Origin: Candidatus Latescibacterota bacterium
GTDB taxonomy: Bacteria; Latescibacterota; UBA2968
NCBI GenBank assembly: GCA_965204745.1
Contig: OZ242010.1
Span: 128,001-192,000 of the forward strand
DNA length: 64,000 nucleotides
Reading direction: 5' to 3'
Made by a program: the position numbers and the translations under genes. The notes beneath the pieces were generated by a model. It did no database searches. It saw only the letters and a list, made by a program, of their open reading frames with translations, and was not told the origin of the DNA. Positions within the stretch are counted from its first letter, which is position 1. Every line of letters starts with the position of its first letter. Shown piece after piece: positions 1 through 64,000 of the stretch.

Positions 1-193
1 TGATTTCAAACAGTTGTCTATGTTGTAACAGAAGCTAACTAGCTAAGTGGAGAAACAGGGGCGCCTGTTCGCCACCGGCTTCACGCAGGGAAAGGAGGGA
101 TGATCGATATTTCGCTTGAAGTCGCCGGGGAAACGCAAGTAGATCGCAAGCAGTAGAGGTGTTATCAACCACTCCATAGAGGAGTAGCTATCC

Positions 194-2851
194 ATGTCCA
201 AAAAGCTCTATTTTTTCGTCTCCGGATTTTTCGCCGGAGTTGGCATGTTGCTGGCGGGTCTGGTGACACAGGCTCAGGCCCAGTGGGGCAACAATGCCAG
301 AATTTCGATGTCTCGCGGTCAGATCGGTCACTCGATCCACAACCCGGGCATGTCGGGCAAGAAAGACAACGAGACAAAACTCGCACAGTCTTCGTTTTCG
401 TATCCGCAGGGTCGCAATATCAAAGTGTATTCGGGCGGCTCTGAGCGCGAAGGCTGGAATGCCAAGTCGAATACAGGTGGTGAAGGTTTTTGGGTGCTTT
501 CCAACACGGGCGGCGCGGCACACGGCACGTACGCAGGAGCGCGTGTTCTGTCTTCCGATCTGGTCAATCGCGCCCACGATATGACCAAGATGCCCGAAGC
601 CTATTTGGGCGTTTTGGAAGACGGGGAATGGGCAATGGCGATTCGCCGGAACAGCGGTGCGGACGCGCCCAATATCGCGGGTTCAACAGTTGCAGATAGA
701 AAGACCAACTGGTGGCCGAATGCCCATGGCATCGCCAATCCAACACCTGCAAACAACATCGCGGTTGTGGTGTGGAATTTCCGCTTTGGTCGGTACAACA
801 GCGGCGAGACGTATGCAGACCGCATTGGCTCTGGGGATCTGCCGCAGTACAGCGCGCCTTCTTGGGTCGAAGCCCTTTCTGAAGACGATTTTCCCGAGAT
901 GATCGGGATTCAAGAGGGTGGTTCTTCCGCCACGGGGTTGGAGTGGACGCGCAAGTGGTATTCCACGGCGCATCCGGCTCACGATGAGTATTTCATCGTC
1001 GACAACGAAGTGGTCAACAACTCCGGGGCAGCGGTTGAAGGGATTTATATCACGTTCCAGAATCGCTTCCACGCGGGTCAGGCATCTGGCTGGCGGCAGA
1101 CCTCTTGGAACCATCCGCGCGACTACACGCGCGATGACTATTATCGCAACACACTGGCTGCGAATTACATGGATGGGGTCAGCCGCGCCGATTATGTGGG
1201 TGCGCTGGGCAAATCCGTTGGGTTGCAGCGCGGTGTGGATTTGGCGAACGACGGTCATTTTATGACCTATTACCACGATGGCGATTCGGATCACATCACC
1301 AATTTGATCAATGACATCGGCGACCCCTATCGCTATGAAATCGCCCGCGAGCGATATACCCGCGAGCAGACGTGGGTGCGCGAGGGGATGATTCAGCACG
1401 GCCAGTATTTTGGCTTGGGCACAGTGGATGCGATGCCGCCGTTTATGCGCTATGGCGGCGTGGATGACGAGATGTATGTGGCCCCGCACGACAATCCGGC
1501 CACGGCCCACGACGAGAGCATGCAACAACCCGCTTCGGTGCTCTTCCACGAGTATCGCTCCAAGGGCGACTTCGACTATCCCTCGCCTGACCGGGCCAGC
1601 GACGCATTGATTTACGACTCGGTTGCCAATGGAGGCTACACGGCTGAAAACGACGAGCCAGGCCATTACTCAACGCTGGTTTCCTACGGGCCTTACAACT
1701 TGGCGCCGGGTGAAAAAGCCAAAGTGGTAATCGCGTATGTGGCGGGTTTGGCAGCAGATCACACCAAGTATGACGACTACAAGAAATACGCGATGCCCTT
1801 CAACTTGGGCTGGATGAACCACTACGGCGGTTTGGGGCAATCCGCGACGAGTTTGGCGGATCGCCGGCCGGAAATTCCGCTGGGCGAAGATGTGCTGTTC
1901 GATCACTTTGAAAGAGCGATTCAGTGGTACAATTGGGGGTATGACCTTCCCAATCAACCGCCGAATACCAAGGTGGCTTGGGATTCCAACCTTCAGGGCA
2001 AGACGCAGATTCGGTGGAGTGTTTTCGGCGAAACAGCGATGGATCCCGACTATTCTGGCGCCGAAGCGCAGGACTTGCGCGGGTATCGCGTTTATCGCTC
2101 GAATGTGGAATTTCAGGGCGAATGGGAATACGTGACCGAGTTTTCGTTTGAAGATGCCCGTTCTGGCAACTTGCCTACGGGTATCACGTTTGATCCTTCT
2201 CGCACTTGGTCAACAGTGAAGAGCGGCAGTTGGCCTACGGGTATTCCGCTGACCACCAACCAGTACGTCACTGCTGGCGATCATGGCACGCCCAATCCCG
2301 AGGCTGGCCCTGAAATTTCCGGCACGTATCTTTTTGACGACAATGCCACCAATGCGGGCTTCCCCAACTGGTACAGCGTGCGGATGTACGATTCTGGTCA
2401 CGGCGATTGGAATGGCACGGGAAGTGTCCCGGTCTTGGAAGCCTCACAGAGCACCTCTTTGGGTTCTGTTTATGGCTCCCGCACGGGCATCGTGCCCGTC
2501 GTTCCGGGCGCAGCGGTTTTTGATCGCCTTGAAGAACAAGTTCGCGTCGTTCCCAATCCCTTCAAGGCCGACAGCGATCTGAATACGTACAACCGGCAAC
2601 AGAATATGCGTTTCACCAATCTGCCGGGTCGTTGCCAGATCGATCTGTACGACGTGACGGGTCAGCGCATCTGGACGTTCTACAACAACGATCCGCTGAA
2701 GGGCGAAGTGACGTATATCCAACTCGCCGAGAACCGCCCCTCCAACTTCGGTGAGGCGATGTTCCCGGGCATTTACTTTTGGAAAGTCACGTCATTGATG
2801 CCGGGTTCGGAAGGCAAAACGCAGAGTGGCACCTTCCTGGTCATCAAGTAA
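194..2851 (+). CDS. Large secreted protein with C-terminal T9SS-like (FlgD/Ig-type) sorting domain
   Basis: 885 aa. Signal peptide (MSKKLYFF...AQAQ), RBS GAGGAG at about 179-184, FN3-like segment (LRGYRVYRS). C-terminus VRVVPNPF...IDLYDVTGQ...PGIYFWKV...FLVIK resembles FCB-group secretion CTDs. Lies next to a PorV-like gene. Confidence 0.75.
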   Translation: MSKKLYFFVSGFFAGVGMLLAGLVTQAQAQWGNNARISMSRGQIGHSIHNPGMSGKKDNETKLAQSSFSYPQGRNIKVYSGGSEREGWNAKSNTGGEGFWVLSNTGGAAHGTYAGARVLSSDLVNRAHDMTKMPEAYLGVLEDGEWAMAIRRNSGADAPNIAGSTVADRKTNWWPNAHGIANPTPANNIAVVVWNFRFGRYNSGETYADRIGSGDLPQYSAPSWVEALSEDDFPEMIGIQEGGSSATGLEWTRKWYSTAHPAHDEYFIVDNEVVNNSGAAVEGIYITFQNRFHAGQASGWRQTSWNHPRDYTRDDYYRNTLAANYMDGVSRADYVGALGKSVGLQRGVDLANDGHFMTYYHDGDSDHITNLINDIGDPYRYEIARERYTREQTWVREGMIQHGQYFGLGTVDAMPPFMRYGGVDDEMYVAPHDNPATAHDESMQQPASVLFHEYRSKGDFDYPSPDRASDALIYDSVANGGYTAENDEPGHYSTLVSYGPYNLAPGEKAKVVIAYVAGLAADHTKYDDYKKYAMPFNLGWMNHYGGLGQSATSLADRRPEIPLGEDVLFDHFERAIQWYNWGYDLPNQPPNTKVAWDSNLQGKTQIRWSVFGETAMDPDYSGAEAQDLRGYRVYRSNVEFQGEWEYVTEFSFEDARSGNLPTGITFDPSRTWSTVKSGSWPTGIPLTTNQYVTAGDHGTPNPEAGPEISGTYLFDDNATNAGFPNWYSVRMYDSGHGDWNGTGSVPVLEASQSTSLGSVYGSRTGIVPVVPGAAVFDRLEEQVRVVPNPFKADSDLNTYNRQQNMRFTNLPGRCQIDLYDVTGQRIWTFYNNDPLKGEVTYIQLAENRPSNFGEAMFPGIYFWKVTSLMPGSEGKTQSGTFLVIK

Positions 2852-2887
2852 GGCGCGATGCGTCAGACACAAAAAAGGAGAAAGACA

Positions 2888-3904
2888 ATGTTGAAGAAAG
2901 CACTGCTCTTCGGTCTGGTTGTCGCGCTTGCCCTGCCGATGTATGCACAGGCTCAGGAAGTGCGTCCGACCCTCGATGAATTGGGCCCTTTTCCAACGGA
3001 TAGGACGCGCGTTCCTCCGGAAACGGATTTGATTAAGTACGCGCGTATCAGCACGACCTCTTATGGCTTTTTGAAGTTGACGACCAATGCGCGTTCTGCG
3101 GCGATGGGCGATGCGTATTCGTCTGTCGGCAATGATCTGTCGGCGGTTTTTTACAATCCCGCTGGCATCACGCAGATCGAGCGTTACGCGCTGACCGCGT
3201 CCTATCTCAAGTGGATTGTGGGGTCTCAGATGGGCACGTTTGCCATTGGTGCCAAAACCAATGTGGCGACGTTTGCGGTCAACTTTGCGTATTTTTCCAC
3301 CGAGGAATTTGAAGAGACCACGTCCTCTCAGCCTGGCGGCTCTGGGCGCATGGTTAAAGCTGGCAACTTGGCCGCGGGTTTGACCATTGCCAAGCAAGTC
3401 ACGGATAAGTTGTCCGTGGGTGGCAACCTCCGCTGGATTCAAGAAGACCTGGATTTGCAGTCGTATTCGGCTGTTGACATGGATTTTGGCACGCTGTTTT
3501 ACACGGGGTTTTACTCCACGCGCTTAGGGATGTCGTTCCGCAACTTGGGTAATGACAAGGATGTGATCGGCCAGAAAGCGCGTTTCCCGATGGTGTTCAA
3601 CCTGTCGGGTGCGGCTGAAGTCTATGGCAACTTGGGCGATCCCCTGTCGATTACGTTGGCGGTGGAACAGATGTTCTTCACGGATGGGGTCAACCACTAC
3701 CACTTTGGCGCCGAGGCATGGGTTCAGAACATGTTGGCGTTGCGCGGTGGTTACAAGACGGGTTATGACTCCGAGTCGTGGACTCTGGGTGCGGGCCTGC
3801 GCCAGAAGTTGGGCGATCAGGCTGTGAGTGTGGATTTCTCGTTTTCAAAAGCCGAAGCACTCGACGAGTATCCCATTCGCGTCTCCGTTGGACTCGGTTT
3901 CTAA
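2888..3904 (+). CDS. PorV/PorQ (UPF0164)-family outer-membrane beta-barrel protein
   Basis: AAGGAG RBS at 2875-2880, signal peptide, family motif ARSAAMGDAY...AVFYNPAG, amphipathic beta-strands, C-terminal Phe. Confidence 0.85.
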   Translation: MLKKALLFGLVVALALPMYAQAQEVRPTLDELGPFPTDRTRVPPETDLIKYARISTTSYGFLKLTTNARSAAMGDAYSSVGNDLSAVFYNPAGITQIERYALTASYLKWIVGSQMGTFAIGAKTNVATFAVNFAYFSTEEFEETTSSQPGGSGRMVKAGNLAAGLTIAKQVTDKLSVGGNLRWIQEDLDLQSYSAVDMDFGTLFYTGFYSTRLGMSFRNLGNDKDVIGQKARFPMVFNLSGAAEVYGNLGDPLSITLAVEQMFFTDGVNHYHFGAEAWVQNMLALRGGYKTGYDSESWTLGAGLRQKLGDQAVSVDFSFSKAEALDEYPIRVSVGLGF

Positions 3905-3925
3905 CGAAGTCCCACATTGCATCAC

Positions 3926-3960
3926 AAAAGGCTACGGTCGAAAGATCGTAGCCTTTTTTT
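3926..3960 (+). terminator. Intrinsic terminator, probably bidirectional
   Basis: AAAAGGCTACGGTC-GAAA-GATCGTAGCC-TTTTTTT just after the PorV-like stop codon. Confidence 0.85.
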
Positions 3961-4172
3961 ATCGCGGATTAAACGGATTGCGCGGATTGGGCATCGTAGA
4001 TAGGGCAAAGGATGTAGCGGGCACAGACGCCGCAAGTAGGGTAGCGACCACAGATTGGGATTGGAGGTTGAGTGAAGGATGCTACGGGTACGAAGGACAC
4101 AGCGGTTGTGGAGAGTGGATAGGTTTTTAATCCGCGCAATCCCTAAATCCGCGCCAATCCGCGATTCAGACA
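3961..4172. repeat. Inverted pair of ~9-nt CGCGGATT / AATCCGCG repeat clusters
   Basis: cgcggattaaacggattgcgcggatt at 3963-3988 and aatccgcgcaatccctaaatccgcgccaatccgcgattcagaca at about 4129-4172. Same family at about 28317-28360, 32636-32672 and 55878-55923. Confidence 0.75.
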
Positions 4173-4242
4173 AATGACGAGGAAGATTGTCCTGTCTGTG
4201 AACATTGCTCCCTTTCCTGTCAGGAAGGGGCCGGGGGTAGGT

Positions 4243-4647
4243 TTATACCTCGAATTTTGTGCCCACCTCGTCTTTGTGCTCGTTGGCGATGACGTAAAAG
4301 ACCAAGGCCTTGGTCGCGCTGCTGTTTCGGATGCGATGGCGCGTGCCGGCCGGTTGCATCAAGCAATCGCCGACAACGGCTTCCACGGTCTCGCCCTCGC
4401 GTTGCACTATCGCCTTGCCGGACACGATGATGAAAAATTCCCACTGATGGCTGTGTGCGTGAACAGGACACGGACGCGCGCCCGGGGGCACGCGGGTCAA
4501 TTCCACGTCAAAGGGATGGGGATTGTCTTTGGTGTTGCCCAGTGCCACGGAGATGTGCTGGCGATGGCGTTCATAAGTGTTGTCCTGCCATTGCCATTGC
4601 TGATATTCCACCGGCACATCTTTGAGGTTGATTTTCCAGATCGACAT
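4243..4647 (-). CDS. Cupin-domain protein
   Basis: 134 aa with cupin motifs PPGARPCPVHAHSHQWEFFIIVSG and PAGTRHRIRN. Confidence 0.85.
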   Translation of the reverse strand: MSIWKINLKDVPVEYQQWQWQDNTYERHRQHISVALGNTKDNPHPFDVELTRVPPGARPCPVHAHSHQWEFFIIVSGKAIVQREGETVEAVVGDCLMQPAGTRHRIRNSSATKALVFYVIANEHKDEVGTKFEV

Positions 4648-4701
4648 ATTTTTTCCTTTTTGGAAAGCGGTGGGAACTGATAGCTGACCGCTTGGGGATT
4701 A

Positions 4702-5048
4702 GGGACTGACCACTGACCACTGACCACTGACTACTTGAGAAGGATAGCGCGGCTACCTTCTCCCCTCTTGCATCTTTGGGCGAACACGGGAGTATCGCTC
4801 CTACATCTGCGCCCTCTGCATGATCTGCGAGCCGCCTTTGGGCGGCGATGGGCGGGGACTGACCACTGACCACTGACTACTTGAGAAGGATAGCGCGGCT
4901 ACCTTCTCCCCTCTGTATCTTTGGACGAGCACGAGGACGTCGCCCCTACATCTGCGCCCTCTGCATGATCTGCGAACCGCCTTTGGGCGGCGATGGGCGG
5001 GGACTGACTACTGACTACTGACCACTGACTACTGACTACTGATTACTG
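4702..5048. repeat. Tandem duplication of a ~150-bp unit containing ACTGACC/ACTGACT heptamer arrays and a GTAG-type REP palindrome
   Basis: Units at about 4702-4855 and 4856-4999, then a heptamer run at 5000-5048. Each unit holds ggRcgaRcacg...tcgcYcctac (GTAG-REP on the minus strand). Confidence 0.85.
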
Positions 5049-7194
5049 TTGCCTTTCTCATCGCCCAGCGAATTTCCTCTGCGGTCGTATTCGGGTCCGA
5101 GGGGTTGATGAGGTTGCCGAAAATGTCTGCGCCCACCACATGTTTTCGCAGGCCGGGGCCGCGGAGGAGGGACGTGATGTGGATTTGCATGTGATAGCCG
5201 TAGTCGATGCCATTTGTGGGGGCTTGCATCAGGGCTAAGGTGTAGTGATAGGGGGCGTTGAACAAGCGGTCTAAGCCGCGGAGGACATCGCGCACCACCA
5301 TTGCGAGGTCGCGCCGTTGTGCGGCTTGCAAGTCCAACAGGCTCGGCGCGTGCGCCTTGGGGGTGATGATCACGTCGTAAGGGAACTGCGCGGCATACGG
5401 AACATAACCCAGCGCGTGTGGGCGATCAGACACAACGCGCCGTCCGTCTTGGGATTCAATGCGGTTGGCGTCGCAAACAAAACAGCGCCCGGTTCTCTCG
5501 CGGTGGGACGCGAACCGCGCCAACTGCGGTTTCACCATCAGGTCCGGAATGTCGCCGTAGGCATAGACCTGCCCGTGCGGGTGGGGTTGCGAATTGCCCA
5601 TCACCGCGCCGCGATTCTCAAAAATCAAGGGATAGGCGATCTCGGCCTTTTTCCCCAAGCGCGCGTAAATCTCTGCCCAGGCGTCGATGACGCGGACGAA
5701 CTCGGCTAAGGACAAGGTGGACAATCGTTGCGCGTGATCGCGGCTATAGACCACGACTTCGCAGATGCCTCGGCAGGTGCGAGACGCATAAGGCCCCAGT
5801 TGTTCGCGGGTTTGGTAGGCGTCTAATTCCAACGCGGGAAAATCGTTCTCAAATGTCCACACGCCCTCGTAATTCGGATTCGCATCGCCGCGTGCGCGTG
5901 CGTTGCCGGGGCAGAGATAACAGTCGGGATGATAGGCGCGATCAGCAGATTCGTCCATCTCTTGCGTTTCTCCGTGCCAGGGCCTGTCTCGGCGATGGGC
6001 CGCGATATTGACCCACCTGTTCCAAAACGGATTGAACCGTTCCTCTTGCACGACCCGATACCCGTGCGGATGCAGGCGATGCCAGTGCCAAGCGGAGTCG
6101 ATGATGTCGCGTAACGACTCTTGTGCGACCCAACCCAGTTCGCGCCGAATGCGGCTCGGATCCGCGATCAGCGTTGCCGGATCGCCCTGTCGGCGCGCAC
6201 CAATCGCCGTGGGAATCGCATGCCCGGTGATGTCGCGTGCGGCTTCTACAATCTCCTTGACGCTCCAGCCATAGCCCATGCCGAGATTGTAAGTCGCGGA
6301 CGGCCCGCCCAGCAACAACCCGTCCAAACTCTTGATATGGGCATCGGCTAATTCCACCACCGAGAGGTAATCGCGCACAGCCGTGCCGTCGGGCGTCGCG
6401 TAATCATCGCCAAACAAGACGAGTTTGTCGCGTTGTCCCAACGCCACTTGCAAAATGAGGGGGATTAGATGCGTCTCGGGCGCGTGGTCTTCGCCGATCA
6501 AACGCGAGGGGTCCGCGCCCGCGGTATTGAAATACCGGAGGACGACATAAGGCGCGCCAGTGCGTTGCTCTGTGTAGTGCAACATGCGTTCCCCCATCAT
6601 TTTTGTGATGCCATAGACGTTCAGGGGGATTTTCAGCATGGCGATATCTTCTTCGCACAATTTGAACGCGCTGTGTTTTTCGCACCACTTTAGCAGGGTG
6701 TCAAAATTGACCGCCGCGGGCATCAACTGGCTGTGGTCAAAGCCCCCAGCTGCGATCCATCGTTGCGGATAATCCTCTTTCAATGGGAGGTGTTCTGCGC
6801 GGGGTTCGCCGTAAATTGCGGCGGTCGACGATTTTACGAGAGGCAACCCGCTGGCTATGTCCAGCAAGTTTTGAAATGCAACGACATTGTGATCAAAATA
6901 CAGGCGCGGCGCGGTTTGGGATTCCCCGACCAAAATTTTGGCGGCAAAGTCGATGATCCCGCAAAACTCGTGGCGTTCAAAAACACAGGCCAGAGCATCG
7001 CGGTCGAGCAAACTGACATGCTCGAAACAAAATTGCTCTGGCCCATACACTTGTTCAAACAAGGTGACGACTTCCCGGTTGCCCGTCGACAAGTCGTCTA
7101 ACACCACCACGCGGCGATGATCTTCCAACAACCGCCGAACCGCATGGCTGCCAATATAACCCGCGCCCCCCGTCACCAAAACAGCATGCTCCAT
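5029..7194 (-). CDS. galE-galT: Fused UDP-glucose 4-epimerase / galactose-1-phosphate uridylyltransferase
   Basis: N-half: VTGGAGYIGSH, YGITK (YxxxK), LRYFN, GEDHAPETHLIP, DGTAVRDY. C-half: RFNPF..W...HR..RPW, CYLCPGN, FENDFPAL, GNSQPHPHGQ (HPH active site). One continuous ORF. Confidence 0.9.
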   Translation of the reverse strand: MEHAVLVTGGAGYIGSHAVRRLLEDHRRVVVLDDLSTGNREVVTLFEQVYGPEQFCFEHVSLLDRDALACVFERHEFCGIIDFAAKILVGESQTAPRLYFDHNVVAFQNLLDIASGLPLVKSSTAAIYGEPRAEHLPLKEDYPQRWIAAGGFDHSQLMPAAVNFDTLLKWCEKHSAFKLCEEDIAMLKIPLNVYGITKMMGERMLHYTEQRTGAPYVVLRYFNTAGADPSRLIGEDHAPETHLIPLILQVALGQRDKLVLFGDDYATPDGTAVRDYLSVVELADAHIKSLDGLLLGGPSATYNLGMGYGWSVKEIVEAARDITGHAIPTAIGARRQGDPATLIADPSRIRRELGWVAQESLRDIIDSAWHWHRLHPHGYRVVQEERFNPFWNRWVNIAAHRRDRPWHGETQEMDESADRAYHPDCYLCPGNARARGDANPNYEGVWTFENDFPALELDAYQTREQLGPYASRTCRGICEVVVYSRDHAQRLSTLSLAEFVRVIDAWAEIYARLGKKAEIAYPLIFENRGAVMGNSQPHPHGQVYAYGDIPDLMVKPQLARFASHRERTGRCFVCDANRIESQDGRRVVSDRPHALGYVPYAAQFPYDVIITPKAHAPSLLDLQAAQRRDLAMVVRDVLRGLDRLFNAPYHYTLALMQAPTNGIDYGYHMQIHITSLLRGPGLRKHVVGADIFGNLINPSDPNTTAEEIRWAMRKATVISSQ

Positions 7195-7218
7195 ACGTCA
7201 AACCTCTTTGTCTATTGA

Positions 7219-7245
7219 TGCTTTTAGCCGCGCAATTTCATCGCG
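7219..7245. repeat. 27-bp direct repeat, copy 1 (displaced uvrB 3' end)
   Basis: tgcttttagccgcgcaatttcatcgcg, identical to 9215-9241. Confidence 0.9.
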
Positions 7246-8128
7246 TTTCTTCAATGCGTTTGGCGATGAGCCGCTTTAATTCTGTAAAATCAGCAGGGAC
7301 ATATTTGGCGTTTCTGAGCAGATCCTTCGCGACCTCATTGATCTTTTCGCGTCCTTGTAGTTGCGTCCCATCTGTCGAGATGACTCGAAAATATCCGGAA
7401 TTAATTACCTGTGCGAGCACCCTTTTGCCGCTAACCCTATCCAACCAATCACCCGAGCCAAAGGCGAGTTGGTCGTTGCCATTTGTCATTTCCTCAAGAC
7501 ATTCCTCAAAGCGGCGTTCCACCTCTTCAGCAGAAACCGCATTCTCAACACGGATGCGATGTTGATCAAATTCGTTCGCCTGGTTCAATTTTTCCAAAGC
7601 GATTTCTTTGGAGGGAAAGTCATCGGGATTGGAAAATATTTTAATCCACTCCTCCTTTAGGTCTTCCCGGATAGAGATAATGACATGGTTCGCAACATCG
7701 AGAAACAACCGCTTGTTGGCAAATTGTAGAATTTGTCGCGCCAGATCGTCTTGTTCGGCTTGGCAAAACCGCGACTGAATGAGATAGTTCGGATCTAAAA
7801 AATAGTTTTCGATCTCCCGTCGTCTCCAGACGAGTAGGTTGGATGTAGCAGGGTTCGGAAAATCGCGCCAGCAACGGTTTATGAACTCAATTTTGTGGTG
7901 ATCGCGGTCGATCAAAAAATAATAGGTCGGATGGTGGGGGTGCAAAGCCTCCGCAACGCTTTTTACTGAATAGGCAGGGCCAAGAGGCTCTATGCGAAGG
8001 CGAGGGTCAAAAAGTTCACTGAGAACTTTGGGGTCAAAAGCATTCTGATCTTTCCCTTCGACAAAGAGAACATGTCGTGCCTGAAAGTGGACGCTTTCAG
8101 AACGGATTCCCCTTCTAACGCCGATCAT
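7238..8128 (-). CDS. TOPRIM / DUF4435-like nuclease (AriB-like partner of the ABC ATPase)
   Basis: Start MIGVRRG overlaps the upstream stop (ATGA) and has a GGAGG RBS. Motifs VLFVEGKD, FLIDRD (DxD) and REIENYF match OLD/DUF4435 TOPRIM domains. Confidence 0.7.
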   Translation of the reverse strand: MIGVRRGIRSESVHFQARHVLFVEGKDQNAFDPKVLSELFDPRLRIEPLGPAYSVKSVAEALHPHHPTYYFLIDRDHHKIEFINRCWRDFPNPATSNLLVWRRREIENYFLDPNYLIQSRFCQAEQDDLARQILQFANKRLFLDVANHVIISIREDLKEEWIKIFSNPDDFPSKEIALEKLNQANEFDQHRIRVENAVSAEEVERRFEECLEEMTNGNDQLAFGSGDWLDRVSGKRVLAQVINSGYFRVISTDGTQLQGREKINEVAKDLLRNAKYVPADFTELKRLIAKRIEETR

Positions 8129-9189
8129 GTGCCATCCTCCTGTTCTTCCACCAAGAGAATGCGCCGATCTTCGGCAACCGAGTCCATGATCTCTTCGGAA
8201 TGGGTTGCGATGATATATTGATTTTTCGGTGCCAAGTCCACGAGATCTTTGACAAAAGTGCGGTGCCATTGGGCATTCAGGTGCAACTCTGGTTCGTCGA
8301 TAAACACGACCGACGGGTTGTTCTTCGTATGATCCCACACCAAGAACAAAGTCGAAATGATTTCCTTTTGTCCAGAACTCAGACCGTCAAACGTAAATGA
8401 TTCTCCGCCGCGCTCGGGTTGCACGCGGAAATCAAAGGTGTTGTCAGGAGACGGGCGGAGTTTACCGATGGTGCCGCGTGCATAACGCGCCATCAACGCA
8501 TTGAGTTGCTCTATCGTATCGTCCGGCTCTCGATCTTCCACAGATTCAAAGAGTTGTGCCTTTCCCATCATAGAACGCAAAATCCGCAACTTAAATTCAC
8601 TCATCGGCCTGCGTCTCATTCTTGGCAACCGGTCTCGGTCCACCAGCATGCCGAGTTCTGGATTTCCCTCTTGAACTTTGCGATAGCTGTGGAACAAGAG
8701 AAAGGTATTCTCGACAACTGGGTTGGGCGTAAAGCCACAGATCGCGTTTATGAAATCGTCAAGATCGCGTTCTGAAACAGACCGTTCATTTGCCACCATT
8801 TTTTTTTCAAGCGATTTACCAGATATAGTGCCGTCGCCACGCCGATCTATCCGAATTTGCACCTTGCCCAATGCCTCGCCAAAGGCGATGTCGCCGGCAA
8901 TTTCCGCACATTGTGCATCCGATCTGATCAGCAAGTCGGGCACATCCACACTTGAATAATAGTCGGTCAAGTCGGTGAAAGAAAAATTCTCTTCCTCGAG
9001 CGTTGCCGCCAAAAGCAATAGCGAGCAACACTCAATAATTGCTGTCTTGCCGATCCCGTTCTCGCTACCCATCACGAGGATATCCGGATCGCCGGACATT
9101 TTAGGCGGGGGAAAGTGCAACTCGAGTTCGTCAATGCCCTTGTAATTTTGGATGGCTATTCGCCTGATCTGGATGGACATTTTTTTCAT
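8125..9189 (-). CDS. ABC-type ATPase (AAA_15/AAA_21), AriA-like defence ATPase
   Basis: IRRIAIQNYKGI, Walker A GSENGIGKT, signature LSSGQ, Walker B VFIDEPELHL, H-loop IATHS. GGAGGT RBS before ATG 9189. Confidence 0.85.
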   Translation of the reverse strand: MKKMSIQIRRIAIQNYKGIDELELHFPPPKMSGDPDILVMGSENGIGKTAIIECCSLLLLAATLEEENFSFTDLTDYYSSVDVPDLLIRSDAQCAEIAGDIAFGEALGKVQIRIDRRGDGTISGKSLEKKMVANERSVSERDLDDFINAICGFTPNPVVENTFLLFHSYRKVQEGNPELGMLVDRDRLPRMRRRPMSEFKLRILRSMMGKAQLFESVEDREPDDTIEQLNALMARYARGTIGKLRPSPDNTFDFRVQPERGGESFTFDGLSSGQKEIISTLFLVWDHTKNNPSVVFIDEPELHLNAQWHRTFVKDLVDLAPKNQYIIATHSEEIMDSVAEDRRILLVEEQEDGT

Positions 9190-9202
9190 GATGACCTCCT
9201 CG

Positions 9203-11191
9203 TTACGCAATCTCTGCTTTTAGCCGCGCAATTTCATCGCGGTAGTGCGCGGCTTTTTCAAACTCTAAGTTTTCGGCGGCTTCGGCCATTTGGCGCGTGA
9301 GTTCTTCGATCAGCTCCAGTTGATTGTCGCTGTCCAAATAGGCTGCGGATTCCTCGGCGACCAGGGGCAGGTCTTCGGCTTGCTCGTCGGCCACCGCTGT
9401 CGATTGGAGAATCTCCTCTCGGGTCTTGTACAGGGTCTTGGGGGTGATGCCGTGGTTGGCATTGTACGCCTCTTGCAATGCGCGGCGGCGATTGGTCTCG
9501 TCGATGGCGCGGCGCATCGAATCCGTCACCTTATCCGCGTACATGATCACCGTGCCTTCCGCATTGCGGGCCGCGCGCCCGGCCGTTTGAATCAGCGAGC
9601 GTTCGGACCGCAAAAAGCCCTCCTTATCCGCGTCTAAAATCGCCACCAGCGACACTTCGGGCAAATCCAAGCCCTCGCGCAACAAGTTCACGCCCACGAG
9701 CACGTCAAACTCGCCCAAGCGCAAATCGCGGATGATCGCCACGCGCTCGAGCGAATCCACATCCGAGTGCATATAGCGCGCGCCGATGCCCAACTCGCGC
9801 ATGTATTCCGACAAGTCTTCGGCCATGCGCTTGGTCAGGGTCGTCACCAACACGCGATGCCCGCTCTCCACGCGCTGCCGGGCCTCTTCGATGAGATCAT
9901 CGACCTGCCCGCGCACCGGGCGCACGATCATTTTGGGATCGAGCAAGCCGGTGGGCCGAATCACCTGCTCGACCACCACGCCCTCGCAGCGTTCCAACTC
10001 GTAATCCGCGGGCGTGGCCGACATGAAAACGACCTGCTTGGCCTTTTGTTCAAACTCCTCGAAATACAGGGGGCGATTGTCCAGCGCGGCGGGCAATCTG
10101 AACCCGTGCTCGATCAACACCTCTTTGCGAGACCGGTCCCCGTTCCACATGCCGCGCAACTGCGGCACTGTGACGTGGGATTCGTCCAGCACGATCAGAA
10201 AATCGTCTGAAAAATAATCCAACAACACATAAGGTGCTTCCCCGGGCGCGCGCCCGTCGATGTAGCGCGAATAATTTTCAATGCCCTGGCAGAACCCGAT
10301 CTCGCGCATCATCTCGATATCGTAGCGCGTCCGCATTTCCAACCGCTGTGCCTCCAACAATTTGCCCTGGTTGTGAAACGCCTCCAATTGTTGGGTCAAA
10401 TCAAATTCGATCTTTGCTATGGCTCTCTCGATCCGATTGCCGCTGGTGACGAAGTGTTTGGCCGGATAAATGACGATGCGGTCGCGTTCTTCGATCACCT
10501 CGCCCGTTACCGGATGCACGATGCACAGCGCGTCGACCTCGTCGCCAAAAAACTCCACGCGCACCGGATGCTCGCGCTCGGGCGGATAAATTTCGACCAC
10601 ATCGCCGCGCACCCGAAACGCGGCCGGCGCGAGTTCTATGTCATTGCGCGCAAAGTGAATGTCCACGAGTTTTCGCAACATGGCATCGCGGTCCATCTCT
10701 GCGCCGCGATCCAACACGACGAGGTGATCCTCGTATTCCGTGGGGTTGCCAATGCCGTAAATGCACGACACACTCGCCACGATGATCACGTCTTGCCGCT
10801 CCATCAACGCACTGGTCGCGCGCAGGCGCAAGCGGTTGATTTCATCGTTGATATCCGATTCTTTTTCAATAAATGTATCCGTCACGGGTTTGTACGCTTC
10901 CGGCTGGTAATAGTCGTAATACGAGATGAAATACTCCACGGCATTGCGCGGGAAAAAGCTGCGAAACTCCCCGTAGAGTTGCGCGGCCAGGGTCTTGTTG
11001 TGGGAAATCACGAGCGTGGGCTTTTGAATGGCTTCGATCACTTTTGACATGGAAAACGTCTTTCCCGTGCCCGTGGCGCCCAACAAAGTCTGGTACCGCA
11101 TGCCCGTGCGAATGCCCTGGGCGAGTTCTTCGATGGCCCGCGGCTGATCCCCGGCCGGCTCAAAAGGCGATACCACTTCAAATTTCGGCAT
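9203..11191 (-). CDS. uvrB: Excinuclease ABC subunit B
   Basis: [73 protein letters not shown]-terminal UVR domain ([11 protein letters not shown]). Confidence 0.97.
9215..9241. repeat. 27-bp direct repeat, copy 2 (inside uvrB 3' end)
   Basis: Identical to 7219-7245; encodes RDEIARLKA of UvrB. Confidence 0.9.
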
Positions 11192-11236
11192 GGCGATGTT
11201 CCAAAGAAAGTGGGGCGTGTTTTCATCCGTCACCCA

Positions 11237-11264
11237 AGAATATAACATCTCGGGTTTCTGTCAA
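11237..11264 (-). promoter_or_regulatory. Putative sigma-70 promoter for uvrB
   Basis: Minus strand TTGACA-16 nt-TATTCT, about 45 nt upstream of ATG 11191. Confidence 0.45.
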
Positions 11265-11331
11265 AGCAAAACCCGGCCAGTGCCCGTGGTTTTTTGGTTT
11301 TTTGCGTGCCATTTTTGATTATCATGATTTT

Positions 11332-11652
11332 ATGACCGAACAGACGCGCACAAAAATTCTGCAATCCACACCGACCGGCATTCGCAAACTCGACCACAAA
11401 CGCCTGCGCGCCCAACTGCATCGCGCCGCGCCCCCAGTTGATTACGACCGATATATGCGATCCAAGGCGTGGCAAATCAAACGGCGAAAATTCCTCGCCC
11501 ACTTCAACTGCCAATGCGCCCTGTGCGGCAGCAAAGACCATCTGCACGTCCACCACTTGCACTATGAGACCCTGGGCAACGAGCGCGTGGAAGACGTCCT
11601 CGTGTGTTGCAGGCGGTGCCATTTCCTCGCGCATAAGAAAGGGGAGAGGTGA
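11332..11652 (+). CDS. Small HNH endonuclease
   Basis: Y..YMRSKAWQIKR...CALCGS...HVHHLHYETLGNE...VLVCCRRCH (Zn-binding HNH). Confidence 0.85.
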   Translation: MTEQTRTKILQSTPTGIRKLDHKRLRAQLHRAAPPVDYDRYMRSKAWQIKRRKFLAHFNCQCALCGSKDHLHVHHLHYETLGNERVEDVLVCCRRCHFLAHKKGER

Positions 11653-11776
11653 GAGGCAAGAGGCGAGAGGCAAGAAGTGAGAGGCGAGAGGCGAGAGGCA
11701 AGAGGTGAGAGGCAAGCGAAATGTCTGGCGCGCGTTGCCGAGCTTTATCCGGGAGAGGCGAGAGGCAAGAGGTGAG
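11646..11776 (+). repeat. GAGGC(A/G)A / GAGGTGA heptamer array
   Basis: About 10 degenerate 7-mers at 11646-11716 plus more at 11754-11776. The first unit supplies the HNH stop TGA. Complementary pyrimidine-strand arm at about 11884-11911. Confidence 0.85.
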
Positions 11777-11959
11777 GGAAAAGACGGGGTTAACGCACGC
11801 GGCGGAGGGGGGAAGAGGAAGGGCACGCACACGGCGGGGCAGGGTGGCGGAGGGGATCGCACTTGGGCGGTTGGGTGGGGTTGCCTCACCTCTCCCGTCT
11901 TGCGTCTCACCGCAGGGGGTTGGGCGGGGTGGGAACTGACCACTAATTCCGGAGCTTCC

Positions 11960-13294
11960 ATGCCAAATATCATCATCATCACCACGCACGACACCGGGCG
12001 GCATTTGGGGTGTTATGGCGTCGAGACTGTGCATACGCCGGCCATTGACGCCATCGCCGAGGATGGATTCAAATTCACGCGCTATTTCACCACGAGCCCG
12101 GTGTGTAGCCCGAGTCGAGGGGCCATGCTCACGGGGCGGTATCCGCAGAGCAATGGCCTGATTGGCCTGACGCATTCGCATTGGAATTGGCGTTTTCATG
12201 AGGGCGAGCGGCACCTCTCGCACATCTTGCGCGACGCGGGTTATCACACGGCCCTGTTCGGCCTGCAACACGAAGCGGCCAACCTCGACGATCTGGGATT
12301 TGAGGCCGTGCATGCCAGGCGGCGTTCAACCGCGCCCGTGGTGGCCCGCACGCTGGCCGATTTTCTCCGCACAGACGCCGCACGCAAAGCCCCGTTTTAC
12401 GCGCAGGTCGGCTTTTTTGAAACCCATCGCCCGCACGATTTTGGCGATGTCGAACCCGACGATAGCAAGGGCGTTTTCGTCCCGCCCTATCTCGTCGACA
12501 ACGAGATTTCTCGCAAAGCCCTCGCCTTGCAACAAGGCGCGATCCGCCGGGTGGATGACGCGGTGCGGATCATCACAGACGCGCTCGCGGAAAGCGGCTT
12601 GGAGGACGATACCCTGCTCGTGTTCACGGTCGATCACGGCATTGAATTTCCCCGCGCCAAGTATTTTTGTTACGACTCGGGCATCGGCGTCGCCCTGCTG
12701 ATGCGCTGGCCCGGTGGCGATGTTCGCGGGGGCATAACGTGCGACCACCTGCTCAGCAATGTCGATTTTTTACCCACCCTGATGGACCTCATCGGCCAAC
12801 CCGTGCCCGGCAATGTCGAGGGCATCAGCTTTGCCCAAGTGTTCACAAATCCCGATGCGCCGCCGACGAGAGACGCGGTCTTTTCCCTTTTTTGTGACAG
12901 CGACAGCCGCAGCATTCGCACGGACCGCTACAAGTTCATTCGCCACTTCAGCCCGCGCCGTTTGATGGACACGCCGGTCGACATGACAATTTCGCCGGAG
13001 GCGGTAATCTACGATTTTCTCGGTCGGTGCTTGATAGACGCACCGGGCACTGCAAAAAACCCGCCTAAACCGCGCATCCCACAGCCCGTAGCGCAACTCT
13101 ACGATTTGGAAAACGACCCCAACGAGTTTGACGATGTCGCGCGCAATCCCGAATACCGGGACATCTATAACGCCTTGAGCCAACGCCTTTGGCAGTGGAT
13201 GGAAGACGTGAACGACCCCACGCTCAAAAGCCCGCTTCCCACGCCGTATTACTGGGAAGCCATGGCGGATTATCGCAACCCCCACGCGAAATAG
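11960..13294 (+). CDS. Formylglycine-dependent sulfatase (sulfamidase-like)
   Basis: MPNIIIITTHD, CSPSRGAMLTG (CxPxR), FFETHRP, TVDHG, QLYDLENDPNE. GGAG RBS. Confidence 0.92.
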   Translation: MPNIIIITTHDTGRHLGCYGVETVHTPAIDAIAEDGFKFTRYFTTSPVCSPSRGAMLTGRYPQSNGLIGLTHSHWNWRFHEGERHLSHILRDAGYHTALFGLQHEAANLDDLGFEAVHARRRSTAPVVARTLADFLRTDAARKAPFYAQVGFFETHRPHDFGDVEPDDSKGVFVPPYLVDNEISRKALALQQGAIRRVDDAVRIITDALAESGLEDDTLLVFTVDHGIEFPRAKYFCYDSGIGVALLMRWPGGDVRGGITCDHLLSNVDFLPTLMDLIGQPVPGNVEGISFAQVFTNPDAPPTRDAVFSLFCDSDSRSIRTDRYKFIRHFSPRRLMDTPVDMTISPEAVIYDFLGRCLIDAPGTAKNPPKPRIPQPVAQLYDLENDPNEFDDVARNPEYRDIYNALSQRLWQWMEDVNDPTLKSPLPTPYYWEAMADYRNPHAK

Positions 13295-13330
13295 GGGGCG
13301 TCCTGATCCCACTTCATGAAAGGAAATATC

Positions 13331-14536
13331 ATGTCCACGGGAAAACCCGTAACCCTCGCACTGGTCGGATGCGGCGGCATTGCTGGCGCGCATCTGCGGC
13401 GGTATGACGAACTCCTCGCCCGCGGCGAAGACCGATTTCGCATTGTCGCCACAGTGGATAGCGATTTTGACCGTGCAACCGCGTGTGCAGATCAGATCAG
13501 CGGCAAAACCGGCTGGGCCGTGACGCCCTATGCCTCGGTGGAAGACCTGCTCAACTCGGGCACGGCCCTCGACGGCGCGGATATTTGCAGTCCGCACGGC
13601 CTCCACCATGTCCTCGCTTGCGAACTGCTCGCGGGTGGGGTGCATATCCTCTGCGAAAAGCCCATTGGCGTGACCGTGAAAGCCACGAAACAAATCATCG
13701 CCACAGCCAAACGCCACGACAGGATCGCCGCCAATGCCGAACAGTGCCGCCGTAGCATTGGGCAACGCACCATTCACTGGGCCTTTCACAACGGCCTGCT
13801 CGGGGATGCGCGGTTGTGGTACGCCATCCGATCCGGCTGGCAAGACCCCGCGGATCACCCGGACTGGCACTGGCGCGTGGATCGCAAACTCGGGGGTTGC
13901 GGCATGGTGATGGACAGCGGCGCGCACTGGGTAGATACGATGCGCTATTGGTTTGGGGAGATCGACAGCGTGTACGCCCGAGTCGAGCAACTCGAAGCGC
14001 GCCCGCACAAAAAAGGCGACCGTCTGGTGGCAGACGCCCGCGAGGATTTTTGGACGAGCATTTTCAATTTTGCCAATGGCGTGATCGGCACCTGGTCGTG
14101 GACTATCAGCGCGCCCGGCAAGGGCTTTACCCAACTCGCGCTCACCGGCACCAAGGGCAGCATTGTCGATAGCGACATTTTCCACCCGGCAGCGTCGCAA
14201 GCGCGGGGCGAGTGCCATCTGCTCGACGGAACGACCTACGGCATGTCCCAACTGCAAGCCATGTTCCTCGACACCCTCGGCCCACGCGACAAGGACCGCC
14301 TTTTTCCCTACGGCCTCACCGATGGCATGGCGATTGAATTGTGGGATTTTATCGACGCCCTCAGCACCGGGCGCGATGTTGAAATCGACGCGACAGAGGG
14401 CCTCAAGAGCAAAGCCGTGAGCGAGGCGATCTACGAATCGGGCACGAGCGGACAGGTCGTCAAAGTGGCCAACGTGATCTCCGGCAAGGTCGATGCTTAC
14501 CAGCGCGATGTCGATCAAATGTGGGGATTGGATTGA
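13331..14536 (+). CDS. Gfo/Idh/MocA-family oxidoreductase
   Basis: LVGCGGIA, HILCEKP, GGCGMVMDSGAHWVD. AAAGGAA RBS. Confidence 0.92.
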   Translation: MSTGKPVTLALVGCGGIAGAHLRRYDELLARGEDRFRIVATVDSDFDRATACADQISGKTGWAVTPYASVEDLLNSGTALDGADICSPHGLHHVLACELLAGGVHILCEKPIGVTVKATKQIIATAKRHDRIAANAEQCRRSIGQRTIHWAFHNGLLGDARLWYAIRSGWQDPADHPDWHWRVDRKLGGCGMVMDSGAHWVDTMRYWFGEIDSVYARVEQLEARPHKKGDRLVADAREDFWTSIFNFANGVIGTWSWTISAPGKGFTQLALTGTKGSIVDSDIFHPAASQARGECHLLDGTTYGMSQLQAMFLDTLGPRDKDRLFPYGLTDGMAIELWDFIDALSTGRDVEIDATEGLKSKAVSEAIYESGTSGQVVKVANVISGKVDAYQRDVDQMWGLD

Positions 14537-14623
14537 GCGAATGATCCATGCAGGGCAAGAGGCAAGAAGCAAGAGGCAAGAGGTAAGATTGAACTGAGCG
14601 GATGATCCGAGAAGGGACACCGA

Positions 14624-14668
14624 GAAAAAACGGGCCGCGGTCAAAATGATCGCGGCCCTATTTTTTTC
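14624..14668 (+). terminator. Intrinsic terminator, possibly bidirectional
   Basis: A-tract, then GGGCCGCGGTCA-AAA-TGATCGCGGCCC, then a T-tract, after the oxidoreductase gene. Confidence 0.7.
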
Positions 14669-14676
14669 AAAATAAC

Positions 14677-15088
14677 TGACGTTACGCAGTACGTCAACGG
14701 AGCCAGTTGACATTTACGAGCCATGCACCGGCTTGAGCGGTTTATCGAGAAAATCAAGTCCTGACGTTCCGCAGTTCAAAGAAAGCATCCCAACAAGTGC
14801 CCTCGCAAAACCCCCTCCGATCAAGCCATCACGCACAGCGCGCAAGTCCGTTTCGCAACCAACGTCCATTATGCAACCCACTTTGCAGGCTGGCGCATAT
14901 CGTTCTGTTACAAAAGCGATTTGCGCTGTGCAAGCCTCTCGGCGTTTGAGAGCGGCATTTTTTGCTTACTTTTTTTTGCTGTTGAAAAAAAGTAAGTCGC
15001 CGAAGGCATCGAAGGCAACAAACGAGGCTGTAGGACCAAACACATTAAATGAGCAAGCAACACATTTGTTAATCTGTGCGTAACGTCA
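14677..15088. mobile_element. MITE-like non-coding element with 12-bp terminal inverted repeats
   Basis: TGACGTTACGCA (14677-14688) and TGCGTAACGTCA (15077-15088). The ~340-bp core recurs inverted at about 59713-60071. Confidence 0.6.
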
Positions 15089-15102
15089 AAATCCATTCGC
15101 CT

Positions 15103-15192
15103 TTCATCCGTGTTCATCCGTGTTCATCCGTGTTCATCCGTGTTCATCCGTGTTCATCCGTGTTCATCCGTGTTCATCCGTGTTCATCCGTG
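15103..15192. repeat. (TTCATCCGTG)x9 perfect 10-mer tandem array
   Basis: Read directly; overlaps the 3' end and stop codon of the VOC gene. Confidence 0.95.
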
Positions 15193-15595
15193 GTTGCTTT
15201 TCGCCTCTCTCATGCTTGGCGAGTTCGATGAGGTTGCCATCGGGATCGTGGACGAAAACATAGCGCGTGCCATCGTGGGGGCGCACGCCCGGGCCTGATG
15301 CGACGCGCACGCGCGCTTGGTCGAGCGAGGTGATCACGCGGTCAAAATTGGCGACTTCAAAGGCGATGTGCCTGCGCGAGGGGCGGGGGTGTTCTTCGGC
15401 GACGATCAGGTGAAGTTCGAGATCGCCGCAACGATACCACGCGCCTGCAAAATCGTAATCTGGCCGAGGGATGGGTTGCAGGCCCAAGAACTTTTCGTAA
15501 AACGCAGAAGCGCGTTCCAGATCGCCCGTCACCAATGTGATGTGGCTGACGTGTTCAATGCCTAGGCCAGTGGGCGCAGTCGGGCGGTTGGACAC
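15164..15595 (-). CDS. VOC / glyoxalase-family protein
   Basis: VSHITLVTGDLERASAFYEKFLGL...HIAFEV...YVFVHDPDGNLIEL. GTG start 4 nt after the sigma-factor stop. Confidence 0.9.
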   Translation of the reverse strand: MSNRPTAPTGLGIEHVSHITLVTGDLERASAFYEKFLGLQPIPRPDYDFAGAWYRCGDLELHLIVAEEHPRPSRRHIAFEVANFDRVITSLDQARVRVASGPGVRPHDGTRYVFVHDPDGNLIELAKHERGEKQPRMNTDEHG

Positions 15596-15599
15596 CGGA

Positions 15600-16481
15600 T
15601 CAATTCTCCGTCAGAAGGGTTCTGATTTTCCGCATGCGTGCGGGATGCTTGAGGGCAGAGAGGGCTTTGTCGCGGATTTGGCGCACGCGCTCTTTGGTCA
15701 GGTTGAGGATGTTGCCGATTTGTTCGAGCGTCATGGTCTCGCCGCTGTTGATGCCAAAATACAGGCGCAAGACCCGGGCATCGCGCGGGGCCAACGTGTC
15801 GAGGGCCGTGTGGATTTCCTCGGCCATGGAATTTTCCATCAACACCTCTTCGGGCGTTTCCTGATTTTGGTCTGCCAACAGTTCCAGCATGTTGGTGTCC
15901 GGGCTGTCGTCGATGGGCTTGTCATAAGAAATGTGCCACCGAGACGCATTGAGCAGGTCTTGCACTTGACCGGGCTGCATGTCGGCGCGGGCCGCAATTT
16001 CATCGACTTGCGGTTCTCTGCCCAACATCTGTTTGAGGTCCGCAGAGATGCGCTCCAATTTGCTCAGGTGTTTGATCTTGTTCACCGGCAAGCGCACCAT
16101 GCGGGCTTTTTCTGCCAATGCGGACAAGATGCTCTGCCGAATCCACCACACGGCATAAGTGGTGAACTTGACGCCCACGGTTTCGTCGTAGCGAGTCGCC
16201 GCGCGCACGAGCCCCATGTTGCCTTCGGCGATGAGGTCTTCCAAGGGCAGGCCGCGCCCCTGATACTCTTTGGCAATGGTGATGACGAATCGCAAATTGG
16301 ATTCGATCATTTTGTTCAGGCTTTGGCGGTCTCCGTTGCGGATGCGCTTGGCCAGGGCGACTTCTTCTTGTGGCGAGAGCAATTCGTTGCACGCGATGTC
16401 TTTGAGATAGAGCTCAAATGCAGAACCCGTGCTACCATTTGTTCTGGGTGCGGTGTTGTAACTCATGAGTGCAGCAGGCAT
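15600..16481 (-). CDS. RNA polymerase sigma-70 factor, RpoD/RpoS-like, lacking region 1.1
   Basis: YLKDI...LLSPQEE, ESNLRFVITIAKEY, DLIAEGNMGL, KFTTYAVWWIRQSI, region 4 TLEQIG...LTKERVRQI. Start position uncertain. Confidence 0.92.
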   Translation of the reverse strand: MPAALMSYNTAPRTNGSTGSAFELYLKDIACNELLSPQEEVALAKRIRNGDRQSLNKMIESNLRFVITIAKEYQGRGLPLEDLIAEGNMGLVRAATRYDETVGVKFTTYAVWWIRQSILSALAEKARMVRLPVNKIKHLSKLERISADLKQMLGREPQVDEIAARADMQPGQVQDLLNASRWHISYDKPIDDSPDTNMLELLADQNQETPEEVLMENSMAEEIHTALDTLAPRDARVLRLYFGINSGETMTLEQIGNILNLTKERVRQIRDKALSALKHPARMRKIRTLLTEN

Positions 16482-16870
16482 ATATTTCCCCCGTGACTTG
16501 GAAAACGACTCTCGGTCGCGTGTCTCGTCAACGGCACGCAAAAAAATGCGGATGCGATGACGCAATCCGACTTCGGTCGTTGCCAAAATAAACGCCCCTC
16601 GGTCATGGGGAAACCAAGGCGTGGTTGTGTGACAACATTGGGATAAGGGGAGTGTTGCTTTGGGGAGTGATTTGGAGGAAGGAATCGATCACGAGCCGCA
16701 GGGGAGCGGTGTTTTCGACCAAACCAAAATGCGTGGGGCAAGTATTGAGGAAATACTTGGGCGCACAAGATAGGGGATTAAACTTTGAAACGCAACAATA
16801 ATTTTCCCATTTTTTGCAAAAAATTGTCTGCATGTCAAAAAAAAACAACAAAAAGCACGAGTGCAAACGC

Positions 16871-19765
16871 TCAAGACTGCCCGTAATCCTGAACGAAAAT
16901 CAAAAAATCGCCAAAACCAATCTGTCCATCACCATCCAAATCGTATCGCACATCGTAGTTTGCATGCCCGGCCGCGTACCCGTAATGCGATGCGAACAAG
17001 AGGAAATCCTGAAACCCCACGCTGCCATTGCCATCAAAATCGGTCCGCAACCCGGCCTGGCGCGCAAAGGTTAAGACCAGCGGCTCGGCAAACACCTCGA
17101 ATTGTCCCGCCCGCCGGATGCGCGCCTGTCGCAACCGGATTTGACCCGCATCGGAGGCGCGAAAGCGGATGGTGCCGAGCCGTGCGGAGGGCTGCGCGAT
17201 TTTTCCGCCGAATGACGCGGCCATCACTTCAACCGCCGAAGCATCGTTGGCCGGGTGATAAGGCCCTGGCGAGTGTCCATTGGGAATCCCCTCTCCAATG
17301 TCAAATCCCTCGTAAGCCAACGCGGGCGCGTCAAAATCGAACAAGGCGCGAAAGCCGATGGCGTCTTTGACCTGCTGCCCGTGAATTTGCACGGCGATCA
17401 CGCCATCGGCGGGCAGGACATGCACGCCGTTATTTTTTTCTCCCTCTGTTGCGAGCGACAGCGCGAACCGCGTGCTTTGCGGCCGGTACCCGGTTCCGGA
17501 AACGCGAATGCCGACCGAAGGCGTTTGCGGGTCATTGCTGGATAGGGTCGCGCTGCCTTGCAGGTCGCCCGGTCTGCTGGGTTCAAAACGCAGGGTAAAA
17601 AAGCCGTTTCGCTTGGCGGGAATCGTCAATTGTTTCGGGATGGCCCCCACTTGATCATCGCTGGTGATAATGTCGGTAATGGACAGGGCCGCGTCTCCAA
17701 AATTCGTGACCGTGACGATCATCGACTTTGACGTACCGATCTCAACGCGCCCAAAATCGCGTGGGGACGTATCGACCGAGAGTTGCGGTGCCGGAGCGAC
17801 GGGTTGTTGAACGCCTCGTGCGCGCAACCGCACGGTGGCCCGATCCGGCAAATTGCTCAAAATGGTCATTGCGCCGGATTTATCGCCCAGGCTTTGCGGC
17901 GAAAAAGTGACGAAAATTTGCCCGCTGCGCCCCGGTGGCACCGTGAGGGACGATTGCGAGAGGCCATAGTCTCGAGAGGGCAACAGGATGGTCGTTATGA
18001 CCAAGGACGCCTGACCGGGATTGACAATCCCCAGTTCGAGGGTTTGGGATTGCCCCAACAAGACCGCGCCAAAATCGAGTTCCGTGCGCGAAAGGTTCAT
18101 GATGGGCGTGCCGATCAAAAGTGGAGACAACTCCAATCGCCCGGCGCCATAGACATTATCGGGGCCAGGAGTGCCCATATCCACCACAGATCGCATCAGC
18201 GCGTCCTTCAACCTCCGCGCATTGTAATGCACGGGGTTGGAAGATTTTAGGAGGGCCGCGGCCCCAGCGACATGGGGCGTTGCCGCGGATGTGCCGTAAT
18301 AGCCCGAAGGGCCGTAGCTTCGCGTGAGAACCCCCGCAGGCGCGACCAAGTCGGGTTTGATTCGCCCATCAAACGTCGGGCCTTGAGAACTATACGATTC
18401 AATCGGCCCCGTCGCATAGTTGCGATGCCCCAACGCGCCCACAGTCAGCGCGCCACGCGCATCCCCCGGCGAAGTCAATGACCCCGCAATGGATATAGGC
18501 CCGTCGAGATCATGGGATGGGCTGATCAATTTGAAAAGGGTCACTTTGGCGTCCCTTGCCCGCCAAACCGCCAAGCCGTAAGTTCCCGGTTCCCGAATGG
18601 TATAAACGAGCCACTCTAAGGGCGGCGAGTAAGATTGTTTGGTATCTGCACGCTCGACAACATCAGCACTGCCATCCGTCGCGATTTTTACGAGCAACAG
18701 ATCGTAGTCGTGAGACGTGCGCGGCCATTCATTCCAGGTCAAGACTGCTTTTACTTCGTCTCCTACTTGCACATTTTTGAGGTTGACGATTTCATCGCCT
18801 CCATCAAAGTTGTGATACCCGTTGGCATCCGGGTCGCTTAACTGTGCCGAGATTTTTCTTTGCGCCTCATTCCCCGCTGCGTTCACCCACAAAACATTGT
18901 TCTGAAACGCATCATCGGCAATTTCACACGCAATACCCGTTCCATCGCCAAACCCTCTCGCAAAATCCCATCCCAACGATACGGTGACAATATCGAGCCC
19001 CTCCTGAATTGCCGCGTCCTTGGCGTTTTCCAAACTGACCATATCATCCACCTTGTACAGATGAATTTCGGCATCCGGGGCAATGTCGTGAACGATTTCA
19101 GCGCAGGCCGATCCATGCACCATGGCATCTTCGGAAAGACTGCCGCGTTCAAAAATCCCTTCGCCCGTAAAATCCCGAGAAAACACCGCGGGCAATTCTC
19201 CTCGGTTTTGCAAGGATGGCACGTTGACAAAACCGATGTCAATGACCCCGACTTTTATGCCGCGCCCGGTAAAACCACTGCGCGAATAAACCGGTGCTTT
19301 GATGCGCTCTACACCCTCGCTGACGAGGAGTGGGCGCGGCTTGATGGGCAGTCGCACAAACTGCACACCCGCCACATGGGTCAACTTTTCGAGTGCGGAT
19401 ATGGGCGCGGACACTTTGACCAAATGCCGAGATTGGGCGACAATGCTGACGCCCAAATTGGATAACGCGCCAAAATCAATCCTTTCTGAAAGTTGCCCAT
19501 CTCGCGGCTCCAATACGACTGTGATATTTTCGCCATCGCTATCTGCCGCGCCGTATTGTTTTGCCGTCGCCTTGGCCAGTGCGCGTTTTTGTGCCACCCA
19601 GTTCTTTTGAATCCGCGCCAGCACCCCTTCCAACTTCGGGGGATGATCGACCTTTTCGTACTCAAGTTGAGTCGCCTGCACGGAAGCGGTTAAACTCAGC
19701 GCAACAGCGTGCAAAAACAGGACGAGCACAGAGAGAACCCCGCGCCGAGAGGAACGAACCATCAC
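16871..19765 (-). CDS. Secreted S8 (subtilisin) serine protease with ASH/Ig-like, cohesin-like and dockerin/EF-hand domains
   Basis: Signal peptide. Catalytic triad GVIDIG / HGSAC / GTSAATPHVAG and oxyanion AAGN. Two LDFG/RDFG..V..G Ig repeats. Tail DFDGNGSVGFQDF...DLDGDGQIGFGDF. Confidence 0.88.
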   Translation of the reverse strand: MMVRSSRRGVLSVLVLFLHAVALSLTASVQATQLEYEKVDHPPKLEGVLARIQKNWVAQKRALAKATAKQYGAADSDGENITVVLEPRDGQLSERIDFGALSNLGVSIVAQSRHLVKVSAPISALEKLTHVAGVQFVRLPIKPRPLLVSEGVERIKAPVYSRSGFTGRGIKVGVIDIGFVNVPSLQNRGELPAVFSRDFTGEGIFERGSLSEDAMVHGSACAEIVHDIAPDAEIHLYKVDDMVSLENAKDAAIQEGLDIVTVSLGWDFARGFGDGTGIACEIADDAFQNNVLWVNAAGNEAQRKISAQLSDPDANGYHNFDGGDEIVNLKNVQVGDEVKAVLTWNEWPRTSHDYDLLLVKIATDGSADVVERADTKQSYSPPLEWLVYTIREPGTYGLAVWRARDAKVTLFKLISPSHDLDGPISIAGSLTSPGDARGALTVGALGHRNYATGPIESYSSQGPTFDGRIKPDLVAPAGVLTRSYGPSGYYGTSAATPHVAGAAALLKSSNPVHYNARRLKDALMRSVVDMGTPGPDNVYGAGRLELSPLLIGTPIMNLSRTELDFGAVLLGQSQTLELGIVNPGQASLVITTILLPSRDYGLSQSSLTVPPGRSGQIFVTFSPQSLGDKSGAMTILSNLPDRATVRLRARGVQQPVAPAPQLSVDTSPRDFGRVEIGTSKSMIVTVTNFGDAALSITDIITSDDQVGAIPKQLTIPAKRNGFFTLRFEPSRPGDLQGSATLSSNDPQTPSVGIRVSGTGYRPQSTRFALSLATEGEKNNGVHVLPADGVIAVQIHGQQVKDAIGFRALFDFDAPALAYEGFDIGEGIPNGHSPGPYHPANDASAVEVMAASFGGKIAQPSARLGTIRFRASDAGQIRLRQARIRRAGQFEVFAEPLVLTFARQAGLRTDFDGNGSVGFQDFLLFASHYGYAAGHANYDVRYDLDGDGQIGFGDFLIFVQDYGQS

Positions 19766-20896
19766 TCACTGTCCTTTGCCAAAATTTTCCGAAAAAATGA
19801 GGAAATCATCGCCATCCACATCGCCATCATCGTCCAAATCACCCCTTAAGGAGGTGGTCGAACCGGCGTTGGATTGGGCAGAGTTGCTCGACCAAGTCGT
19901 GATACCCTGCGGGGACAGCGTGCGGACAATGCCATTGCCATCTAACGTGGCTGTCATGTCGGCAAGCAACCTTTCCCGGTTGTCCTGGATGCCGATATAG
20001 CCATTTTCGTTCGCGCCAACGATCCAAGCACCGAGGGTGCCATAGCGATTGCTCACTCTGATCAATCCATTATCGTTTGTATTTGATCCTGCTGTAATGA
20101 GTTCTGTGCCCGTTTCGGACTTGAGTCTCAATACACCTCGCCCCTCGCCACTCCATCCCAAATAAGCAATTTGCTGGTCGTTGTTATTGTATAGATCCAC
20201 ATTGCCTGCGGTCTCATCTGCATACATGGACGCCAACCTTTTTCCCGATGCGTTCCTCAGACTCAACAGTCCATTGCCCCGAGTACTTGCCCCAAGATAC
20301 GCCAAATTTTCACTTTCATTGTTGATGTGTATCGCGGGGGTTTCATCCGCGCCCAGACTAATCAAATGCACGCCATTTTTGTTTTTTACGTTGATCAATC
20401 CATCGCCTGACTCAACATCTGATCCCAAAGCAATGAGATTATTTTCTTCTGTTGTATTGATCAACACATGTCCATTGCCATTTGAAGCACTCGATCCAAT
20501 ATAAACCAGTTGCCTGCCTTCCGCAGAATTGACAAAAATAAGGCCCCCGCCCACGGTACTAGGCCACAATTCAACGACTGCTTGCCCGGTGCTGTTCACA
20601 ATCTGCAATCCGCTCGTGCGAATCGGCCCCTGCGTTTGCGCCGTTGCTTTTCCCGATCTCTGTGCGGCTGGATGCCTTGTAGCGGGCCTGTCTTCGGTTG
20701 GCGCGTTGGGGATTTCAAAATCGGCTTTGGGCTTTGGAATAGGCGCGAGGAATGAGCCGATCCGCAATGGCGAAATGCCCTCTGTTGAGGCAACCGAGAT
20801 CATTGCCAGCAACAGAAAACACAACAAGATGTTGAAATTGCGGTAGCGCGCAACGCGCGTTTCCAATTTGCCCAAACGCTCTTCAACTGAATTCAT
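19766..20896 (-). CDS. Membrane-anchored or secreted beta-repeat protein with C-terminal EF-hand/dockerin-like motif
   Basis: AGGAGA RBS. MNSVEERLGKLE followed by a hydrophobic segment, ~24-aa G-x-I-x-V-x-N repeats, tail GDLDDDGDVDGDDFLIFSENFG. Stop abuts the S8 start. Confidence 0.7.
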   Translation of the reverse strand: MNSVEERLGKLETRVARYRNFNILLCFLLLAMISVASTEGISPLRIGSFLAPIPKPKADFEIPNAPTEDRPATRHPAAQRSGKATAQTQGPIRTSGLQIVNSTGQAVVELWPSTVGGGLIFVNSAEGRQLVYIGSSASNGNGHVLINTTEENNLIALGSDVESGDGLINVKNKNGVHLISLGADETPAIHINNESENLAYLGASTRGNGLLSLRNASGKRLASMYADETAGNVDLYNNNDQQIAYLGWSGEGRGVLRLKSETGTELITAGSNTNDNGLIRVSNRYGTLGAWIVGANENGYIGIQDNRERLLADMTATLDGNGIVRTLSPQGITTWSSNSAQSNAGSTTSLRGDLDDDGDVDGDDFLIFSENFGKGQ

Positions 20897-20941
20897 AATG
20901 CTTTCTCCTGTGTTGAGGTGGTGAACATCGAACAAACGCAT

Positions 20942-20975
20942 AGCGGGTCGGTACTCGGGCGAGTACCGACCCGCT
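20942..20975. other. Perfect GC-rich inverted repeat (hairpin)
   Basis: AGCGGGTCGGTACTC-GGGC-GAGTACCGACCCGCT between two minus-strand genes, without a strong U-tract. Confidence 0.6.
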
Positions 20976-21007
20976 CTCATTGGGATTCCATACAGATCGG
21001 CTCTGGA

Positions 21008-21511
21008 TTATTTGAAATACAAACCCGCAAGCCCCAACAACATCACGATAAAAATGCCGACAAGCCATTGCCGCGTCGCTCGCAATTCCCGGAACTGATT
21101 GTCCATATCCCGTTTCAAGTCATCAAATCGCTTATCGACATCTCGTTTCAAGTCGTTAAACCGGTTGTTCATATCATCGAACCGGTTGTTCATGCTCTCT
21201 TTCAAATCCTCGAACCGCTTATCGACACTTTCAAACCTGCTGTTCATCTCCTGTTTCAGGTCACCGAACCGCTTGTCCATGTCGCGTTTCAGGTCATCGA
21301 ACCGGTTGTCCATGTCGCGTTTCAAGTCATCGAACCGGTTGTTCATATCCTCAAACCGGTTGTTTGAACTCTCTTTCAAATCCTCAAACCGCTTGTCCAT
21401 TTGGTCGAGAAAACCGCCCAAATAGCCCTGCTGTTTCTGCGTTTCGCTTTGAAAAAACTTTGCCCAATTTTCAAACCCATTTGACGATTTCCGTTCTTTT
21501 GGGGTGCTCAT
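21008..21511 (-). CDS. Coiled-coil protein with 11-aa RF(D/E)DLK repeats and a C-terminal TM helix (Bdr/DUF1640-like)
   Basis: AAGGAG RBS, repeats such as MDKRFEDLKES and MDNRFDDLKRD, tail WLVGIFIVMLLGLAGLYFK. Confidence 0.75.
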   Translation of the reverse strand: MSTPKERKSSNGFENWAKFFQSETQKQQGYLGGFLDQMDKRFEDLKESSNNRFEDMNNRFDDLKRDMDNRFDDLKRDMDKRFGDLKQEMNSRFESVDKRFEDLKESMNNRFDDMNNRFNDLKRDVDKRFDDLKRDMDNQFRELRATRQWLVGIFIVMLLGLAGLYFK

Positions 21512-21765
21512 GGTCATCTCCTTTCGCAAAGCCAACACAACTGTCCATAACATAATAGCCAATTTTGGTTTTTTTTCAAGGAGAAATATCGTGCTATCGG
21601 CAATCAGTACAGATAGAGCGAAAAAAGGCACTGGATTCCGACCCCTGCTTTATGCTTTTGTCAGAATGACGGTGGGCGAGTGTTTTACGTACTGAATAAC
21701 ACCATTGCCTCACGTCTTGTATCTTTGGGCGAGCACGGGGGCGTTGCCCCGTTCCGTCTATTCGC

Positions 21766-21794
21766 TTGACTTCAATGCGGTCAAACAATAGGTT
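21766..21794 (+). promoter_or_regulatory. Putative sigma-70 promoter for the ABC exporter
   Basis: TTGACT-17 nt-TAGGTT upstream of ATG 21809. Confidence 0.3.
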
Positions 21795-21808
21795 TGAACC
21801 GCAAAATA

Positions 21809-23587
21809 ATGCCCCTCAAATCCCATCGCGTTATGACCTTTATCAAACAAATCTACGACCTGCTCGAGGGCCGCCGCCTTTTTATGGCCTGTTCGATTGC
21901 CTGCGGATTGATCTTTGCAGCGGCCAATTTGATTCCGCCATTGCTCATCCGCAAACTCATCCAGTGGCTCACCGAGGCGCAACCCGTTGGGGACCTCGTG
22001 TGGATCAGCATCCTGCTCTTTGGGGTTTATGTGTTGCGCGGCGTCTCGCGGTATGGGTATGGCTTTTTTTCCCACGTCACGGCGTACCGCGTGATGCACG
22101 CCTTGATGACGCGGGTGTACGCGCATCTGCAAAATTTGTCCCACAGCTTTTTTAATCGGCAACGCACCGGCAATTTGATGGCGCGGTCTATCAATGACAT
22201 CGAAGCCATTGAGGATTTTATCGCGCACGGCATCCCGGAAACCGCACTCGCTACGGTCATTCCCATCTCCATGATCACCGTGCTCTTTTACCTCAATCCG
22301 GAACTCGCGCTCATCGCCATTTTGCCCATACCGCTCGCGGCGTTTCTCGTGTACCGCTACGTGTCCAAAGTGCGTGCGATGTGGCAGGCGGTGCGCGAGC
22401 GGCTTTCCGAACTCGCGGCATTGGTGCAAGACAATTTGTCGGGCATTGCGGTGATCAAATCCTTTGCCCGAGAGCGCGAATGCGCGCGGCATGTGGCCGA
22501 CCGCAGCGCGAAATTTCACGACCGCTTGATCGAGGCCAACACGATCTCGCTCTTGCCGGCCGGAATTATCGAAGCCACAGGTGGATTGGGCATTGTGTGC
22601 GTGATATGGAGCGGGGGCAACATGGCCCTCGACGACCGCATTTCGGTGGCGGATTTGTTCGTGTTCATCGTTTATATGGCGCATATCTACCAGCCGTTTT
22701 TGCAGTTGGCGTCTTTTAATGACGTGCTTCAAAAAGCCGCTGTGAGCACCAACCGGGTTTTTCAACTGCTCGCTGTGCGCCCGGAAATTACGGACGCGCC
22801 GCACGTTGTCGCGCCCAAGGCTATCGCTTGGGATGTTCACCTCGACGGACTCACCTTTGGCTACGACCCCGCAGTACCCGTGTTGCACGACATCGACATT
22901 TACATCGGCGAAGGGGAAATCCTCGCGTTGGTCGGCCCCACGGGCGCGGGCAAATCCACGGTTGCCAATCTCTTGCCCCGGTTTTACGACCCACAGCGCG
23001 GCGCGGTTCGCATCGGCGGGCATGACCTGCGCGACATGCCCATCGCGTTTGTGCGCGAAAACATCGCTTCGGTCTTGCAAGACGTGTTTCTGTTTCACGG
23101 CACGGTCTATGAAAATCTGATCTTTGGCCGCCCGGATGCGTCCGAGCGTGCGGTGCGAGAAGCCGCCAATGCCGCCAATGCCCATGCGTTTATCCGCGAC
23201 TTGCCTCGTGGCTACGACACGGTGATCGGGGAACGCGGCGTACGCCTGTCTGGCGGTCAAAAACAGCGGCTCTCCATTGCCCGCGCCCTCCTCAAGGACG
23301 CGCCCATCCTCATCTTGGACGAAGCCACATCCTCTGTCGATGTCGAAACCGAGGCCCTGATTCAAGAAGCCCTTTCCCGGCTCACGCAAAACCGCACCAC
23401 CCTCGTCATTGCCCATCGTCTTTCCACCGTGCGCCGCGCCCACGCCATTGTGGTGCTCGACGAAGGCCGCATAGTCGAAACCGGGAACCACGATACCCTC
23501 ATCGCCCGCGAGGGACTCTACGCGCGCATGGTTCGGGCACAAGACCTCACGCGAGACGGGGATTTCCTTCCGCATGTTGCGGATTGA
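21809..23587 (+). CDS. ABC exporter, fused permease + ATPase (MsbA/Sav1866-like)
   Basis: N-terminal TM domain, GPTGAGKST, LSGGQKQR, LILDEATS, IAHRLST. Start could be 21809 or 21833. Confidence 0.93.
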   Translation: MPLKSHRVMTFIKQIYDLLEGRRLFMACSIACGLIFAAANLIPPLLIRKLIQWLTEAQPVGDLVWISILLFGVYVLRGVSRYGYGFFSHVTAYRVMHALMTRVYAHLQNLSHSFFNRQRTGNLMARSINDIEAIEDFIAHGIPETALATVIPISMITVLFYLNPELALIAILPIPLAAFLVYRYVSKVRAMWQAVRERLSELAALVQDNLSGIAVIKSFARERECARHVADRSAKFHDRLIEANTISLLPAGIIEATGGLGIVCVIWSGGNMALDDRISVADLFVFIVYMAHIYQPFLQLASFNDVLQKAAVSTNRVFQLLAVRPEITDAPHVVAPKAIAWDVHLDGLTFGYDPAVPVLHDIDIYIGEGEILALVGPTGAGKSTVANLLPRFYDPQRGAVRIGGHDLRDMPIAFVRENIASVLQDVFLFHGTVYENLIFGRPDASERAVREAANAANAHAFIRDLPRGYDTVIGERGVRLSGGQKQRLSIARALLKDAPILILDEATSSVDVETEALIQEALSRLTQNRTTLVIAHRLSTVRRAHAIVVLDEGRIVETGNHDTLIAREGLYARMVRAQDLTRDGDFLPHVAD

Positions 23588-23637
23588 GGGGTCAGTCCCC
23601 GCACCGTGCCTAAGCGAGACGTGAGATGAGATTTTAG

Positions 23638-23751
23638 CCACGAGCGGGGTACAACTGGCGATAACCCGTTCAAAAACGAGCAGTGTGTAGGTCTTCTCCC
23701 GTCTTGCCTCTCACCTCTCACCTTTTTAGGCGATGCCTCCGTGCCTCGCCC
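23638..23751 (+). repeat. ~115-bp composite repeat with an inverted copy at 29656-29769
   Basis: ccacgagcggggtacaactggcg...gtgtaggtcttctcccgtcttgcctctcacctctcacctttt..ggcgatgcctccgtgc.tcgccc matches the reverse complement at 29656-29769. Confidence 0.8.
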
Positions 23752-23775
23752 AAAGATACAAGAGGATTTGGGGCC

Positions 23776-24005
23776 GGTGGGCCTCTCCCTCTCCCCTCTG
23801 CCCTCTTGCGTCTCACTTGCGGGCGGCGGACGGGCGGGTGGGCCTCTCCCCTCTGCCCTCTTACGTCTCACTTGCAGGAGGTGGACGGGCGGGTGGGTGG
23901 GCCTCTCCCTCTCCCCTCTGCCCTCTTACGTCTCACTTTCGGGAGGCGGACAGGCGGGGCGGACTGACAACTGACAACTGACAACTGACAACTGACAACT
24001 GACAA
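23776..24005. repeat. Three ~60-bp tandem units followed by (CTGACAA)x6
   Basis: ggtgggcctctccc...ccctcttRcgtctcactt units at about 23776, 23837 and 23896; heptamer run at about 23964-24005. Confidence 0.85.
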
Positions 24006-24991
24006 TGCGAATTAAGAGTTGAATCCATCGCGTACTTGTCTTTTTTTGAGGGCTCAATCATTTCACCCTTAAAGGAAGGAGCACGCGATGGATTGGCAAG
24101 ATAAACTCATTCACTTGTATGTCTATATTTGTCAGCAGTATGACCAAAAGCATCTGTGGTTTTATACGGAACGCATGAGTAATAACGACACGCCGACCTT
24201 CACAGATGAAGAAGTGCTGACGATCTATTTGTTTGGGATCATGCAACAACACACGCAGATCAAGGCGATTTATACCTATACCAAGGATCATTTGTTCGAC
24301 TGGTTTCCCAATCTGCCCACTTATGCAGGCTATATCCAGCGGTTGAACCGCTTGTGTGTGGTCTTCGCCCCATTGATTGAACAAATCCAAAAGGATAGTC
24401 CCGCAACCGATGTCTCTGAACACACCTACTTGGTGGATTCCATGCCGATTGTCATGGCACAATCGGCACGTAGCGGAAAGGCATGTGTGGCTGAAGAACA
24501 ACGGGCCAACAAAGGCCGCTGCGCTTCCAAAAAGATGTGGTATTACGGCACCAAACTGCACATGGTCGCACAAGACCGCGAGAATGGCCTCCCGAAAGCA
24601 GAGTACTTCGGCTTGACAGGCGCAGCAGAGCATGACCTGACTGCTTTGCGACACGTCTTACCCGTTTTGCGTGATGGACACCTCTACGGCGATAAACTCT
24701 ACGCCGATCAGCCCTTAAAAGACACGCTTAGCAAACAGCAGAACCTGATCTTCGAGACGCCGGTGAAGCGAAAAAAGGGGCAAGAAAGCCTGACCGAGGC
24801 CGAAAAAGACTTTTCTCGGGCGGTTTCGAGCATGCGACAGCCTATAGAGGCCTTGTTCAGTTGGATTGAACGAAAGACGAACATCTCGATGGCGTCTCGG
24901 GTACGATCCTATGAGGGCTTACTCGTTCATGTCTTTGGGCGATTGACCGCGGCTTGCTTCTTACTCGCTTTCTACTCTTAATTCGCATTGT
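24002..24991 (+). mobile_element. IS982-family insertion sequence
   Basis: 18-bp inverted repeats ACAATGCGAATTAAGAGT (24002-24019) and ACTCTTAATTCGCATTGT (24974-24991), ~990 bp, one transposase ORF. No target duplication visible. Confidence 0.88.
24088..24981 (+). CDS. IS982-family DDE transposase
   Basis: FTDEEVLTIYLFG, LVDSMPI, KKMWYYGTKLH, YGDKLY, RQPIEALFSW. AAGGAG RBS. Stop lies inside the right IR. Confidence 0.88.
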   Translation: MDWQDKLIHLYVYICQQYDQKHLWFYTERMSNNDTPTFTDEEVLTIYLFGIMQQHTQIKAIYTYTKDHLFDWFPNLPTYAGYIQRLNRLCVVFAPLIEQIQKDSPATDVSEHTYLVDSMPIVMAQSARSGKACVAEEQRANKGRCASKKMWYYGTKLHMVAQDRENGLPKAEYFGLTGAAEHDLTALRHVLPVLRDGHLYGDKLYADQPLKDTLSKQQNLIFETPVKRKKGQESLTEAEKDFSRAVSSMRQPIEALFSWIERKTNISMASRVRSYEGLLVHVFGRLTAACFLLAFYS

Positions 24992-27927
24992 TGACTACTT
25001 GCTATGCTCAACGTGACGATGAACTCAAGGGACGAGGAACCGCTCCCCTCGGTCACACTCGGAGAATCAATACTCAGCGTCGGCGGGTCATCATCATCGG
25101 TTAGCGTCAAATTCGCGTTGACCAAACTGCCCACGCCTTGATCGTTGCTTGCCACACCGGACACGGTCACGGCGCGATTAACCTCGTATTGACCGTTGTC
25201 CACCGCCGTGATCGCTACCGTGTCCGACGCGTTCGTCGTGTCCCCAGCCGCGATGGCAATCGTCGAATCCTGACCCACCGTGTAGGCACCGGTCACCGGG
25301 CGCACCGTGATCGTGGTCGCCTCACTCGACGGACGCGAGAGCGTCGCGCTCACCGTCGAAACACCGCCAGCCTCCGAGATGGACGAGGGCGACAGCATCA
25401 GCGTCACATCCGGCGCGGCGTCATCGTCTGTGATCGTCAGGGCCCCGGAAGCCATCGATGCCACATCGTCGCCTGCCACCGTGCCAGACACGCCTAAGCG
25501 CTTGTCCGGTGCATCGGTCGTGTTGTTCACCGCCGTGATGACCACCGTGTCCGACGCGTTCGTCGTGTCCCCAGCCGCAATGGTGATCGTCGAATCCTGA
25601 TCCACCGTGTAAGCACCGGTCACCGGCCGCACCGTGATTGTTGTCGCATCCCTCGATAGATGCGACAGCTTCGCGCTCACCGTCGCAACACCACCAGCCT
25701 CAGAAATCGACGTGGGCGACAGTGCCAATGTCACCGTCGGTTTATCCAGCGCGATGCCATTTGGCGTAGTCAATCCTGTGGTGATGAGGTCTTCGACATT
25801 CGAGCCATCGAGGTCGGCACGCAGAATCTTATCCGTGCTCCAGTCCGTCCAGTACATCTTTCCGCCCCCCACATCCAGCGCGATGTCAATTGGCGAACTC
25901 AATCCTGTGGTGATGAGGTCTTCGACATTGGAGCCATCGAGGTCGGCACGCTGAATCTTACCCGGGCTCTCTTCCGTCCAGTACATCTTGCCGCGTCCCA
26001 CATCCAGCGCGATGCCAACTGGCGTATTCAATCCTGTGGTGATGAGGTCTTCGACATTCGAGCCATCGAGGTCGGCACGCTGAATCTTATCCGTGCCATA
26101 GTCCGTCCAGTACATCTTTCCGCCCCCCACATCCAGCGCGATGCCATATGGTTCTCTCAATCCTGTGGTGATGAGGTCTTCGACATTGGAGCCATCGAGG
26201 TCGGCACGCTGAATCTTATCCGTGCCAGTGTCCATCCAGTACATCTTTCCGCCCCCCACATCCAGCGCGATGCCAGATGGATTCCTCAATCCTGATGCGC
26301 TGGTGATGAGGTCTTCGACATTGGAGCCATCGAGGTCGGCACGCTGAATCTTACGTGCGTCATAGTCCGTCCAGTACATCTTGCCGCGGCCCACATCCAG
26401 CGCGATGCCAACTGGCGTATTCAATCCTGTGGTGATGAGGTCTTCGACATTGGAGCCATCAATGTTGACACGCTGAATCTTATCCGTGCCATAGTCCGTC
26501 CAGTACATCTTGGGCGCGTCATCGTCTTCCAGCGTCAAAGCCGCACCGGTCACACGGCCCACGCCTTGATCGTTGCGTGCCACACCGGACACGGTCACGG
26601 CGCGAGTAACCTCGTATTGACCGTTGTCCACCGCCGTGATCGCTACCGTGTCCGACGCGTTCGTCGTGTCCCCAGCCGCGATGGTGATCGTCGAATCCGA
26701 CCCCACCGTGTAGGCATTGGCCACGGGGCGCACCGTGATCGTGGTCGCCTCACTCGACGGACGCGAGAGCACCGCGCTCACCGTCGAGACACCGCCAGCC
26801 TCCGAGATGGACGAGGGCGACAGCATCAGCGTCACGGTAGGCGAGGCGTCATCGTCCTCCAGCGTCAATGCCGCACCGAGCACACTGACCGTGTCATCGC
26901 TTGCCACACCGAACACGGTCACACGCTTACTCGGCGCATCGGTCGTGTTGTTCACCGCCGTGATGACCACCGTGTCCGACGCGTTCGTCGTGTCCCCAGC
27001 CGCAATGGTGATCGTCGAATCCGACCCCACCGTGTAAGCACCGGTCACCGGGCGCACCGTGATTGTTGTCGCCGCCGCCAACCGATGCGACAGCTTCGCG
27101 CTCACCGTCGCAACACCACCAGCCTCAGAAATCGACGTGGGCGACAGTGCCAATGTCACCGTCGGTTTATCCAGCGCGATGCCAAATGGCGTAGTCAATC
27201 CTGTGGTGATGAGGTCTTCGACATTGGAGCCATCGAGGTCGGCACGCTGAATCTTATCCGTGAGCTGGTCCACCCAGTACATCTTTCCGCCCCCCACATC
27301 CAGTGCGATGCCCTGTGGCCTCCTCAATCCTGATGCTCTGGTGATGAGGTCTTCGACATTGGAGCCATCGAGGTCGGCACGCTGAATCTTACCCGGGCTC
27401 TCTTCCGTCCAGTACATCTTTCCGCCCCCCACATCCAGCGCGATGCCAACTGGAAAACTCAATCCTGTGGTGATGAGGTCTTCGACATTGGAGCCATCGA
27501 GGTCGGCACGCTGAATCTTAAACGTGTTGCTGTCTGTCCAGTACATCTTTCCGCCCCCCACATCCAGCGCGATGTGTGGCGTAATCAATCCTCTGATGAG
27601 GTCTTCGACATTGGAGCCATCGAGGTCGGCACGCCGAATACGACCTCCGAGAAGGTCCGTCCAGTACATCTTTCCGCCCCCCACATCCAGCGCGAGGCCC
27701 CGTGGATTCGTCAATCCTGTGGTGATGAGGTCTTCGACATTGGAGCCATCCAAGTTGGCACGCTGAATCTTATCCGTGCCATAGTCCGTCCAGTACATCT
27801 TGAGCGTGTCGCCCCCGCTGCTCACCAGTGGTGTCGTCTGCGCTGTCGCGGGGGCGATCAGCAAGGGCATGACCAACACGGCGATCCATGTTGGAAGGGA
27901 CAGAAAACGGGGATAATGGGATGTCAT
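24961..27927 (-). pseudogene. Secreted YWTD (LDL-receptor class B) beta-propeller / Calx-beta-like surface protein, 3'-truncated by IS982
   Basis: Signal peptide; 5 + 6 KMYW(T)D...GIALD repeats, each block followed by two Thr/Val-rich Ig-like domains. A final Calx-beta domain (PTLSIDSPSVTEG...LSIASSQQ) runs into the IS end, which supplies CELRVESE*. Confidence 0.8.
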
Positions 27928-27968
27928 TTTATTTTTCTCTCGGGGAAGGGAATCGCGTTATTATTTGG

Positions 27969-28061
27969 CAAGTGGTAAAATAACGATGGGGTCGATGGTC
28001 AGTCAAGCAATAAGGACAGGCACAGGGGCCTGTCCCTACGGATGATGAGGCGGGGGATGCG
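27969..28061. repeat. 93-bp direct repeat copy A (contains a GTAG-REP and a promoter-like sequence)
   Basis: About 7 mismatches to 29456-29548. Contains ggacaggcacaggggcctgtccctac and minus-strand TTGACT-N18-TATTTT. Confidence 0.85.
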
Positions 28062-28062
28062 A

Positions 28063-28360
28063 GGGGGACCTACCCCCTGGCCCCCTTCCTGCGAGGAAGG
28101 GGGAATGGCGAGAGGTTGTGCGAGGGATTGTGTGTAAGGGTTTTTGGATTTGCATGGCGTGATCCATTCGCCCAAAGCCATCAAAACAGCCAGGGATGCA
28201 AACCTTTAAGAAAGCCATGCGCTCCCCCTTTCCTCGTAGGCACAGGCGTAACCTACAATGAGCGAAGCGAATAACGGGGGCCGGGGGGATAGGTCCTGCG
28301 GTTGGGCGGTGTGGGGTAATCCGCGCAATCCCCTAATCCGTTTAATCCGCGATTCAGACA
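28063..28360. repeat. ~300-bp composite intergenic element shared with 55520-55925
   Basis: gggacctaccccctggccc...ggaagggggaatggcga...catggcgtgat.cattcgc.caaagccatcaaaacagc...caggcgta.cctacaatgagcgaagcgaataacggggg at both sites; parts recur at 62874-63170. Confidence 0.8.
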
Positions 28361-28402
28361 CGGCCGGGTGGCGCGGTTGGGTCGTGGGTAATCAAAATCG
28401 CG

Positions 28403-28741
28403 TCACGCCTCCGCATCCAATGCGCGCTGAAATTCACCCAGATCCGCGACTTGCACTGCCGAGCGATGCAACTGCTTGAGGCGTTGCAAATCTTCGATGG
28501 TCCGAAGGCGACCTGCGACCTGATCGGCCACGGCAGGATCAAAGCGAATCTCCAGCACGTCGAGAATCGCGTCCATGGTATGTTCCCTACCCCCTCGCTC
28601 GATACCCTGCTCAATGCCCTGCTCGATGCCCTGCTCGATGCCCTGCTCGATGCCCTGCTCAATGCCCTGCTCAATAAACTGTTCCTTGAAGTGCTCCTTG
28701 AGGTATTGGGCAAACGATGATTCACGCATAATCGCGTCCAT
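28403..28741 (-). CDS. Putative internally initiated small Rpn C-terminal product (RpnS-like antitoxin)
   Basis: In-frame ATG (MDAIMRESS) 5 nt after AGGAGG (28747-28752); conserved in the second copy. Confidence 0.55.
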   Translation of the reverse strand: MDAIMRESSFAQYLKEHFKEQFIEQGIEQGIEQGIEQGIEQGIEQGIERGGREHTMDAILDVLEIRFDPAVADQVAGRLRTIEDLQRLKQLHRSAVQVADLGEFQRALDAEA

Positions 28742-29380
28742 AAAACCCTCCTGAGAAAGAATTCGGTTGATGGTGGTCGGCTCATAAGCCAAACCACTCA
28801 TGACCGCCAAGCCACCCAAAAAGTCGATCTTGCTTGAATGATCCAAGGGCATCACATCGGTCTTGCGGATACACTGACGCAACCATGCCTCTGAATCCAC
28901 CCCCACAGGAGGTCTCATCAACGGCGCGAAGGGAAGCAAGCCCGCCTGACCCCCTTCAAGAATGCTTTGCCCATCCATCTCACTCAGCCGAATCACCTTG
29001 TATTCCACATAGATGAAATGGCCGGGAAGTTCTTGCGTGTAGCATCCTGGATCGTGCCGCCCGGCATTGCGCCGCAAGTAGATCACACAGGAATAGACCG
29101 GCAGGCCATACTGCGCGATAATGTAACCCATGTAATTGATCATGCGGCGATTCATCGGGGTGCCCGTGCTGTCGGCGGTTTGAAATTCCGTGTGAACCAA
29201 GGCCTCCTGACCGCCAATCCGCACGCGAATCAGATTATCGCTCCGGCGCATTTCAACGGTGGGTTGTTCGGTTTCGAGCAGACCGTCAACTTCCACGTCA
29301 ACTCGTCCGAGAATGAATTGGACGAGGTCGTCTGGATAGTTTTGAATCAGGTGTTTGGAAATTGTATCGTACTCGGCCAT
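28403..29380 (-). CDS. Rpn-family (YhgA-like, PD-(D/E)XK) nuclease with GIEQ repeats
   Basis: MAEYDTISKHL...RRSDNL...HTEFQT...RMINY...PVYSCVIYL...YKVIRL, (GIEQ)5, DUF4351-like tail. GGAGGA RBS. Confidence 0.85.
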   Translation of the reverse strand: MAEYDTISKHLIQNYPDDLVQFILGRVDVEVDGLLETEQPTVEMRRSDNLIRVRIGGQEALVHTEFQTADSTGTPMNRRMINYMGYIIAQYGLPVYSCVIYLRRNAGRHDPGCYTQELPGHFIYVEYKVIRLSEMDGQSILEGGQAGLLPFAPLMRPPVGVDSEAWLRQCIRKTDVMPLDHSSKIDFLGGLAVMSGLAYEPTTINRILSQEGFMDAIMRESSFAQYLKEHFKEQFIEQGIEQGIEQGIEQGIEQGIEQGIERGGREHTMDAILDVLEIRFDPAVADQVAGRLRTIEDLQRLKQLHRSAVQVADLGEFQRALDAEA

Positions 29381-29455
29381 GTGAATCCTCCGAAATAAAA
29401 TCATACCCATTCGATTTCAAAGCGAAAAAAAATAAAGAATCACGCTATTGTTTGT

Positions 29456-29548
29456 CAAGCGGTAAAATGACGATGGGATCGGTGGTCAGTCAAGCGAGAA
29501 GGACAGGCAAAGGGGCCTGTCCCTACGGATGATGAGGCGGGGGATGCG
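29456..29548. repeat. 93-bp direct repeat copy B
   Basis: Near-identical to 27969-28061. Confidence 0.85.
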
Positions 29549-29789
29549 GAGGACACAGCGGAGTGGAACGATGAAGCGGCGGTAGGGTGGTGGGTGGATC
29601 TCGCCTCTTACTTCTTGCCTCTTACTTGGGGATAGGGCTTGCGGTTGGGCGGATGGGCGAGCACGGAGGCATCGCCCAAAAAGGTGAGAGGTGAGAGGCA
29701 AGACGGGAGAAGACCTACACTCACTGCTCGCCTTTGGACTGGCTACCGCCAGTTGTATCCCGCTCGTGGTGAAACGCCTATCTTCCCAC

Positions 29790-30791
29790 TTACAGCTTCT
29801 CCTCCAGCAATTGATCGATGAGGTCCGCGGTGGTGATGCCTTCGGCTTCGGCGTTGAAACTCGTGACCAAGCGGTGGCGCAACACGGGTTTGGCGACGAA
29901 GGATACGTCTTCAATTGAAGGGGCAAAGCGACCGCTGAGCACGGCACGCGCTTTGGCGCCTAGGATCAGACACTGTGACGCGCGCGGCCCTGCGCCCCAG
30001 CGGAGCATGGGTGCGATAGAGGTGTTTGCGTCCCTGTGGGTTTGTGGTCGGGTTTTGCGGACGAGGCGCACCGCGTGCTCTACGATGTGATCTGCGACCG
30101 GCACTTTGCGGATGAGGTGCTGGAGGTTGCGAATCTGATCCGCATCGAGCACCGGGTTGATGGCGTGGGTTTGCGCGCCTGTGGTGGCTTTGACAATGGC
30201 GCGTTCCTCTTCTTCGGTGGGATAGTCGATCCACAAGTTAAAAATGAACCGGTCGAGTTGGGCTTCGGGCAGGGGATACGTGCCTTCTTGTTCAATGGGA
30301 TTTTGCGTTGCCAAGACAAAGAACGGTTCTTCGAGGCGAAAGGTCCCGCCCCCGGCCGTGACTTCGTGTTCTTGCATGGCCTGCAACAAAGCGGCTTGCG
30401 TTTTGGGCGGGGTGCGATTGATCTCGTCTGCCAAGATGATGTTGGCAAACAACGGGCCTTTGACAAAGCGAAATGTTTTGTGGCCCGTGGCGTGATCTTC
30501 TTCGAGGACTTCGGTGCCCGTGATGTCGGACGGCATCAGGTCGGGGGTGAACTGGATGCGGCTAAACGACAAGTCCAGGGCGCGGGCAAGGGTGCTGATG
30601 AGCAGGGTCTTTGCCAACCCCGGCACGCCGACGAGCAAGCAATGCCCCCCGCAGAGCAGGGCGATGAGGAGTTGATCGACGATGTCCCGCTGTCCGATGA
30701 TCACTTTGCCAATTTCAGCGGTGATCTGGTCGCAGGCGGTTTTCAGGTGTTCAACGGTTTGGAGATCGTTATCAGGTGTTGCGTCTAACAT
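29790..30791 (-). CDS. MoxR-family AAA+ ATPase
   Basis: [59 protein letters not shown]. Confidence 0.95.
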
Positions 30792-30903
30792 GGCGTGTCC
30801 TCAAGTGCGTGTCCATCCTCGCTTCCACCCCGCCGTGTGCGTTATCCCGGCCCATATTCCCCGACCTCTTGCCTCTCACGTCTTGCCTTTCACGTCTTGC
30901 CTC

Positions 30904-32610
30904 TCACGTCTTCTGCTTCTCCTTTTTCGCAGCGGGGAAGAGGATGTTGTTGAGGATGAGGCGGTAGCCCGGGGAATTTTTGTGCAGGGCGAGTTGCGTG
31001 GGGGGGTCGTTGACGAAGTGTTGGTAGTCCTCTGGGTCGTGGCCCGCGTAAAATGTGAACGTGCCCCGGCCGATGTTGCCGTGGATGTATTTGACGTGGT
31101 TCGTGCCGGGGATGTCGCCCATGATGGTCACGGATTTTTTGATGCGGTCTTTGCGGAACGCCGTTGTTTGTCCCAAAAACCCGGGTACGATGGGCGTGTG
31201 GTTTTGCGTGAGCATCGTGGGCACGGGATCGTATTTGGCGGAAAATTCAAACAGGGAAAAAGCGTGCAGGTCCGCATCTTTGATCTGGCTCATTTCCGTG
31301 GGCGACAGGTCGATGTCCGCGTGTTCGTATTCCATCGGGTCCAGCACCAGATTGAAGTTTTCAAAGGCCACTGTGCGCGAAAAGTCGAGTTTTTGTTGCG
31401 ACATGGGATCCGCGGGGTCCCCGTCATAAACGCCATCGACAATATCGACCCCGCGGGCCGCGAGGGCAATGTCAAAGGTATCGGTTGCCGAGCACATGGC
31501 AAAGATAAATCCGCCCTGCGTCATGTAGTTGTGAATGGCCCGTGCAACCGCGCCCTTGAGTTGCGAAACTTTGGCAAAGCCCAATTTGTGCGCGAGGGCC
31601 TCAAACTCGGCCTGTTGCCGCCGATACCAGAGTTGGCGGCCGTGGCTGCGATAGAATTTGCCGTATTGCCCGGTGAAGTCTTCGTGGTGCAGGTGCAGCC
31701 AGTCGTAGTCCTCGAGTTGACCCGATAGCACTTCCTCGTCCCACAACGTGGTGTAGGGGATTTCCGCGTACGTGAGGGCCAAGGTCACGGCGTCGTCCCA
31801 CGGCTGTTTGTGCGGCGGGGTATAGACCGCGATGCGCGGTGCTTTTTCGAGGTGCATGCGGTTCATGTTGGCGGATTCGATGTCCGCGTAGATGCGCGTG
31901 GCCTGCGCTGCGGAGATGGCCTGAAAAGATACGGCGCGGATTCGGGCTTCGCGCACAATGGTCTCGTGGAAGTCCATGAGAAAAGCCCCGCCCCGATAAT
32001 TGAGCAACCATTCCACGGGATGGCCCTCTTGCAAGGCCCAAAACGCAATGCCGTAGGCTTTGAGGTGATCGGTTTGCGTCACATCCATCGGGATGAGCAC
32101 CTTGCCGACATTGACCTGCCCCCCACCAATCGCCGCCGTGCAAACAGAGGATAGGGTCAAGATGAGGAAGAGGGAAGAGGCAAGAGGTGAGAGGGAAGAG
32201 GCAAGAGGTGAGAGGGAAGAGGAGAGACGGGAGAGGGAAGAGGCAAGTTTAGCCACGAGCGGGGTACAACTGGGCGACAGCCAGTTCAAAGGCACAAAAG
32301 GCACAAAAGCCACAAGCGGGGTACAACTGGGCGACAGCCAGTTCAAAGGCGAGCAGGGTGGGTAGGGGCGATGCCCTCGCGCTCGACCAAAGATACGAGA
32401 GGGAAGACGGGAGTTTAGCCACAACAGGCACAAAAGGCACAAGAGGCGAGCAGGGTGGGTAGGGGCGATGCCCCCGTGCTCGCCCAAAGATACGAGATGG
32501 GAAAGGCGAGACATCCGCCCACCGTCACTCCGGCGAAAGCCAGAATCCAGTGATTTTTTGATTTTTCGCCGTGTCCGTCCGTCTTTGTGGGTGGTTATCT
32601 GTGATTGCAT
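30904..32610 (-). CDS. Conserved secreted class-I glutamine-amidotransferase-like protein (often labelled 'asparagine synthetase B' in FCB genomes); 5' ~440 nt built from repeats
   Basis: Core LIPMD..QTDHLKAYG..YRGG..PWDDAVTLALTYAEIPY..WLHLHHEDFTGQYGKF..FAMCSATD..GHDPEDYQH..SPGYRLILNNILFPAA. GGAGG RBS before ATG 32610. True start uncertain. Confidence 0.75.
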   Translation of the reverse strand: MQSQITTHKDGRTRRKIKKSLDSGFRRSDGGRMSRLSHLVSLGEHGGIAPTHPARLLCLLCLLWLNSRLPSRIFGRARGHRPYPPCSPLNWLSPSCTPLVAFVPFVPLNWLSPSCTPLVAKLASSLSRLSSSLSPLASSLSPLASSLFLILTLSSVCTAAIGGGQVNVGKVLIPMDVTQTDHLKAYGIAFWALQEGHPVEWLLNYRGGAFLMDFHETIVREARIRAVSFQAISAAQATRIYADIESANMNRMHLEKAPRIAVYTPPHKQPWDDAVTLALTYAEIPYTTLWDEEVLSGQLEDYDWLHLHHEDFTGQYGKFYRSHGRQLWYRRQQAEFEALAHKLGFAKVSQLKGAVARAIHNYMTQGGFIFAMCSATDTFDIALAARGVDIVDGVYDGDPADPMSQQKLDFSRTVAFENFNLVLDPMEYEHADIDLSPTEMSQIKDADLHAFSLFEFSAKYDPVPTMLTQNHTPIVPGFLGQTTAFRKDRIKKSVTIMGDIPGTNHVKYIHGNIGRGTFTFYAGHDPEDYQHFVNDPPTQLALHKNSPGYRLILNNILFPAAKKEKQKT

Positions 32611-32686
32611 TCTTGGGCCTCCGTGTCATTATGGATCGCGGATTTTCGCGGATTAGGGGATTGCGCGGATTACCTCCCCCAACCCC

Positions 32687-32798
32687 TCTTGCTTCTCACG
32701 TCTTGCTTCTCACGTCTTGCCTCTCACGTCTTGCTTCTCACGTCTTGCCTCTCACGTCTTGCTTCTCACGTCTTGCTTCTCACGTCTTGCTTCTCACG
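32687..32798. repeat. (TCTTGC[T/C]TCTCACG)x8 14-mer array
   Basis: Read directly; the last unit supplies the NFACT stop codon. Related units at about 30867-30912 and 56085-56120. Confidence 0.95.
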
Positions 32799-34524
32799 CC
32801 TTTTGATTCGCATCTTCGCGCGTGAGTTCGCGGGGGGCGACCATCAGGGTTTTTTCATTGCGGATTGTGACCAAACCCGGGCGCGCGCCTCGGGGCTTTT
32901 GCACATAGCGCACTTCCGTGTGGTTGACCGGCACGCTCTTGGCCCCGCGCGCTTTGCTCCAGTACGCGGCGAGTGCGGCGGCTTCTTTCAGGGTCTTGCG
33001 AGAGGGGCGGTCCGCTCTGCCATCGCGCTTGAGGATGACGTGCGAGCCCGGGCATCCGTGAACGTGCAGGAAAATGTCGTCTCGTGCCGAGCGTTTGGTC
33101 AACCGGTCGTTTTCCGCATTGTTCCGCCCCACGAGCACGCGCCAGCCATCTCGCGTGCGATACCGCCTGGGGTGAATGTCCCCAGGCTGGCGTTTGGACT
33201 GGGCGGGCGGTCTCTTTTTTGGTTTTCTGATTAGGCGGGCGTCTTCCAATTCCCGGCGCAGGGAGTCGAGTTCATCTTCGGATTGCACGGCATTGAACCG
33301 GTCGAGGTAATGCTGGATTTTGTCCTTCTCCTGTCGGGCGATCTCGAGGCGTTTGCCGAGGATGGGCGCGCCTGTTCGCGCTTTTCGCGCCCGTTTGAGA
33401 TAGTCGCTGGCATTTTCTGAGGGCGTGCGCCGCGGGTTGAGGGGAATGACCATCTCTGCGCTAGCCGGGTCGAACAAGTCGGGCAGGGTGATGGCTTCGA
33501 CATAGAGGGGGATTTGCGCGAGGTGGCACATCAGCAAGTTGCCCATTCTTTCGTACTGATCCGCGCGGCCCGCGTCGGTTATGTCCTCGCGGATGCGGGT
33601 GATTTTGCGCTCTGTGGTGGTCAGGCGGTTTTGCAGGTCTTTTGCCAAATTCTTCTGCTGCCCTTGACGCGCTTCTGCCTGCACTTCTCTCGCAGCGACA
33701 TCCGCGATGGCTCGGCTCAAGGTTGAATACGTCTGCTCGGCCTGCGTGTGTTGAAGGGACAGGGCGCATACCGCGTCCCGATTGTCCATGTCGCGCACGC
33801 GCATGCCCCCGGCGCAAAAGGGCGGCGTTTTGAAAAAGGTGCTAATGGTTTGGGCAAACGCGCCGAGGTCGTCGGGCAAGAGCGGCTGTTTGTCCATCAG
33901 TCCGGCGAGATGGAGCACTTCGCAAGCCGATACCGGGTCGATCCCTGCGATGCGTTGTACCAGCGCGTTGGCGCGGGCGTCTTCGGGGCAATCGGTCAAA
34001 AAGGTGAGGGATTGCGCGGTCAGGGTTTCGGGCGGGCGGCGGTCGAGCGCGGGCGGCGGCTGATAGGTCGTCCCCGGGTAGATGGCCCGCACGCGATTTT
34101 GGCGCGCGCGCGTGGATCGCAATGCCCCGAGGATTTTGTTCGTCTCGGCGTGAACGAGAATGACATTGGCATATCGCCCGATCAATTCCACGACAATGCG
34201 GCAATCCATGGCCGTGCCAATGCGGTCGCGTTTGCGCGCGATGAGATGCACAACGCGCTCGTGGGCAACATGTTCAATGCCGATAATTCCCCCACCGCGC
34301 AAATACCGATCCGCCCAGGGCAGTTGCACGCGCCGCGCAGGCGGTTGGGCAAATACCACGCAACTCCTGTTCGGATGCGCGGACAACAAGAGATGCCCGG
34401 CATCGCCCAAGTTCAAATACAGATCGCGCTGATCCACCAAAAAGACATCGCGTATCAAACGATAGTCAATTTGCGGTCGCAACTCATCGCACAACCTGCG
34501 AAGTGTGAGGGGGCTGAGGGTCAT
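32794..34524 (-). CDS. rqcH: NFACT-family ribosome quality-control protein (RqcH/FbpA)
   Basis: VELIGRYANVILV, coiled coil, IPLNPRRTPSENA..Y, NFACT-R domain VGRNNAENDRL...FLHVHGCPGSHV...AAALAAYWSKA...YVQKPRGARPG. Confidence 0.88.
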   Translation of the reverse strand: MTLSPLTLRRLCDELRPQIDYRLIRDVFLVDQRDLYLNLGDAGHLLLSAHPNRSCVVFAQPPARRVQLPWADRYLRGGGIIGIEHVAHERVVHLIARKRDRIGTAMDCRIVVELIGRYANVILVHAETNKILGALRSTRARQNRVRAIYPGTTYQPPPALDRRPPETLTAQSLTFLTDCPEDARANALVQRIAGIDPVSACEVLHLAGLMDKQPLLPDDLGAFAQTISTFFKTPPFCAGGMRVRDMDNRDAVCALSLQHTQAEQTYSTLSRAIADVAAREVQAEARQGQQKNLAKDLQNRLTTTERKITRIREDITDAGRADQYERMGNLLMCHLAQIPLYVEAITLPDLFDPASAEMVIPLNPRRTPSENASDYLKRARKARTGAPILGKRLEIARQEKDKIQHYLDRFNAVQSEDELDSLRRELEDARLIRKPKKRPPAQSKRQPGDIHPRRYRTRDGWRVLVGRNNAENDRLTKRSARDDIFLHVHGCPGSHVILKRDGRADRPSRKTLKEAAALAAYWSKARGAKSVPVNHTEVRYVQKPRGARPGLVTIRNEKTLMVAPRELTREDANQKA

Positions 34525-34559
34525 AAGCGGTAAGACGGGAGAGGTAAGAAGTGAGAGGG

Positions 34560-37500
34560 CTAGGGGGGTAGGTCCCAATTCCCTATCGCAGTTGTTTCGC
34601 CTGTCGAGCCATAGATGGCGGCGAAGATGCGGAAATCGTCATAGTCAATTTGCCCATCGCCATTGAGATCGTACAGGGCGTCATATCGCTTTTGACCGAG
34701 CCGCGATTCGTACTTGACCACAAAGTTCGAGAAGTCGGCGAAATTCACAACCCCATCGCCATTGAAGTCGGGCGAGGGGAGTGAGACCTCGAGCGTGAAG
34801 GGCAGCGAGGCCGTATCGCCATCGGCTTCCAACGCGCTCAAGGTGTAGGTCGCCTGGGCCTTAGCCTCGGTCGGCAGACCGGAAAGGGTGCGCGTGGTCG
34901 GGTCAAACGATAGGCCCTCTGGGAGGAATGGCAAGAGGATATAGACCAACATCCCATCGTCATTGCTCGCTTGCGGGAGCGTTAGGGACGCGATCTCCTG
35001 ATTGACGAGATAGCTCTGTGGATCGATAGTCGTATCGCCAAAGGTCGGCATCCAATTCTGGACTTCAAGGGTGAACAGGAGATGCACTTCATCGCCATTG
35101 CCGTCTGTTGCGGTCAGCGTGTAGGTCGTCTCGTCCATGGCCTTGATCGGTGTGCCAGACGCGATGCGCGTCTCGGCGTCAAAGGTCAAGCCCTCGGGCA
35201 GATCGGGGAGTAGCGCGTAGGTCAGCGGTTTATCGCCACCGGTTGCCGGCGGTAGGGTCAAGGGATCGATCTTTTGATATTGCACATAGCCCTGTGCGGC
35301 GACGGTCGTCTCGCCGAAGGTCGGTATCGGATCGGTCATTACAGAGAGGATGAACATCAAGGTCGCCTCGTCGCCATTTCTGTCTGTTGCGGTCAGCGTA
35401 TAGGTCGTGTCGGCTATCGCCTCGAGCGGCGTGCCAGACAGCACCCGCGTCTTTTTATCGAAACTCAAGCCCTCGGGCAGATCCGGGGTCAGCGCGTAGG
35501 TCAGTGGTTTATCGCCACCGGTCGCTTGTGGGAGCGTCAGGGACTCGATCTCTTGCTTTCGCATATAGGCTTGGGCGGCCACACTCGCATCGCCAAAAGA
35601 GGGTATCGGGTTCGCGATGACGGTGAGGAAGAAACTCAGGCCGGCCTCATCGCCATCTTCTTCTGTGGCGGTTAGGGTGTAGATCGCTTTTTTTATTGCC
35701 TTAAGTGGTGTGCCAGACACAGTGAGCGTCTCCGCGTCAAAGGTCAAGCCCTCGGGCAGATCCGGCAGGCTGTACGTTAATGTTCTCATCGTCTCATCGC
35801 CATATAGCACCGCGGCGGGCAGGGTCAGCGGTTTAATGGCCCTGTGTTGATAGTAGCTTTGCGGATCAACGGCATCGGTGAAGGTCAGTTCCGTATCCGG
35901 TTCTGGTTCTGGCTCGGGTTCTGGCTCTGGCTCGGGTTCTGGTTCTGGCTCGGGTTCTGGAGTAGCGGGCCTCTCGGGGGGATCGTCTTCCTCAATGGTT
36001 AGGGTCACGGGAGACGCTAGCGACGCCAGATTGCCACCCGTCACCGTTGCAGACACGGTCACGCGCTTGTCAGGCTCATTGAACGAGTTGTCCACGGCTG
36101 TGATCGTCACGGTGCCCGTGCTCGTCGTTTGCCCCGCCGCGACGGTCAGCGTGGTCGTGGTCGATAGCGTGAAGTCATCCACAGACGATTCAGCCTCAGT
36201 TGAGACAGTGATCGTCGTCGCTTCGGTTGCGGGCCGATCTAGCGTCGCCGTTACTGTCGAAACTCCGCCATTCTCCGTAATCGCCACCGGAGACAAAACC
36301 AACGTCACCTGCGGCACGTCGTCATCGGTAATCGTCAGCGTCGCAGAAGTGACCGATCCCGCGCCCTGGCTGTTGGATGGCGTGCCCGTCACGGTTACCG
36401 TCTTGCTCCCCGAAGCGATATTGTTGTTCACTGTCGTGATCGTCACGATGCCCGTGCTCGTCGTTTGCCCGGCCGCGACGGTCAGCGTGGTCGCCGTGCT
36501 CAGAGTGTAGTCGGATGATGTAGGCACGGAAACCGCGATCGTCGTCGCCTCGCTCGACGGGTGAGACAGCGTCGCTGTCACTGTCGAAACCCCGCCGTTC
36601 TCCGAAATCGACGCAGGCGACACAACCATCGTCACGGCCGGCGCAACATCGTCGTCCGTCAGCGTCAAAGAGCCCCCGGTCACACTGCCCGCGCCTTGGT
36701 CGTTGCGCGCCACACCGGTCACGACCACGTTGCGTGGAGGCGCGTCTCGGTTGTTGTCCACGGACGTGATGATCACCGTGTCCGCAGTGTTCGCAGTTTG
36801 CCCGGCCGCGATGGCAATCGTCGAATCCGTCGCCCCCACCGTGTAAGCACCAGGCACCGAGCGCACCGTGATCGTCGTGATCGCGCTCGACTTGTGAGAC
36901 AGCGTCGCCGTGATCGTCGAGACCGCGCCGTTCTCTGAAATCGACGAAGGATCCGGCGTCAACATCACCGTCGGTGGATCGTCGTCATCTGTGATCGTCA
37001 GGGGCTCGGAAGACGATAGCGACGCCAGATTGCCAGCCGCCACCGTTGCAGACACGGTCACGCGCTTGTTCGGCGCATCGGTCGTATCGTTCACCGCCGT
37101 GATCGTCACGGTACCGGTGCTCGTCGTCACACTCGCCGCGATAGTCAGCGTGGTCGTGGCCGATAACGTGAAGTCACCCGCAACCGCAGGCGACACAGCC
37201 AGTGCTGAAACCGTGATCGTCGTCGCCGCGGTCGCAGTGCGATCCAGCGTCGCTGTGATCGTGGAAACCCCGCCATTCTCCGAAATCGACGACGGAGACA
37301 AAACCAACATCACCTGCGCCACGTCGTCATCGGTAATCGTCAGCGTCGCAGGAGTGACCGACGACCCTACGCCCACGCTGTTGGATGGCGTGCCCGTCAC
37401 GGTCACCGTCTTGCTCCCCGAAGCGATATTGTTGTTCACCGTCGTGATCGTCACGGTGCCCGTGCTCGTCGTTTGCCCGGCCGAGACGGTCAGCGTGGTC

Positions 37501-40500
37501 GCCGTGCTCAATGTGTAGTCGGATGACGTAGGCACGGAAACCGTAATCGTCGTCGCCGCGCTCGATGGGCGATTCAGCGTCGCCGTCACAGTTGAAACCT
37601 CAATGTTCTCCGAAATTGACGACGGAGACACTGCCATCGTCACGTCCGGCGCGGCCTCATCCTCTGTGATCGTCAAAGTCGCGGCGGTCACATTGCCCGC
37701 GCCTTGGGCGTTGCCCGCCACACCGGACACGGTCACACGCTTGTCACGCGCATGGGTCGTGTTGTTCACGGCCGTGATCGTCACACTGCCCGTGCTCGTC
37801 GTCTCGCCCGCCGCGACGGTCAGCGTCTTCGTGGTCGATAGCGTGAAATCGCCCGCAACCGCAGGCGACACAGCCTCTGCTGATACCGTGATCGTCGTCG
37901 CCGCGCTTGACTTGTGAGACAGCGTCGCCGTGATCGTGGAAACGCCGCTCGCCTCTGAAATCGACGCGGGCGACAGCGATAGTGCCACCGTCGGCGCGGC
38001 ATCATCGTCGGTGATCGTCAGGGTCACATCAGACGGGGCAGACGCCAGATTGCCAGCCGCCACCGTTGCAGACACGGTCACGCGCTTATTCGGCGCATCG
38101 GTCGTATCGTTCACCGAGGTGATCGTCACGGTGCCCGTGCTCGTCGTCACACTCGCCGCGATAGTCAGCGTGGTCGTGGCCGATAGCGTGAAATCGCCCG
38201 CAACCGCAGGCGACACAGCCTCCGCTGAAACCGTGATCGTCGTCGCCGTGGTCGCGGGGCGATTTAGCGTCGCCGTTACGGTCGAAACCTTAGCATTTTC
38301 AGAAATCGACGCAGGAGACAAAACCAACGTCACCTGTGCCACGTCGTCATCGGTAATCGTCAGCGTCGCATCCGTGACCGATCCCGTGCCCACGCTGTTG
38401 GATGGCGTGCCCGTCACGGTCACCATCCTGTCCCCCGAAGCGTTGTTGTTGTCCACCGTCGTGATGACCACCATGTCCGACGCGTTCGCCGTTTGCCCGG
38501 CCGCGATGACAATCGTCGAATCCGTCGCCCCCACCGTGTAAGCACCAGGCACCGAGCGCACGGTGATCGTCGTCGCCGCGCTCGATGGGCGATTCAGCGT
38601 CGCCGTCACGGTTGAAACCTCGCCAGTCTCCGCAATCGACGTCGGGGACACTGCTATCGTCACGGCCGGCGCGGCCTCATCCTCTGTGATCGTCAACGCC
38701 GTGCCGGTCACACTACTGCCCACGCCTTGGTCATTACGTGGCACAACGGACACGGTCACACTGTTGTCCGGCGCATGGGTCGTGTTGTCCACTGCTGTGA
38801 TGAGCACCGTATCAGACGTGTTCGCCGTTTGCCCGGCCGCGATGACAATCGTCGAATCCGTAGCACCCACCGTGTAAGTACCAGGCACCGAGCGCACGGT
38901 GATCGTCGTCGCTTCGCTCGACTTGTGAGACAAGGTCGCCGTGATCGTGGAAACGCCGCTCGCCTCTGAAATTGACGCGGGCGATAGCGACAGGGCCACC
39001 GTCGGCGCGTCATCATCGTCGGTGATCGTCAGGGTCACGTCAGACGGGGCCGACGCCAGATTGCCAACCGCCACCGTTGCAGACACGGTTACGCGCTTGT
39101 TCGGCGCATCGGTCGTATCGTTCACCGAGGTGATCGTCACGGTACCGGTGCTCGTCGTCACACTCGCCGCGATAGTCAGCGTGGTCGTGGCCGATAGCGT
39201 GAAGTCACCCGCAACCGCAGGCGATACAGCCTCCGCTGAAACCGTGATCGTCGTCGCATCGGTCGCGGGGCGATCCAGCGTCGCTGTGATCGTGGAAACC
39301 CCGCCATTCTCCGAAATCGACGTCGGAGACAAAACCAACGTCACCTGCGCCACGTCGTCATCGGTAATCGTCAGCGTCGCATCCGTGACCGATCCCGTGC
39401 CCACGCTGTTGGATGGCGTGCCCGTCACGCTCACCATCCTGTCCCCCGAAGCGTTGTTGTTGTCCACCGTCGTGATGATCACCGTGTCCGATGTGTTCGC
39501 CGTTTGCCCGGCCGCGATGACAATCGTCGAATCCGTAGCCCCCACCGTGTAAGCACCAGGCACCGAGCGCACGGTGATCGTCGTCGCCGCGCTCGATGGG
39601 CGATTCAGCGTCGCCGTCACGGTTGAAACCGCGACGTTCTCCGAAATTGACGACGGTGACACCGCCATCGTCACGTCCGGCGGGGCCTCATCCTCTGTGA
39701 TCGTCAAAGTCGCGTCGGGCACATTGCCCACGCCTTGGGCATTGCCCGCCACACCGGATACGGTCACGCGCTTGTTCGGCGCATGGGTCGTGTTGTTCAC
39801 CGCCGTGATCGTCACACTGCCCGTGCTCGTCGTCTCGCCTGCCGCGAAGGTCAGTGTCTTCGTGGTCGATAGCGTGAAATCGCCCGCAACCGCAGGCGAT
39901 ACAGCCTCCGCTGATACCGTGATCGTCGTCGCCGCGCTCGATTCGTGAGACAAGGTCGCCGTGATCGTGGAAATGCCGCTCGCCTCTGAAATCGACGCGG
40001 GCGACAGCGACAGCGCCACCGTCGGCGCGGCATCATCGTCTGTGATCATCAGGGTCACATCAGACGGGGCCGACGCCATATTGCCACCCGCCGCCGTTCC
40101 GGACACGGTTACGCGCTTGTCCGGCGCATCGGTCGTATCATTCACCGATGTGATCGTCACGGTACCCGTGCTCGCCGTCGCATTCGCCGCAATCGTCAGC
40201 GTGGTCGCGGCCGATAGCGTGAAGTCACCCGCAACCGCAGGCGATACAGCCTCCGCTGAAACCGTGATCGTCGTCGCCGTGGTCGCGGGGCGATTTAGCG
40301 TCGCCGTTACGGTCGAAACCTCGGCATTTTCAGAAATCGACGTCGGAGACAAAACCAACGTCGCCTGTGCCACGTCGTCATCGGTAATCGTCAGCGTCGC
40401 ATCAGTGACCGACGACCCTACGCCCACGCTGTTAGTTGGCGTGCCCGTCACGGTTACCGTCTTGTCCCCCGAAGCGATGTTGTTGTTCACCGTCGTGATC

Positions 40501-43500
40501 GTCACGCTGCCGGTGCTCGTCGTTTGCCCGGCCGCGACGGTCAGCGTCTTCGCCGTGCTCAGCATGTAATCGCCTACAACCGCAGGTGACACAGGCGTTA
40601 CCGAAACCGTGATCGTCGTCGCCGCGCTCGATGGGCGATTCAGCGTCGCCGTCACGGTTGAAACTGCGACGTTCTCCGAAATTGACGTAGGTGCCACCGC
40701 CATCGTTACGTCCGGCGCGGCCTCATCCTCTGAGATCGTCAAAGTCGCGTCGGGCACATTGCCCACGCCTTGGGCATTGCCCGCCGCACCGGATACGGTC
40801 ACGCGCTTGTTCGGCGCATGGGTCGTGTTGTTCACCGCCGTGATCGTCACACTGCCCGTGCTCGTCGTCTCGCCTGCCGCGAAGGTCAGTGTCTTCGTGT
40901 TCGATAGCGTGAAATCGCCCGCAACCGCAGGCGATACAGCCTCCGCTGATACCGTGATCGTCGTCGCTTCGCTCGACTTGTGAGACAAGGTCGCCGTGAT
41001 CGTGGAAATGCCGCTCGCCTCCGAAATCGACGCGGGCGACAGCGATAGTGCCACCGTCGGCGCGGCCTCATCGTCGGTGATCGTCAGCGTCACATCAGAC
41101 GGGGCAGACGCCAGATTGCCAGCCGCCACCGTTCCGGACACGGTCACGCGCTTGTTGGGCGCATCGGTCGTATCATTCACCGATGTGATCGTCACGCTAC
41201 CCGTGCTCGTCGTCACACTCGCCGCGATAGTCAGCGTGGTCGTGGCCGATAGCGTGAAGTCACCCGCAACCGCAGGCGATACAGCCTCCGCTGAAACCGT
41301 GATCGTCGTCGCCGTGGTCGCGGGGCGATTTAGCGTCGCCGTTACGGTCGAAACCTTGGCATTTTCAGAAATCGACGCAGGAGACAAAACCAACGTCACC
41401 TTTGCCACGTCGTCATCGGTAATCGTCAGCGTCGCAGCCGTGACCGATCCCGTGCCCACGCTGTTGGATGGCGTGCCCGTCACGGTCGCCATCCTGTCCC
41501 CCGAAGCGATGTTGTTGTCCGCCGTCGTGATGACCACCGTGTCCGATGTGTTCGCCGTTTGCCCGGCCGCGATGACAATCGTCGAATCCATCCCCACCGT
41601 GTAAGCACCGGTCACGGGCCGCACGGTGATCGTCGTCGCCGCGCTTGATGGGCGATTCAGCGTCGCTGTCACGGTTGAAACCGCGCCATTCTCAGAAATT
41701 GACGTAGGCACCACTGCCATCGTCACGTCCGGCGGGTCCTCATCCTCTGTGATCGTCAACGCCGTGCCGGTCACACTACTGCCCACGCCTTGGTCGTTGC
41801 TCACCTCAACGGGCACGGTCACACTGTTGTTCGGCGCATGGGTCGTGTTGTCCACTGCTGTGATGAGCACCGTGTCCGTCGCGTTCGCCGTTTGCCCGGC
41901 CGCGATGACAATCGTCGAATCCGTCGCCCCCACCGTGTAAGCACCAGGCACCGAGCGCACGGTGATCGTCGTGATCTCGCTCGACTTGTGAGACAAGGTC
42001 GCCGTGATCGTGGAAACGCCGCTCGCCTCTGAAATCGACGCGGGCGATAGCGTCAGTGCCACCGTCGGCGCGGCCTCATCGTCGGTGATCGTCAGCGTCA
42101 CGTCAGACGGGGCCGACGCCAGATTGCCAGCCGCCACCGTTCCGGACACGGTCACGCGCTTGTTCGGCGCATCGGTCGTATCATTCACCGATGTGATCGT
42201 CACGGTACCGGTGCTCGCCGTCGCATTCGCCGCAATCGTCAGCGTCTTCGTGGTCGATAGCATGAAATCGCCCGCAACCGCAGGCGACACAGCCTCCGCT
42301 GAAACCGTGATCGTCGTCGCATCGGTCGCGGGGCGATTTAGTGTCGCCGTTACGGTCGAAACCTTGGCATTTTCAGAAATCGACGCCGGAGACAAAACCA
42401 ACGTCACCTGCGCCATGTCGTCATCGGTAATCGTCAGCGTCGCAGCCGTGACCGATCCCGTGCCCACGCTGTTGGATGGCGTGCCCGTCACGGTCACCAT
42501 CCTGGCCCCCGAAGCGATGGCGTTGTCCACCGTCGTGATGAGCACCGTATCCGTCGCGTTCGCCGTTTGCCCGGCCGCGATGACAATCGTCGAATCCGTC
42601 GCACCCACCGTGTAAGCACCAGGCACCGAGCGCACGGTGATCGTCGTCGCCGCGCTCGATGGGCGAGACAGCGTCGCCGTCACGGTTGAAACCGCGACGG
42701 TCTCCGAAATTGACGTAGGTGACACTGCTATCGTCACGTCCGGCGGGTCCTCATCTTCTGTGATCGTCAACGCCGTGCCGGTCACACTACTGCCCACGCC
42801 TTGGTCGTTACGTGGCACAACGGACACGGTCACACTGTTGTTAGGCGCATGAATCATGTTGTCCACTGCTGTGATGAGCACCGTGTCCGTCGCGTTCGCC
42901 GTTTGTCCGGCCGCGATGACAATCGTCGAATCCGTCGCCCCCACCGTGTAAGCCCCGGCCACCGGGCGCACGGTGATCGTCGTCGCTTCGCTCGATTCGT
43001 GAGACAGGGTCGCCGTGATCGTGGAAATGCCGCTCGCCTCCGAAATCGACGCGGGCGACAGCGACAGTGCCACCGTCGGCGCGGCATCATCGTCTGTAAT
43101 CGTCAGGGTCACGTCAGACGGGGCAGACGCCATATTGCCACCCGTCGCCGTTCCGGACACGGTTACGCGCTTGTCCGGCGCATCGGTCGTATTGTTCACC
43201 GATGTGATCGTCACGATGCCCGTGCTCGTCGTCTCACTCGCCGCAATCGTCAGCGTCTTCGCGGCCGATAGCGTGAAATCGCCCGCAACCGCAGGCGATA
43301 CAGCCTCCGCTGATACCGTGATCGTCGTCGCCTCGGTCGCGGGGCGATTTAGTGTCGCCGTTACGGTCGAAACCTTGGCATTTTCAGAAATCGACGTCGG
43401 AGACAAAACCAACGTCACCTGTGCCACGTCGTCATCGGTAATCGTCAGCGTCGCAGCCGTGACCGACGACCCTACGCCCACGCTGTTAGCTGGCGTGCCC

Positions 43501-46500
43501 GTCACGGTTACCGTCTTGTCCCCCGAAGCGATGTTGTTGTTCACCGTCGTGATCGTCACGGTGCCGGTGCTCGTCGTCTCGCCCGCCGCTATCGTCAGCG
43601 TCTTCGCCGTGCTCAGCGTGTAATCGCCTACAACCGCAGGTAATACAGGCGTTACTGAAACCGTGATCGTCGTCGCCGCGCTTGATGGGCGATTCAGCGT
43701 CGCCGTCACGGTTGAAACTGCGACGTTCTCCGAAATCGACGTAGGCGCCACCGCCATCGTTACCTCCGGCGCGGCCTCATCCTCTGTGATCGTCAAAGTC
43801 GCGTCGGGCACATTGCCCACGCCTTGGGCATTGCCCGCCGCACCGGATACGGTCACGCGCTTGTTCGGCGCATGGGTCGTGTTGTTCACGGCCGTGATCG
43901 TCACACTGCCCGTGCTCGTCGTCTCGCCTGCCGCGAAGGTCAGTGTCTTCATGGTCGATAGCGTGAAATCGCCCGCAACCGCAGGCGATACAGCCTCCGC
44001 TGATACCGTGATCGTCGTCGCTTCGCTCGACTTGTGAGACAAGGTCGCCGTGATCGTGGAAACGCCGCTCGCCTCTGAAATTGACGCGGGCGACAGCGAC
44101 AGCGCCACCGTCGGCGCGGCCTCATCGTCGGTGATCGTCAGCGTCACATCAGACGGGGCAGACGCCAGATTGCCAGCCGCCACCGTTGCAGACACGGTCA
44201 CGCGCTTGTCCGGCGCATCGGTCGTATCGTTCACCGATGTGATCGTCACGCTGCCCGTGCTCGCCGTCGCATTCGCCGCAATCGTCAGCGTGGTCGCGGC
44301 CGATAGCGTGAAATCACCCGCAACCGCAGGCGATACAGCCTCCGCTGAAACCGTGATCGTCGTCGCCGTGGTCGCGGGGCGATTTAGTGTCGCCGTTATG
44401 GTCGAAACCTTGGCATTTTCAGAAATCGACGTCGGAGACAAAACCAACGTCACCTGCGCCATGTCGTCATCGGTAATCGTCAGCGTCGCAGCCGTGACCG
44501 ATCCCGTGCCCACGCTGTTGGATGGCGTGCCCGTCACGGTCACCATCCTGGCCCCCGAAGCGATGTTGTTGTCCACCGTCGTGATGACCACCATGTCCGA
44601 TGTGTTCGCCGTTTGCTCGGCTGCGATGACAATCGTCGAATCCGTCGCCCCCACCGTGTAAGCACCAGGCACCGAGCGCACGGTGATCGTCGTCGCCGCG
44701 CTCGATGGGCGATTCAGCGTCGCCGTCACGGTTGAAACCGCGCCAGTCTCCGCAATCGACGTAGGTGACACCGCCATCGTCACGTCCGGCGGGTCCTCAT
44801 CCTCTGTGATCGTCAACGCCGTGCCGGTCACACTACTGCCCACGCCTTGGTCGTTGCTCACCTCAACGGGCACGGTCACACTGTTGTTCGGCGCATGAAT
44901 CATGTTGTCCACTGCTGTGATGAGCACCGTATCCGTCGCGTTCGCCGTTTGCCCGGCCGCGATGACAATCGTCGAATCCGTCGCACCCACCGTGTAAGCA
45001 CCAGGCACCGAGCGCACGGTGATCGTCGTCGCCGCGCTCGATTCGTGAGACAGGGTCGCCGTGATCGTGGAAACGCCGCTCGCCTCTGAAATTGACGCGG
45101 GCGACAGCGACAGTGCCACCGTCGGCGCGGCCTCATCGTCGGTGATCGTTAGGGTCACGGCAGACGGGGCAGACGCCATATTGCCACCCGTCGCTGTTCC
45201 AGACACGGTTACGCGCTTGTCCGGTGCATCGGTCGTATCGTTCACCGATGTGATCGTCACGGTACCGGTGCTCGTCGTCACACTCGCCGCGATAGTCAGC
45301 GTGGTCGCGGTCGATAGCGTGAAATTGCCCGCAACCGCAGGCGATACAGCCTCCGCTGATACCGTGATCGTCGTCGCCTCGGTCGCGGGGCGATCTAGCG
45401 TCGCCGTTACGGTCGAAACCTCGGCATTTTCAGAAATCGACGCAGGAGACAAAATCAACATCACCTGCGCCACGTCGTCATCGGCAATCGTCAGCGTCGC
45501 AGGAGTGACCGACGACCCTACGCCCACGCTGTTAGTTGGCGTGCCCGTCACGGTTACCGTCTTGTCCCCCGAAGCGATGTTGTTGTTCACCGTCGTGATC
45601 GTCACGCTGCCCGTGCTCGTCGTCTCGCCCGCCGCGACGGTCAGCGTCTTGTCCGTGCTCAGCGTGTAATCGCCTACAACCGCAGGTAACACAGGCGTTA
45701 CTGAAACCGTGATCGTCGTCGCCGCGCTCGATGGGCGAGACAGCGTCGCCGTCACGGTCGAAACCGCGCCAGTCTCCGCAATTGACGTAGGCTCCACTGC
45801 TATCGTCACGTCCGGCGCGGCCTCATCCTCTGTGATCGTCAACGCCGTGCCGGTCACAATACTGCCCACGCCTTGGTCGTTATGTGGCACAACGGGCACG
45901 GTCACACTGTTGTTCGGCGCATGGGTCGTGTTGTCCACCGCTGTGATGATCACCGTGTCCGTCGCGTTCGCCGTTTGCCCGGCCGCGATGACAATCGTCG
46001 AATCCGTCGCCCCCACCGTGTAAGCACCAGGCACCGAGCGCACGGTGATCGTCGTCGCTTCGCTCGACTTGTGAGACAAGGTCGCCGTGATCGTGGAAAC
46101 GCCGCTCGCCTCTGAAATCGACGCGGGCGATAGGGTCAGTGCCACCGTCGGCGCGGCATCATCGTCGGTGATCGTCAGGGTCACATCATCCGGGGCCGAC
46201 GCCAGATTGCCAGCCGCCACCGTTCCGGACACGGTCACGCGCTTGTCCGGTGCATCGGTCGTATCGTTCACCGATGTGATCGTCACGGTGCCCGTGCTCG
46301 TCGTCACACTCGCCGCGATAGTCAGCGTGGTCGTGGCCGATAGCGTGAAATCGCCCGCAACCGCAGGTGATACAGCCTCCGCTGAAACCGTGATCGTCGT
46401 CGCCGTGGTCGCGGGGCGATTTAGTGTCGCCGTTACGGTCGAAACCTTGGCATTTTCAGAAATCGACGTCGGAGACAAAATCAACGTCACCTGCGCCACG

Positions 46501-49500
46501 TCGTCATCGGCTATCGTTAGCGTCGCAGCAGTGACCGATCCCGTGCCCACGCTGTTAGTTGGCGTGCCCGTCACGGTTACCGTCTTGTCCCCCGAAGCGA
46601 CGCTGTTGTCCACCGTCGTGATTGTCACGGTGCCCGTGCTCGTCGTCTCGCCCGCCGCTATCGTCAGCGTCTTCGCCGTGCTCAGCGTGTAATCGCCTCC
46701 AACCGCAGGTGACACAGGCGTTACTGAAACCGTGATCGTCGTCGCCGCGCTCGATGGGCGAGACAGCGTCGCCGTCACGGTTGAAACCTCGCCAGTCTCC
46801 GCAATCGACGTCGGGGACACCGCTATCGTTACGGCCGACGCGGCCTCATCCTCTGTGATCGTCAACGCCGTGCCGGTCACACTACTGCCCACGCCTTGGT
46901 CGTTACGTGGCACAACGGACACGGTCACACTGTTGTTAGGCGCATGAATCATGTTGTCCACTGCTGTGATGATCACTGTATCCGGCGCGTTCGCCGTTTG
47001 CCCGGCCGCGATGACAATCATCGAATCCGTCGCCCCCACCGTGTAAGCACCAGGCACCGAGCGCACGGTGATCGTCGTCGCTTCGCTCGACTTGTGAGAT
47101 AGGGTCGCCGTGATCGTGGAAACGCCGCTCGCCTCTGAAATCGACGCGGGCGATAGCAACAGTGCCACCGTCGGCGCGGCCTCATCGTCGGTGATCGTCA
47201 GGGTCACATCAGATGGGGCCGACGCCATATTGCCACCCGTCGCTGTTCCAGACACGGTCACTTCCTTGTCCGGTGCATCGGTCGTATCGTTCACCGAGGT
47301 GATCGTCACGGTACCCGTGCTCGTCGTCACACTTGCCGCGATAGTCAGCGTGGTCGTGGCCGATAGCGTGAAATCGCCCGCAACCGCAGGCGATACCGCC
47401 TCCGCTGATACCGTGATCGTCGTCGCCTCGGTCGCGGGGCGATTTAGTCTCGCCGTTACGGTCGAAACCTCGGCATTTTCAGAAATCGACGTCGGAGACA
47501 AAACCAATGTCACCTGCGCCACGTCGTCATCGGCTATCGTTAGCGTAGCAGCCGTGACCGACGACCCTACGCCCACGCTGTTGGATGGCGTGCCCGTCAC
47601 GGTTACCGTCTTGTCCCCCGAAGCGACGCTGTTGTTCACTGTTGTGATCGTCACGGTGCCGGTGCTCGTCGTCTCGCCCGCCGCGACGGTCAGCGTCTTC
47701 GCCGTGCTCAGCGTGTAATCGCCTACAACCGCAGGTAATACAGGCGTTACTGAAACCGTGATCGTCGTCGCCGCGCTCGATGGGCGATTCAGCGTCGCCG
47801 TCACGGTTGAAACCGCGATGTTCTCCGAAATCGACGTAGGTGACACTGCTATCGTCACCTCCGGCGCGGCCTCATCCTCTGTGATCGTCAAAGTCGCGGC
47901 GGTCACACTGCCCACGCCTTGGGCGTTGCGTGGCACAACATTCACGGTCACATCGTTGTCCGGCGCATGGGTCGTGTTGTTCACCGCTGTGATGAGCACC
48001 GTATCAGACGTGTTCGCCGTTTGTCCGGCCGCGATGACAATCGTCGAATCTGTCCCCACCGTGTAAGCCCCGGCCACCGGGCGCACGGTGATCGTCGTCG
48101 CTTCGCTCGACTCGTGAGATAGGGTCGCCGTGATCGTGGAAACGCCGCTCGCCTCTGAAATCGACGCGGGCGATAGCGACAGTGCCACCGTCGGCGGATC
48201 GTCGTCGTCTGTAATCATCAGGGTCACGGCAGACGGGGCAGACGCCAGATTGCCAACCGCCACCGTTGCAGATACGGTCACGCGCTTGTCCGGCGCATCG
48301 GTCGTATTGTTCACCGATGTGATCGTCACAAGACCCGTGCTCGCCGTCGCATTCGCCGCGACGGTCAGCGTCTTCGCGGTCGATAGCGTGAAATCGCCCG
48401 CAACCGCAGGTGATTCCGCCGTAGCTGAAACCGTGATCGTCGTCGCCTTGGTCGTGGGGCGATCCAGTGTCGCTGTGATCGTGGAAACCCCGCCATCCTC
48501 TGAAATCGACGCAGGAGACAAAACCAACATCACCTGCGCCACATCGTCATCGGCTATCGTCAGCGTCGCAAGAGCGACCGTTCTCGTGCTCGCGCTGTTG
48601 TCCACCGCGCTGAACACGGTCACCCTCTTGTCCCCCGAAGCGGTGTTGTTGTCCACGGCCGTGATGACCACCGTGTCCGACGCGTTTGCCGTTTGCCCGG
48701 ACGCGATGATGATCGTCGAATCCATCCCCACCGTGTAAGCCTCGGCCACCGGGCGCACGGTGATCGTCGTCGTCGCGTCCAACGACTGTGTCAGCCTCGC
48801 CGTCACGGTCGAAACGCCGCCGTTTTCCGAGATCGTCGAGGGCGTAAGTGTCAACATCACTATTTCTGGTTGCAGATCAAATTGCACAGTGGTGTCCATG
48901 CCGTCATACTTCAAGACCGGATACTGATTCACCGTGCCAAAGTGCCACGGATCGTCGTCGCCGGGTTGTCCGTCGATGTCGATGTTCCAATTTTCGTAGA
49001 TGCCGGTGTATCCTGTAACGGATACGAGTTCGGCGGTGGTCTTGCTGGTGACGCCGCTGGTGTCGGGGTCAGGGCTGTGGACGGCGCCGATGGCACGGCT
49101 CAGTCCGCTGGTTTCGGTGTCATAGTAGCTGTTGGATATGTCGTTGGTGTTTTGGTTTAAGCCTCCGATAAATCCGCCAGAGCCGTGCCATCGGCGCCAG
49201 TTACCGGCGCGGACGCGGTCAGTGGAGCTGACAGGGCCGATGGCGTAAGAGTTTATTATAACACTGTTAAAAATTCTGCCCACTAGACCGCCGACATACC
49301 TACTGCCGCTGACAGATGCCGTAGAGTAGCTCGTGGAGATCTTTCCGCGGATATCGGTCCGGCCTACTAATCCACCGATAGTGTAACCCCCACGGGGAGA
49401 GGGATCGGGCCACCGCCACTCAATGGGATTGAAACCGGCGACCCTGCCGGTGGTGTAGCAAGCGACAATGGTGCCGTGATTTTGTCCGGCCAGAATACCT

Positions 49501-52500
49501 ACATGAGAAATTCCCGTGATATTGGCGTTGGTTATGCCCAGGGTTTCGACGCGGGAGAAGGCGCCAAGTTTGAAGAACAGGCCGAGGAAATTGGGGTTGG
49601 TGCCGCTACCGTAGATGGTGCGGTTGATGAACAGGTTGTTTATGGTGTGACCGTTGCCCTTGAAGTAGCCTGTGTAGCTGTTGCTGGTTCTGCAACAGGC
49701 GATGGGTAGCCAGCCGGAGCCGCCGTCCCAGTATTTGCCGCTGTGGTCGGTGGCATCTACATCGCCATCGCCATTGCTGTCGAAATCGAGGCTTGCGGTG
49801 AGTTCGTAGCCGACGCAGCGCCCGGACGGGCACCCCATGCGCTCCGCGGCAGCGGTGAAACGGTTGGGGAATGCAGCGTTGTAAGCGTTGTAGTTCATGG
49901 TATCAGCAGGGGCTACGAAACCATCGCCGTTGAGGTCATAGCGTATGGCGTTGAGTTGGTCGAGGTTGGCTACATCGATGTAACCGTCGTTATCCTCGTC
50001 GTAGTCGATCACATTCTCTGTGATCATCAGGGTCACGGTAGACCGGGCCACTGCTCCATTGCCACCCGCCACCGTTGCAGACACGGTCACGCGCTTGTCC
50101 GACGCCTGGATCATATTGTTCGCCGCTGTGATCGTCACAAGGCCCGTGCTCGTCGTCACACTCGCCGCGATAGTCAGCGTGGTCGCGGCCGATAGCGTGA
50201 AATCGCCCGAAACCGCAGGCGGTACCGCCGTAGCTGAAACCGTGATCGTCGTCGCCTCGGTCGCAGGGCGATCCAGCGTTGCCGTGATCGTGGAAACCCC
50301 GCCAGCCTCCGAAATCGACGACGGAGATAAAACCAACGTCGCATGCGGCCGGTCGTCATCGGTAATCGTCAGCGTCGCAGCCGTGACCGTTCCCGTGCCC
50401 GCGCTGTTGTCCACCGCGCTCAACACGGTCACCGTCTTGTCCCCCGCCGTTATGGCGTTGTCCACCGTCGTGATGACCACCGTGTCCGACGCGTTCGCCG
50501 TTTGCCCGGCCGCAATGATGATCGTCGAATCCATCCCCACCGCGTAAGCACCGGTCACGGGCCGCACGGTGATCGTCGTCACCGCGCTCGATGGGCGAGA
50601 CAGGGTCGCCGTCACGGTCGAAACCTCGCCAGTCTCCGCAATCGACGTCGGGGACACCTCCATCGTCACGTCCGGCGGGTCCTCATCCTCTGTGAACGTC
50701 AACTCCGCGGTGACCACGTTTATGCCGTGCCAGTTAGTCACCTGAACCCACACGCCACGGCTGTTGTCCGGCGCATGAATCATGTTGTCCACTGCTGTGA
50801 TGATCACTGTATCCGTGGTCGCCGTTTGCCCGGCCGCGATGGTAATCGTCGAATTCGTCGCCCCAACCGTGTACACGCCAGGCACCGGGCGCACTGTGAT
50901 CGACGTCGGCGCAACCGAACTACCCGATAGCGTCGCCGTGACCGTGGCAACACCGCCGTTCTCCGAAATCGACGACGGGTTCACCGCCATCGTCACTGTC
51001 GGCGTGGACTCATCGTCGGCAATCGTCAGGATCGCGTGCGACGTCGTTATATCGTTTGCCCCTGAAACCGTTGCCGCCACGGTCACGCGCTTCCACGGCG
51101 CATCGATGGCGTTGTCCACCGCTGTGATCGTCACGGTGCCCGTGCTCGTCGTCGCATTTGCCGCTATCGTTAGCGTCTTCGCGGTCGAGAGCGTAAAATC
51201 GCCCGCAACCGCAGGTGCCACCGCTGTCGCCGAGACCGTGACCACCACTGCGGATGTCAGTGGTTTCGTCAATGCTGCCGTCACAGTCGTCTGATTGGCT
51301 GTACCACTCTCGTCGATCTGTCGTGGCGTAAGTATCAATGTCACGAGTCGTGGTTGCAGATTAAATTGCAAGTCGGTGTCCATGTCGGCATACTTCAAGA
51401 CCGGATACTGACTCGCCGTGCCAAAGTGCCACGGATCGTCGTTGCCCCCTTGCCCGTCGATGTCGATGTTCCAGTTTGAGTAGATGCCGGTGTAGCCGGT
51501 AATGGATCGGAGTTCGTGGGTGGTCTTGCCGACGCCGAGCGCGCTGGTGCCTTTCCCACTGCTGTGCATGTCCCAATAGCTGAAGTTTGCGATGTTCGTA
51601 GTCGCTCGTACCCCGCCGCAGGCGAACGTTGCACCACTGTAAGTATAACAGGTGCTTTCGTCATTCGCATTCCCTACTAACCCGCCGGCCCAGCTGGCTT
51701 CGACGCTGGGGTACTCCTCTGCACCACCGACGCCGACGCCGACGGCGGGGAGGACCGCGCCCTGATCACGCTCACTTCTTATTATCCTGCCGAAAGCGTT
51801 GCCTCCGGTGACTATGCCGTTGGCGTAAGAGCTTGATATATGGGTGTTCTGCCACGCAGTGCCTACCAGACCACCGACGTCTCTGACTTCGCTGACATTT
51901 GCCATGGAGTAGCTCGCGTGGATAGTTCCCTGGAAGGAAAAACCGACTAATCCACCGATACTGTGGCTGTTGACCCCCCACGGGGTGAAGTGCGGGGTTG
52001 GGGTGCCTACTGGAGCGAAATCTTGGCCAGAGACCGTGCCGTGTGTGTAGCAGGCGACAATGGTACCTTTGAAAAGTATTCCGGCCAGAATACCTAGGTA
52101 AGAACCTCCTGTGACATTGGCGTTGATTATGCCCAGGGATTCGACGCGGGAGCCGATTCCAAGGCTATAGAACAACCCGAGTTTAGAGACAGAAAAGCCA
52201 ACAGTGCTGGTTCTCTTTATGAACAGGTTTTTTATGGTGTGGCCGTTGCCCTTGAAGTAGCCTAAGTAGCCCGATTGGTGCCCTTGGTCCCCCCCGGGCA
52301 CCCAGTAGCGGTAGTCGTACCTGTCTCCATAGAAGGCCCCAGAGGTTCCGGCGATTGGTCTCCAGCCGCGGCCGTTGTCCCAGTATTTGCCTCCGTGGTC
52401 GTCGGCATCTACATCGCTATCGCCATCGCTGTCGAAGTTGAGGTCGTTCAGCAGTTCGTAGCCGACGCATCCAGAAGTGGGGCAGCCCATGGGTCCAACA

Positions 52501-55376
52501 GAAGAGGTGGGAGTGACGATGCGGTCGGGGAATGCGGCGTTGTAGGGCCGGGTGTAGGTCAGGGTATCGACAGTGGGCCATATCCCTGGAGTGGGAAATA
52601 TCTCTGGCCTCGGGAGGTCCACGACGCCATCGGCGTTTATGTCACTGCGAATGGCAGAGAGCTGATCGAGGTTGGTTATATCGATGTAACCGTCGTTATC
52701 CAGGTCGTAGTCAACAAAGCCGTCGTTGTCTATAATCGTCAAAGAGCCGGTCACGTTGCCCACGCCTTGGTCGTTGCTCACCCCAACAACCACGGACACT
52801 ACGATATCCGCGGTATTGACTGCGTTGTCCACGGCCGTGAGGATCACCGTGTCCGACGCGTTCGTCGTGTCCCCGGCCGCGATGGTGATCGTCGAATCCG
52901 CCCCCACCGTGTAAGTATCCGCCACCGGGCGCACGGTGATCGTCGTGATCGCGCTCGATAGATGCGACAGGGTCGCCGTGACCGTGGAAACGCCGAGCGC
53001 CTCCGAAATCGTCGAGGGCGACATCGACAAGGTTATGTCCGGCGCGGCCTCATCGTCGGTGATCGTCAGCATCAGGGTAGCCGGGATCGTCGCCCCATTG
53101 TCGCTCTGCACAATTGTGGGCACGGTCACTCTGTTGTCCGGCGCATCGGTTATATTGTCCACGGCCGTGAGGATCACCGTGTCCGACGCGTTCGCGGTTT
53201 GTCCTGCCGCGATGGTGATCGTCGAATCCGTCCCCACGGTATAAGCCCCCGCCACCGGGCGCACCGTGATCGTCGTCGCCAGGGTCGATGCGCGAGACAG
53301 GGCCGCCGTGATCGTGGCAACACCGCCGTTCTCCGAAATCGTTGACGGGTTCGCCGCCAGCGTCACTGTCGGCGCGGCCTCATCGTCGGTGATCGTCAAT
53401 GTCGCGTTCAATACCGACAATGTGTCGCTCGAAGCTGACCCCGAGACGGTCACGCGCCTGTGCCGCGCATCGGCGGTCGCGTTGTTCACCGCTGTGATCG
53501 TCACAAGTCCCGTGCTCGTCGTCGCATTCGCCGCGACAGTCAGCGTCTTCGCGGCCGATAGCGTGAAATCGCCCGCAACCGTAGGCGATACCCCTGTCGC
53601 AGCCACCGTGATCGTCACTGCGTTGTTCACCGCTCTCGGCAATGTTGCCGTTACAGTCGTCCGATTGGTCGCACCGCTCTCGTCGATCGTCGAAGGCGCG
53701 AGTGTCAACCTCGCCACCGCAATCTGGGCGGCAAATTGCGCGGTGGTGTCCATGCCTGCATACTTCAAGACCGGATACTGATACGCCGTGCCAAAGGTCC
53801 ACGGATCATCGTCGCCGAGTTGCCCGTCGATGTCGATGTTCCAGTTTTCGTAGATGCCGGTGTATGTCGTAACGGATACGAGATCGCTGGTGATATAGCC
53901 GGTGCCGACAGCACTGGTGTCTTGTCCACTGGTCAAAGTGTCCCAATAATTGTCGCGTGTGCTGGTGTTTCTCTTCAGCCCTACTAACCCGCCGACGCGG
54001 GAGGTTCCGGTGACCCGGCCGGTGGCGTAAGAGTTTATTACCCTACCTGGAGGATACCCTGTGGATGGCGAGTAAACAGCTCCGCCCAGCAAACCGCCGA
54101 CACCGATGTGACCGCTGACAGATGCAGTGGAGTAGCTCGTAGAGATAATTCCTAAGGATTCGCCGACTAATCCACCTGCATAATGTGAGTAGCGAGAATT
54201 TAAGGCCCTGACCGTGCCTGTGGTGTAGCAGGCGACAATTTCGCCAGCAGTGTAAGCGGCCAGAATGCCTGCACCACCTAAGGTTGTGATATTGGCGTTG
54301 GTTATGCCCAGGGTTTCGACGCGGGATCCGGGGCCAAGCTGGTAAAACAGACCTGCATACGCGCTGCCATCCCGATAGAGACGGAGGTCGCTGAATAGGT
54401 TGTTTATGGTGTGACTGTTGCCCTTGAAGTTGCCTGTGAGGCTGTAGGGTAGCCAGCCAGCGCCGTTGTTCCAGTATTTGCCGCTGTGGTCGTTGGCATC
54501 TACATCGCCATCGCCGTCGCTGTCGAAGTCGAGGCTTGCGGTGAGTTCGTAGCCGACGCATCCGGAAGTGGGGCAGCCCATGAGTCCAACGGAAGCGTTA
54601 GCAGTGGCGATGCGGTTGGGGAATGCGGCGTTGTAGGCGGCACCCTCCCGCAGATTTGTCGCGACGGAGATGGAATCGAGCCATCCCTGAGTAAAAGGGC
54701 GACTTCCCGCAGCGCGCCATGCCGCGATGCTGACCGCTAAGGCAAGGGAATCGGCGACCGAATGGGCTCTATCCCGGGCGCCATCGGTGTCCATGTCATA
54801 GCGAATGGCATTGAGCTGATCGAGGTTGGCTACATCGATGTAACCGTCGTTATCGAAGTCGTAGTCAACCTCATCGTCGGTGATCGTCAGGGTCACGGCA
54901 GACGGGGCCAATGCCCCATTGCCACCCGCCGCCGTTGCAGACACGGTCACGCGCTTGCTCGGCACCTGGGTCCTATCGTCCACCGCCGTGATCGTCACGA
55001 TCCCCGTGCTCGTCGTCGCATTCGCCGCTATCGTCAGCGTGGTCGCGGCCGATAGCGTGAAATCGCCCGCAACCGCAGGCGATACAGCCGTAGCTGAAAC
55101 CGTGATCGTCGTCGCCTCGGTCGCAGTGCGATCCAGCGTTGCCGTGATCGTGGAAACCCCGCCGTTCTCCGAAATCGACGACGGAGACAAAACCAACGTC
55201 ACCTGGGCGTTTTGGGCAAAAGCCGACCCCGATGCCATCAGCAAAACCAGCACGATATAGAACCACACCCCAAGAAGGGGATGGCCGCCATGAACCCCGG
55301 TTTTCGCGGGAGGACAAGCGGTGGGAACCGAGGGCCTAAATGGGTTCAAACAGCGTCTGAAAATTTCGGCAATCAT
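34560..55376 (-). CDS. Giant (6938 aa) surface adhesin: Calx-beta/Ig-like stalk, three GLUG-like variable domains, PE linker, four He_PIG-like domains, dockerin/EF-hand tail
   Basis: One 20.8-kb ORF. Signal-peptide-like segment (WFYIVLVLLMASGSAFAQ), dozens of ~110-aa xTLxLSPxSISE...LTITDD domains, (PE)n linker, LPEGL(T/S)FD...SGTP domains, DFNGDGVVNFADF...DLNGDGQIDYDDF. Confidence 0.9.
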   Translation of the reverse strand: MIAEIFRRCLNPFRPSVPTACPPAKTGVHGGHPLLGVWFYIVLVLLMASGSAFAQNAQVTLVLSPSSISENGGVSTITATLDRTATEATTITVSATAVSPAVAGDFTLSAATTLTIAANATTSTGIVTITAVDDRTQVPSKRVTVSATAAGGNGALAPSAVTLTITDDEVDYDFDNDGYIDVANLDQLNAIRYDMDTDGARDRAHSVADSLALAVSIAAWRAAGSRPFTQGWLDSISVATNLREGAAYNAAFPNRIATANASVGLMGCPTSGCVGYELTASLDFDSDGDGDVDANDHSGKYWNNGAGWLPYSLTGNFKGNSHTINNLFSDLRLYRDGSAYAGLFYQLGPGSRVETLGITNANITTLGGAGILAAYTAGEIVACYTTGTVRALNSRYSHYAGGLVGESLGIISTSYSTASVSGHIGVGGLLGGAVYSPSTGYPPGRVINSYATGRVTGTSRVGGLVGLKRNTSTRDNYWDTLTSGQDTSAVGTGYITSDLVSVTTYTGIYENWNIDIDGQLGDDDPWTFGTAYQYPVLKYAGMDTTAQFAAQIAVARLTLAPSTIDESGATNRTTVTATLPRAVNNAVTITVAATGVSPTVAGDFTLSAAKTLTVAANATTSTGLVTITAVNNATADARHRRVTVSGSASSDTLSVLNATLTITDDEAAPTVTLAANPSTISENGGVATITAALSRASTLATTITVRPVAGAYTVGTDSTITIAAGQTANASDTVILTAVDNITDAPDNRVTVPTIVQSDNGATIPATLMLTITDDEAAPDITLSMSPSTISEALGVSTVTATLSHLSSAITTITVRPVADTYTVGADSTITIAAGDTTNASDTVILTAVDNAVNTADIVVSVVVGVSNDQGVGNVTGSLTIIDNDGFVDYDLDNDGYIDITNLDQLSAIRSDINADGVVDLPRPEIFPTPGIWPTVDTLTYTRPYNAAFPDRIVTPTSSVGPMGCPTSGCVGYELLNDLNFDSDGDSDVDADDHGGKYWDNGRGWRPIAGTSGAFYGDRYDYRYWVPGGDQGHQSGYLGYFKGNGHTIKNLFIKRTSTVGFSVSKLGLFYSLGIGSRVESLGIINANVTGGSYLGILAGILFKGTIVACYTHGTVSGQDFAPVGTPTPHFTPWGVNSHSIGGLVGFSFQGTIHASYSMANVSEVRDVGGLVGTAWQNTHISSSYANGIVTGGNAFGRIIRSERDQGAVLPAVGVGVGGAEEYPSVEASWAGGLVGNANDESTCYTYSGATFACGGVRATTNIANFSYWDMHSSGKGTSALGVGKTTHELRSITGYTGIYSNWNIDIDGQGGNDDPWHFGTASQYPVLKYADMDTDLQFNLQPRLVTLILTPRQIDESGTANQTTVTAALTKPLTSAVVVTVSATAVAPAVAGDFTLSTAKTLTIAANATTSTGTVTITAVDNAIDAPWKRVTVAATVSGANDITTSHAILTIADDESTPTVTMAVNPSSISENGGVATVTATLSGSSVAPTSITVRPVPGVYTVGATNSTITIAAGQTATTDTVIITAVDNMIHAPDNSRGVWVQVTNWHGINVVTAELTFTEDEDPPDVTMEVSPTSIAETGEVSTVTATLSRPSSAVTTITVRPVTGAYAVGMDSTIIIAAGQTANASDTVVITTVDNAITAGDKTVTVLSAVDNSAGTGTVTAATLTITDDDRPHATLVLSPSSISEAGGVSTITATLDRPATEATTITVSATAVPPAVSGDFTLSAATTLTIAASVTTSTGLVTITAANNMIQASDKRVTVSATVAGGNGAVARSTVTLMITENVIDYDEDNDGYIDVANLDQLNAIRYDLNGDGFVAPADTMNYNAYNAAFPNRFTAAAERMGCPSGRCVGYELTASLDFDSNGDGDVDATDHSGKYWDGGSGWLPIACCRTSNSYTGYFKGNGHTINNLFINRTIYGSGTNPNFLGLFFKLGAFSRVETLGITNANITGISHVGILAGQNHGTIVACYTTGRVAGFNPIEWRWPDPSPRGGYTIGGLVGRTDIRGKISTSYSTASVSGSRYVGGLVGRIFNSVIINSYAIGPVSSTDRVRAGNWRRWHGSGGFIGGLNQNTNDISNSYYDTETSGLSRAIGAVHSPDPDTSGVTSKTTAELVSVTGYTGIYENWNIDIDGQPGDDDPWHFGTVNQYPVLKYDGMDTTVQFDLQPEIVMLTLTPSTISENGGVSTVTARLTQSLDATTTITVRPVAEAYTVGMDSTIIIASGQTANASDTVVITAVDNNTASGDKRVTVFSAVDNSASTRTVALATLTIADDDVAQVMLVLSPASISEDGGVSTITATLDRPTTKATTITVSATAESPAVAGDFTLSTAKTLTVAANATASTGLVTITSVNNTTDAPDKRVTVSATVAVGNLASAPSAVTLMITDDDDPPTVALSLSPASISEASGVSTITATLSHESSEATTITVRPVAGAYTVGTDSTIVIAAGQTANTSDTVLITAVNNTTHAPDNDVTVNVVPRNAQGVGSVTAATLTITEDEAAPEVTIAVSPTSISENIAVSTVTATLNRPSSAATTITVSVTPVLPAVVGDYTLSTAKTLTVAAGETTSTGTVTITTVNNSVASGDKTVTVTGTPSNSVGVGSSVTAATLTIADDDVAQVTLVLSPTSISENAEVSTVTARLNRPATEATTITVSAEAVSPAVAGDFTLSATTTLTIAASVTTSTGTVTITSVNDTTDAPDKEVTVSGTATGGNMASAPSDVTLTITDDEAAPTVALLLSPASISEASGVSTITATLSHKSSEATTITVRSVPGAYTVGATDSMIVIAAGQTANAPDTVIITAVDNMIHAPNNSVTVSVVPRNDQGVGSSVTGTALTITEDEAASAVTIAVSPTSIAETGEVSTVTATLSRPSSAATTITVSVTPVSPAVGGDYTLSTAKTLTIAAGETTSTGTVTITTVDNSVASGDKTVTVTGTPTNSVGTGSVTAATLTIADDDVAQVTLILSPTSISENAKVSTVTATLNRPATTATTITVSAEAVSPAVAGDFTLSATTTLTIAASVTTSTGTVTITSVNDTTDAPDKRVTVSGTVAAGNLASAPDDVTLTITDDDAAPTVALTLSPASISEASGVSTITATLSHKSSEATTITVRSVPGAYTVGATDSTIVIAAGQTANATDTVIITAVDNTTHAPNNSVTVPVVPHNDQGVGSIVTGTALTITEDEAAPDVTIAVEPTSIAETGAVSTVTATLSRPSSAATTITVSVTPVLPAVVGDYTLSTDKTLTVAAGETTSTGSVTITTVNNNIASGDKTVTVTGTPTNSVGVGSSVTPATLTIADDDVAQVMLILSPASISENAEVSTVTATLDRPATEATTITVSAEAVSPAVAGNFTLSTATTLTIAASVTTSTGTVTITSVNDTTDAPDKRVTVSGTATGGNMASAPSAVTLTITDDEAAPTVALSLSPASISEASGVSTITATLSHESSAATTITVRSVPGAYTVGATDSTIVIAAGQTANATDTVLITAVDNMIHAPNNSVTVPVEVSNDQGVGSSVTGTALTITEDEDPPDVTMAVSPTSIAETGAVSTVTATLNRPSSAATTITVRSVPGAYTVGATDSTIVIAAEQTANTSDMVVITTVDNNIASGARMVTVTGTPSNSVGTGSVTAATLTITDDDMAQVTLVLSPTSISENAKVSTITATLNRPATTATTITVSAEAVSPAVAGDFTLSAATTLTIAANATASTGSVTITSVNDTTDAPDKRVTVSATVAAGNLASAPSDVTLTITDDEAAPTVALSLSPASISEASGVSTITATLSHKSSEATTITVSAEAVSPAVAGDFTLSTMKTLTFAAGETTSTGSVTITAVNNTTHAPNKRVTVSGAAGNAQGVGNVPDATLTITEDEAAPEVTMAVAPTSISENVAVSTVTATLNRPSSAATTITVSVTPVLPAVVGDYTLSTAKTLTIAAGETTSTGTVTITTVNNNIASGDKTVTVTGTPANSVGVGSSVTAATLTITDDDVAQVTLVLSPTSISENAKVSTVTATLNRPATEATTITVSAEAVSPAVAGDFTLSAAKTLTIAASETTSTGIVTITSVNNTTDAPDKRVTVSGTATGGNMASAPSDVTLTITDDDAAPTVALSLSPASISEASGISTITATLSHESSEATTITVRPVAGAYTVGATDSTIVIAAGQTANATDTVLITAVDNMIHAPNNSVTVSVVPRNDQGVGSSVTGTALTITEDEDPPDVTIAVSPTSISETVAVSTVTATLSRPSSAATTITVRSVPGAYTVGATDSTIVIAAGQTANATDTVLITTVDNAIASGARMVTVTGTPSNSVGTGSVTAATLTITDDDMAQVTLVLSPASISENAKVSTVTATLNRPATDATTITVSAEAVSPAVAGDFMLSTTKTLTIAANATASTGTVTITSVNDTTDAPNKRVTVSGTVAAGNLASAPSDVTLTITDDEAAPTVALTLSPASISEASGVSTITATLSHKSSEITTITVRSVPGAYTVGATDSTIVIAAGQTANATDTVLITAVDNTTHAPNNSVTVPVEVSNDQGVGSSVTGTALTITEDEDPPDVTMAVVPTSISENGAVSTVTATLNRPSSAATTITVRPVTGAYTVGMDSTIVIAAGQTANTSDTVVITTADNNIASGDRMATVTGTPSNSVGTGSVTAATLTITDDDVAKVTLVLSPASISENAKVSTVTATLNRPATTATTITVSAEAVSPAVAGDFTLSATTTLTIAASVTTSTGSVTITSVNDTTDAPNKRVTVSGTVAAGNLASAPSDVTLTITDDEAAPTVALSLSPASISEASGISTITATLSHKSSEATTITVSAEAVSPAVAGDFTLSNTKTLTFAAGETTSTGSVTITAVNNTTHAPNKRVTVSGAAGNAQGVGNVPDATLTISEDEAAPDVTMAVAPTSISENVAVSTVTATLNRPSSAATTITVSVTPVSPAVVGDYMLSTAKTLTVAAGQTTSTGSVTITTVNNNIASGDKTVTVTGTPTNSVGVGSSVTDATLTITDDDVAQATLVLSPTSISENAEVSTVTATLNRPATTATTITVSAEAVSPAVAGDFTLSAATTLTIAANATASTGTVTITSVNDTTDAPDKRVTVSGTAAGGNMASAPSDVTLMITDDDAAPTVALSLSPASISEASGISTITATLSHESSAATTITVSAEAVSPAVAGDFTLSTTKTLTFAAGETTSTGSVTITAVNNTTHAPNKRVTVSGVAGNAQGVGNVPDATLTITEDEAPPDVTMAVSPSSISENVAVSTVTATLNRPSSAATTITVRSVPGAYTVGATDSTIVIAAGQTANTSDTVIITTVDNNNASGDRMVSVTGTPSNSVGTGSVTDATLTITDDDVAQVTLVLSPTSISENGGVSTITATLDRPATDATTITVSAEAVSPAVAGDFTLSATTTLTIAASVTTSTGTVTITSVNDTTDAPNKRVTVSATVAVGNLASAPSDVTLTITDDDDAPTVALSLSPASISEASGVSTITATLSHKSSEATTITVRSVPGTYTVGATDSTIVIAAGQTANTSDTVLITAVDNTTHAPDNSVTVSVVPRNDQGVGSSVTGTALTITEDEAAPAVTIAVSPTSIAETGEVSTVTATLNRPSSAATTITVRSVPGAYTVGATDSTIVIAAGQTANASDMVVITTVDNNNASGDRMVTVTGTPSNSVGTGSVTDATLTITDDDVAQVTLVLSPASISENAKVSTVTATLNRPATTATTITVSAEAVSPAVAGDFTLSATTTLTIAASVTTSTGTVTITSVNDTTDAPNKRVTVSATVAAGNLASAPSDVTLTITDDDAAPTVALSLSPASISEASGVSTITATLSHKSSAATTITVSAEAVSPAVAGDFTLSTTKTLTVAAGETTSTGSVTITAVNNTTHARDKRVTVSGVAGNAQGAGNVTAATLTITEDEAAPDVTMAVSPSSISENIEVSTVTATLNRPSSAATTITVSVPTSSDYTLSTATTLTVSAGQTTSTGTVTITTVNNNIASGSKTVTVTGTPSNSVGVGSSVTPATLTITDDDVAQVMLVLSPSSISENGGVSTITATLDRTATAATTITVSALAVSPAVAGDFTLSATTTLTIAASVTTSTGTVTITAVNDTTDAPNKRVTVSATVAAGNLASLSSSEPLTITDDDDPPTVMLTPDPSSISENGAVSTITATLSHKSSAITTITVRSVPGAYTVGATDSTIAIAAGQTANTADTVIITSVDNNRDAPPRNVVVTGVARNDQGAGSVTGGSLTLTDDDVAPAVTMVVSPASISENGGVSTVTATLSHPSSEATTIAVSVPTSSDYTLSTATTLTVAAGQTTSTGIVTITTVNNNIASGSKTVTVTGTPSNSQGAGSVTSATLTITDDDVPQVTLVLSPVAITENGGVSTVTATLDRPATEATTITVSTEAESSVDDFTLSTTTTLTVAAGQTTSTGTVTITAVDNSFNEPDKRVTVSATVTGGNLASLASPVTLTIEEDDPPERPATPEPEPEPEPEPEPEPEPEPEPDTELTFTDAVDPQSYYQHRAIKPLTLPAAVLYGDETMRTLTYSLPDLPEGLTFDAETLTVSGTPLKAIKKAIYTLTATEEDGDEAGLSFFLTVIANPIPSFGDASVAAQAYMRKQEIESLTLPQATGGDKPLTYALTPDLPEGLSFDKKTRVLSGTPLEAIADTTYTLTATDRNGDEATLMFILSVMTDPIPTFGETTVAAQGYVQYQKIDPLTLPPATGGDKPLTYALLPDLPEGLTFDAETRIASGTPIKAMDETTYTLTATDGNGDEVHLLFTLEVQNWMPTFGDTTIDPQSYLVNQEIASLTLPQASNDDGMLVYILLPFLPEGLSFDPTTRTLSGLPTEAKAQATYTLSALEADGDTASLPFTLEVSLPSPDFNGDGVVNFADFSNFVVKYESRLGQKRYDALYDLNGDGQIDYDDFRIFAAIYGSTGETTAIGNWDLPP
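35898..35960 (-). repeat. (Pro-Glu)n linker hexamer repeat
   Basis: ggttct/ggctcg/ggctct hexamers encoding PEPEPE. Confidence 0.85.
36300..48860 (-). repeat. About 12 tandem ~1.0-kb units (three Ig-like domains each) in the adhesin stalk
   Basis: Equivalent positions recur at 36910, 37930, 38941, 39961, 40996, 42004, 43015, 44050, 45061, 46087, 47110 and 48130 (spacing 1008-1035 bp). Confidence 0.9.
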
Positions 55377-55519
55377 TCTGAAGTCTCGAAAAATACAACG
55401 AGTTGCACGGGCAGGGCTTTTGCCTGCGTGCGCGAAATAAAGATGGTGGAGGACAAAATAAGACTTTACGCCATTTCGTCAAAGCGTAAAGTGACGAGGG
55501 GATCGTCAAGGCAAGGGGG

Positions 55520-55925
55520 AATGGGACCTACCCCCTGGCCCCGTTACTCGCTACGCTTCGTTGTAGGCTACGCCTGTGCCTAAAAGGAAGGGGGAATGGC
55601 GATGGGTCTTCCGAGGGGAATGGCGAGAGGGGTTGCGAGGGATTGTGCGAGAGGGGTTTGGTTTTTCATGGCGTGATTCATTCGCTCAAAGCCATCAAAA
55701 CAGCTAGGGAGACAAACCTTCAAGAAAGCCATACGCGCCCCCTTTCCTCGTAGACACAGGCGTAGCCTACAATGAGCGAAGCGAATAACGGGGGTCGGGG
55801 GGATAGGGCTATGGCGACAGGGCATGCGAAGGACACAGCGGAGTGGGAACGATGAAGCGGTGGTAGGGCGGTGTGGGGTAATCCGCGCAATCCGCGTAAT
55901 CCGTTTAATCCGCGATTCAGACACG
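55520..55925. repeat. Composite intergenic element upstream of the giant adhesin
   Basis: Homologous to 28063-28360, with internal inverted arms at 55528-55580 and 55747-55808. Confidence 0.8.
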
Positions 55926-55984
55926 GTGGGGTGGAAAGGGCACGCACACGGCGGAGTTGCTCGCTGATCGCTCATCATGATAGC

Positions 55985-56013
55985 TTGACAGTTTGGCGTC
56001 ATACTGGTATTGT
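55985..56013 (+). promoter_or_regulatory. Putative sigma-70 promoter for the ClpX-like gene
   Basis: TTGACA-17 nt-TATTGT with an extended -10 TG. Confidence 0.55.
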
Positions 56014-56134
56014 TTAGAGACTTACTCCCGCCCCCCTAATATCTCCGCTCCCCGCGTCGGAGAGCGACCGAGAGAGGGGTAGCTTTCTTACGTCTCACGT
56101 CTTACGCCTTTCATCTCACCACATTGGAGCTTTT

Positions 56135-57670
56135 ATGTCGAAAAAACAACCTTTCTCGCCGACGGATTTGCAAAAAGACCTCAAGGATTTCCTCGAGCAA
56201 AAATACGGCAGTCAGGTGGTCGTGCAACAGGGAGAACCCGCCGGGATGAAGGAGGACCCGCCCGTGGAAGAGCCCGCAGAGGAGACCATTGATTTTGACC
56301 TCAAACCCGAAGAACTGGAGGCGTATTTAGACGAGTATGTGGTCGAGCAGGGCGCGGCAAAAGAAGTGTTGGCAACCAAGATCTGCACGCATTACAACCG
56401 CATGAAACTCGACCGCGAAGACCCGGAGTTTTCGCGCAAAAACGTGGGGCAGATCAAAAACAACATCCTCCTGATCGGGCCTACGGGTGTGGGCAAAACG
56501 TATTTGATCAAGTTGATCGCGCAGCGCATTGGCGTGCCCTTTGTCAAGGGCGATGCGACCAAATTCAGCGAGACGGGATACGTGGGCGGCGATGTCGAAG
56601 ACCTCATTCGGGAACTGGTGCGCGAGGCCGATGGCAGCATTGCAAAGGCGCAATACGGGATTGTGTACATCGACGAAATCGACAAAATCGCGTCGTCCTC
56701 AAATCTGACCGGCCCGGATGTGTCGCGCACCGGCGTTCAGCGCAACTTGCTCAAGTTGATGGAAGAGACCGATGTCGATCTCAAAGCACCGCACGACCTC
56801 ACGTCGCAGATGGAATCGATGATGCAATTTCAGCGCAGTGGCAAAGTGGAGCGGCAAAAAATCAACACGCGCAACATTTTGTTTATCGTCAGCGGCGCGT
56901 TCAGCGATCTTGAGGACATCGTGCGAAAGCGGCTCAATTTGGGCAAGGTCGGGTTTCAATTTGAGCGCGAGATCGCCCAGGCACAGGAACGGGATCGGAC
57001 CGCGCTTTTGCAAGAGGTCAAAACAGAAGACCTCATCGAATACGGGTTTGAGTCTGAATTTGTGGGCCGGTTGCCGGTCACGGCGATTTTGACATCCTTG
57101 AGCGTTGACGATCTCTACGCGATTTTGAAAAGCCCGACGAGTTCGGTGATCGTGGGCAAAAAACGCGATTTCAAAGCCTACGGCATCGATCTGAAATTTG
57201 ACGACGACGCGTTGCAGTTGCTGGCTGAACAAGCCGCGCTAGAACAAACCGGCGCGCGCAGTCTGGTCAGCGTTTGCGAACGCGCCTTGCTCAAATTTGA
57301 AAAATCCCTGCCCTCAACGGATATCGACGCCTTCCGCGTGACGAAAAGTGTGATCGAATCCCCCGAGCACGCACTTCGGCAATTGTTGGTCTTGCGGGAC
57401 ACGGGCGCGTTTGTCGACCGGTTTCGAGACGCTTACGGCATCGCGCTCACGTTCGACGATGCGGCCCTGCGAGAACTCGCGCAAAAAGCAAAGAGCGAAC
57501 ATCGCCCGGTTCACGAGATCTGCCAAGATATGTTCGACGACTACGGACACGGGCTGAAGTTGCTCGGACACGCGACATTTGAAATCCCCGCCGAAGCCAC
57601 GCGCCGCCCCAAAGATTTTCTCAACAGTCTGGTCAAAGCATTTTACCAAGCGGATAGGGCAGAAAAATAA
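56135..57670 (+). CDS. ClpX-like AAA+ unfoldase lacking the Zn finger, with C-terminal extension
   Basis: NILLIGPTGVGKT, DATKFSETGYVGGDVE, VYIDEIDKI, DVSRTGVQRNLLK, KVGF loop, EFVGRLPV, TGARSL. Confidence 0.88.
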   Translation: MSKKQPFSPTDLQKDLKDFLEQKYGSQVVVQQGEPAGMKEDPPVEEPAEETIDFDLKPEELEAYLDEYVVEQGAAKEVLATKICTHYNRMKLDREDPEFSRKNVGQIKNNILLIGPTGVGKTYLIKLIAQRIGVPFVKGDATKFSETGYVGGDVEDLIRELVREADGSIAKAQYGIVYIDEIDKIASSSNLTGPDVSRTGVQRNLLKLMEETDVDLKAPHDLTSQMESMMQFQRSGKVERQKINTRNILFIVSGAFSDLEDIVRKRLNLGKVGFQFEREIAQAQERDRTALLQEVKTEDLIEYGFESEFVGRLPVTAILTSLSVDDLYAILKSPTSSVIVGKKRDFKAYGIDLKFDDDALQLLAEQAALEQTGARSLVSVCERALLKFEKSLPSTDIDAFRVTKSVIESPEHALRQLLVLRDTGAFVDRFRDAYGIALTFDDAALRELAQKAKSEHRPVHEICQDMFDDYGHGLKLLGHATFEIPAEATRRPKDFLNSLVKAFYQADRAEK

Positions 57671-57703
57671 CCCCGCCCCGCTTCCCTTCATCGGAAAATC
57701 GCG

Positions 57704-58636
57704 TCACGCCTCCGCGTCCAATTCGCGCTGAAATTCACCCAGATCCGAGACTTGCACTGCCGAGCGATGCAACTGCTTGAGGCGTTGCAAATCTTCGATA
57801 GCTCGAATGCAACCTGCGACCTGATCGGCCCCGGCAGGATCAAAGCGAATCTCCAGCACGTCGAGAATCGCGTCCATGGTATGTTCCCTACCCCCTCGCT
57901 CAATGCCCTGCTCAATGCCCTGCTCAATGCCCTGCTCAATAAACTGTTCCTTGAAGTGTTCCTTGAGGTATTGGGCAAACGATGATTCACGCATAATCGC
58001 GTCCATAAAACCCTCCTGAGAAATGATACGCTTGATGGTGTTCGACTCATAAGCCAAGCCACTCATGACCGCCAAGCCACCCAAAAAGTTGATCTTGCTT
58101 GAATGATCCAAGGGCATCGCATCGGTCTTGCGGATACACTGACGCAACCATGCCTCTGAATCCACCCCCACAGGAGGTTTCATCAACGGCGCGAAAGGAA
58201 GCAAGCCCGCCTGACCCCCTTCAAGAATGCTTTGCCCATCCACCTCACTCAGCCGAATCACCTTGTATTCCACAAAGATGAAATGGCCGGGAAGTTCTTG
58301 CGTGTAGCATCCTGGATCGTGCCGCCCGGCATTGCGCCGCAAGTAGATCACACAGGAATAGACCGGCAGGCCATACTGCGCGATAATGTAACCCATGTAA
58401 TTGATCATGCGGCGATTCATCGGGGTGCCCGTGCTGTCGGTGGTTTGAAATTCCGTGTGAACCAAGGCCTCCTGACCGTCAAGGCGCACGCGAATCAGAT
58501 TATCGCTTCGACGCAGGTGGGTTGTTCGGTTTCGAGCAGACCGTCAACTTCCACATCAACTCGTCCGAGGATGAATTGGACGAGGTCGGCTGGATAGTTT
58601 TGAATCAGGTTTGGAAATTGTATCGTACTCGGCCAT
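57704..58636 (-). pseudogene. Second Rpn-family nuclease copy, frameshifted near the 5' end
   Basis: Highly similar to 28403-29380. A 2-bp deletion near 58610 and a 7-bp deletion near 58515 give a premature stop at 58556. (GIEQ)2 instead of 5. Internal AGGAGG-ATG ORF 57704-58006 is intact. Confidence 0.85.
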
Positions 58637-58709
58637 GTGAATTCTCCTAAATAAAGTCACTTCAGGGCATCTGAAGTAACGGGTCAATGCCACTGGTTGG
58701 ACGAATAAA

Positions 58710-59612
58710 TCACTTCCCCAAGACCGCGTTGACGACGCCATGGTTTTCTTTGAGCAATGCACGGGCCGTTTCTATGGAGACGGCCCGTTTTGTCATGACG
58801 AGGGCGGTTTTGAGGTCGCCCTGTGCGAGGGCGAGGGCGCGGCGACTTTCTTCTGGCGTTAAGTCCGCGACGAGGCCCAAAATGCGTTGGGCGCGGTCCG
58901 CGAGTTTGTCGCAGGTGGGTGCGAGATCGACCATCAGGTTTTCATAGACCTTGCCCATGCGGATCATCGCGGTCGTGGTGATCATGTTGAGGACGAGTTT
59001 GGTCGCTGTGCCCGCTTTCATGCGCGTGGATCCGGCGATGACTTCCGGGCCGACGACCGGGGCGATAACGACATTTGCACACACCTCTCGATTGGGATTG
59101 CAAGTGAAAAACACGGTCTTCGCGCCGATGCGATAGGCGTAGTCGAGCGCGCCGAGCACAAAGGGCGTAACCCCACTCGCGGCAATGCCCATCACGACAT
59201 CATCAGCGGAACAGGCGCGGGCTTCAAGGGCGGCTCGTCCGGCTTCGGGCTGGTCTTCCGCGCCTTCTTGGGATCGGGTCAACGCGGGTGTGCCGCCTGC
59301 GATGATGCCGTGTACCAGGTCGGGTTGTACCCCATAAGTCGGCGGGCATTCAGCCGCGTCGAGCACGCCGAGGCGCCCGCTTGTGCCCGCGCCCACGTAA
59401 AAGAGCCGCCCGCCCTTTTGAAATGCTTTGACCACGAGATCCACGGCTTTGGCTATGTCGCCTATCGCGCCTTCAACCGCATGGGCGACTTTTTGGTCTT
59501 CGGCATTGATGATCCGAAGTGCATCCGCAGTCGAACACCGGTCGATGTAGGTGCTGTTGGGATTGCGCTGCTCCGTGAGCAACCCCGCCCATTTTGAGAT
59601 TGGATTATTCAT
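58710..59612 (-). CDS. murQ: N-acetylmuramic acid 6-phosphate etherase
   Basis: LTEQRNP, YVGAGTSGRLGVLDAAECPPTYG, EGAED, GIAASG, GPEVIAGSTRMKAGTATKLVLNMITT. Confidence 0.96.
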   Translation of the reverse strand: MNNPISKWAGLLTEQRNPNSTYIDRCSTADALRIINAEDQKVAHAVEGAIGDIAKAVDLVVKAFQKGGRLFYVGAGTSGRLGVLDAAECPPTYGVQPDLVHGIIAGGTPALTRSQEGAEDQPEAGRAALEARACSADDVVMGIAASGVTPFVLGALDYAYRIGAKTVFFTCNPNREVCANVVIAPVVGPEVIAGSTRMKAGTATKLVLNMITTTAMIRMGKVYENLMVDLAPTCDKLADRAQRILGLVADLTPEESRRALALAQGDLKTALVMTKRAVSIETARALLKENHGVVNAVLGK

Positions 59613-59712
59613 GAAATGCAACCACAGATAAACGCGGAGAGAAAGTTGAAGTATCCACTTTTTTTATCCATCAGAAGGAATCACAATTTTGGCGATTGTG
59701 AGCCAATAACCA

Positions 59713-60071
59713 ATGTGTTGCTTGCTCATTTAAGGCGTTTGGTCCTACAGCCTCGTTGGTTGCCTCCGATGCCTTCGGCGACCTACTTTTTTTCAACAGC
59801 AAAAAAAGTAGGCGAGCGGGGTACAACTGCCCCAGCAGTTCAAAAATGCCGCTCTCAAACGCCGAGGGGCTTGCACAGCGCAAAGCGCTTTTGTAACAGA
59901 ACGATATGCGCCAGCCTGCAAAGTGGGTTGCATAATGGACGTTGGTTGCCAATGGACTTGCGCGCTGTGCGTGATGGCTTGATCGGAGGAGTTTTGCGAG
60001 GGCACTTGTTGGGATGCCTTCTTTGAACTGCGGAACGTCAGGGCTTGATTTTCTCGATAAACCGCTCAAGC
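59713..60071 (-). repeat. Inverted second copy of the 14731-15066 element core, with an inserted module
   Basis: Reverse-complement match. Extra ggcgagcggggtacaactgccccagcagttc at about 59810-59841. The 12-bp TIRs are absent. Confidence 0.8.
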
Positions 60072-60100
60072 CCTACGGGTGATGGGCACGCCCTGCTTTT

Positions 60101-62836
60101 TCATTTTTCTCCATTCATGCGCCGAAGGGTTTGGCGCAGGGCGTCGATGCTGTGTCCGTAGTCGGAGAACGCGCCTGCGCGCAAGTGTTTTTGGGCCGTT
60201 TCAAATTGGCGATAGGCTTGGCGGGCGAGGGCCTCGAGGTCTTCGGGCAACTGTGCATCGGACGGTGGGGCGTCTGAGTTGGCGAAAACCCGGTCGAGCG
60301 CGTCGTCGAGGTCTTCGCCCATTGCCAAGCGATCCCCGTGAATCGCGAGCACGCGCTTGAGTTCGGGCATGCCGTGTTGGGACGCGCGCAAATAGAGCGG
60401 TTCGACGTAGATGAACGAATTGCGGATGGGAATGACCAGCAAATTGCCGCGGATCACATCCGAGCCGCGCTGGTCCCAAAGGGTGATCTCGCGGGAAATA
60501 TCCGTGTCTTGGTTGATGCGTTGTTCGATGAGCATCGGCCCGTAGATGAGTTTTTCCTTGGGCAATTTATAGACCACGAGTTGACCGTAATTCTCCCCGT
60601 CGCAGCGCGCGAAAATCCAGCCGATCATGTTGGGCTTGTTCGACGGCGTGGCCGGCAACATGAGGATGTATTCCTCGCGCTCCTCACCGGGCAAGCGCGC
60701 CATCACGTAATACGGGCGCATGCGAATGGGGCGGTCCATCGTGCCGTAGTATTCCGTGGGGATTTCCCAAACGTCTTCGCGGTTGTAGAACACGATAGGC
60801 GTGGTCATGTGATACGTGTTGTAGAGCGACGCCTGAATGTCGAACAGGTCGAGGGGATAGCGCAGGTGGGCGCGCAGGGACGGACGGATTTCATCCGCGG
60901 ATTTGAACAGGTCCGGGAAAATCGCCATGTACGTCTCGAGCAACGGGTCGGTCGGATCCCAGGCGTAAAAGGTGACGCTACCATGGTACGCGTCCAACAC
61001 CACTTTGACCGAATTGCGGATGTAATTCATCTCCCGCACGTAAGGCCGGCCATAAGGCATGGAATAGGGGAACATGTTGGAGACCGTATAGGCGTCCTGA
61101 ATCCACACCAAGCGTTGGTCGACTAAGGCGAGATAGGGGTCGCTGTCAAAGTGGAGAAACGGGGCGATTTTGTCAAAGCGGCGCGGCGCGGTTTCGCCAA
61201 AGCGCGTGCCGATGTGCCGGTCGAAGATGATGCGGCTCTGCGCCGTAATCGCGTCGGTAAAGAGGATGAAGGGATCCGCAAAGCGCAGGGCAAAGCCGAG
61301 GCGCGTCAAAAACCCGCCCATGGGCACGCCGCCGCGCCCTTTGTACGTGGTGTAAATATTTTCGTCGCCTTTGGGATAGTCGAACTCCGGGGTGTTGGTC
61401 TGCACGATGACGTAGTCGCGCATGTCCTCCCCGTAGTAGAGTTCCGGGCGGGCGACGACGAGGCCGGGCGACGTGGCGGGCGGGATGTCCTTGAGCAGAA
61501 ACCCGGGCAGGCCCTCGGCCGCGATCTCATTGGCCGGGCTCATCACCAGCCCGTACCCGTGCGTGTACACGAGGTGGCGATTGACCCACGTATCCCCGGG
61601 CAAATCGCGCGGGTTTCGGGCGAGTTCGCGTGCGGCCAGCATGACCTGCCGATACGCCCCGTCAATGCGATACCGGTCCACATCCACACTGCGGAATTTG
61701 TAGTAGGAGCGGATCTCCTGAATCTGCGAGTACGTGTCCATCAAGGGCCGGCGATCCCACAGGGGAATGCTTTGGATGGTGGCCTGATTGGTTTCGATAT
61801 CGCTCGCCGTGAGGTCCGATTCCCCGGGAAAGGGCACTTCCTCGATTTTGTCCAGCGCGTACGCCGTGCGCGTGTAGTCGATGGCGTGTCGGATATACGG
61901 GGCTTCGCGGTCAAATTCATTGGCTCGCACGACCACGAGTTCAAACGCCATGGGGACGAACCAACTCAGAACGACGAGCGCGCCGAGGTAGGCCGCCGCG
62001 CCAAACCCGGGGATTTTCCAAGTGCGGACGCGCGCGTTGTAGGCGAGCGACAAGGCGAGTGCGACAAGGCCGACGAGCATGGCGCGATAGGCCAGTATTT
62101 GAATGTTGAGGTCCGTATAGCCCGCGCCGAAAAAGGCTTCTTTGCGAGAGGAATAGAGCAGTTCGTATTCCTTCAGCCAATAGCCCCACGCGAGCAACAA
62201 GGCGATTCCCGCAGCGAGAATCGAGACATGGGCGCGCACATGCGGGATCGTGATCCAGCGTTTGTCGTCATACCGAATCGCGCGGTCTCGGTGATAGGAT
62301 ACCACAGTGGCAATGCCCGTGACGATCAAGGCGGCGATGAGCCAGCCCTGCAAAAAATTGTACAGGGGCAGGCGGAACGCGTAAAACGCGATGTCCCGCC
62401 CAAAGATGGGATCCGCCAAGCCAAAGCTGGAGGGATGCGCGTATTTGAGGACGACGATCCAGGACGAGGTGCCCGCAACGCCCATAAAAAAGGACAACAG
62501 CGCGATAATGCCGATCCACGCATATTGTTGCCTGCGGGCGTGATCCGGAGGCATGGCAACATCGCCATCGATGACGACCTGTAGCGCCATGATGCGCGTG
62601 GGCTGTCCGTAATACCGCGCTGCAAAAATACTCACGCCGCAGATCAGGGCAAACGCGCTGCCAAATGCGAACAAGACGAGGGTCTTGGTGCGGATGATCG
62701 TGACAAAGGTATCGCGGAACCCGAGTTCTGAAAACCAGAGGTAATCGGTTGAAACCACCGCGACCAGCCTGAGCACGACAAAAACAGCGAGCACGGCAAA
62801 ACAAGAGATGAGGAGGATGAAGGCGCGTTTTGACAT
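60101..62836 (-). CDS. UPF0182-family membrane protein
   Basis: TDYLWFSELG, DPIFGRDIAFYAFRLP, GAGYTD, IPLWD, QIQEIRSYY, WVNRHLVYTHGYG, NYIRNSVKVV.DAY.G, VIRGNLLVIP. Confidence 0.93.
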   Translation of the reverse strand: MSKRAFILLISCFAVLAVFVVLRLVAVVSTDYLWFSELGFRDTFVTIIRTKTLVLFAFGSAFALICGVSIFAARYYGQPTRIMALQVVIDGDVAMPPDHARRQQYAWIGIIALLSFFMGVAGTSSWIVVLKYAHPSSFGLADPIFGRDIAFYAFRLPLYNFLQGWLIAALIVTGIATVVSYHRDRAIRYDDKRWITIPHVRAHVSILAAGIALLLAWGYWLKEYELLYSSRKEAFFGAGYTDLNIQILAYRAMLVGLVALALSLAYNARVRTWKIPGFGAAAYLGALVVLSWFVPMAFELVVVRANEFDREAPYIRHAIDYTRTAYALDKIEEVPFPGESDLTASDIETNQATIQSIPLWDRRPLMDTYSQIQEIRSYYKFRSVDVDRYRIDGAYRQVMLAARELARNPRDLPGDTWVNRHLVYTHGYGLVMSPANEIAAEGLPGFLLKDIPPATSPGLVVARPELYYGEDMRDYVIVQTNTPEFDYPKGDENIYTTYKGRGGVPMGGFLTRLGFALRFADPFILFTDAITAQSRIIFDRHIGTRFGETAPRRFDKIAPFLHFDSDPYLALVDQRLVWIQDAYTVSNMFPYSMPYGRPYVREMNYIRNSVKVVLDAYHGSVTFYAWDPTDPLLETYMAIFPDLFKSADEIRPSLRAHLRYPLDLFDIQASLYNTYHMTTPIVFYNREDVWEIPTEYYGTMDRPIRMRPYYVMARLPGEEREEYILMLPATPSNKPNMIGWIFARCDGENYGQLVVYKLPKEKLIYGPMLIEQRINQDTDISREITLWDQRGSDVIRGNLLVIPIRNSFIYVEPLYLRASQHGMPELKRVLAIHGDRLAMGEDLDDALDRVFANSDAPPSDAQLPEDLEALARQAYRQFETAQKHLRAGAFSDYGHSIDALRQTLRRMNGEK

Positions 62837-62873
62837 GGGGATTTCCAGAGAAAAGCAACCACAGATGAACTTT

Positions 62874-63170
62874 GCGCGAGGGGACCTATCCCCCGGCCCC
62901 TTTCCTAAAAGGAAAGGAGAGTAAAATTCCTTTGATGGCTTCTAGCTACGGTTGCTCTGATGGCGTGGCGCGAGGGGACCTATCCCCCGGCCCCTTTCCT
63001 ACGAGGAAAGGGGAGTAAAGTGCCTTTGATGGCTTATCAATGGCTACTCTGGTGGCGTTGCGCGAGGGCATAAAGCGATTAAAAAACCGCTCGCCATTCC
63101 CCCCTTCCTCACAGGCACAGGCGTAGCCTACAACGAAGCGTAGCGAGTAACGGGGCCAGGGGGGTAGGTC
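62874..63170. repeat. Cluster of GGGACCTA(T/C)CCCC.GGCCCC...AGGAA.GG palindromic repeats
   Basis: Two ~68-bp direct copies (62874-62941 and 62968-63035) and an oppositely oriented arm at about 63097-63171. Same family at about 28065 and 55523. Confidence 0.8.
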
Positions 63171-63376
63171 CCGATAGGAAGTAGGTCTAAAGTACAAGAA
63201 ACAAATGGGTTGAACAACATTTTTGTCTGCGCGACTTCCGCAGCGACGTACGCATGTTGCTCGTTGCCCAATTTTTTCTTGCCGTGTGTAATGATACCGC
63301 CTAAATTGATGCGTTGTTCGTCGGGTAGTTGAGAGATCGCATCGCTTGTACGCAAAAAATGAAGTGAGACGAGAAC

Positions 63377-64000
63377 ATGGACACCATCCAACCATTGCAG
63401 ACGCCGCGCACCAAACCGCCTGTGGCGCATAAGGACCTCGCGCATCGCGCATTGCGCCGAGACGAATTTTGGCGGCGCGTGCCCGGGTTTAAGCACATCG
63501 ATGCGCGCACCTTTCACTCGCATGAGTTTCAGGCGCGGCATTCGATCACCAATGTGGGCAAGTTGCAGGCGGCTATTGGCGAACTCGCGTCTGACGCTTT
63601 TTACCGAGAGGTCGCGGCGGGCTTGCAACACGCGCCGATGAGCGTGCGAATTTCGCCGTACATCTTGAGCTTGATCAACTGGGACGATCCGTATGGCGAT
63701 CCGCTTCGCAAACAGTTTTTGTCTCTGCGCGGCGAGCAACGCCCCGATCACCCGGAATTGCTCCTCGATTCGCTCAATGAATTGGGAGACGCGCCCGTCG
63801 CGGGCTTGACGCATCGCTATCCGGATCGCGTGTTATTTCTCGTGTTGGACACCTGCCCGGTGTATTGCCGGTTTTGCACGCGAAGCTATGCGGTGGGGTT
63901 GGATACAGAGGATGTCGAAAAGGTGAAGTTGCGGGTCAATCGGGCGCGGTGGGACGACGCGATAGGGTATATTCAATCGCGCATCGAGGTCGAAGATGTG
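63377..64000 (+). CDS. kamA: KamA-family radical SAM enzyme (lysine 2,3-aminomutase-like), runs off the window end
   Basis: Translated by hand from ATG 63377: ...PMSVRISPYILSLINWDDPYGDPLRKQF...GLTHRYPDRVLFLVLDTCPVYCRFCTRSYAVG (CxxxCxxC). Absent from the ORF track because no stop is reached. Confidence 0.88.
   Translation, partial: MDTIQPLQTPRTKPPVAHKDLAHRALRRDEFWRRVPGFKHIDARTFHSHEFQARHSITNVGKLQAAIGELASDAFYREVAAGLQHAPMSVRISPYILSLINWDDPYGDPLRKQFLSLRGEQRPDHPELLLDSLNELGDAPVAGLTHRYPDRVLFLVLDTCPVYCRFCTRSYAVGLDTEDVEKVKLRVNRARWDDAIGYIQSRIEVEDV

Follow-up and report, generated by a model that had tools for sequence, protein, structure and literature searches.

The defense system PARIS assembles as an AriA6:AriB3 complex that releases AriB in a trigger-dependent manner, leading to tRNA cleavage and phage protection, and it also exists as a single-gene fusion. 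Rousset et al. (2022; PMC9122126) call PARIS from an AAA_15 match of at least 32 bits or an AAA_21 match of at least 27 bits that is adjacent to a DUF4435 match of at least 27 bits, and for E. coli AriB, the acidic residues E26, D30, D88, E90, and E122 have been described (PMC11464382). Elements integrated by tyrosine recombinases are described as having, as their signature, 8-60 bp direct repeats where the target gene ends at 3' and a replacement gene end that the element supplies, and the same source defines CIMEs as elements that retain attL and attR without integration genes (PMC5704250). Hotspots that are flanked by core genes and lack mobility genes are likewise well described in the literature on bacterial horizontal gene transfer and on Pseudomonas aeruginosa (PMC5635113, PMC10250203).

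In the window (the whole stretch of 64,000 nt that was analyzed), two genes resembling ariA and ariB lie between uvrB and a galE-galT fusion gene and are bracketed by an exact direct repeat. All genes of the locus, namely, uvrB, the ATPase gene, the nuclease gene, and galE-galT, are on the minus strand; the features are given by descending coordinate.

11237..11264, minus strand: promoter-like site TTGACA-16-TATTCT (10/12), from a consensus scan, upstream of uvrB
9203..11191, minus strand: uvrB, 662 aa from MPKFEV; the open frame extends to 11248
9215..9241, no strand: left 27-bp direct repeat, attL-like, within uvrB, encoding RDEIARLKA
9203..9214, minus strand: insert-borne replacement tail of uvrB, GAGATTGCGTAA, read as E-I-A-stop, with the stop at 9205-9203
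9190..9202, minus strand: 13-nt spacer, CGAGGAGGTCATC, with the GGAGG ribosome-binding site of the ATPase gene (ATG at 9189)
8125..9189, minus strand: AriA-like short ABC ATPase, 354 aa (AAA_15, AAA_21, and PADLOC models)
7238..8128, minus strand: AriB-like DUF4435/TOPRIM protein, 296 aa (DUF4435 and PADLOC models)
7219..7245, no strand: right 27-bp direct repeat, attR-like, in which the AriB-like gene stops
7198..7218, minus strand: native uvrB end, SIDKEV-stop, displaced and no longer coding, which continues the right repeat in the uvrB frame
5029..7194, minus strand: galE-galT fusion gene, 721 aa, starting 3 nt past the displaced uvrB stop

By its family matches, the two-gene module is of the PARIS type, a known kind of defense system, here in an unusually minimal package. 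A reading of the sequence made without database searches (hereafter, the sequence-only reading) had assigned the ABC ATPase and DUF4435/TOPRIM pair to the PARIS architecture, and this assignment is supported: the ATPase scores 56.6 bits against AAA_15 and 51.4 bits against AAA_21, and the nuclease scores 33.1 bits against DUF4435 (cut-off 27), all over the curated cut-offs and in adjacent, overlapping genes, in agreement with the published rule. The comparison with PADLOC that it proposed gave matches to the AriA, AriB, and AriAB models, with AriAB (1.1e-21) and AriA (1.8e-18) for the ATPase and AriAB (5.7e-14) and AriB (1.3e-9) for the nuclease; the top ATPase match was to PtuA (3.3e-22). As in PARIS of E. 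coli B185, which occupies a P4 satellite hotspot, the ATPase gene is followed by an adjacent DUF4435 gene, and both the motifs of the ATPase and the acidic residues of the TOPRIM domain have been kept; on a contig of a close relative, a 647-aa ORF was called across both genes of the cassette, and PARIS, too, has a fused form. The cassette differs in that its ATPase has 354 aa, some 110 fewer than the solved 464-aa AriA, and in that it is located in a housekeeping operon rather than in a prophage or satellite hotspot. Searches of phage and plasmid collections (tblastn) returned no match.

The nuclease is full length: its homologs mostly span 293-297 aa, and compared with the AriB proteins of the nearest other species, which end in ...ETN or ...EMN, it departs in the last residue only. 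Residues E24, D32, D74, D76, E105, and E107 are invariant in 48 homologs and, when paired with those of E. coli AriB by motif order (VEG ... DxD ... E), reproduce the acidic constellation of the AriB TOPRIM domain. No sequence match to the nuclease was found in the PDB with either the single sequence or a profile, and the top two fold matches of its AF2 model (pLDDT 80.5) are AriB chains, at a weak and non-significant level (E 0.044, TM 0.36), with the C-terminal TOPRIM regions of OLD proteins in places 3-5. In the ATPase, Walker A (G41-x-x-N44-G45-x-G47-K48), the signature motif (L270/S272/G273), Walker B, and the H-loop (H330) are invariant or nearly so in 63 homologs, and S271, Q274, D298, and E299 are nearly invariant in the same set.

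Judged by sequence profiles and by its predicted model, the ATPase resembles the solved AriA less closely than it does PtuA from Septu and retron Ec78. The profile search aligned PtuA over its full length (4e-22) vs the C-terminus only for AriA (2.7e-13), and the best Foldseek matches of the AF2 model (pLDDT 89.9) are to PtuA (E 1e-16, TM 0.62), with no AriA chain among the matches listed, all of which are PtuA or the PtuA-type ATPase of retrons. The nearest solved relative of the cassette ATPase belongs to Septu and to retrons Ec78 and Ec83, but the partner of PtuA is the HNH nuclease PtuB, whereas the partner here is a DUF4435/TOPRIM protein. Membership in Septu was rejected, with no HNH match in the partner and a score of 63.2 bits against NCBIfam PtuA, for which the cut-off is 500 bits; neither a reverse transcriptase nor an ncRNA is present, and the Rfam scan of the window was empty. 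The same logic of ATPase and TOPRIM domains is found in the OLD family and in GajA of Gabija, in a single chain there but in two separate proteins in the cassette; OLD and GajA are among the profile matches of the ATPase, at much weaker levels than PtuA, AriA, and AriB. If the cassette works like E. coli PARIS, its ATPase would keep the nuclease inactive until a phage-made trigger frees it, and the freed nuclease would then cleave host tRNA and halt translation.

The repeat, TGCTTTTAGCCGCGCAATTTCATCGCG, is 27 bp long and occurs in exactly two identical copies in the window, at 7219-7245 and, inside uvrB, at 9215-9241 (spacing 1,996 bp), as the sequence-only reading had described. Tolerating up to 3 mismatches adds no further match in the window, and 0/100 dinucleotide shuffles gave one; no similarity was found between the repeat flanks outside the 27 bp. 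The inserted unit of 1,996 bp consists of one repeat and 1,969 bp, with the two genes as its only cargo, and its composition departs from that of its surroundings: the GC content between the repeats is 48.5% vs 57.4% in uvrB and 58.0% in galE-galT, and GC3 is 49-57% in the insert genes vs 69-74% in the flanking genes. The description of two coupled genes that leave no space for an integrase or a promoter and take their final stop codon from the repeat proved accurate as well. The ATPase stop overlaps the nuclease start as ATGA (8128-8125), which couples the two genes in translation, the 13-nt spacer ahead of the ATPase gene is too short for a promoter or a terminator, and the nuclease gene ends in T-R-stop (A/CG CGA TGA, where the slash marks the repeat boundary), with the last two codons and the stop in the right repeat, such that the stop codon (7240-7238) falls inside that copy.

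The uvrB product, which scores 1053.5 bits against NCBIfam UvrB NF003673 (cut-off 743) and has the 662-aa length of its relatives, is native as far as the repeat, and its final 4 codons (EIA-stop) are supplied by the insert. All 119 of the 119 more distant UvrB relatives among those listed have an EVA-type end (RLK[AS]EVA), so that the EIA-stop tail of the insert imitates the family-typical end of uvrB; the AEIA end itself is confined to the UvrB of the window and two relatives with 99.3-99.4% identity (P0124 and P0125). Beyond the right repeat follow the displaced SIDKEV-stop tail, then CGT, and then the galE ATG at 7194, with the GAGGT ribosome-binding site of galE-galT embedded in the displaced tail 7 nt ahead of the ATG. 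The sequence-only reading had taken the second repeat copy for the original uvrB end, carrying GAGGT and lying 3 nt from the galE ATG, and we confirmed this along with all its other sequence statements. The gene behind it matches galE (TIGR01179, 336.6 bits) and galT (TIGR00209, 231.2 bits), with the Pfam domains Epimerase and GalP_UDP_transf.

The 2-kb module between the repeats is a real insertion, gained or lost, because close relatives have the empty site; the relatives of the host are deposited as Gemmatimonadota. Relatives with a SIDKEV-type uvrB end, which the earlier reading had suggested looking for, do exist: the closest cassette-free UvrB (P0127, 98.7% identical) ends exactly in RLKASIDKEV, the predicted original end, and two others (P0122 and P0132, 96.7-96.9% identical) end in RLKTSIDKEA. 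The locus has passed both refuting checks that the earlier reading named, on the protein families and on the empty site. The UvrB of the window and P0127 are identical across their C-terminal regions as far as the repeat, with no admixture of EVA-type residues, which places the crossover at or within the 27 nt. Protein ends and identical contig sizes are the data from which the empty site and the shared location of the genes were read. P0127 is encoded on a 21,863-bp contig, and a GalE-GalT protein that is 98.3% identical to that of the window (P0284) is on a contig of equal size, as is none (0/8) of the members of the 90% cluster of the window AriB; to judge from the tail sequence, uvrB would directly abut galE-galT on this contig.

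Among the occupied alleles, cassette proteins and GalET are found on contigs of equal size (109,615, 9,103, 6,691, and 16,547 bp), and one 2,724-bp contig encodes both a 116-aa C-terminal fragment of AriB and a 720-aa GalET. The end AKRIEETR is present in 14/14 AriB proteins inspected at 87-99% identity, so that the junction of ariB with the repeat is common to them. The AriB proteins with this junction diverge by 1-13%, and GalET on the same contigs by about 2%, which could reflect long residence rather than recent insertion; the coexistence of occupied and empty alleles could likewise result from loss as well as gain.

With 27-bp repeats at the uvrB 3' end, a supplied EIA-stop, and a displaced SIDKEV-stop, the locus reproduces the repeat signature of integrative elements. 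An integrative element or CIME identifiable by an integrase or its remnants was rejected, the insert comprising two genes and a 13-nt spacer. No integrase or recombinase was detected in the 30 ORFs of the 64-kb window scanned with Pfam, the sole mobility gene among these being a DDE transposase 15 kb from the cassette. Like CIMEs, the cassette occupies a conserved gene's 3' end, has direct repeats in the 8-60 bp range and a replacement gene end, and lacks an integrase; unlike CIMEs, it is only 2 kb long, with neither non-coding slack nor signs of decay, and no helper element is known. Target-site duplications of transposons are usually 2-15 bp long; the duplication here is 27 bp, none of the 12 inverted-repeat pairs reported in 6000-11000 lies at the insert ends, and transposition was rejected. 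So was an integron gene cassette, there being no significant attC-like fold at the repeats: as single-stranded DNA, the right-repeat region folds no better than shuffles (z -0.17 and -0.19) and the left-repeat region only marginally better (z -1.8 and -2.0). Compared with the core-gene-flanked defense hotspots, as described in the sources cited above, the cassette shares the housekeeping flanks, the polymorphism among close relatives, and the lack of mobility genes, but differs in that it breaks the coding end of uvrB, lies between the copies of an exact duplication, and forms part of the operon. Elsewhere, two cyanobacterial uvrB loci contain unrelated cargo between duplicated uvrB tails, toxin-antitoxin pairs in one (L015) and a NACHT fragment in the other (L065).

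We favor, with a probability of roughly 55%, a scenario in which a circular copy of the PARIS-type unit integrated at uvrB by a crossover inside the 27 shared bases. The foreign 1,996-bp unit would have entered the tight junction between uvrB and galE-galT, its circular copy bearing 39 nt that mimic the end of uvrB, of which 27 nt match the host exactly and the rest encode E-I-A-stop. A single recombination within those 27 nt of the host uvrB, that is, a Campbell-type integration, would have duplicated them, handed uvrB the family-typical tail of the unit, and moved the native SIDKEV-stop tail and the galE ribosome-binding site to the far side of the second repeat. Either a recombinase encoded elsewhere or host homologous recombination could have catalyzed the event, and the 27-bp repeat may simply reflect how far the homology to a captured uvrB tail reaches, rather than a recombinase core site. 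We infer the circular intermediate, the enzyme, and the direction of the event, as well as the co-transcription and the defense mechanism of the cassette.

The same junctions could, conceivably but rather doubtfully, stem from a one-off event, in which a break at the end of uvrB took up a uvrB-tail-ariA-ariB fragment of a related species by copying or ligation (homology-facilitated illegitimate recombination or templated repair), with the 27-bp duplication as a by-product and the non-mobile unit subsequently spreading only through homologous recombination in the uvrB and galET flanks. Such an origin accords with the lack of a recombinase in the window and of a significant hairpin or attC-like fold in the repeat region, with a unit tail that copies the uvrB end of a relative, with an ariB end that is short by one codon, as predicted for a microhomology joint, and with the mobility-gene-free hotspots between core genes cited above. 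However, illegitimate repair events usually delete target DNA and seldom duplicate it, and the two cyanobacterial uvrB loci argue for a repeatable route. The reverse direction, with the cassette old at this locus in the bacterial family and the SIDKE[VA] alleles of uvrB being scars of precise repeat-repeat deletion, seems unlikely to us, even if several observations point that way: AriB-like proteins (68-72% identity) and EVA-type UvrB of other species are on equal-sized contigs, with seven coinciding sizes (10,452; 19,228; 65,319; 112,748; 219,871; 561,647; and 4,717,263), the …EETR junction is kept in all 14 AriB at 87-99% next to GalET that diverged by about 2%, and the displaced SIDKEV tail is atypical of the UvrB family. 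This scheme leaves the origin of the second repeat unexplained, a simple insertion still requiring a uvrB-repeat-SIDKEV ancestor. Furthermore, the SIDKE[VA] end occurs in two sub-lineages (98.7% and 96.7-96.9%) and has diverged, A to T and V to A, as an older coding tail would; the AriB of other species end in ...ETN or ...EMN, not via the repeat; and the more distant sub-lineage has empty sites only (n=2 proteins).

Descent from a CIME, with attL and attR kept and the integrase and transfer genes lost, would account for the repeats and the replacement gene end that PMC5704250 attributes to tyrosine-recombinase elements, but is very improbable given that the insert, with its 13-nt spacer, two overlapping genes, and stop codon in the repeat, contains no spare DNA, so that decay must have cleanly removed all else; pseudogene remnants are absent, and the same compact junction is found in 14/14 related AriB. 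A mis-join of strain variants at a common k-mer of the assembly graph can leave a variable segment flanked by copies of a short exact repeat, but the chance of such an artifact here is next to negligible: all window proteins come from one 5,482,115-bp contig, both junctions recur in independent assemblies (AEIA UvrB on 2 other contigs and EETR AriB in 14 other proteins), and an AriB fragment and GalET occur together on one 2,724-bp contig.

Beyond integration of a circular copy at this one locus, we entertain, as a speculative extension that we regard as doubtful, the possibility that the unit represents a class of integrase-free "homing cassettes" that dock via a short imitation of a conserved core-gene end, in this case 39 nt from the uvrB tail. 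If so, a 2-kb circle would be able to enter and exit the uvrB end of any related genome by host recombination alone, always restoring the gene and placing defense cargo under the promoter of a repair gene. The unrelated cargo between the duplicated uvrB tails of L015 and L065 is compatible with such a class, as is the presence of the AriB subfamily on contigs equal in size to UvrB or GalET contigs of several other species.

Given that the insert has neither space for a promoter nor a terminator, the cassette is most likely transcribed as part of the uvrB-galET transcript. The consensus promoter scan yielded 5 sites vs a shuffle mean of 3.4, the best one, as a pattern match only, being the site upstream of uvrB at 11237..11264, which is a candidate for the promoter that would serve uvrB, the two cassette genes, and galE-galT. 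The sequence-only reading also considered the cassette possibly responsive to DNA damage and excisable by recombination, both of which are speculative. The intergenic gaps at the locus are 13 nt and 43 nt, in addition to the ATGA overlap.

Two direct repeats bracket a 1,996-bp unit between uvrB and the galE-galT fusion gene. The 27-mer TGCTTTTAGCCGCGCAATTTCATCGCG is present in exactly two copies across the 64 kb of the window (7219-7245 and 9215-9241, a spacing of 1,996 bp), with no extra copy at up to 3 mismatches and a match in 0 of 100 dinucleotide-preserving shuffles, and the identity between the copies breaks off abruptly at both edges of the 27 nt. The sequence-only reading had described the repeats, the two coupled genes, a tail continuing in the uvrB frame, a ribosome-binding site and a stop codon taken from the repeat, and it was correct on all these points.

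Features of the locus between uvrB and galE-galT
11191-9203, minus strand: uvrB; at its 3' end, RDEIARLKA is encoded by the left repeat and is followed by EIA and a stop
13 nt, minus strand: spacer between uvrB and ariA; contains GGAGG
9189-8125, minus strand: ariA, AriA-like ABC ATPase gene; 354 aa
8128-7238, minus strand: ariB, AriB-like DUF4435/TOPRIM nuclease gene; 296 aa; start overlaps the ariA stop as ATGA
7218-7198, minus strand: displaced uvrB tail, SIDKEV and a stop; the right repeat read onward in the uvrB frame, followed by CGT and the galE-galT ATG
7194-5029, minus strand: galE-galT fusion gene; 721 aa

The GC content between the repeats is 48.5% (GC3 49-57%); that of uvrB and galE-galT is 57-58% (GC3 69-74%). 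The architecture of the locus is A-repeat-X-repeat-B, where A is the native uvrB, and B consists of the lineage's own uvrB tail and the galE ribosome-binding site, with GAGGTT still present. Segment X starts with GAGATTGCGTAA, which reads E-I-A-stop, a copy of the family-typical E-V-A-stop, so that the unit carries 39 nt resembling a relative's uvrB 3' end. The identity over 27 nt stops precisely where the SIDKEV lineage diverges from the typical uvrB end, and segment B can be read as a typical uvrB tail broken by 12 additional nucleotides. The ariB gene ends in A/CG CGA TGA (the slash marks the repeat edge), its final two codons and stop lying inside the right repeat, and is one codon shorter at this end, the nearest AriB proteins of other species ending in ...ETN or ...EMN. 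In each of the 14 inspected AriB proteins with 87-99% identity, the C-terminus reads ...EETR through the repeat.

Among more distant UvrB (the best 120 matches to the C-terminal region), all 119 non-self sequences, some of which carry depositors' names of Gemmatimonadetes MAGs, end in RLK[AS]EVA (96 AEVA, 23 SEVA), which, taken alone, would make the present EIA end the native one. The 90% UvrB cluster (49 members, 40 read, 15 listed) shows otherwise. Two UvrB that are 99.3-99.4% identical to that of the window (P0124 and P0125) end in AEIA, as in the window; the tail of P0127 (98.7%) is, letter for letter, the SIDKEV end expected of an empty site; two further UvrB at 96.7-96.9%, P0122 and P0132 (the latter on a 41,250-bp contig), end in ...RLKTSIDKEA; and nine UvrB at 93.5-94.3% identity end in [AT]EVA. 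The tail of P0127 is in line with the proposal that the original uvrB end was of the SIDKEV type. The window UvrB agrees with P0127 up to the repeat, with no EVA-type mosaic, which places the junction between foreign and native DNA at or within the 27 nt.

An empty uvrB-galE site had been expected in relatives, and P0127 appears to provide it: this UvrB is encoded on a 21,863-bp contig, a GalE-GalT 98.3% identical to that of the window is encoded on a contig of equal size, and no cassette protein was found at that size among the 8 members of the AriB cluster or the 15 listed of the 21 members of the ATPase cluster. Cassette proteins and GalE-GalT share contig sizes of 109,615, 9,103, 6,691, and 16,547 bp, and a 2,724-bp contig encodes a 116-aa C-terminal fragment of AriB and a 720-aa GalE-GalT, a size and content that leave room for direct AriB-GalE-GalT adjacency only. 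Occupied and empty alleles therefore seem to coexist among strains with GalE-GalT 97.8-98.3% identical to that of the window, co-location being deduced from equal contig sizes rather than from DNA. In the EVA-type species, uvrB and galE-galT share contig sizes only at 34,648 bp or more. A scan of genome contigs for uvrB yielded at least 80 loci at 51-63% identity, with no close relative among them, and neither cassette protein had a tblastn match in those 80 loci. Farther afield, two lineages, one protein of which bears the depositor's name Latescibacteria, have AriB-like proteins and GalE-GalT fusions on contigs of equal size: 10,034 bp in one (P0180/P0324; 64% identity for AriB, 67% for GalE-GalT) and 5,507 bp in the other (P0252/P0330; 59% and 61%); the cassette may adjoin galE-galT well beyond this species, or the equal sizes may be due to chance at such short contigs.

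As judged from the sequence organization, the most likely route of insertion is one crossover joining a circular copy of the unit (repeat plus X) to the host uvrB end, which would yield exactly this structure. The circle could derive from a relative in which ariA-ariB lie directly behind uvrB; the seven contig sizes (10,452, 19,228, 65,319 and 112,748 bp among them, the largest being 4.7 Mb) shared by AriB at 68-72% identity and EVA-type UvrB of other species fit a donor species with a uvrB-ariA-ariB arrangement. The crossover would be catalyzed either by a recombinase encoded elsewhere or by host homologous recombination, for which 27 identical bases are near the lower limit. The insert, consisting of only the two coupled genes and the 13-nt spacer, has no room for a recombinase gene, and Pfam searches detected no recombinase among 30 scanned window ORFs, in line with the claim that the insert is integrase-free. 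An attC-like or otherwise significant hairpin structure at the repeats was not supported, and Rfam gave no match across the whole window. The sole mobility gene among the scanned ORFs encodes a DDE transposase (DDE_Tnp_1_3 / DDE_Tnp_1; 24088-24981, plus strand), about 15 kb from the cassette.

The recurrence of both junctions in independent assemblies excludes an assembly artefact. The cassette might instead be old at this locus, with the SIDKEV alleles produced by repeat-mediated deletion; the deep diversity of AriB (87-99% identity) against about 2% in GalE-GalT is compatible with such a loss, but it would leave the origin of the second repeat unexplained, and the SIDKE[VA] tail itself has diverged in two sub-lineages. 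We regard such a loss as quite improbable. A one-off illegitimate or templated-repair event, spread afterwards via homology of the flanks, seems to us a rather doubtful account of the same structure. The insert contains no spare DNA, which makes descent from a decayed integrase-bearing element, an att-flanked element minus its integration genes (a CIME in the sense of PMC5704250), unlikely.

The cassette had been assigned to PARIS, and profile searches lead to the same assignment. According to the published detection rule, PARIS is called when a protein scoring at least 32 bits against AAA_15 or at least 27 against AAA_21 adjoins one scoring at least 27 against DUF4435 (PMC9122126). The ariA-ariB pair satisfies this rule: the ATPase scores 56.6 bits for AAA_15 (cut-off 32.1) and 51.4 bits for AAA_21 (cut-off 27), and the nuclease 33.1 bits for DUF4435 (cut-off 27). 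The PADLOC models also match, the ATPase hitting PtuA (3.3e-22), AriAB (1.1e-21), and AriA (1.8e-18), and the nuclease AriAB (5.7e-14) and AriB (1.3e-9).

Compared with characterized PARIS, however, the pair is less close than these labels suggest. The ATPase has 354 aa vs 464 aa in the solved AriA chains, and by profile it is nearer to PtuA of Septu / retron Ec78 (4e-22, full length) than to AriA (2.7e-13, C-terminal 65 residues only). Its family of short ATPases is well populated, with 223 representatives at E<=1e-30, mostly of about 345-385 aa among the matches listed. Across 63 homologs, Walker A (G41...K48), the signature residues L270/S272/G273, and H330 are invariant or nearly so, and Walker B D298 and E299 are nearly invariant. 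The AlphaFold model (pLDDT 89.9, pTM 0.90) gives fold matches that are, among those listed, all PtuA or retron PtuA-type (best E 1e-16, TM 0.62), with no AriA chain among them. The N-termini of 35 representatives of the ATPase, examined for a uvrB-tail reading conserved upstream, were uninformative.

The nuclease has 629 relatives at E<=0.001 among 1,628 candidates from a set of 5.8 billion proteins; the best 120 of these range from 267 to 304 aa, mostly 293-297, which indicates that the 296-aa protein is full length. Residues E24, D32, D74, D76, E105, and E107 are invariant in 48 homologs, an acidic set that is, at the sequence level, the TOPRIM metal-site pattern; the residues given for E. 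coli AriB are E26, D30, D88, E90, and E122 (PMC11464382). The top two fold matches of the nuclease model (pLDDT 80.5, pTM 0.76) are AriB chains (8ux9_A and 8v46_D), followed by TOPRIM regions of OLD, with none at E<=0.001 (best E 0.044, probability 0.75, TM 0.36). Against the PDB, the single sequence gave nothing relevant (one unrelated match, E 0.11) and the 48-sequence profile no match; NCBIfam has no family for this protein, and tblastn against the plasmid and phage collections gave no match. By the operational rule and by domain logic we file the module as PARIS, a known and common family, in which it forms a divergent branch whose short ATPase is PtuA-like. The annotation of one close relative merges the two cassette genes into one 647-aa protein, P0273, whose contig equals that of UvrB P0125 in size (345,664 bp). 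Alignments of 316 residues with the ATPase and 296 with the nuclease give 95.9% and 92.9% identity, respectively; P0273 could be a naturally fused AriAB-type protein or the product of a frameshift.

The genes of the locus are tightly packed, with 13 nt between uvrB and ariA, the ATGA overlap between ariA and ariB, and 43 nt from the ariB stop to the galE ATG; in the empty allele, the predicted spacing from uvrB to galE-galT is 3 nt. By pattern scan only, the top promoter-like site of the minus strand (10/12) is at 11264-11237, upstream of uvrB; inside the unit, the sole further minus-strand site (9/12) falls within ariB, and there is no terminator-like site between the genes. Given the short gaps, the promoter-like site upstream of uvrB and the lack of a terminator, the cassette is likely co-transcribed with uvrB; that DNA damage controls it is no more than possible. 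In E. coli PARIS, AriA is described as sequestering AriB until a phage anti-restriction protein releases it, resulting in tRNA-Lys cleavage and translation arrest (PMC11464382). By analogy, the ATPase would sequester the nuclease, which a phage protein would free to cut tRNA-Lys and halt translation, and the module would work by abortive infection.

Cargo between duplicated uvrB tails was found in 2 of the 75 analyzable distant uvrB loci (80 fetched), both cyanobacterial. In a Waterburya sp. MAG (locus L015, 11945-13704), a 33-bp exact repeat (11945-11977 and 13672-13704) duplicates the uvrB 3' end 1.7 kb downstream and sits in an imperfect tail copy that reaches past both sides, second stop included; the 1.7-kb insert encodes what resemble toxin-antitoxin modules, namely a DUF433 and DUF5615 pair and a small ORF with a GNAT acetyltransferase. 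In a Nostoc sp. MAG (locus L065, 11952-14976), 24-bp exact uvrB-tail copies (11952-11975 and 14953-14976) flank a 3-kb insert with a NACHT NTPase fragment and, on the opposite strand, zinc-ribbon ORFs. A small ORF of the latter (14418-14657) is visibly similar to one of the former (12834-13109), so that the two inserts share a module. Two cases are thin evidence, but they hint at repeated use of the conserved uvrB tail for docking. A literature search, judged from titles and the beginnings of abstracts, returned nothing relevant on uvrB as an integration site.

Since PARIS is reported in 5.2% of genomes (PMC9122126, 2022), the system itself is not news; what stands out is the packaging: a complete defense module without a mobility gene or regulatory DNA lies between exact repeats where the coding sequence of a repair gene ends, and supplies that gene with a replacement tail, the empty allele apparently persisting in near relatives. 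Integrase-less att-flanked elements and core-gene hotspots are known themes, which the integrase-free, repeat-bracketed, tail-restoring, operon-embedded, polymorphic packaging seen here varies in a new way. Overall, the finding is real, and the interpretation given by the sequence-only reading was essentially right. If the repeat and tail act as a docking site, they would offer a concrete route for small defense cassettes between genomes without integrases and would also explain how conserved gene ends become hotspots. The locus is, moreover, a natural setting for the question of a link between abortive infection and the transcript of a DNA-damage-repair gene.

Several other features of the window deserve mention. 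A single ORF of 6,938 aa (34560-55376, minus strand; GC3 0.73) was compared with Pfam as two overlapping pieces, neither of which matched a family at E<=1e-5. Divergent from uvrB is a 106-aa ORF (11332-11652, plus strand) with Cys pairs and an HVHH stretch, which by eye resemble HNH; the ORF has no Pfam family at E<=0.01. Between this small ORF and a sulfatase gene lies a purine-rich tandem array of 7/14/28 nt (11640-11716; AGGCGAG-like, about 10 copies). In the 721-aa GalE-GalT fusion, about 40 extra residues divide the epimerase match (Pfam 6-143 and 183-378); fusions of equal length occur among the homologs (the best 54 at 54% identity or more), some named by their depositors as Gemmatimonadetes, Latescibacteria, and Poribacteria MAGs. 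Directly downstream of galE-galT, at 4705-5048, a 145-bp unit is repeated 2.2 times (92% matches) and is flanked on each side by arrays of ACTGACC/ACTGACT heptamers.

Follow-up and report, generated by a model that had tools for sequence, protein, structure and literature searches.

Giant bacterial adhesins of the LapA/RTX type carry distal ligand-binding modules on a stalk of Ig-like domains. The Latescibacterota protein described here lies in a window of 64,000 nucleotides (the whole stretch of DNA that was analysed), and it likewise has thousands of residues of tandem Ig-like (putatively Calx-beta/LapA-like) repeats that would hold binding modules away from the cell. It differs in its anchor end, which is a dockerin, in its binding modules, three GLUG beta-helices distributed along the stalk, and in that we saw no signal of the RTX or T1SS kind. 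Multigene families of surface proteins such as Borrelia vls, Neisseria pilS and Treponema tprK diversify by gene conversion. The GLUG-head family resembles them in its many paralogues, conserved flanks and divergent centres, and in the recombination tracts among its members; however, the head copies look like entire genes, each equipped with signal and anchor ends, rather than silent cassettes, a single expression site was not seen, and the heads in the window lack tracts and donors.

Among solved structures, BACOVA_03286 of Bacteroides ovatus (PDB 3n6z, 'putative IgA1 protease') is, like the heads, a GLUG beta-helix with caps, and the whole head aligns with it. BACOVA_03286 is however a single small protein without an assigned function, with neither a multi-head giant form nor long copy-specific loops. 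The N-terminal domain (NTD) of M26 IgA1 metalloproteases (S. pneumoniae 6xja/6xjb, G. haemolysans 7uvk) shares the GLUG motif and the beta-helix. According to the available portion of PMC7695701, this domain binds IgA1 Fab and folds independently, and the pneumococcal helix is described there as having no protruding elements, unlike the window heads with their long loops. Cellulosome-affiliated enzymes in Latescibacteria are mentioned in the accessible text of PMC7081726, which cites Farag et al. 2017. The window protein agrees with such cohesin-dockerin display in its C-terminal type I dockerin and in the cohesin matches of the genome, but here the cargo of the putative display would be adhesins, not glycoside hydrolases. 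Sponge symbionts are uncultured, and their host attachment and communication have largely been inferred from "eukaryote-like" domain expansions. Such expansions (ANK, LRR, TPR, NHL, FN3 and others) are reported in the part of PMC12993501 that we consulted; our lineage is likewise host-associated with large expansions of repeat and binding domains, but GLUG heads are not among the expanded domains named in that part of the text. We found no description in the literature of a GLUG-head expansion in sponge symbionts.

Organisation of the giant protein

The heads are paralogous domains of 391-465 aa that all lie in one ORF of 20.8 kb; this ORF and all three heads are intact. Its parts are as follows.

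34560..55376, minus strand: giant ORF of 6,938 aa, with signal peptide, stalk repeats, three heads, long stalk, Pro-Glu linker, four He_PIG domains and dockerin
55212..55376, minus strand: putative signal peptide, N-terminal ~55 aa, a hydrophobic stretch with the end ...SAFAQ, as read from the translation alone
54879-55211, 52725-53699 and 50019-51329, minus strand: further stalk repeats flanking and between the heads
53700..54878, minus strand: head 1, aa 167-559, GLUG beta-helix domain (HMM envelope)
51330..52724, minus strand: head 2, aa 885-1349, GLUG beta-helix domain with the longest loops (HMM envelope; AF2 pLDDT 81.5, low exactly in the loops)
48846..50018, minus strand: head 3, aa 1787-2177, GLUG beta-helix domain (HMM envelope; AF2 pLDDT 89, pTM 0.91)
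37051..47897, minus strand: stalk, a tandem DNA array with a 345-nt period and 31.9 copies, giving Ig-like repeats of 110-115 aa
34780..35860, minus strand: four He_PIG (putative Ig) domains, preceded by the Pro-Glu linker at ~35895-35990
34629..34769, minus strand: C-terminal type I dockerin, an EF-hand pair

In this arrangement the heads would stand in the N-terminal third of a stalk with ~45 Ig-like repeats. One window spacer scored 20.9 bits against LapA, under the Pfam cut-off of 27, and Calx-beta domains were present in related giant proteins and in four of the eight family members scanned. The dockerin scored 22.9 bits in a Pfam scan of protein segments, exactly at the Dockerin_1 cut-off, and 28.0 bits, above the cut-off, in a scan of the genome (C1:162629-162769). 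No peptidase family was matched at E ≤ 0.01 in a Pfam scan of the three heads, one spacer and the last 812 aa, the remainder of the ORF being the repeat array with the 345-nt period. We rejected an identity as M26 IgA1-specific metalloprotease, as the catalytic zinc metalloprotease domain was not found in the scanned parts.

Sequence and fold of the heads

A preliminary description, made from the sequence, had placed three GLUG-like head domains here and listed fixed blocks common to them, with hypervariable loops between. The HMM envelopes agree with its boundaries to within ~35 nt, every listed block is visible in the three-way alignment (mean column identity 65%), and the loops it quoted are present in the three heads. 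The heads resemble one another much more closely than chance would allow (tblastn E 1e-81 to 1e-108). Heads 1-3 scored 31.2, 26.3 and 27.4 bits against Pfam Glug (PF07581; gathering cut-off 20.5), while NCBIfam assigned no family to any head and no enzyme family was among the head matches in Pfam or NCBIfam. Across 109 heads 28 columns are invariant; these residues are glycines, hydrophobics and a Cys pair, with no acid/base set.

The AF2 models are confident in the scaffold and weak only in the loops. A head model matched 3n6z with Z 27.0 (rmsd 3.1 A, 265 aligned residues, 28% identity, model residues 3-378; Foldseek E 8e-7) and the IgA1-protease NTD structures with Z 20-21 over ~253 residues, while the next fold class, comprising polysaccharide lyases and unrelated beta-helices, reached Z ≤ 11.5. 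As modelled, the head fold is a GLUG parallel beta-helix with caps. Each head would form a parallel beta-helix of six or so rungs, with a predicted N-terminal cap bearing the DxDxDG motif and the invariant Cys pair, and a likewise conserved C-terminal cap.

Position and composition of the loops

The loops of the three heads, and a repeat that touches one of them, are located as follows (aa numbered within each head).

54642..54746, minus strand: head 1, insertion aa 45-79, in the N-terminal cap
52566..52619, minus strand: head 2, loop aa 36-53; runs X11, X1 and X5 show an in-frame deletion of 18 nt at 52586
52296..52352, minus strand: head 2, loop aa 125-143, in the N-cap before the first rung; two nonsynonymous strain differences
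51972..52025, minus strand: head 2, loop aa 234-251, in the turn from the third strand of one rung to the GGLVG strand of the next
51690..51791, minus strand: head 2, loop aa 312-345, pLDDT < 50; 6-nt in-frame deletion and four substitutions in run X10
51597..51662, minus strand: head 2, loop aa 355-376, in the turn after GGLVG; two nonsynonymous strain differences
49392..49433, minus strand: head 3, loop aa 196-209; W>L in runs X10 and X5
49182..49211, minus strand: head 3, loop aa 270-279, overlapping one arm of the inverted repeat
49056..49085, minus strand: head 3, loop aa 312-321
49083..49198, no strand: perfect 19-nt inverted repeat, arms 49083-49101 and 49180-49198

These loops are insertions peculiar to single copies and occupy two of the three turns per rung, and residues at the loop sites are absent in most of the 106 other aligned heads. 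Insertion sites were observed only in the turns before and after GGLVG (length median 0, maximum 63 aa) and are flanked by the highest core entropies, while every rung keeps the glycine-rich GGLVG strand and the short turn that follows the SY strand unchanged. The two turns flanking the GGLVG strand would carry all of the length variation, together with the residues that vary most. Because variation is confined to these two turns, we infer from the rung register and DSSP of the models that the loops line one edge or face of the helix, which would be where beta-helix proteins usually build ligand grooves.

Loops had been described as rich in W, Y, R and P. Enrichment held for W (3.9% of loop vs 1.4% of other columns), R (7.5 vs 3.4%) and P (7.5 vs 2.7%) but not for Y (5.0 vs 5.9%), and the W/R/P-rich make-up sets the window loops (24%) apart from the loops of other heads (9.9%). 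They had also been said to use codons rare in the stalk, which is true of ATA (5 of 279 loop codons vs 11 of 3,948 in the stalk) but equally of the framework (18 of 970 core codons); TTA accounted for 10 of 970 core codons vs 1 of 279 in the loops. Since the framework uses rare codons as much, the contrast is one of head against stalk, not of loop against framework. Loop-specific rare codons were therefore rejected, with rare codons occurring throughout the head.

Variation between strains and species

The head region was found in 15 runs from 7 studies, of which the labelled ones were sponge, marine or unspecified metagenomes. Our comparison covers assembled contigs from 4 of the 15 runs, and so concerns differences between contigs rather than variation within samples. 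Over 1,359 nt of head 2, run X10 differed from the window by 18 substitutions in 15 codons, with 13 codons changed nonsynonymously and 2 synonymously. Ten of the 15 fell in loops, which hold 31% of the residues (P 0.004); when neighbouring changes were merged as single events, 7 of 10 were in loops (P 0.012). Both in-frame indels of head 2 between strains also lay in loops. These observations, from small counts (15 codons), support a faster change of loops than of framework between strains, rather than loops conserved across strains with divergence proportional to that of the framework, the outcome that the preliminary description had set against its own reading. Both the high dN/dS (see below) and the bias of the strain differences towards loops could equally result from relaxed constraint or from diversifying selection. 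No adenine bias was evident in the strain differences. Joints between heads in the strain contigs were rejected as rearrangements, with sides of ≤ 44 nt that were repeat-rich and showed 88% likeness.

No orthologous heads were found in other species. The search with the giant protein returned stalk matches only; they spanned 17-66% of the region used as query and were ≤ 55% identical to it. In the nearest species (G018), the protein that is probably the orthologue by position has 1,057 aa and no head, and the head-bearing giant ORFs of G006 and G014 are only distantly similar (E 1e-38 to 1e-47) and have a different place on their contigs.

The head family in the genome

The 5.48-Mb Latescibacterota chromosome contains ~135 heads in ~42 genes, and the three window heads are ordinary members of this huge paralogue family. 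The HMM returned 170 envelopes, 109 of them full-length, in host ORFs that add up to 342,459 bp (6.2% of the genome). Family members join heads with fn3, cadherin-like, He_PIG and Calx-beta domains. A set of 34 '...SHFQ' genes carries an odd C-terminal module made of two repeats, and a dockerin in another reading frame follows the family genes. The head domain was found in 97,098 database representatives, and the size of the expansion was unmatched among the 168 genomes of the phylum that were searched. One genome here gives 6.2% of its DNA to one type of beta-helix head on giant dockerin-tagged proteins, and the heads are a testable candidate for host or particle recognition. The family genes look complete; because 7 of the ~42 loci are split by frameshifts, with one frameshift common to two genes, part of the family may be decaying.

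Close paralogue pairs differed in 8.8% of core and 12.6% of loop columns (1.4 times), and their substitutions were dominated by transitions (AG 689, CT 655, AT 158). In the beta-helix middle of the window heads, pN was 0.32-0.37 and pS 0.37-0.48; the mean dN/dS of the middle segment was 0.66. Among head pairs with < 90% nucleotide identity, 605 of 5,886 had identical runs too long for their overall identity. A total of 254 pairs with < 80% identity passed log10P < -8, with tracts of up to 190 nt, while none of 570 codon-shuffled controls passed the test. The tract-bearing pairs involved 92 of the 109 heads, and 228 of these pairs were between different loci. Tracts were confined to alignment columns 1-180 and 600-741 and never entered the beta-helix middle; pairs with the same caps and different middles exist, as does the reverse. 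With its homogenised caps and divergent cores, the family illustrates clearly how modular recombination can act in nature on a solenoid scaffold. For none of the three window heads did a tract shared with another head reach significance (best log10P -5.2, threshold -5.77), and their best DNA matches elsewhere in the genome were ≤ 75% identical.

Source of the loop diversity

We consider it probable, with some reserve, that the three paralogous heads encoded here bind ligands as parts of a giant modular surface adhesin of a sponge-associated bacterium, and that their loops arose by ordinary processes. The earlier proposal of an antibody-like binding scaffold held away from the cell is borne out in its scaffold with variable loops, its binding-type fold and its stalk; its further element, loops diversified by an unknown mechanism, is not, the loops being insertions that most heads lack, with no nearby RT, template/variable repeat (TR-VR) pair or donors. 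Finding loops peculiar to each copy on a conserved scaffold is not in itself enough to infer a dedicated diversification mechanism, and caution is warranted. In the proposed course of events, ordinary processes acting on a much-duplicated gene family would have produced the diversity with no dedicated mutator involved. These could include insertions at turns, for one of which a 19-nt inverted duplication is the apparent origin; the duplication of rungs in paralogues; point substitutions, whether selection on them is relaxed or diversifying; indels that keep the frame and differ between strains; and, elsewhere in the family, homologous recombination that runs through the conserved caps.

In the perfect inverted repeat of head 3, the codons of the loop read as the reverse complement of codons in the framework, at a distance of 78 nt. 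Inverted repeats were rejected as a general source of loops: arms of at least 18 nt occurred in 1 of 109 heads (0 of 545 shuffles), and arms of at least 12 nt in 4 of 109 (27 of 545 shuffles). Direct repeats spaced 78-93 nt were enriched in the family (39 of 109 heads vs 9 of 545 shuffles), and none of at least 13 nt involved a window loop. Silent donor cassettes, suggested earlier as something to look for, were not found for any of the ten window loops of at least 8 aa; the best copy elsewhere in the genome was 18 nt (blastn-short E ≥ 0.006, tblastn E ≥ 0.003). Neither a reverse transcriptase in the window nor a recombinase among the 25 of its 77 ORFs of at least 150 aa that were scanned with Pfam was found, as the preliminary description had stated. 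A DDE transposase gene is located at 24088-24981, and the window also contains a sulfatase gene.

Targeted hypermutation by a diversity-generating retroelement (DGR) or a similar dedicated mutator is highly improbable and largely refuted. Variable loops on the conserved scaffold of a surface protein would suit it, and the genome does encode one reverse transcriptase, but this sole RVT_1 match (C1:5010684-5012420) is 4.8 Mb from the heads and has 579 aa, a QGSPCSP motif and a long C-terminal extension, which we take to mark a retron/Abi-like enzyme. No template/variable repeat pair was found in or near the heads, the paralogue spectrum is transition-dominated and the strain differences lack adenine bias; the window loops differ in length, and DGRs are not known to produce length differences. 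Programmed cassette variation, with the ~135 heads as a library, the caps as recombination handles and the beta-helix cores swapped between expressed genes, the window heads included, would fit the over-long identical runs, the tracts in 92 of 109 heads with no passing control, their confinement to the cap columns, and the pairs that share caps or middles alone. We nevertheless judge it unlikely, for the window heads have no significant tract, no DNA match above 75% identity and no loop copy elsewhere, no expression-site architecture or invertase was seen, and mosaic ends also arise passively through unequal crossing-over and gene conversion in repeat families.

It is quite unlikely that the loops are drifting neutrally, as unconstrained decoration without functional meaning on a spacer or a partly decaying family. 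The low loop pLDDT, the mere 1.4-fold excess of loop over core differences in close paralogues, the mean dN/dS below 1 and the frameshifted members would all be expected of drift; the intact heads and 20.8-kb ORF, the 28 invariant columns, the restriction of insertions to two of three turns, the distinct W/R/P content of the window loops and the 13 nonsynonymous against 2 synonymous strain changes would not. The remaining reading gives the heads an enzymatic role: as beta-helix polysaccharide lyases or hydrolases they would act on glycans of sponges or algae, and their loops would shape the substrate cleft. It draws on alignments to pectate, alginate and fucoidan lyases and tailspikes (Z 10-11.5), on the sulfatase gene in the window and on the Latescibacteria enzymes cited in the accessible text of PMC7081726. 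We regard it as improbable: these Z values are at the generic beta-helix level, far below those of the GLUG structures (27 and 21), no enzyme family was matched, the invariant residues hold no acid/base set, and in the solved GLUG homologues, as far as the available descriptions go, the helix is a binding or gating module and not catalytic.

Proposed surface display

Under our preferred reading of the protein as an adhesin, the C-terminal dockerin probably ties the far end to a cohesin-bearing cell-surface protein exported through the type IX secretion system (T9SS). No T9SS or other outer-membrane export signal was recognisable in the giant protein itself. A bolder extension of the adhesin reading, doubtful though conceivable, is combinatorial surface variation, in which the ~135 heads in ~42 dockerin-tagged genes would form an exchangeable library, with near-identical caps as handles, fast-evolving cores as specificity cassettes and display on a cohesin scaffold. 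If true, this would be a bacterial solenoid-based repertoire, comparable in function to variable-receptor and antigenic-variation families, that would bind or evade changing host, phage or particle ligands. A predicted complex of the window dockerin with the cohesin of C1:1964271-1967528 gave a median score of 0.27 against a mark of 0.34, in a prediction run without controls that weighs neither for nor against the pairing. Dockerin_1 matched 53 times in the genome at E ≤ 0.01, with 46 of the matches above the Pfam cut-off, and cohesin matched three times, once on a protein that also has a Por_Secre_tail (T9SS sorting) domain.

Architecture and probable anchoring of the giant protein

All three heads were located within a single open reading frame of 6,938 aa (window 34560-55376, minus strand), the parts of which are arranged as follows.

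Parts of the giant protein, from N- to C-terminus
N-terminus, minus strand: signal-like hydrophobic segment, then one Ig-like stalk repeat (translation and domain scans)
aa 167-559, minus strand: head 1, then three stalk repeats (translation and domain scans)
aa 885-1349, minus strand: head 2, then four stalk repeats (translation and domain scans)
aa 1787-2177, minus strand: head 3 (translation and domain scans)
Window 37051-47897 (DNA array), minus strand: long run of 110-115-aa repeats after head 3, period 345 nt, 31.9 copies
C-terminal to the repeat run, minus strand: Pro-Glu linker (translation)
C-terminal to the linker, minus strand: four He_PIG domains (105.7 bits)
C-terminus, minus strand: type I dockerin/EF-hand pair (22.9 bits in the segment scan, 28.0 bits in the genome scan)

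Of the genome's 53 Dockerin_1 matches (E <= 0.01), 46 exceeded the Pfam cut-off; cohesin matches numbered three, two of them at positions 3220839 and 3719649 of G000:C1, the contig that carries the window. The third was observed in a 1,086-aa protein (L073; G000:C1:1964271-1967528) containing a dockerin-like pair, the cohesin (45.2 bits) and a terminal Por_Secre_tail T9SS sorting domain (29.5 bits), which makes it a candidate for anchoring the 53 dockerin matches at the cell surface. The giant protein would presumably be docked through its C-terminus, which would place the heads at the far end. A published account (PMC7081726) mentions cellulosome-affiliated enzymes in Latescibacteria, citing Farag et al. 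2017.

Fold of the heads

Mean column identity across the three-head alignment was 65%, with indel-rich stretches separating the fixed blocks, every one of which, as listed in the preliminary description, was present in the three aligned heads. Each head exceeded the Pfam Glug cut-off, while no NCBIfam model matched the head. For head 3, AlphaFold2 modelled a beta-helix with high confidence (pLDDT 89, pTM 0.91; alignment of 109 paralogues), dipping only at residues 201-210, 271-280 and 311-320. The head 2 model (pLDDT 81.5; 70 of the 109 paralogues) had low-confidence blocks at 129-150, 241-250, 311-341 and 361-370, which coincide exactly with its long loops.

The head 3 model was closest to PDB 3n6z (B. 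ovatus BACOVA_03286; Z 27.0, 265 residues, 28% identity), followed by IgA1 proteases of streptococci and Gemella, whose N-terminal beta-helix it matched at Z 20-21, with polysaccharide lyases and tailspikes at Z <= 11.5. In the pneumococcal IgA1 protease, the N-terminal helix binds the Fab of IgA1 and serves as a gate (PMC7695701). The beta-helix of these proteases resembles the heads, but no peptidase domain was found by Pfam in the scanned parts of the window protein. All three heads are thus real and uninterrupted, each a GLUG beta-helix module in a giant surface protein with a dockerin tag. They most likely bind ligands, and their turn loops evolve fast.

Position and composition of the loops

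Within the 109-head alignment, insertion-prone sites occurred only at the turns just before or just after the VGGLVG strand, and the short turn that joins the SY strand to the third one had at most one extra column. Insertion length per site had a median of 0-4 residues and a maximum of 63, so that, with sites confined to two turns, the window's long loops are copy-specific insertions rather than alternates of one shared loop. The most variable core columns flanked the insertion sites, and GGLVG and SYS were almost invariant. In DSSP of the head 3 model the three long loops all came after a third strand, in rungs 3, 5 and 6, and by register they would therefore line one edge.

The loops had been described as rich in W, Y, R and P; enrichment was observed for W, R and P and did not extend to Y. 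Their codons are indeed rare in the stalk, with ATA at 5 of 279 loop codons against 11 of 3,948 in the stalk, but the framework has the same usage (18 of 970), and the stalk, as a young tandem array, gives no independent baseline.

Variation between strains

Assembled contigs from four public runs of four studies (4 of 15 runs; 88% likeness) were compared with the window, and 40 of the 324 strain differences were itemised, including all of those in the run X10 contigs over window 51417-52775. The two X10 contigs over this interval carried 7 and 11 differences and changed 15 codons, 13 of them nonsynonymously. Ten of the 15 fell in loop columns, which make up 31% of the covered residues (hypergeometric P 0.004), and merging neighbouring changes into events left 7 of 10 in loops (P 0.012). 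A 6-nt in-frame deletion lay within a loop in X10, with one of its three gap rows also from run X5, and an 18-nt in-frame deletion within a loop was observed in runs X11, X1 and X5. The loops are thus not conserved across strains, so that the conservation which would have refuted the preliminary description was not seen, although the counts are small, come from assembled contigs, and would look similar under relaxed constraint. Divergence between strains is patchy: X10 matched the window without a difference over 946 nt (in pieces, mainly head 1) yet was 1.3% different in head 2, and X11 showed no difference across 720 nt of head 2 but 16 among 481 positions of head 1.

The head family across the genome

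Searching the genome (G000:C1, 5,482,115 bp) with the three heads by tblastn gave 144 merged intervals, and an HMM search gave 170 envelopes, including 109 full-length heads of 322-465 aa (median 353) with pairwise amino-acid identities of 0.40-1.00 (median 0.54). The heads are spread over 55 stop-to-stop frames with a combined length of 342,459 bp, or 6.2% of the genome, and the family comprises about 135 heads at about 42 loci, some 7 of which are broken by frameshifts. A Pfam scan of 8 of the 41 long family ORFs found heads combined with fn3, Calx-beta, cadherin-like, He_PIG and dockerin modules. Thirty-four family genes share a C-terminal two-repeat DVDGDG-helix module with a weak dockerin match (22.4 bits), and five, the window gene among them, end in He_PIG and a canonical dockerin.

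In at least 11 of the 34 genes, which end in SHFQ/E, the stop codon is overlapped by a conserved open frame of about 79 aa, read in a different frame, that encodes a canonical type I dockerin. Such sites lie just 3' of many family genes, for example at G000:C1 235380-235526, 416114-416260 and 3194610-3194756. Programmed frameshifting could explain the extra frame, as could a small ORF or a remnant of an ancestral C-terminus. Two paralogous family genes (G000:C1:2613717-2620114 and 5081635-5088491) carried the same one-base frameshift in the first head with identical local sequence, either from duplication of a pseudogene or from spread of the frameshift by conversion.

Recombination, selection and the origin of the loops

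Identical runs far exceeded the expectation from overall identity in 605 of 5,886 head pairs. At log10P < -8, 254 pairs below 80% identity were retained (0 of 570 shuffled controls), involving 92 of the 109 heads, with 228 pairs between loci. All tracts of these 254 pairs fell in one or other cap, N-terminal (columns 1-180) or C-terminal (600-741), and none was found within the beta-helix middle; some heads shared caps with unrelated middles, and others the reverse. None of the three window heads had recombination tracts with other heads. In their caps they formed an exclusive clade (support 0.93), and their middles lay on branches 2-3 times longer. Across 30 independent close pairs dN/dS was 0.35 in the N cap, 0.66 in the middle and 0.40 in the C cap, and between the window heads the middle had pN 0.32-0.37 against pS 0.37-0.48.

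The preliminary description was correct in its picture of a conserved scaffold with variable loops, but the dedicated diversification mechanism of unknown type that it proposed for these heads drew no support from the reverse transcriptase, substitution spectrum, donor or recombination tests. The genome's sole RVT_1 match (G000:C1:5010684-5012420, at 5.01 Mb) encodes 579 aa, carries a QGSPCSP motif and has, at its C-terminus, a long extension encoded by AT-rich DNA; we take it to be a retron/Abi-type defence gene. Thirty-six phylogenetically independent close paralogue pairs differed at 8.8% of core cells versus 12.6% of loop cells, with dN/dS of 0.19-1.24 and a transition-dominated spectrum. 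A search for silent donor cassettes had also been suggested; none of the ten window loops of at least 8 aa was copied elsewhere, the best match being 18 nt (E 0.006).

Direct repeats of at least 14 nt spaced one rung apart (78-93 nt) were enriched (39 of 109 heads versus 9 of 545 shuffles), and duplicated rungs account for several of the paralogue 'insertions'. Head 3 carried a perfect 19-nt inverted repeat (arms at window 49083-49101 and 49180-49198) in which the loop sequence encoding WRRWHGS is the reverse complement of framework sequence encoding SRAIGA. This single case suggests that the loop segment was made by inverted duplication or a template switch; arms of at least 18 nt occurred in 1 of 109 heads and 0 of 545 shuffles.

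The whole family, with about 135 heads in 6.2% of the genome, recombination-homogenised caps, divergent cores and common dockerin-type ends, is more interesting than the window heads, and could be where a more novel reading applies.

Distribution and relatives

UPF0182, a single-copy neighbour gene, was 84-91% identical to homologues from Candidatus Latescibacterota and uncultured Latescibacteria. The head region was present in part in 15 public runs from 7 studies, the labelled ones being sponge, marine or unspecified metagenomes. Head matches at E <= 1e-20 were observed in 18 of 168 genomes of the phylum and in 5 of 20 other species of the window's own genus, and a first-look candidate count gave 155 for this genome and at most 36 elsewhere. 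Against 1.84 billion representatives the head profile matched 97,098 proteins (34,280 at E <= 1e-30), many with 10-29 matched stretches, and multi-head GLUG proteins are thus common in metagenomes. Among the GLUG papers listed we found no description of such a family, and no paper combined GLUG with a beta-helix or with sponges.

In the nearest species (G018), a 1,057-aa protein adjoins UPF0182 (locus L072, 3974-7147) and is likely the giant gene's positional orthologue. It contains an fn3 domain and a single stalk repeat; He_PIG repeats and a dockerin can be read in the translation of its C-terminal region, which is 55% identical to the C-terminal 812 aa of the giant protein. No GLUG head was present in this short protein, and the heads and long stalk therefore look like additions within the window's lineage.

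Other genes in the window

Sulfatase and subtilase genes such as those below are typical of marine host-associated bacteria that degrade glycan and matrix.

Window 11705-13294, plus strand: sulfatase gene (Pfam)
Window 16871-19765, minus strand: subtilase gene with HYDIN/ASH-type Ig domains (Pfam)

A DDE transposase ORF (window 24088-24981, plus strand; DDE_Tnp_1_3, 39.9 bits) was the sole mobile-element gene among the 25 window ORFs scanned. Near the giant gene, a eukaryote-like surface protein of 988 aa (window 24961-27927, minus strand) contains 10 Ldl_recept_b (YWTD) repeats (340 bits) and a LapA-like domain.
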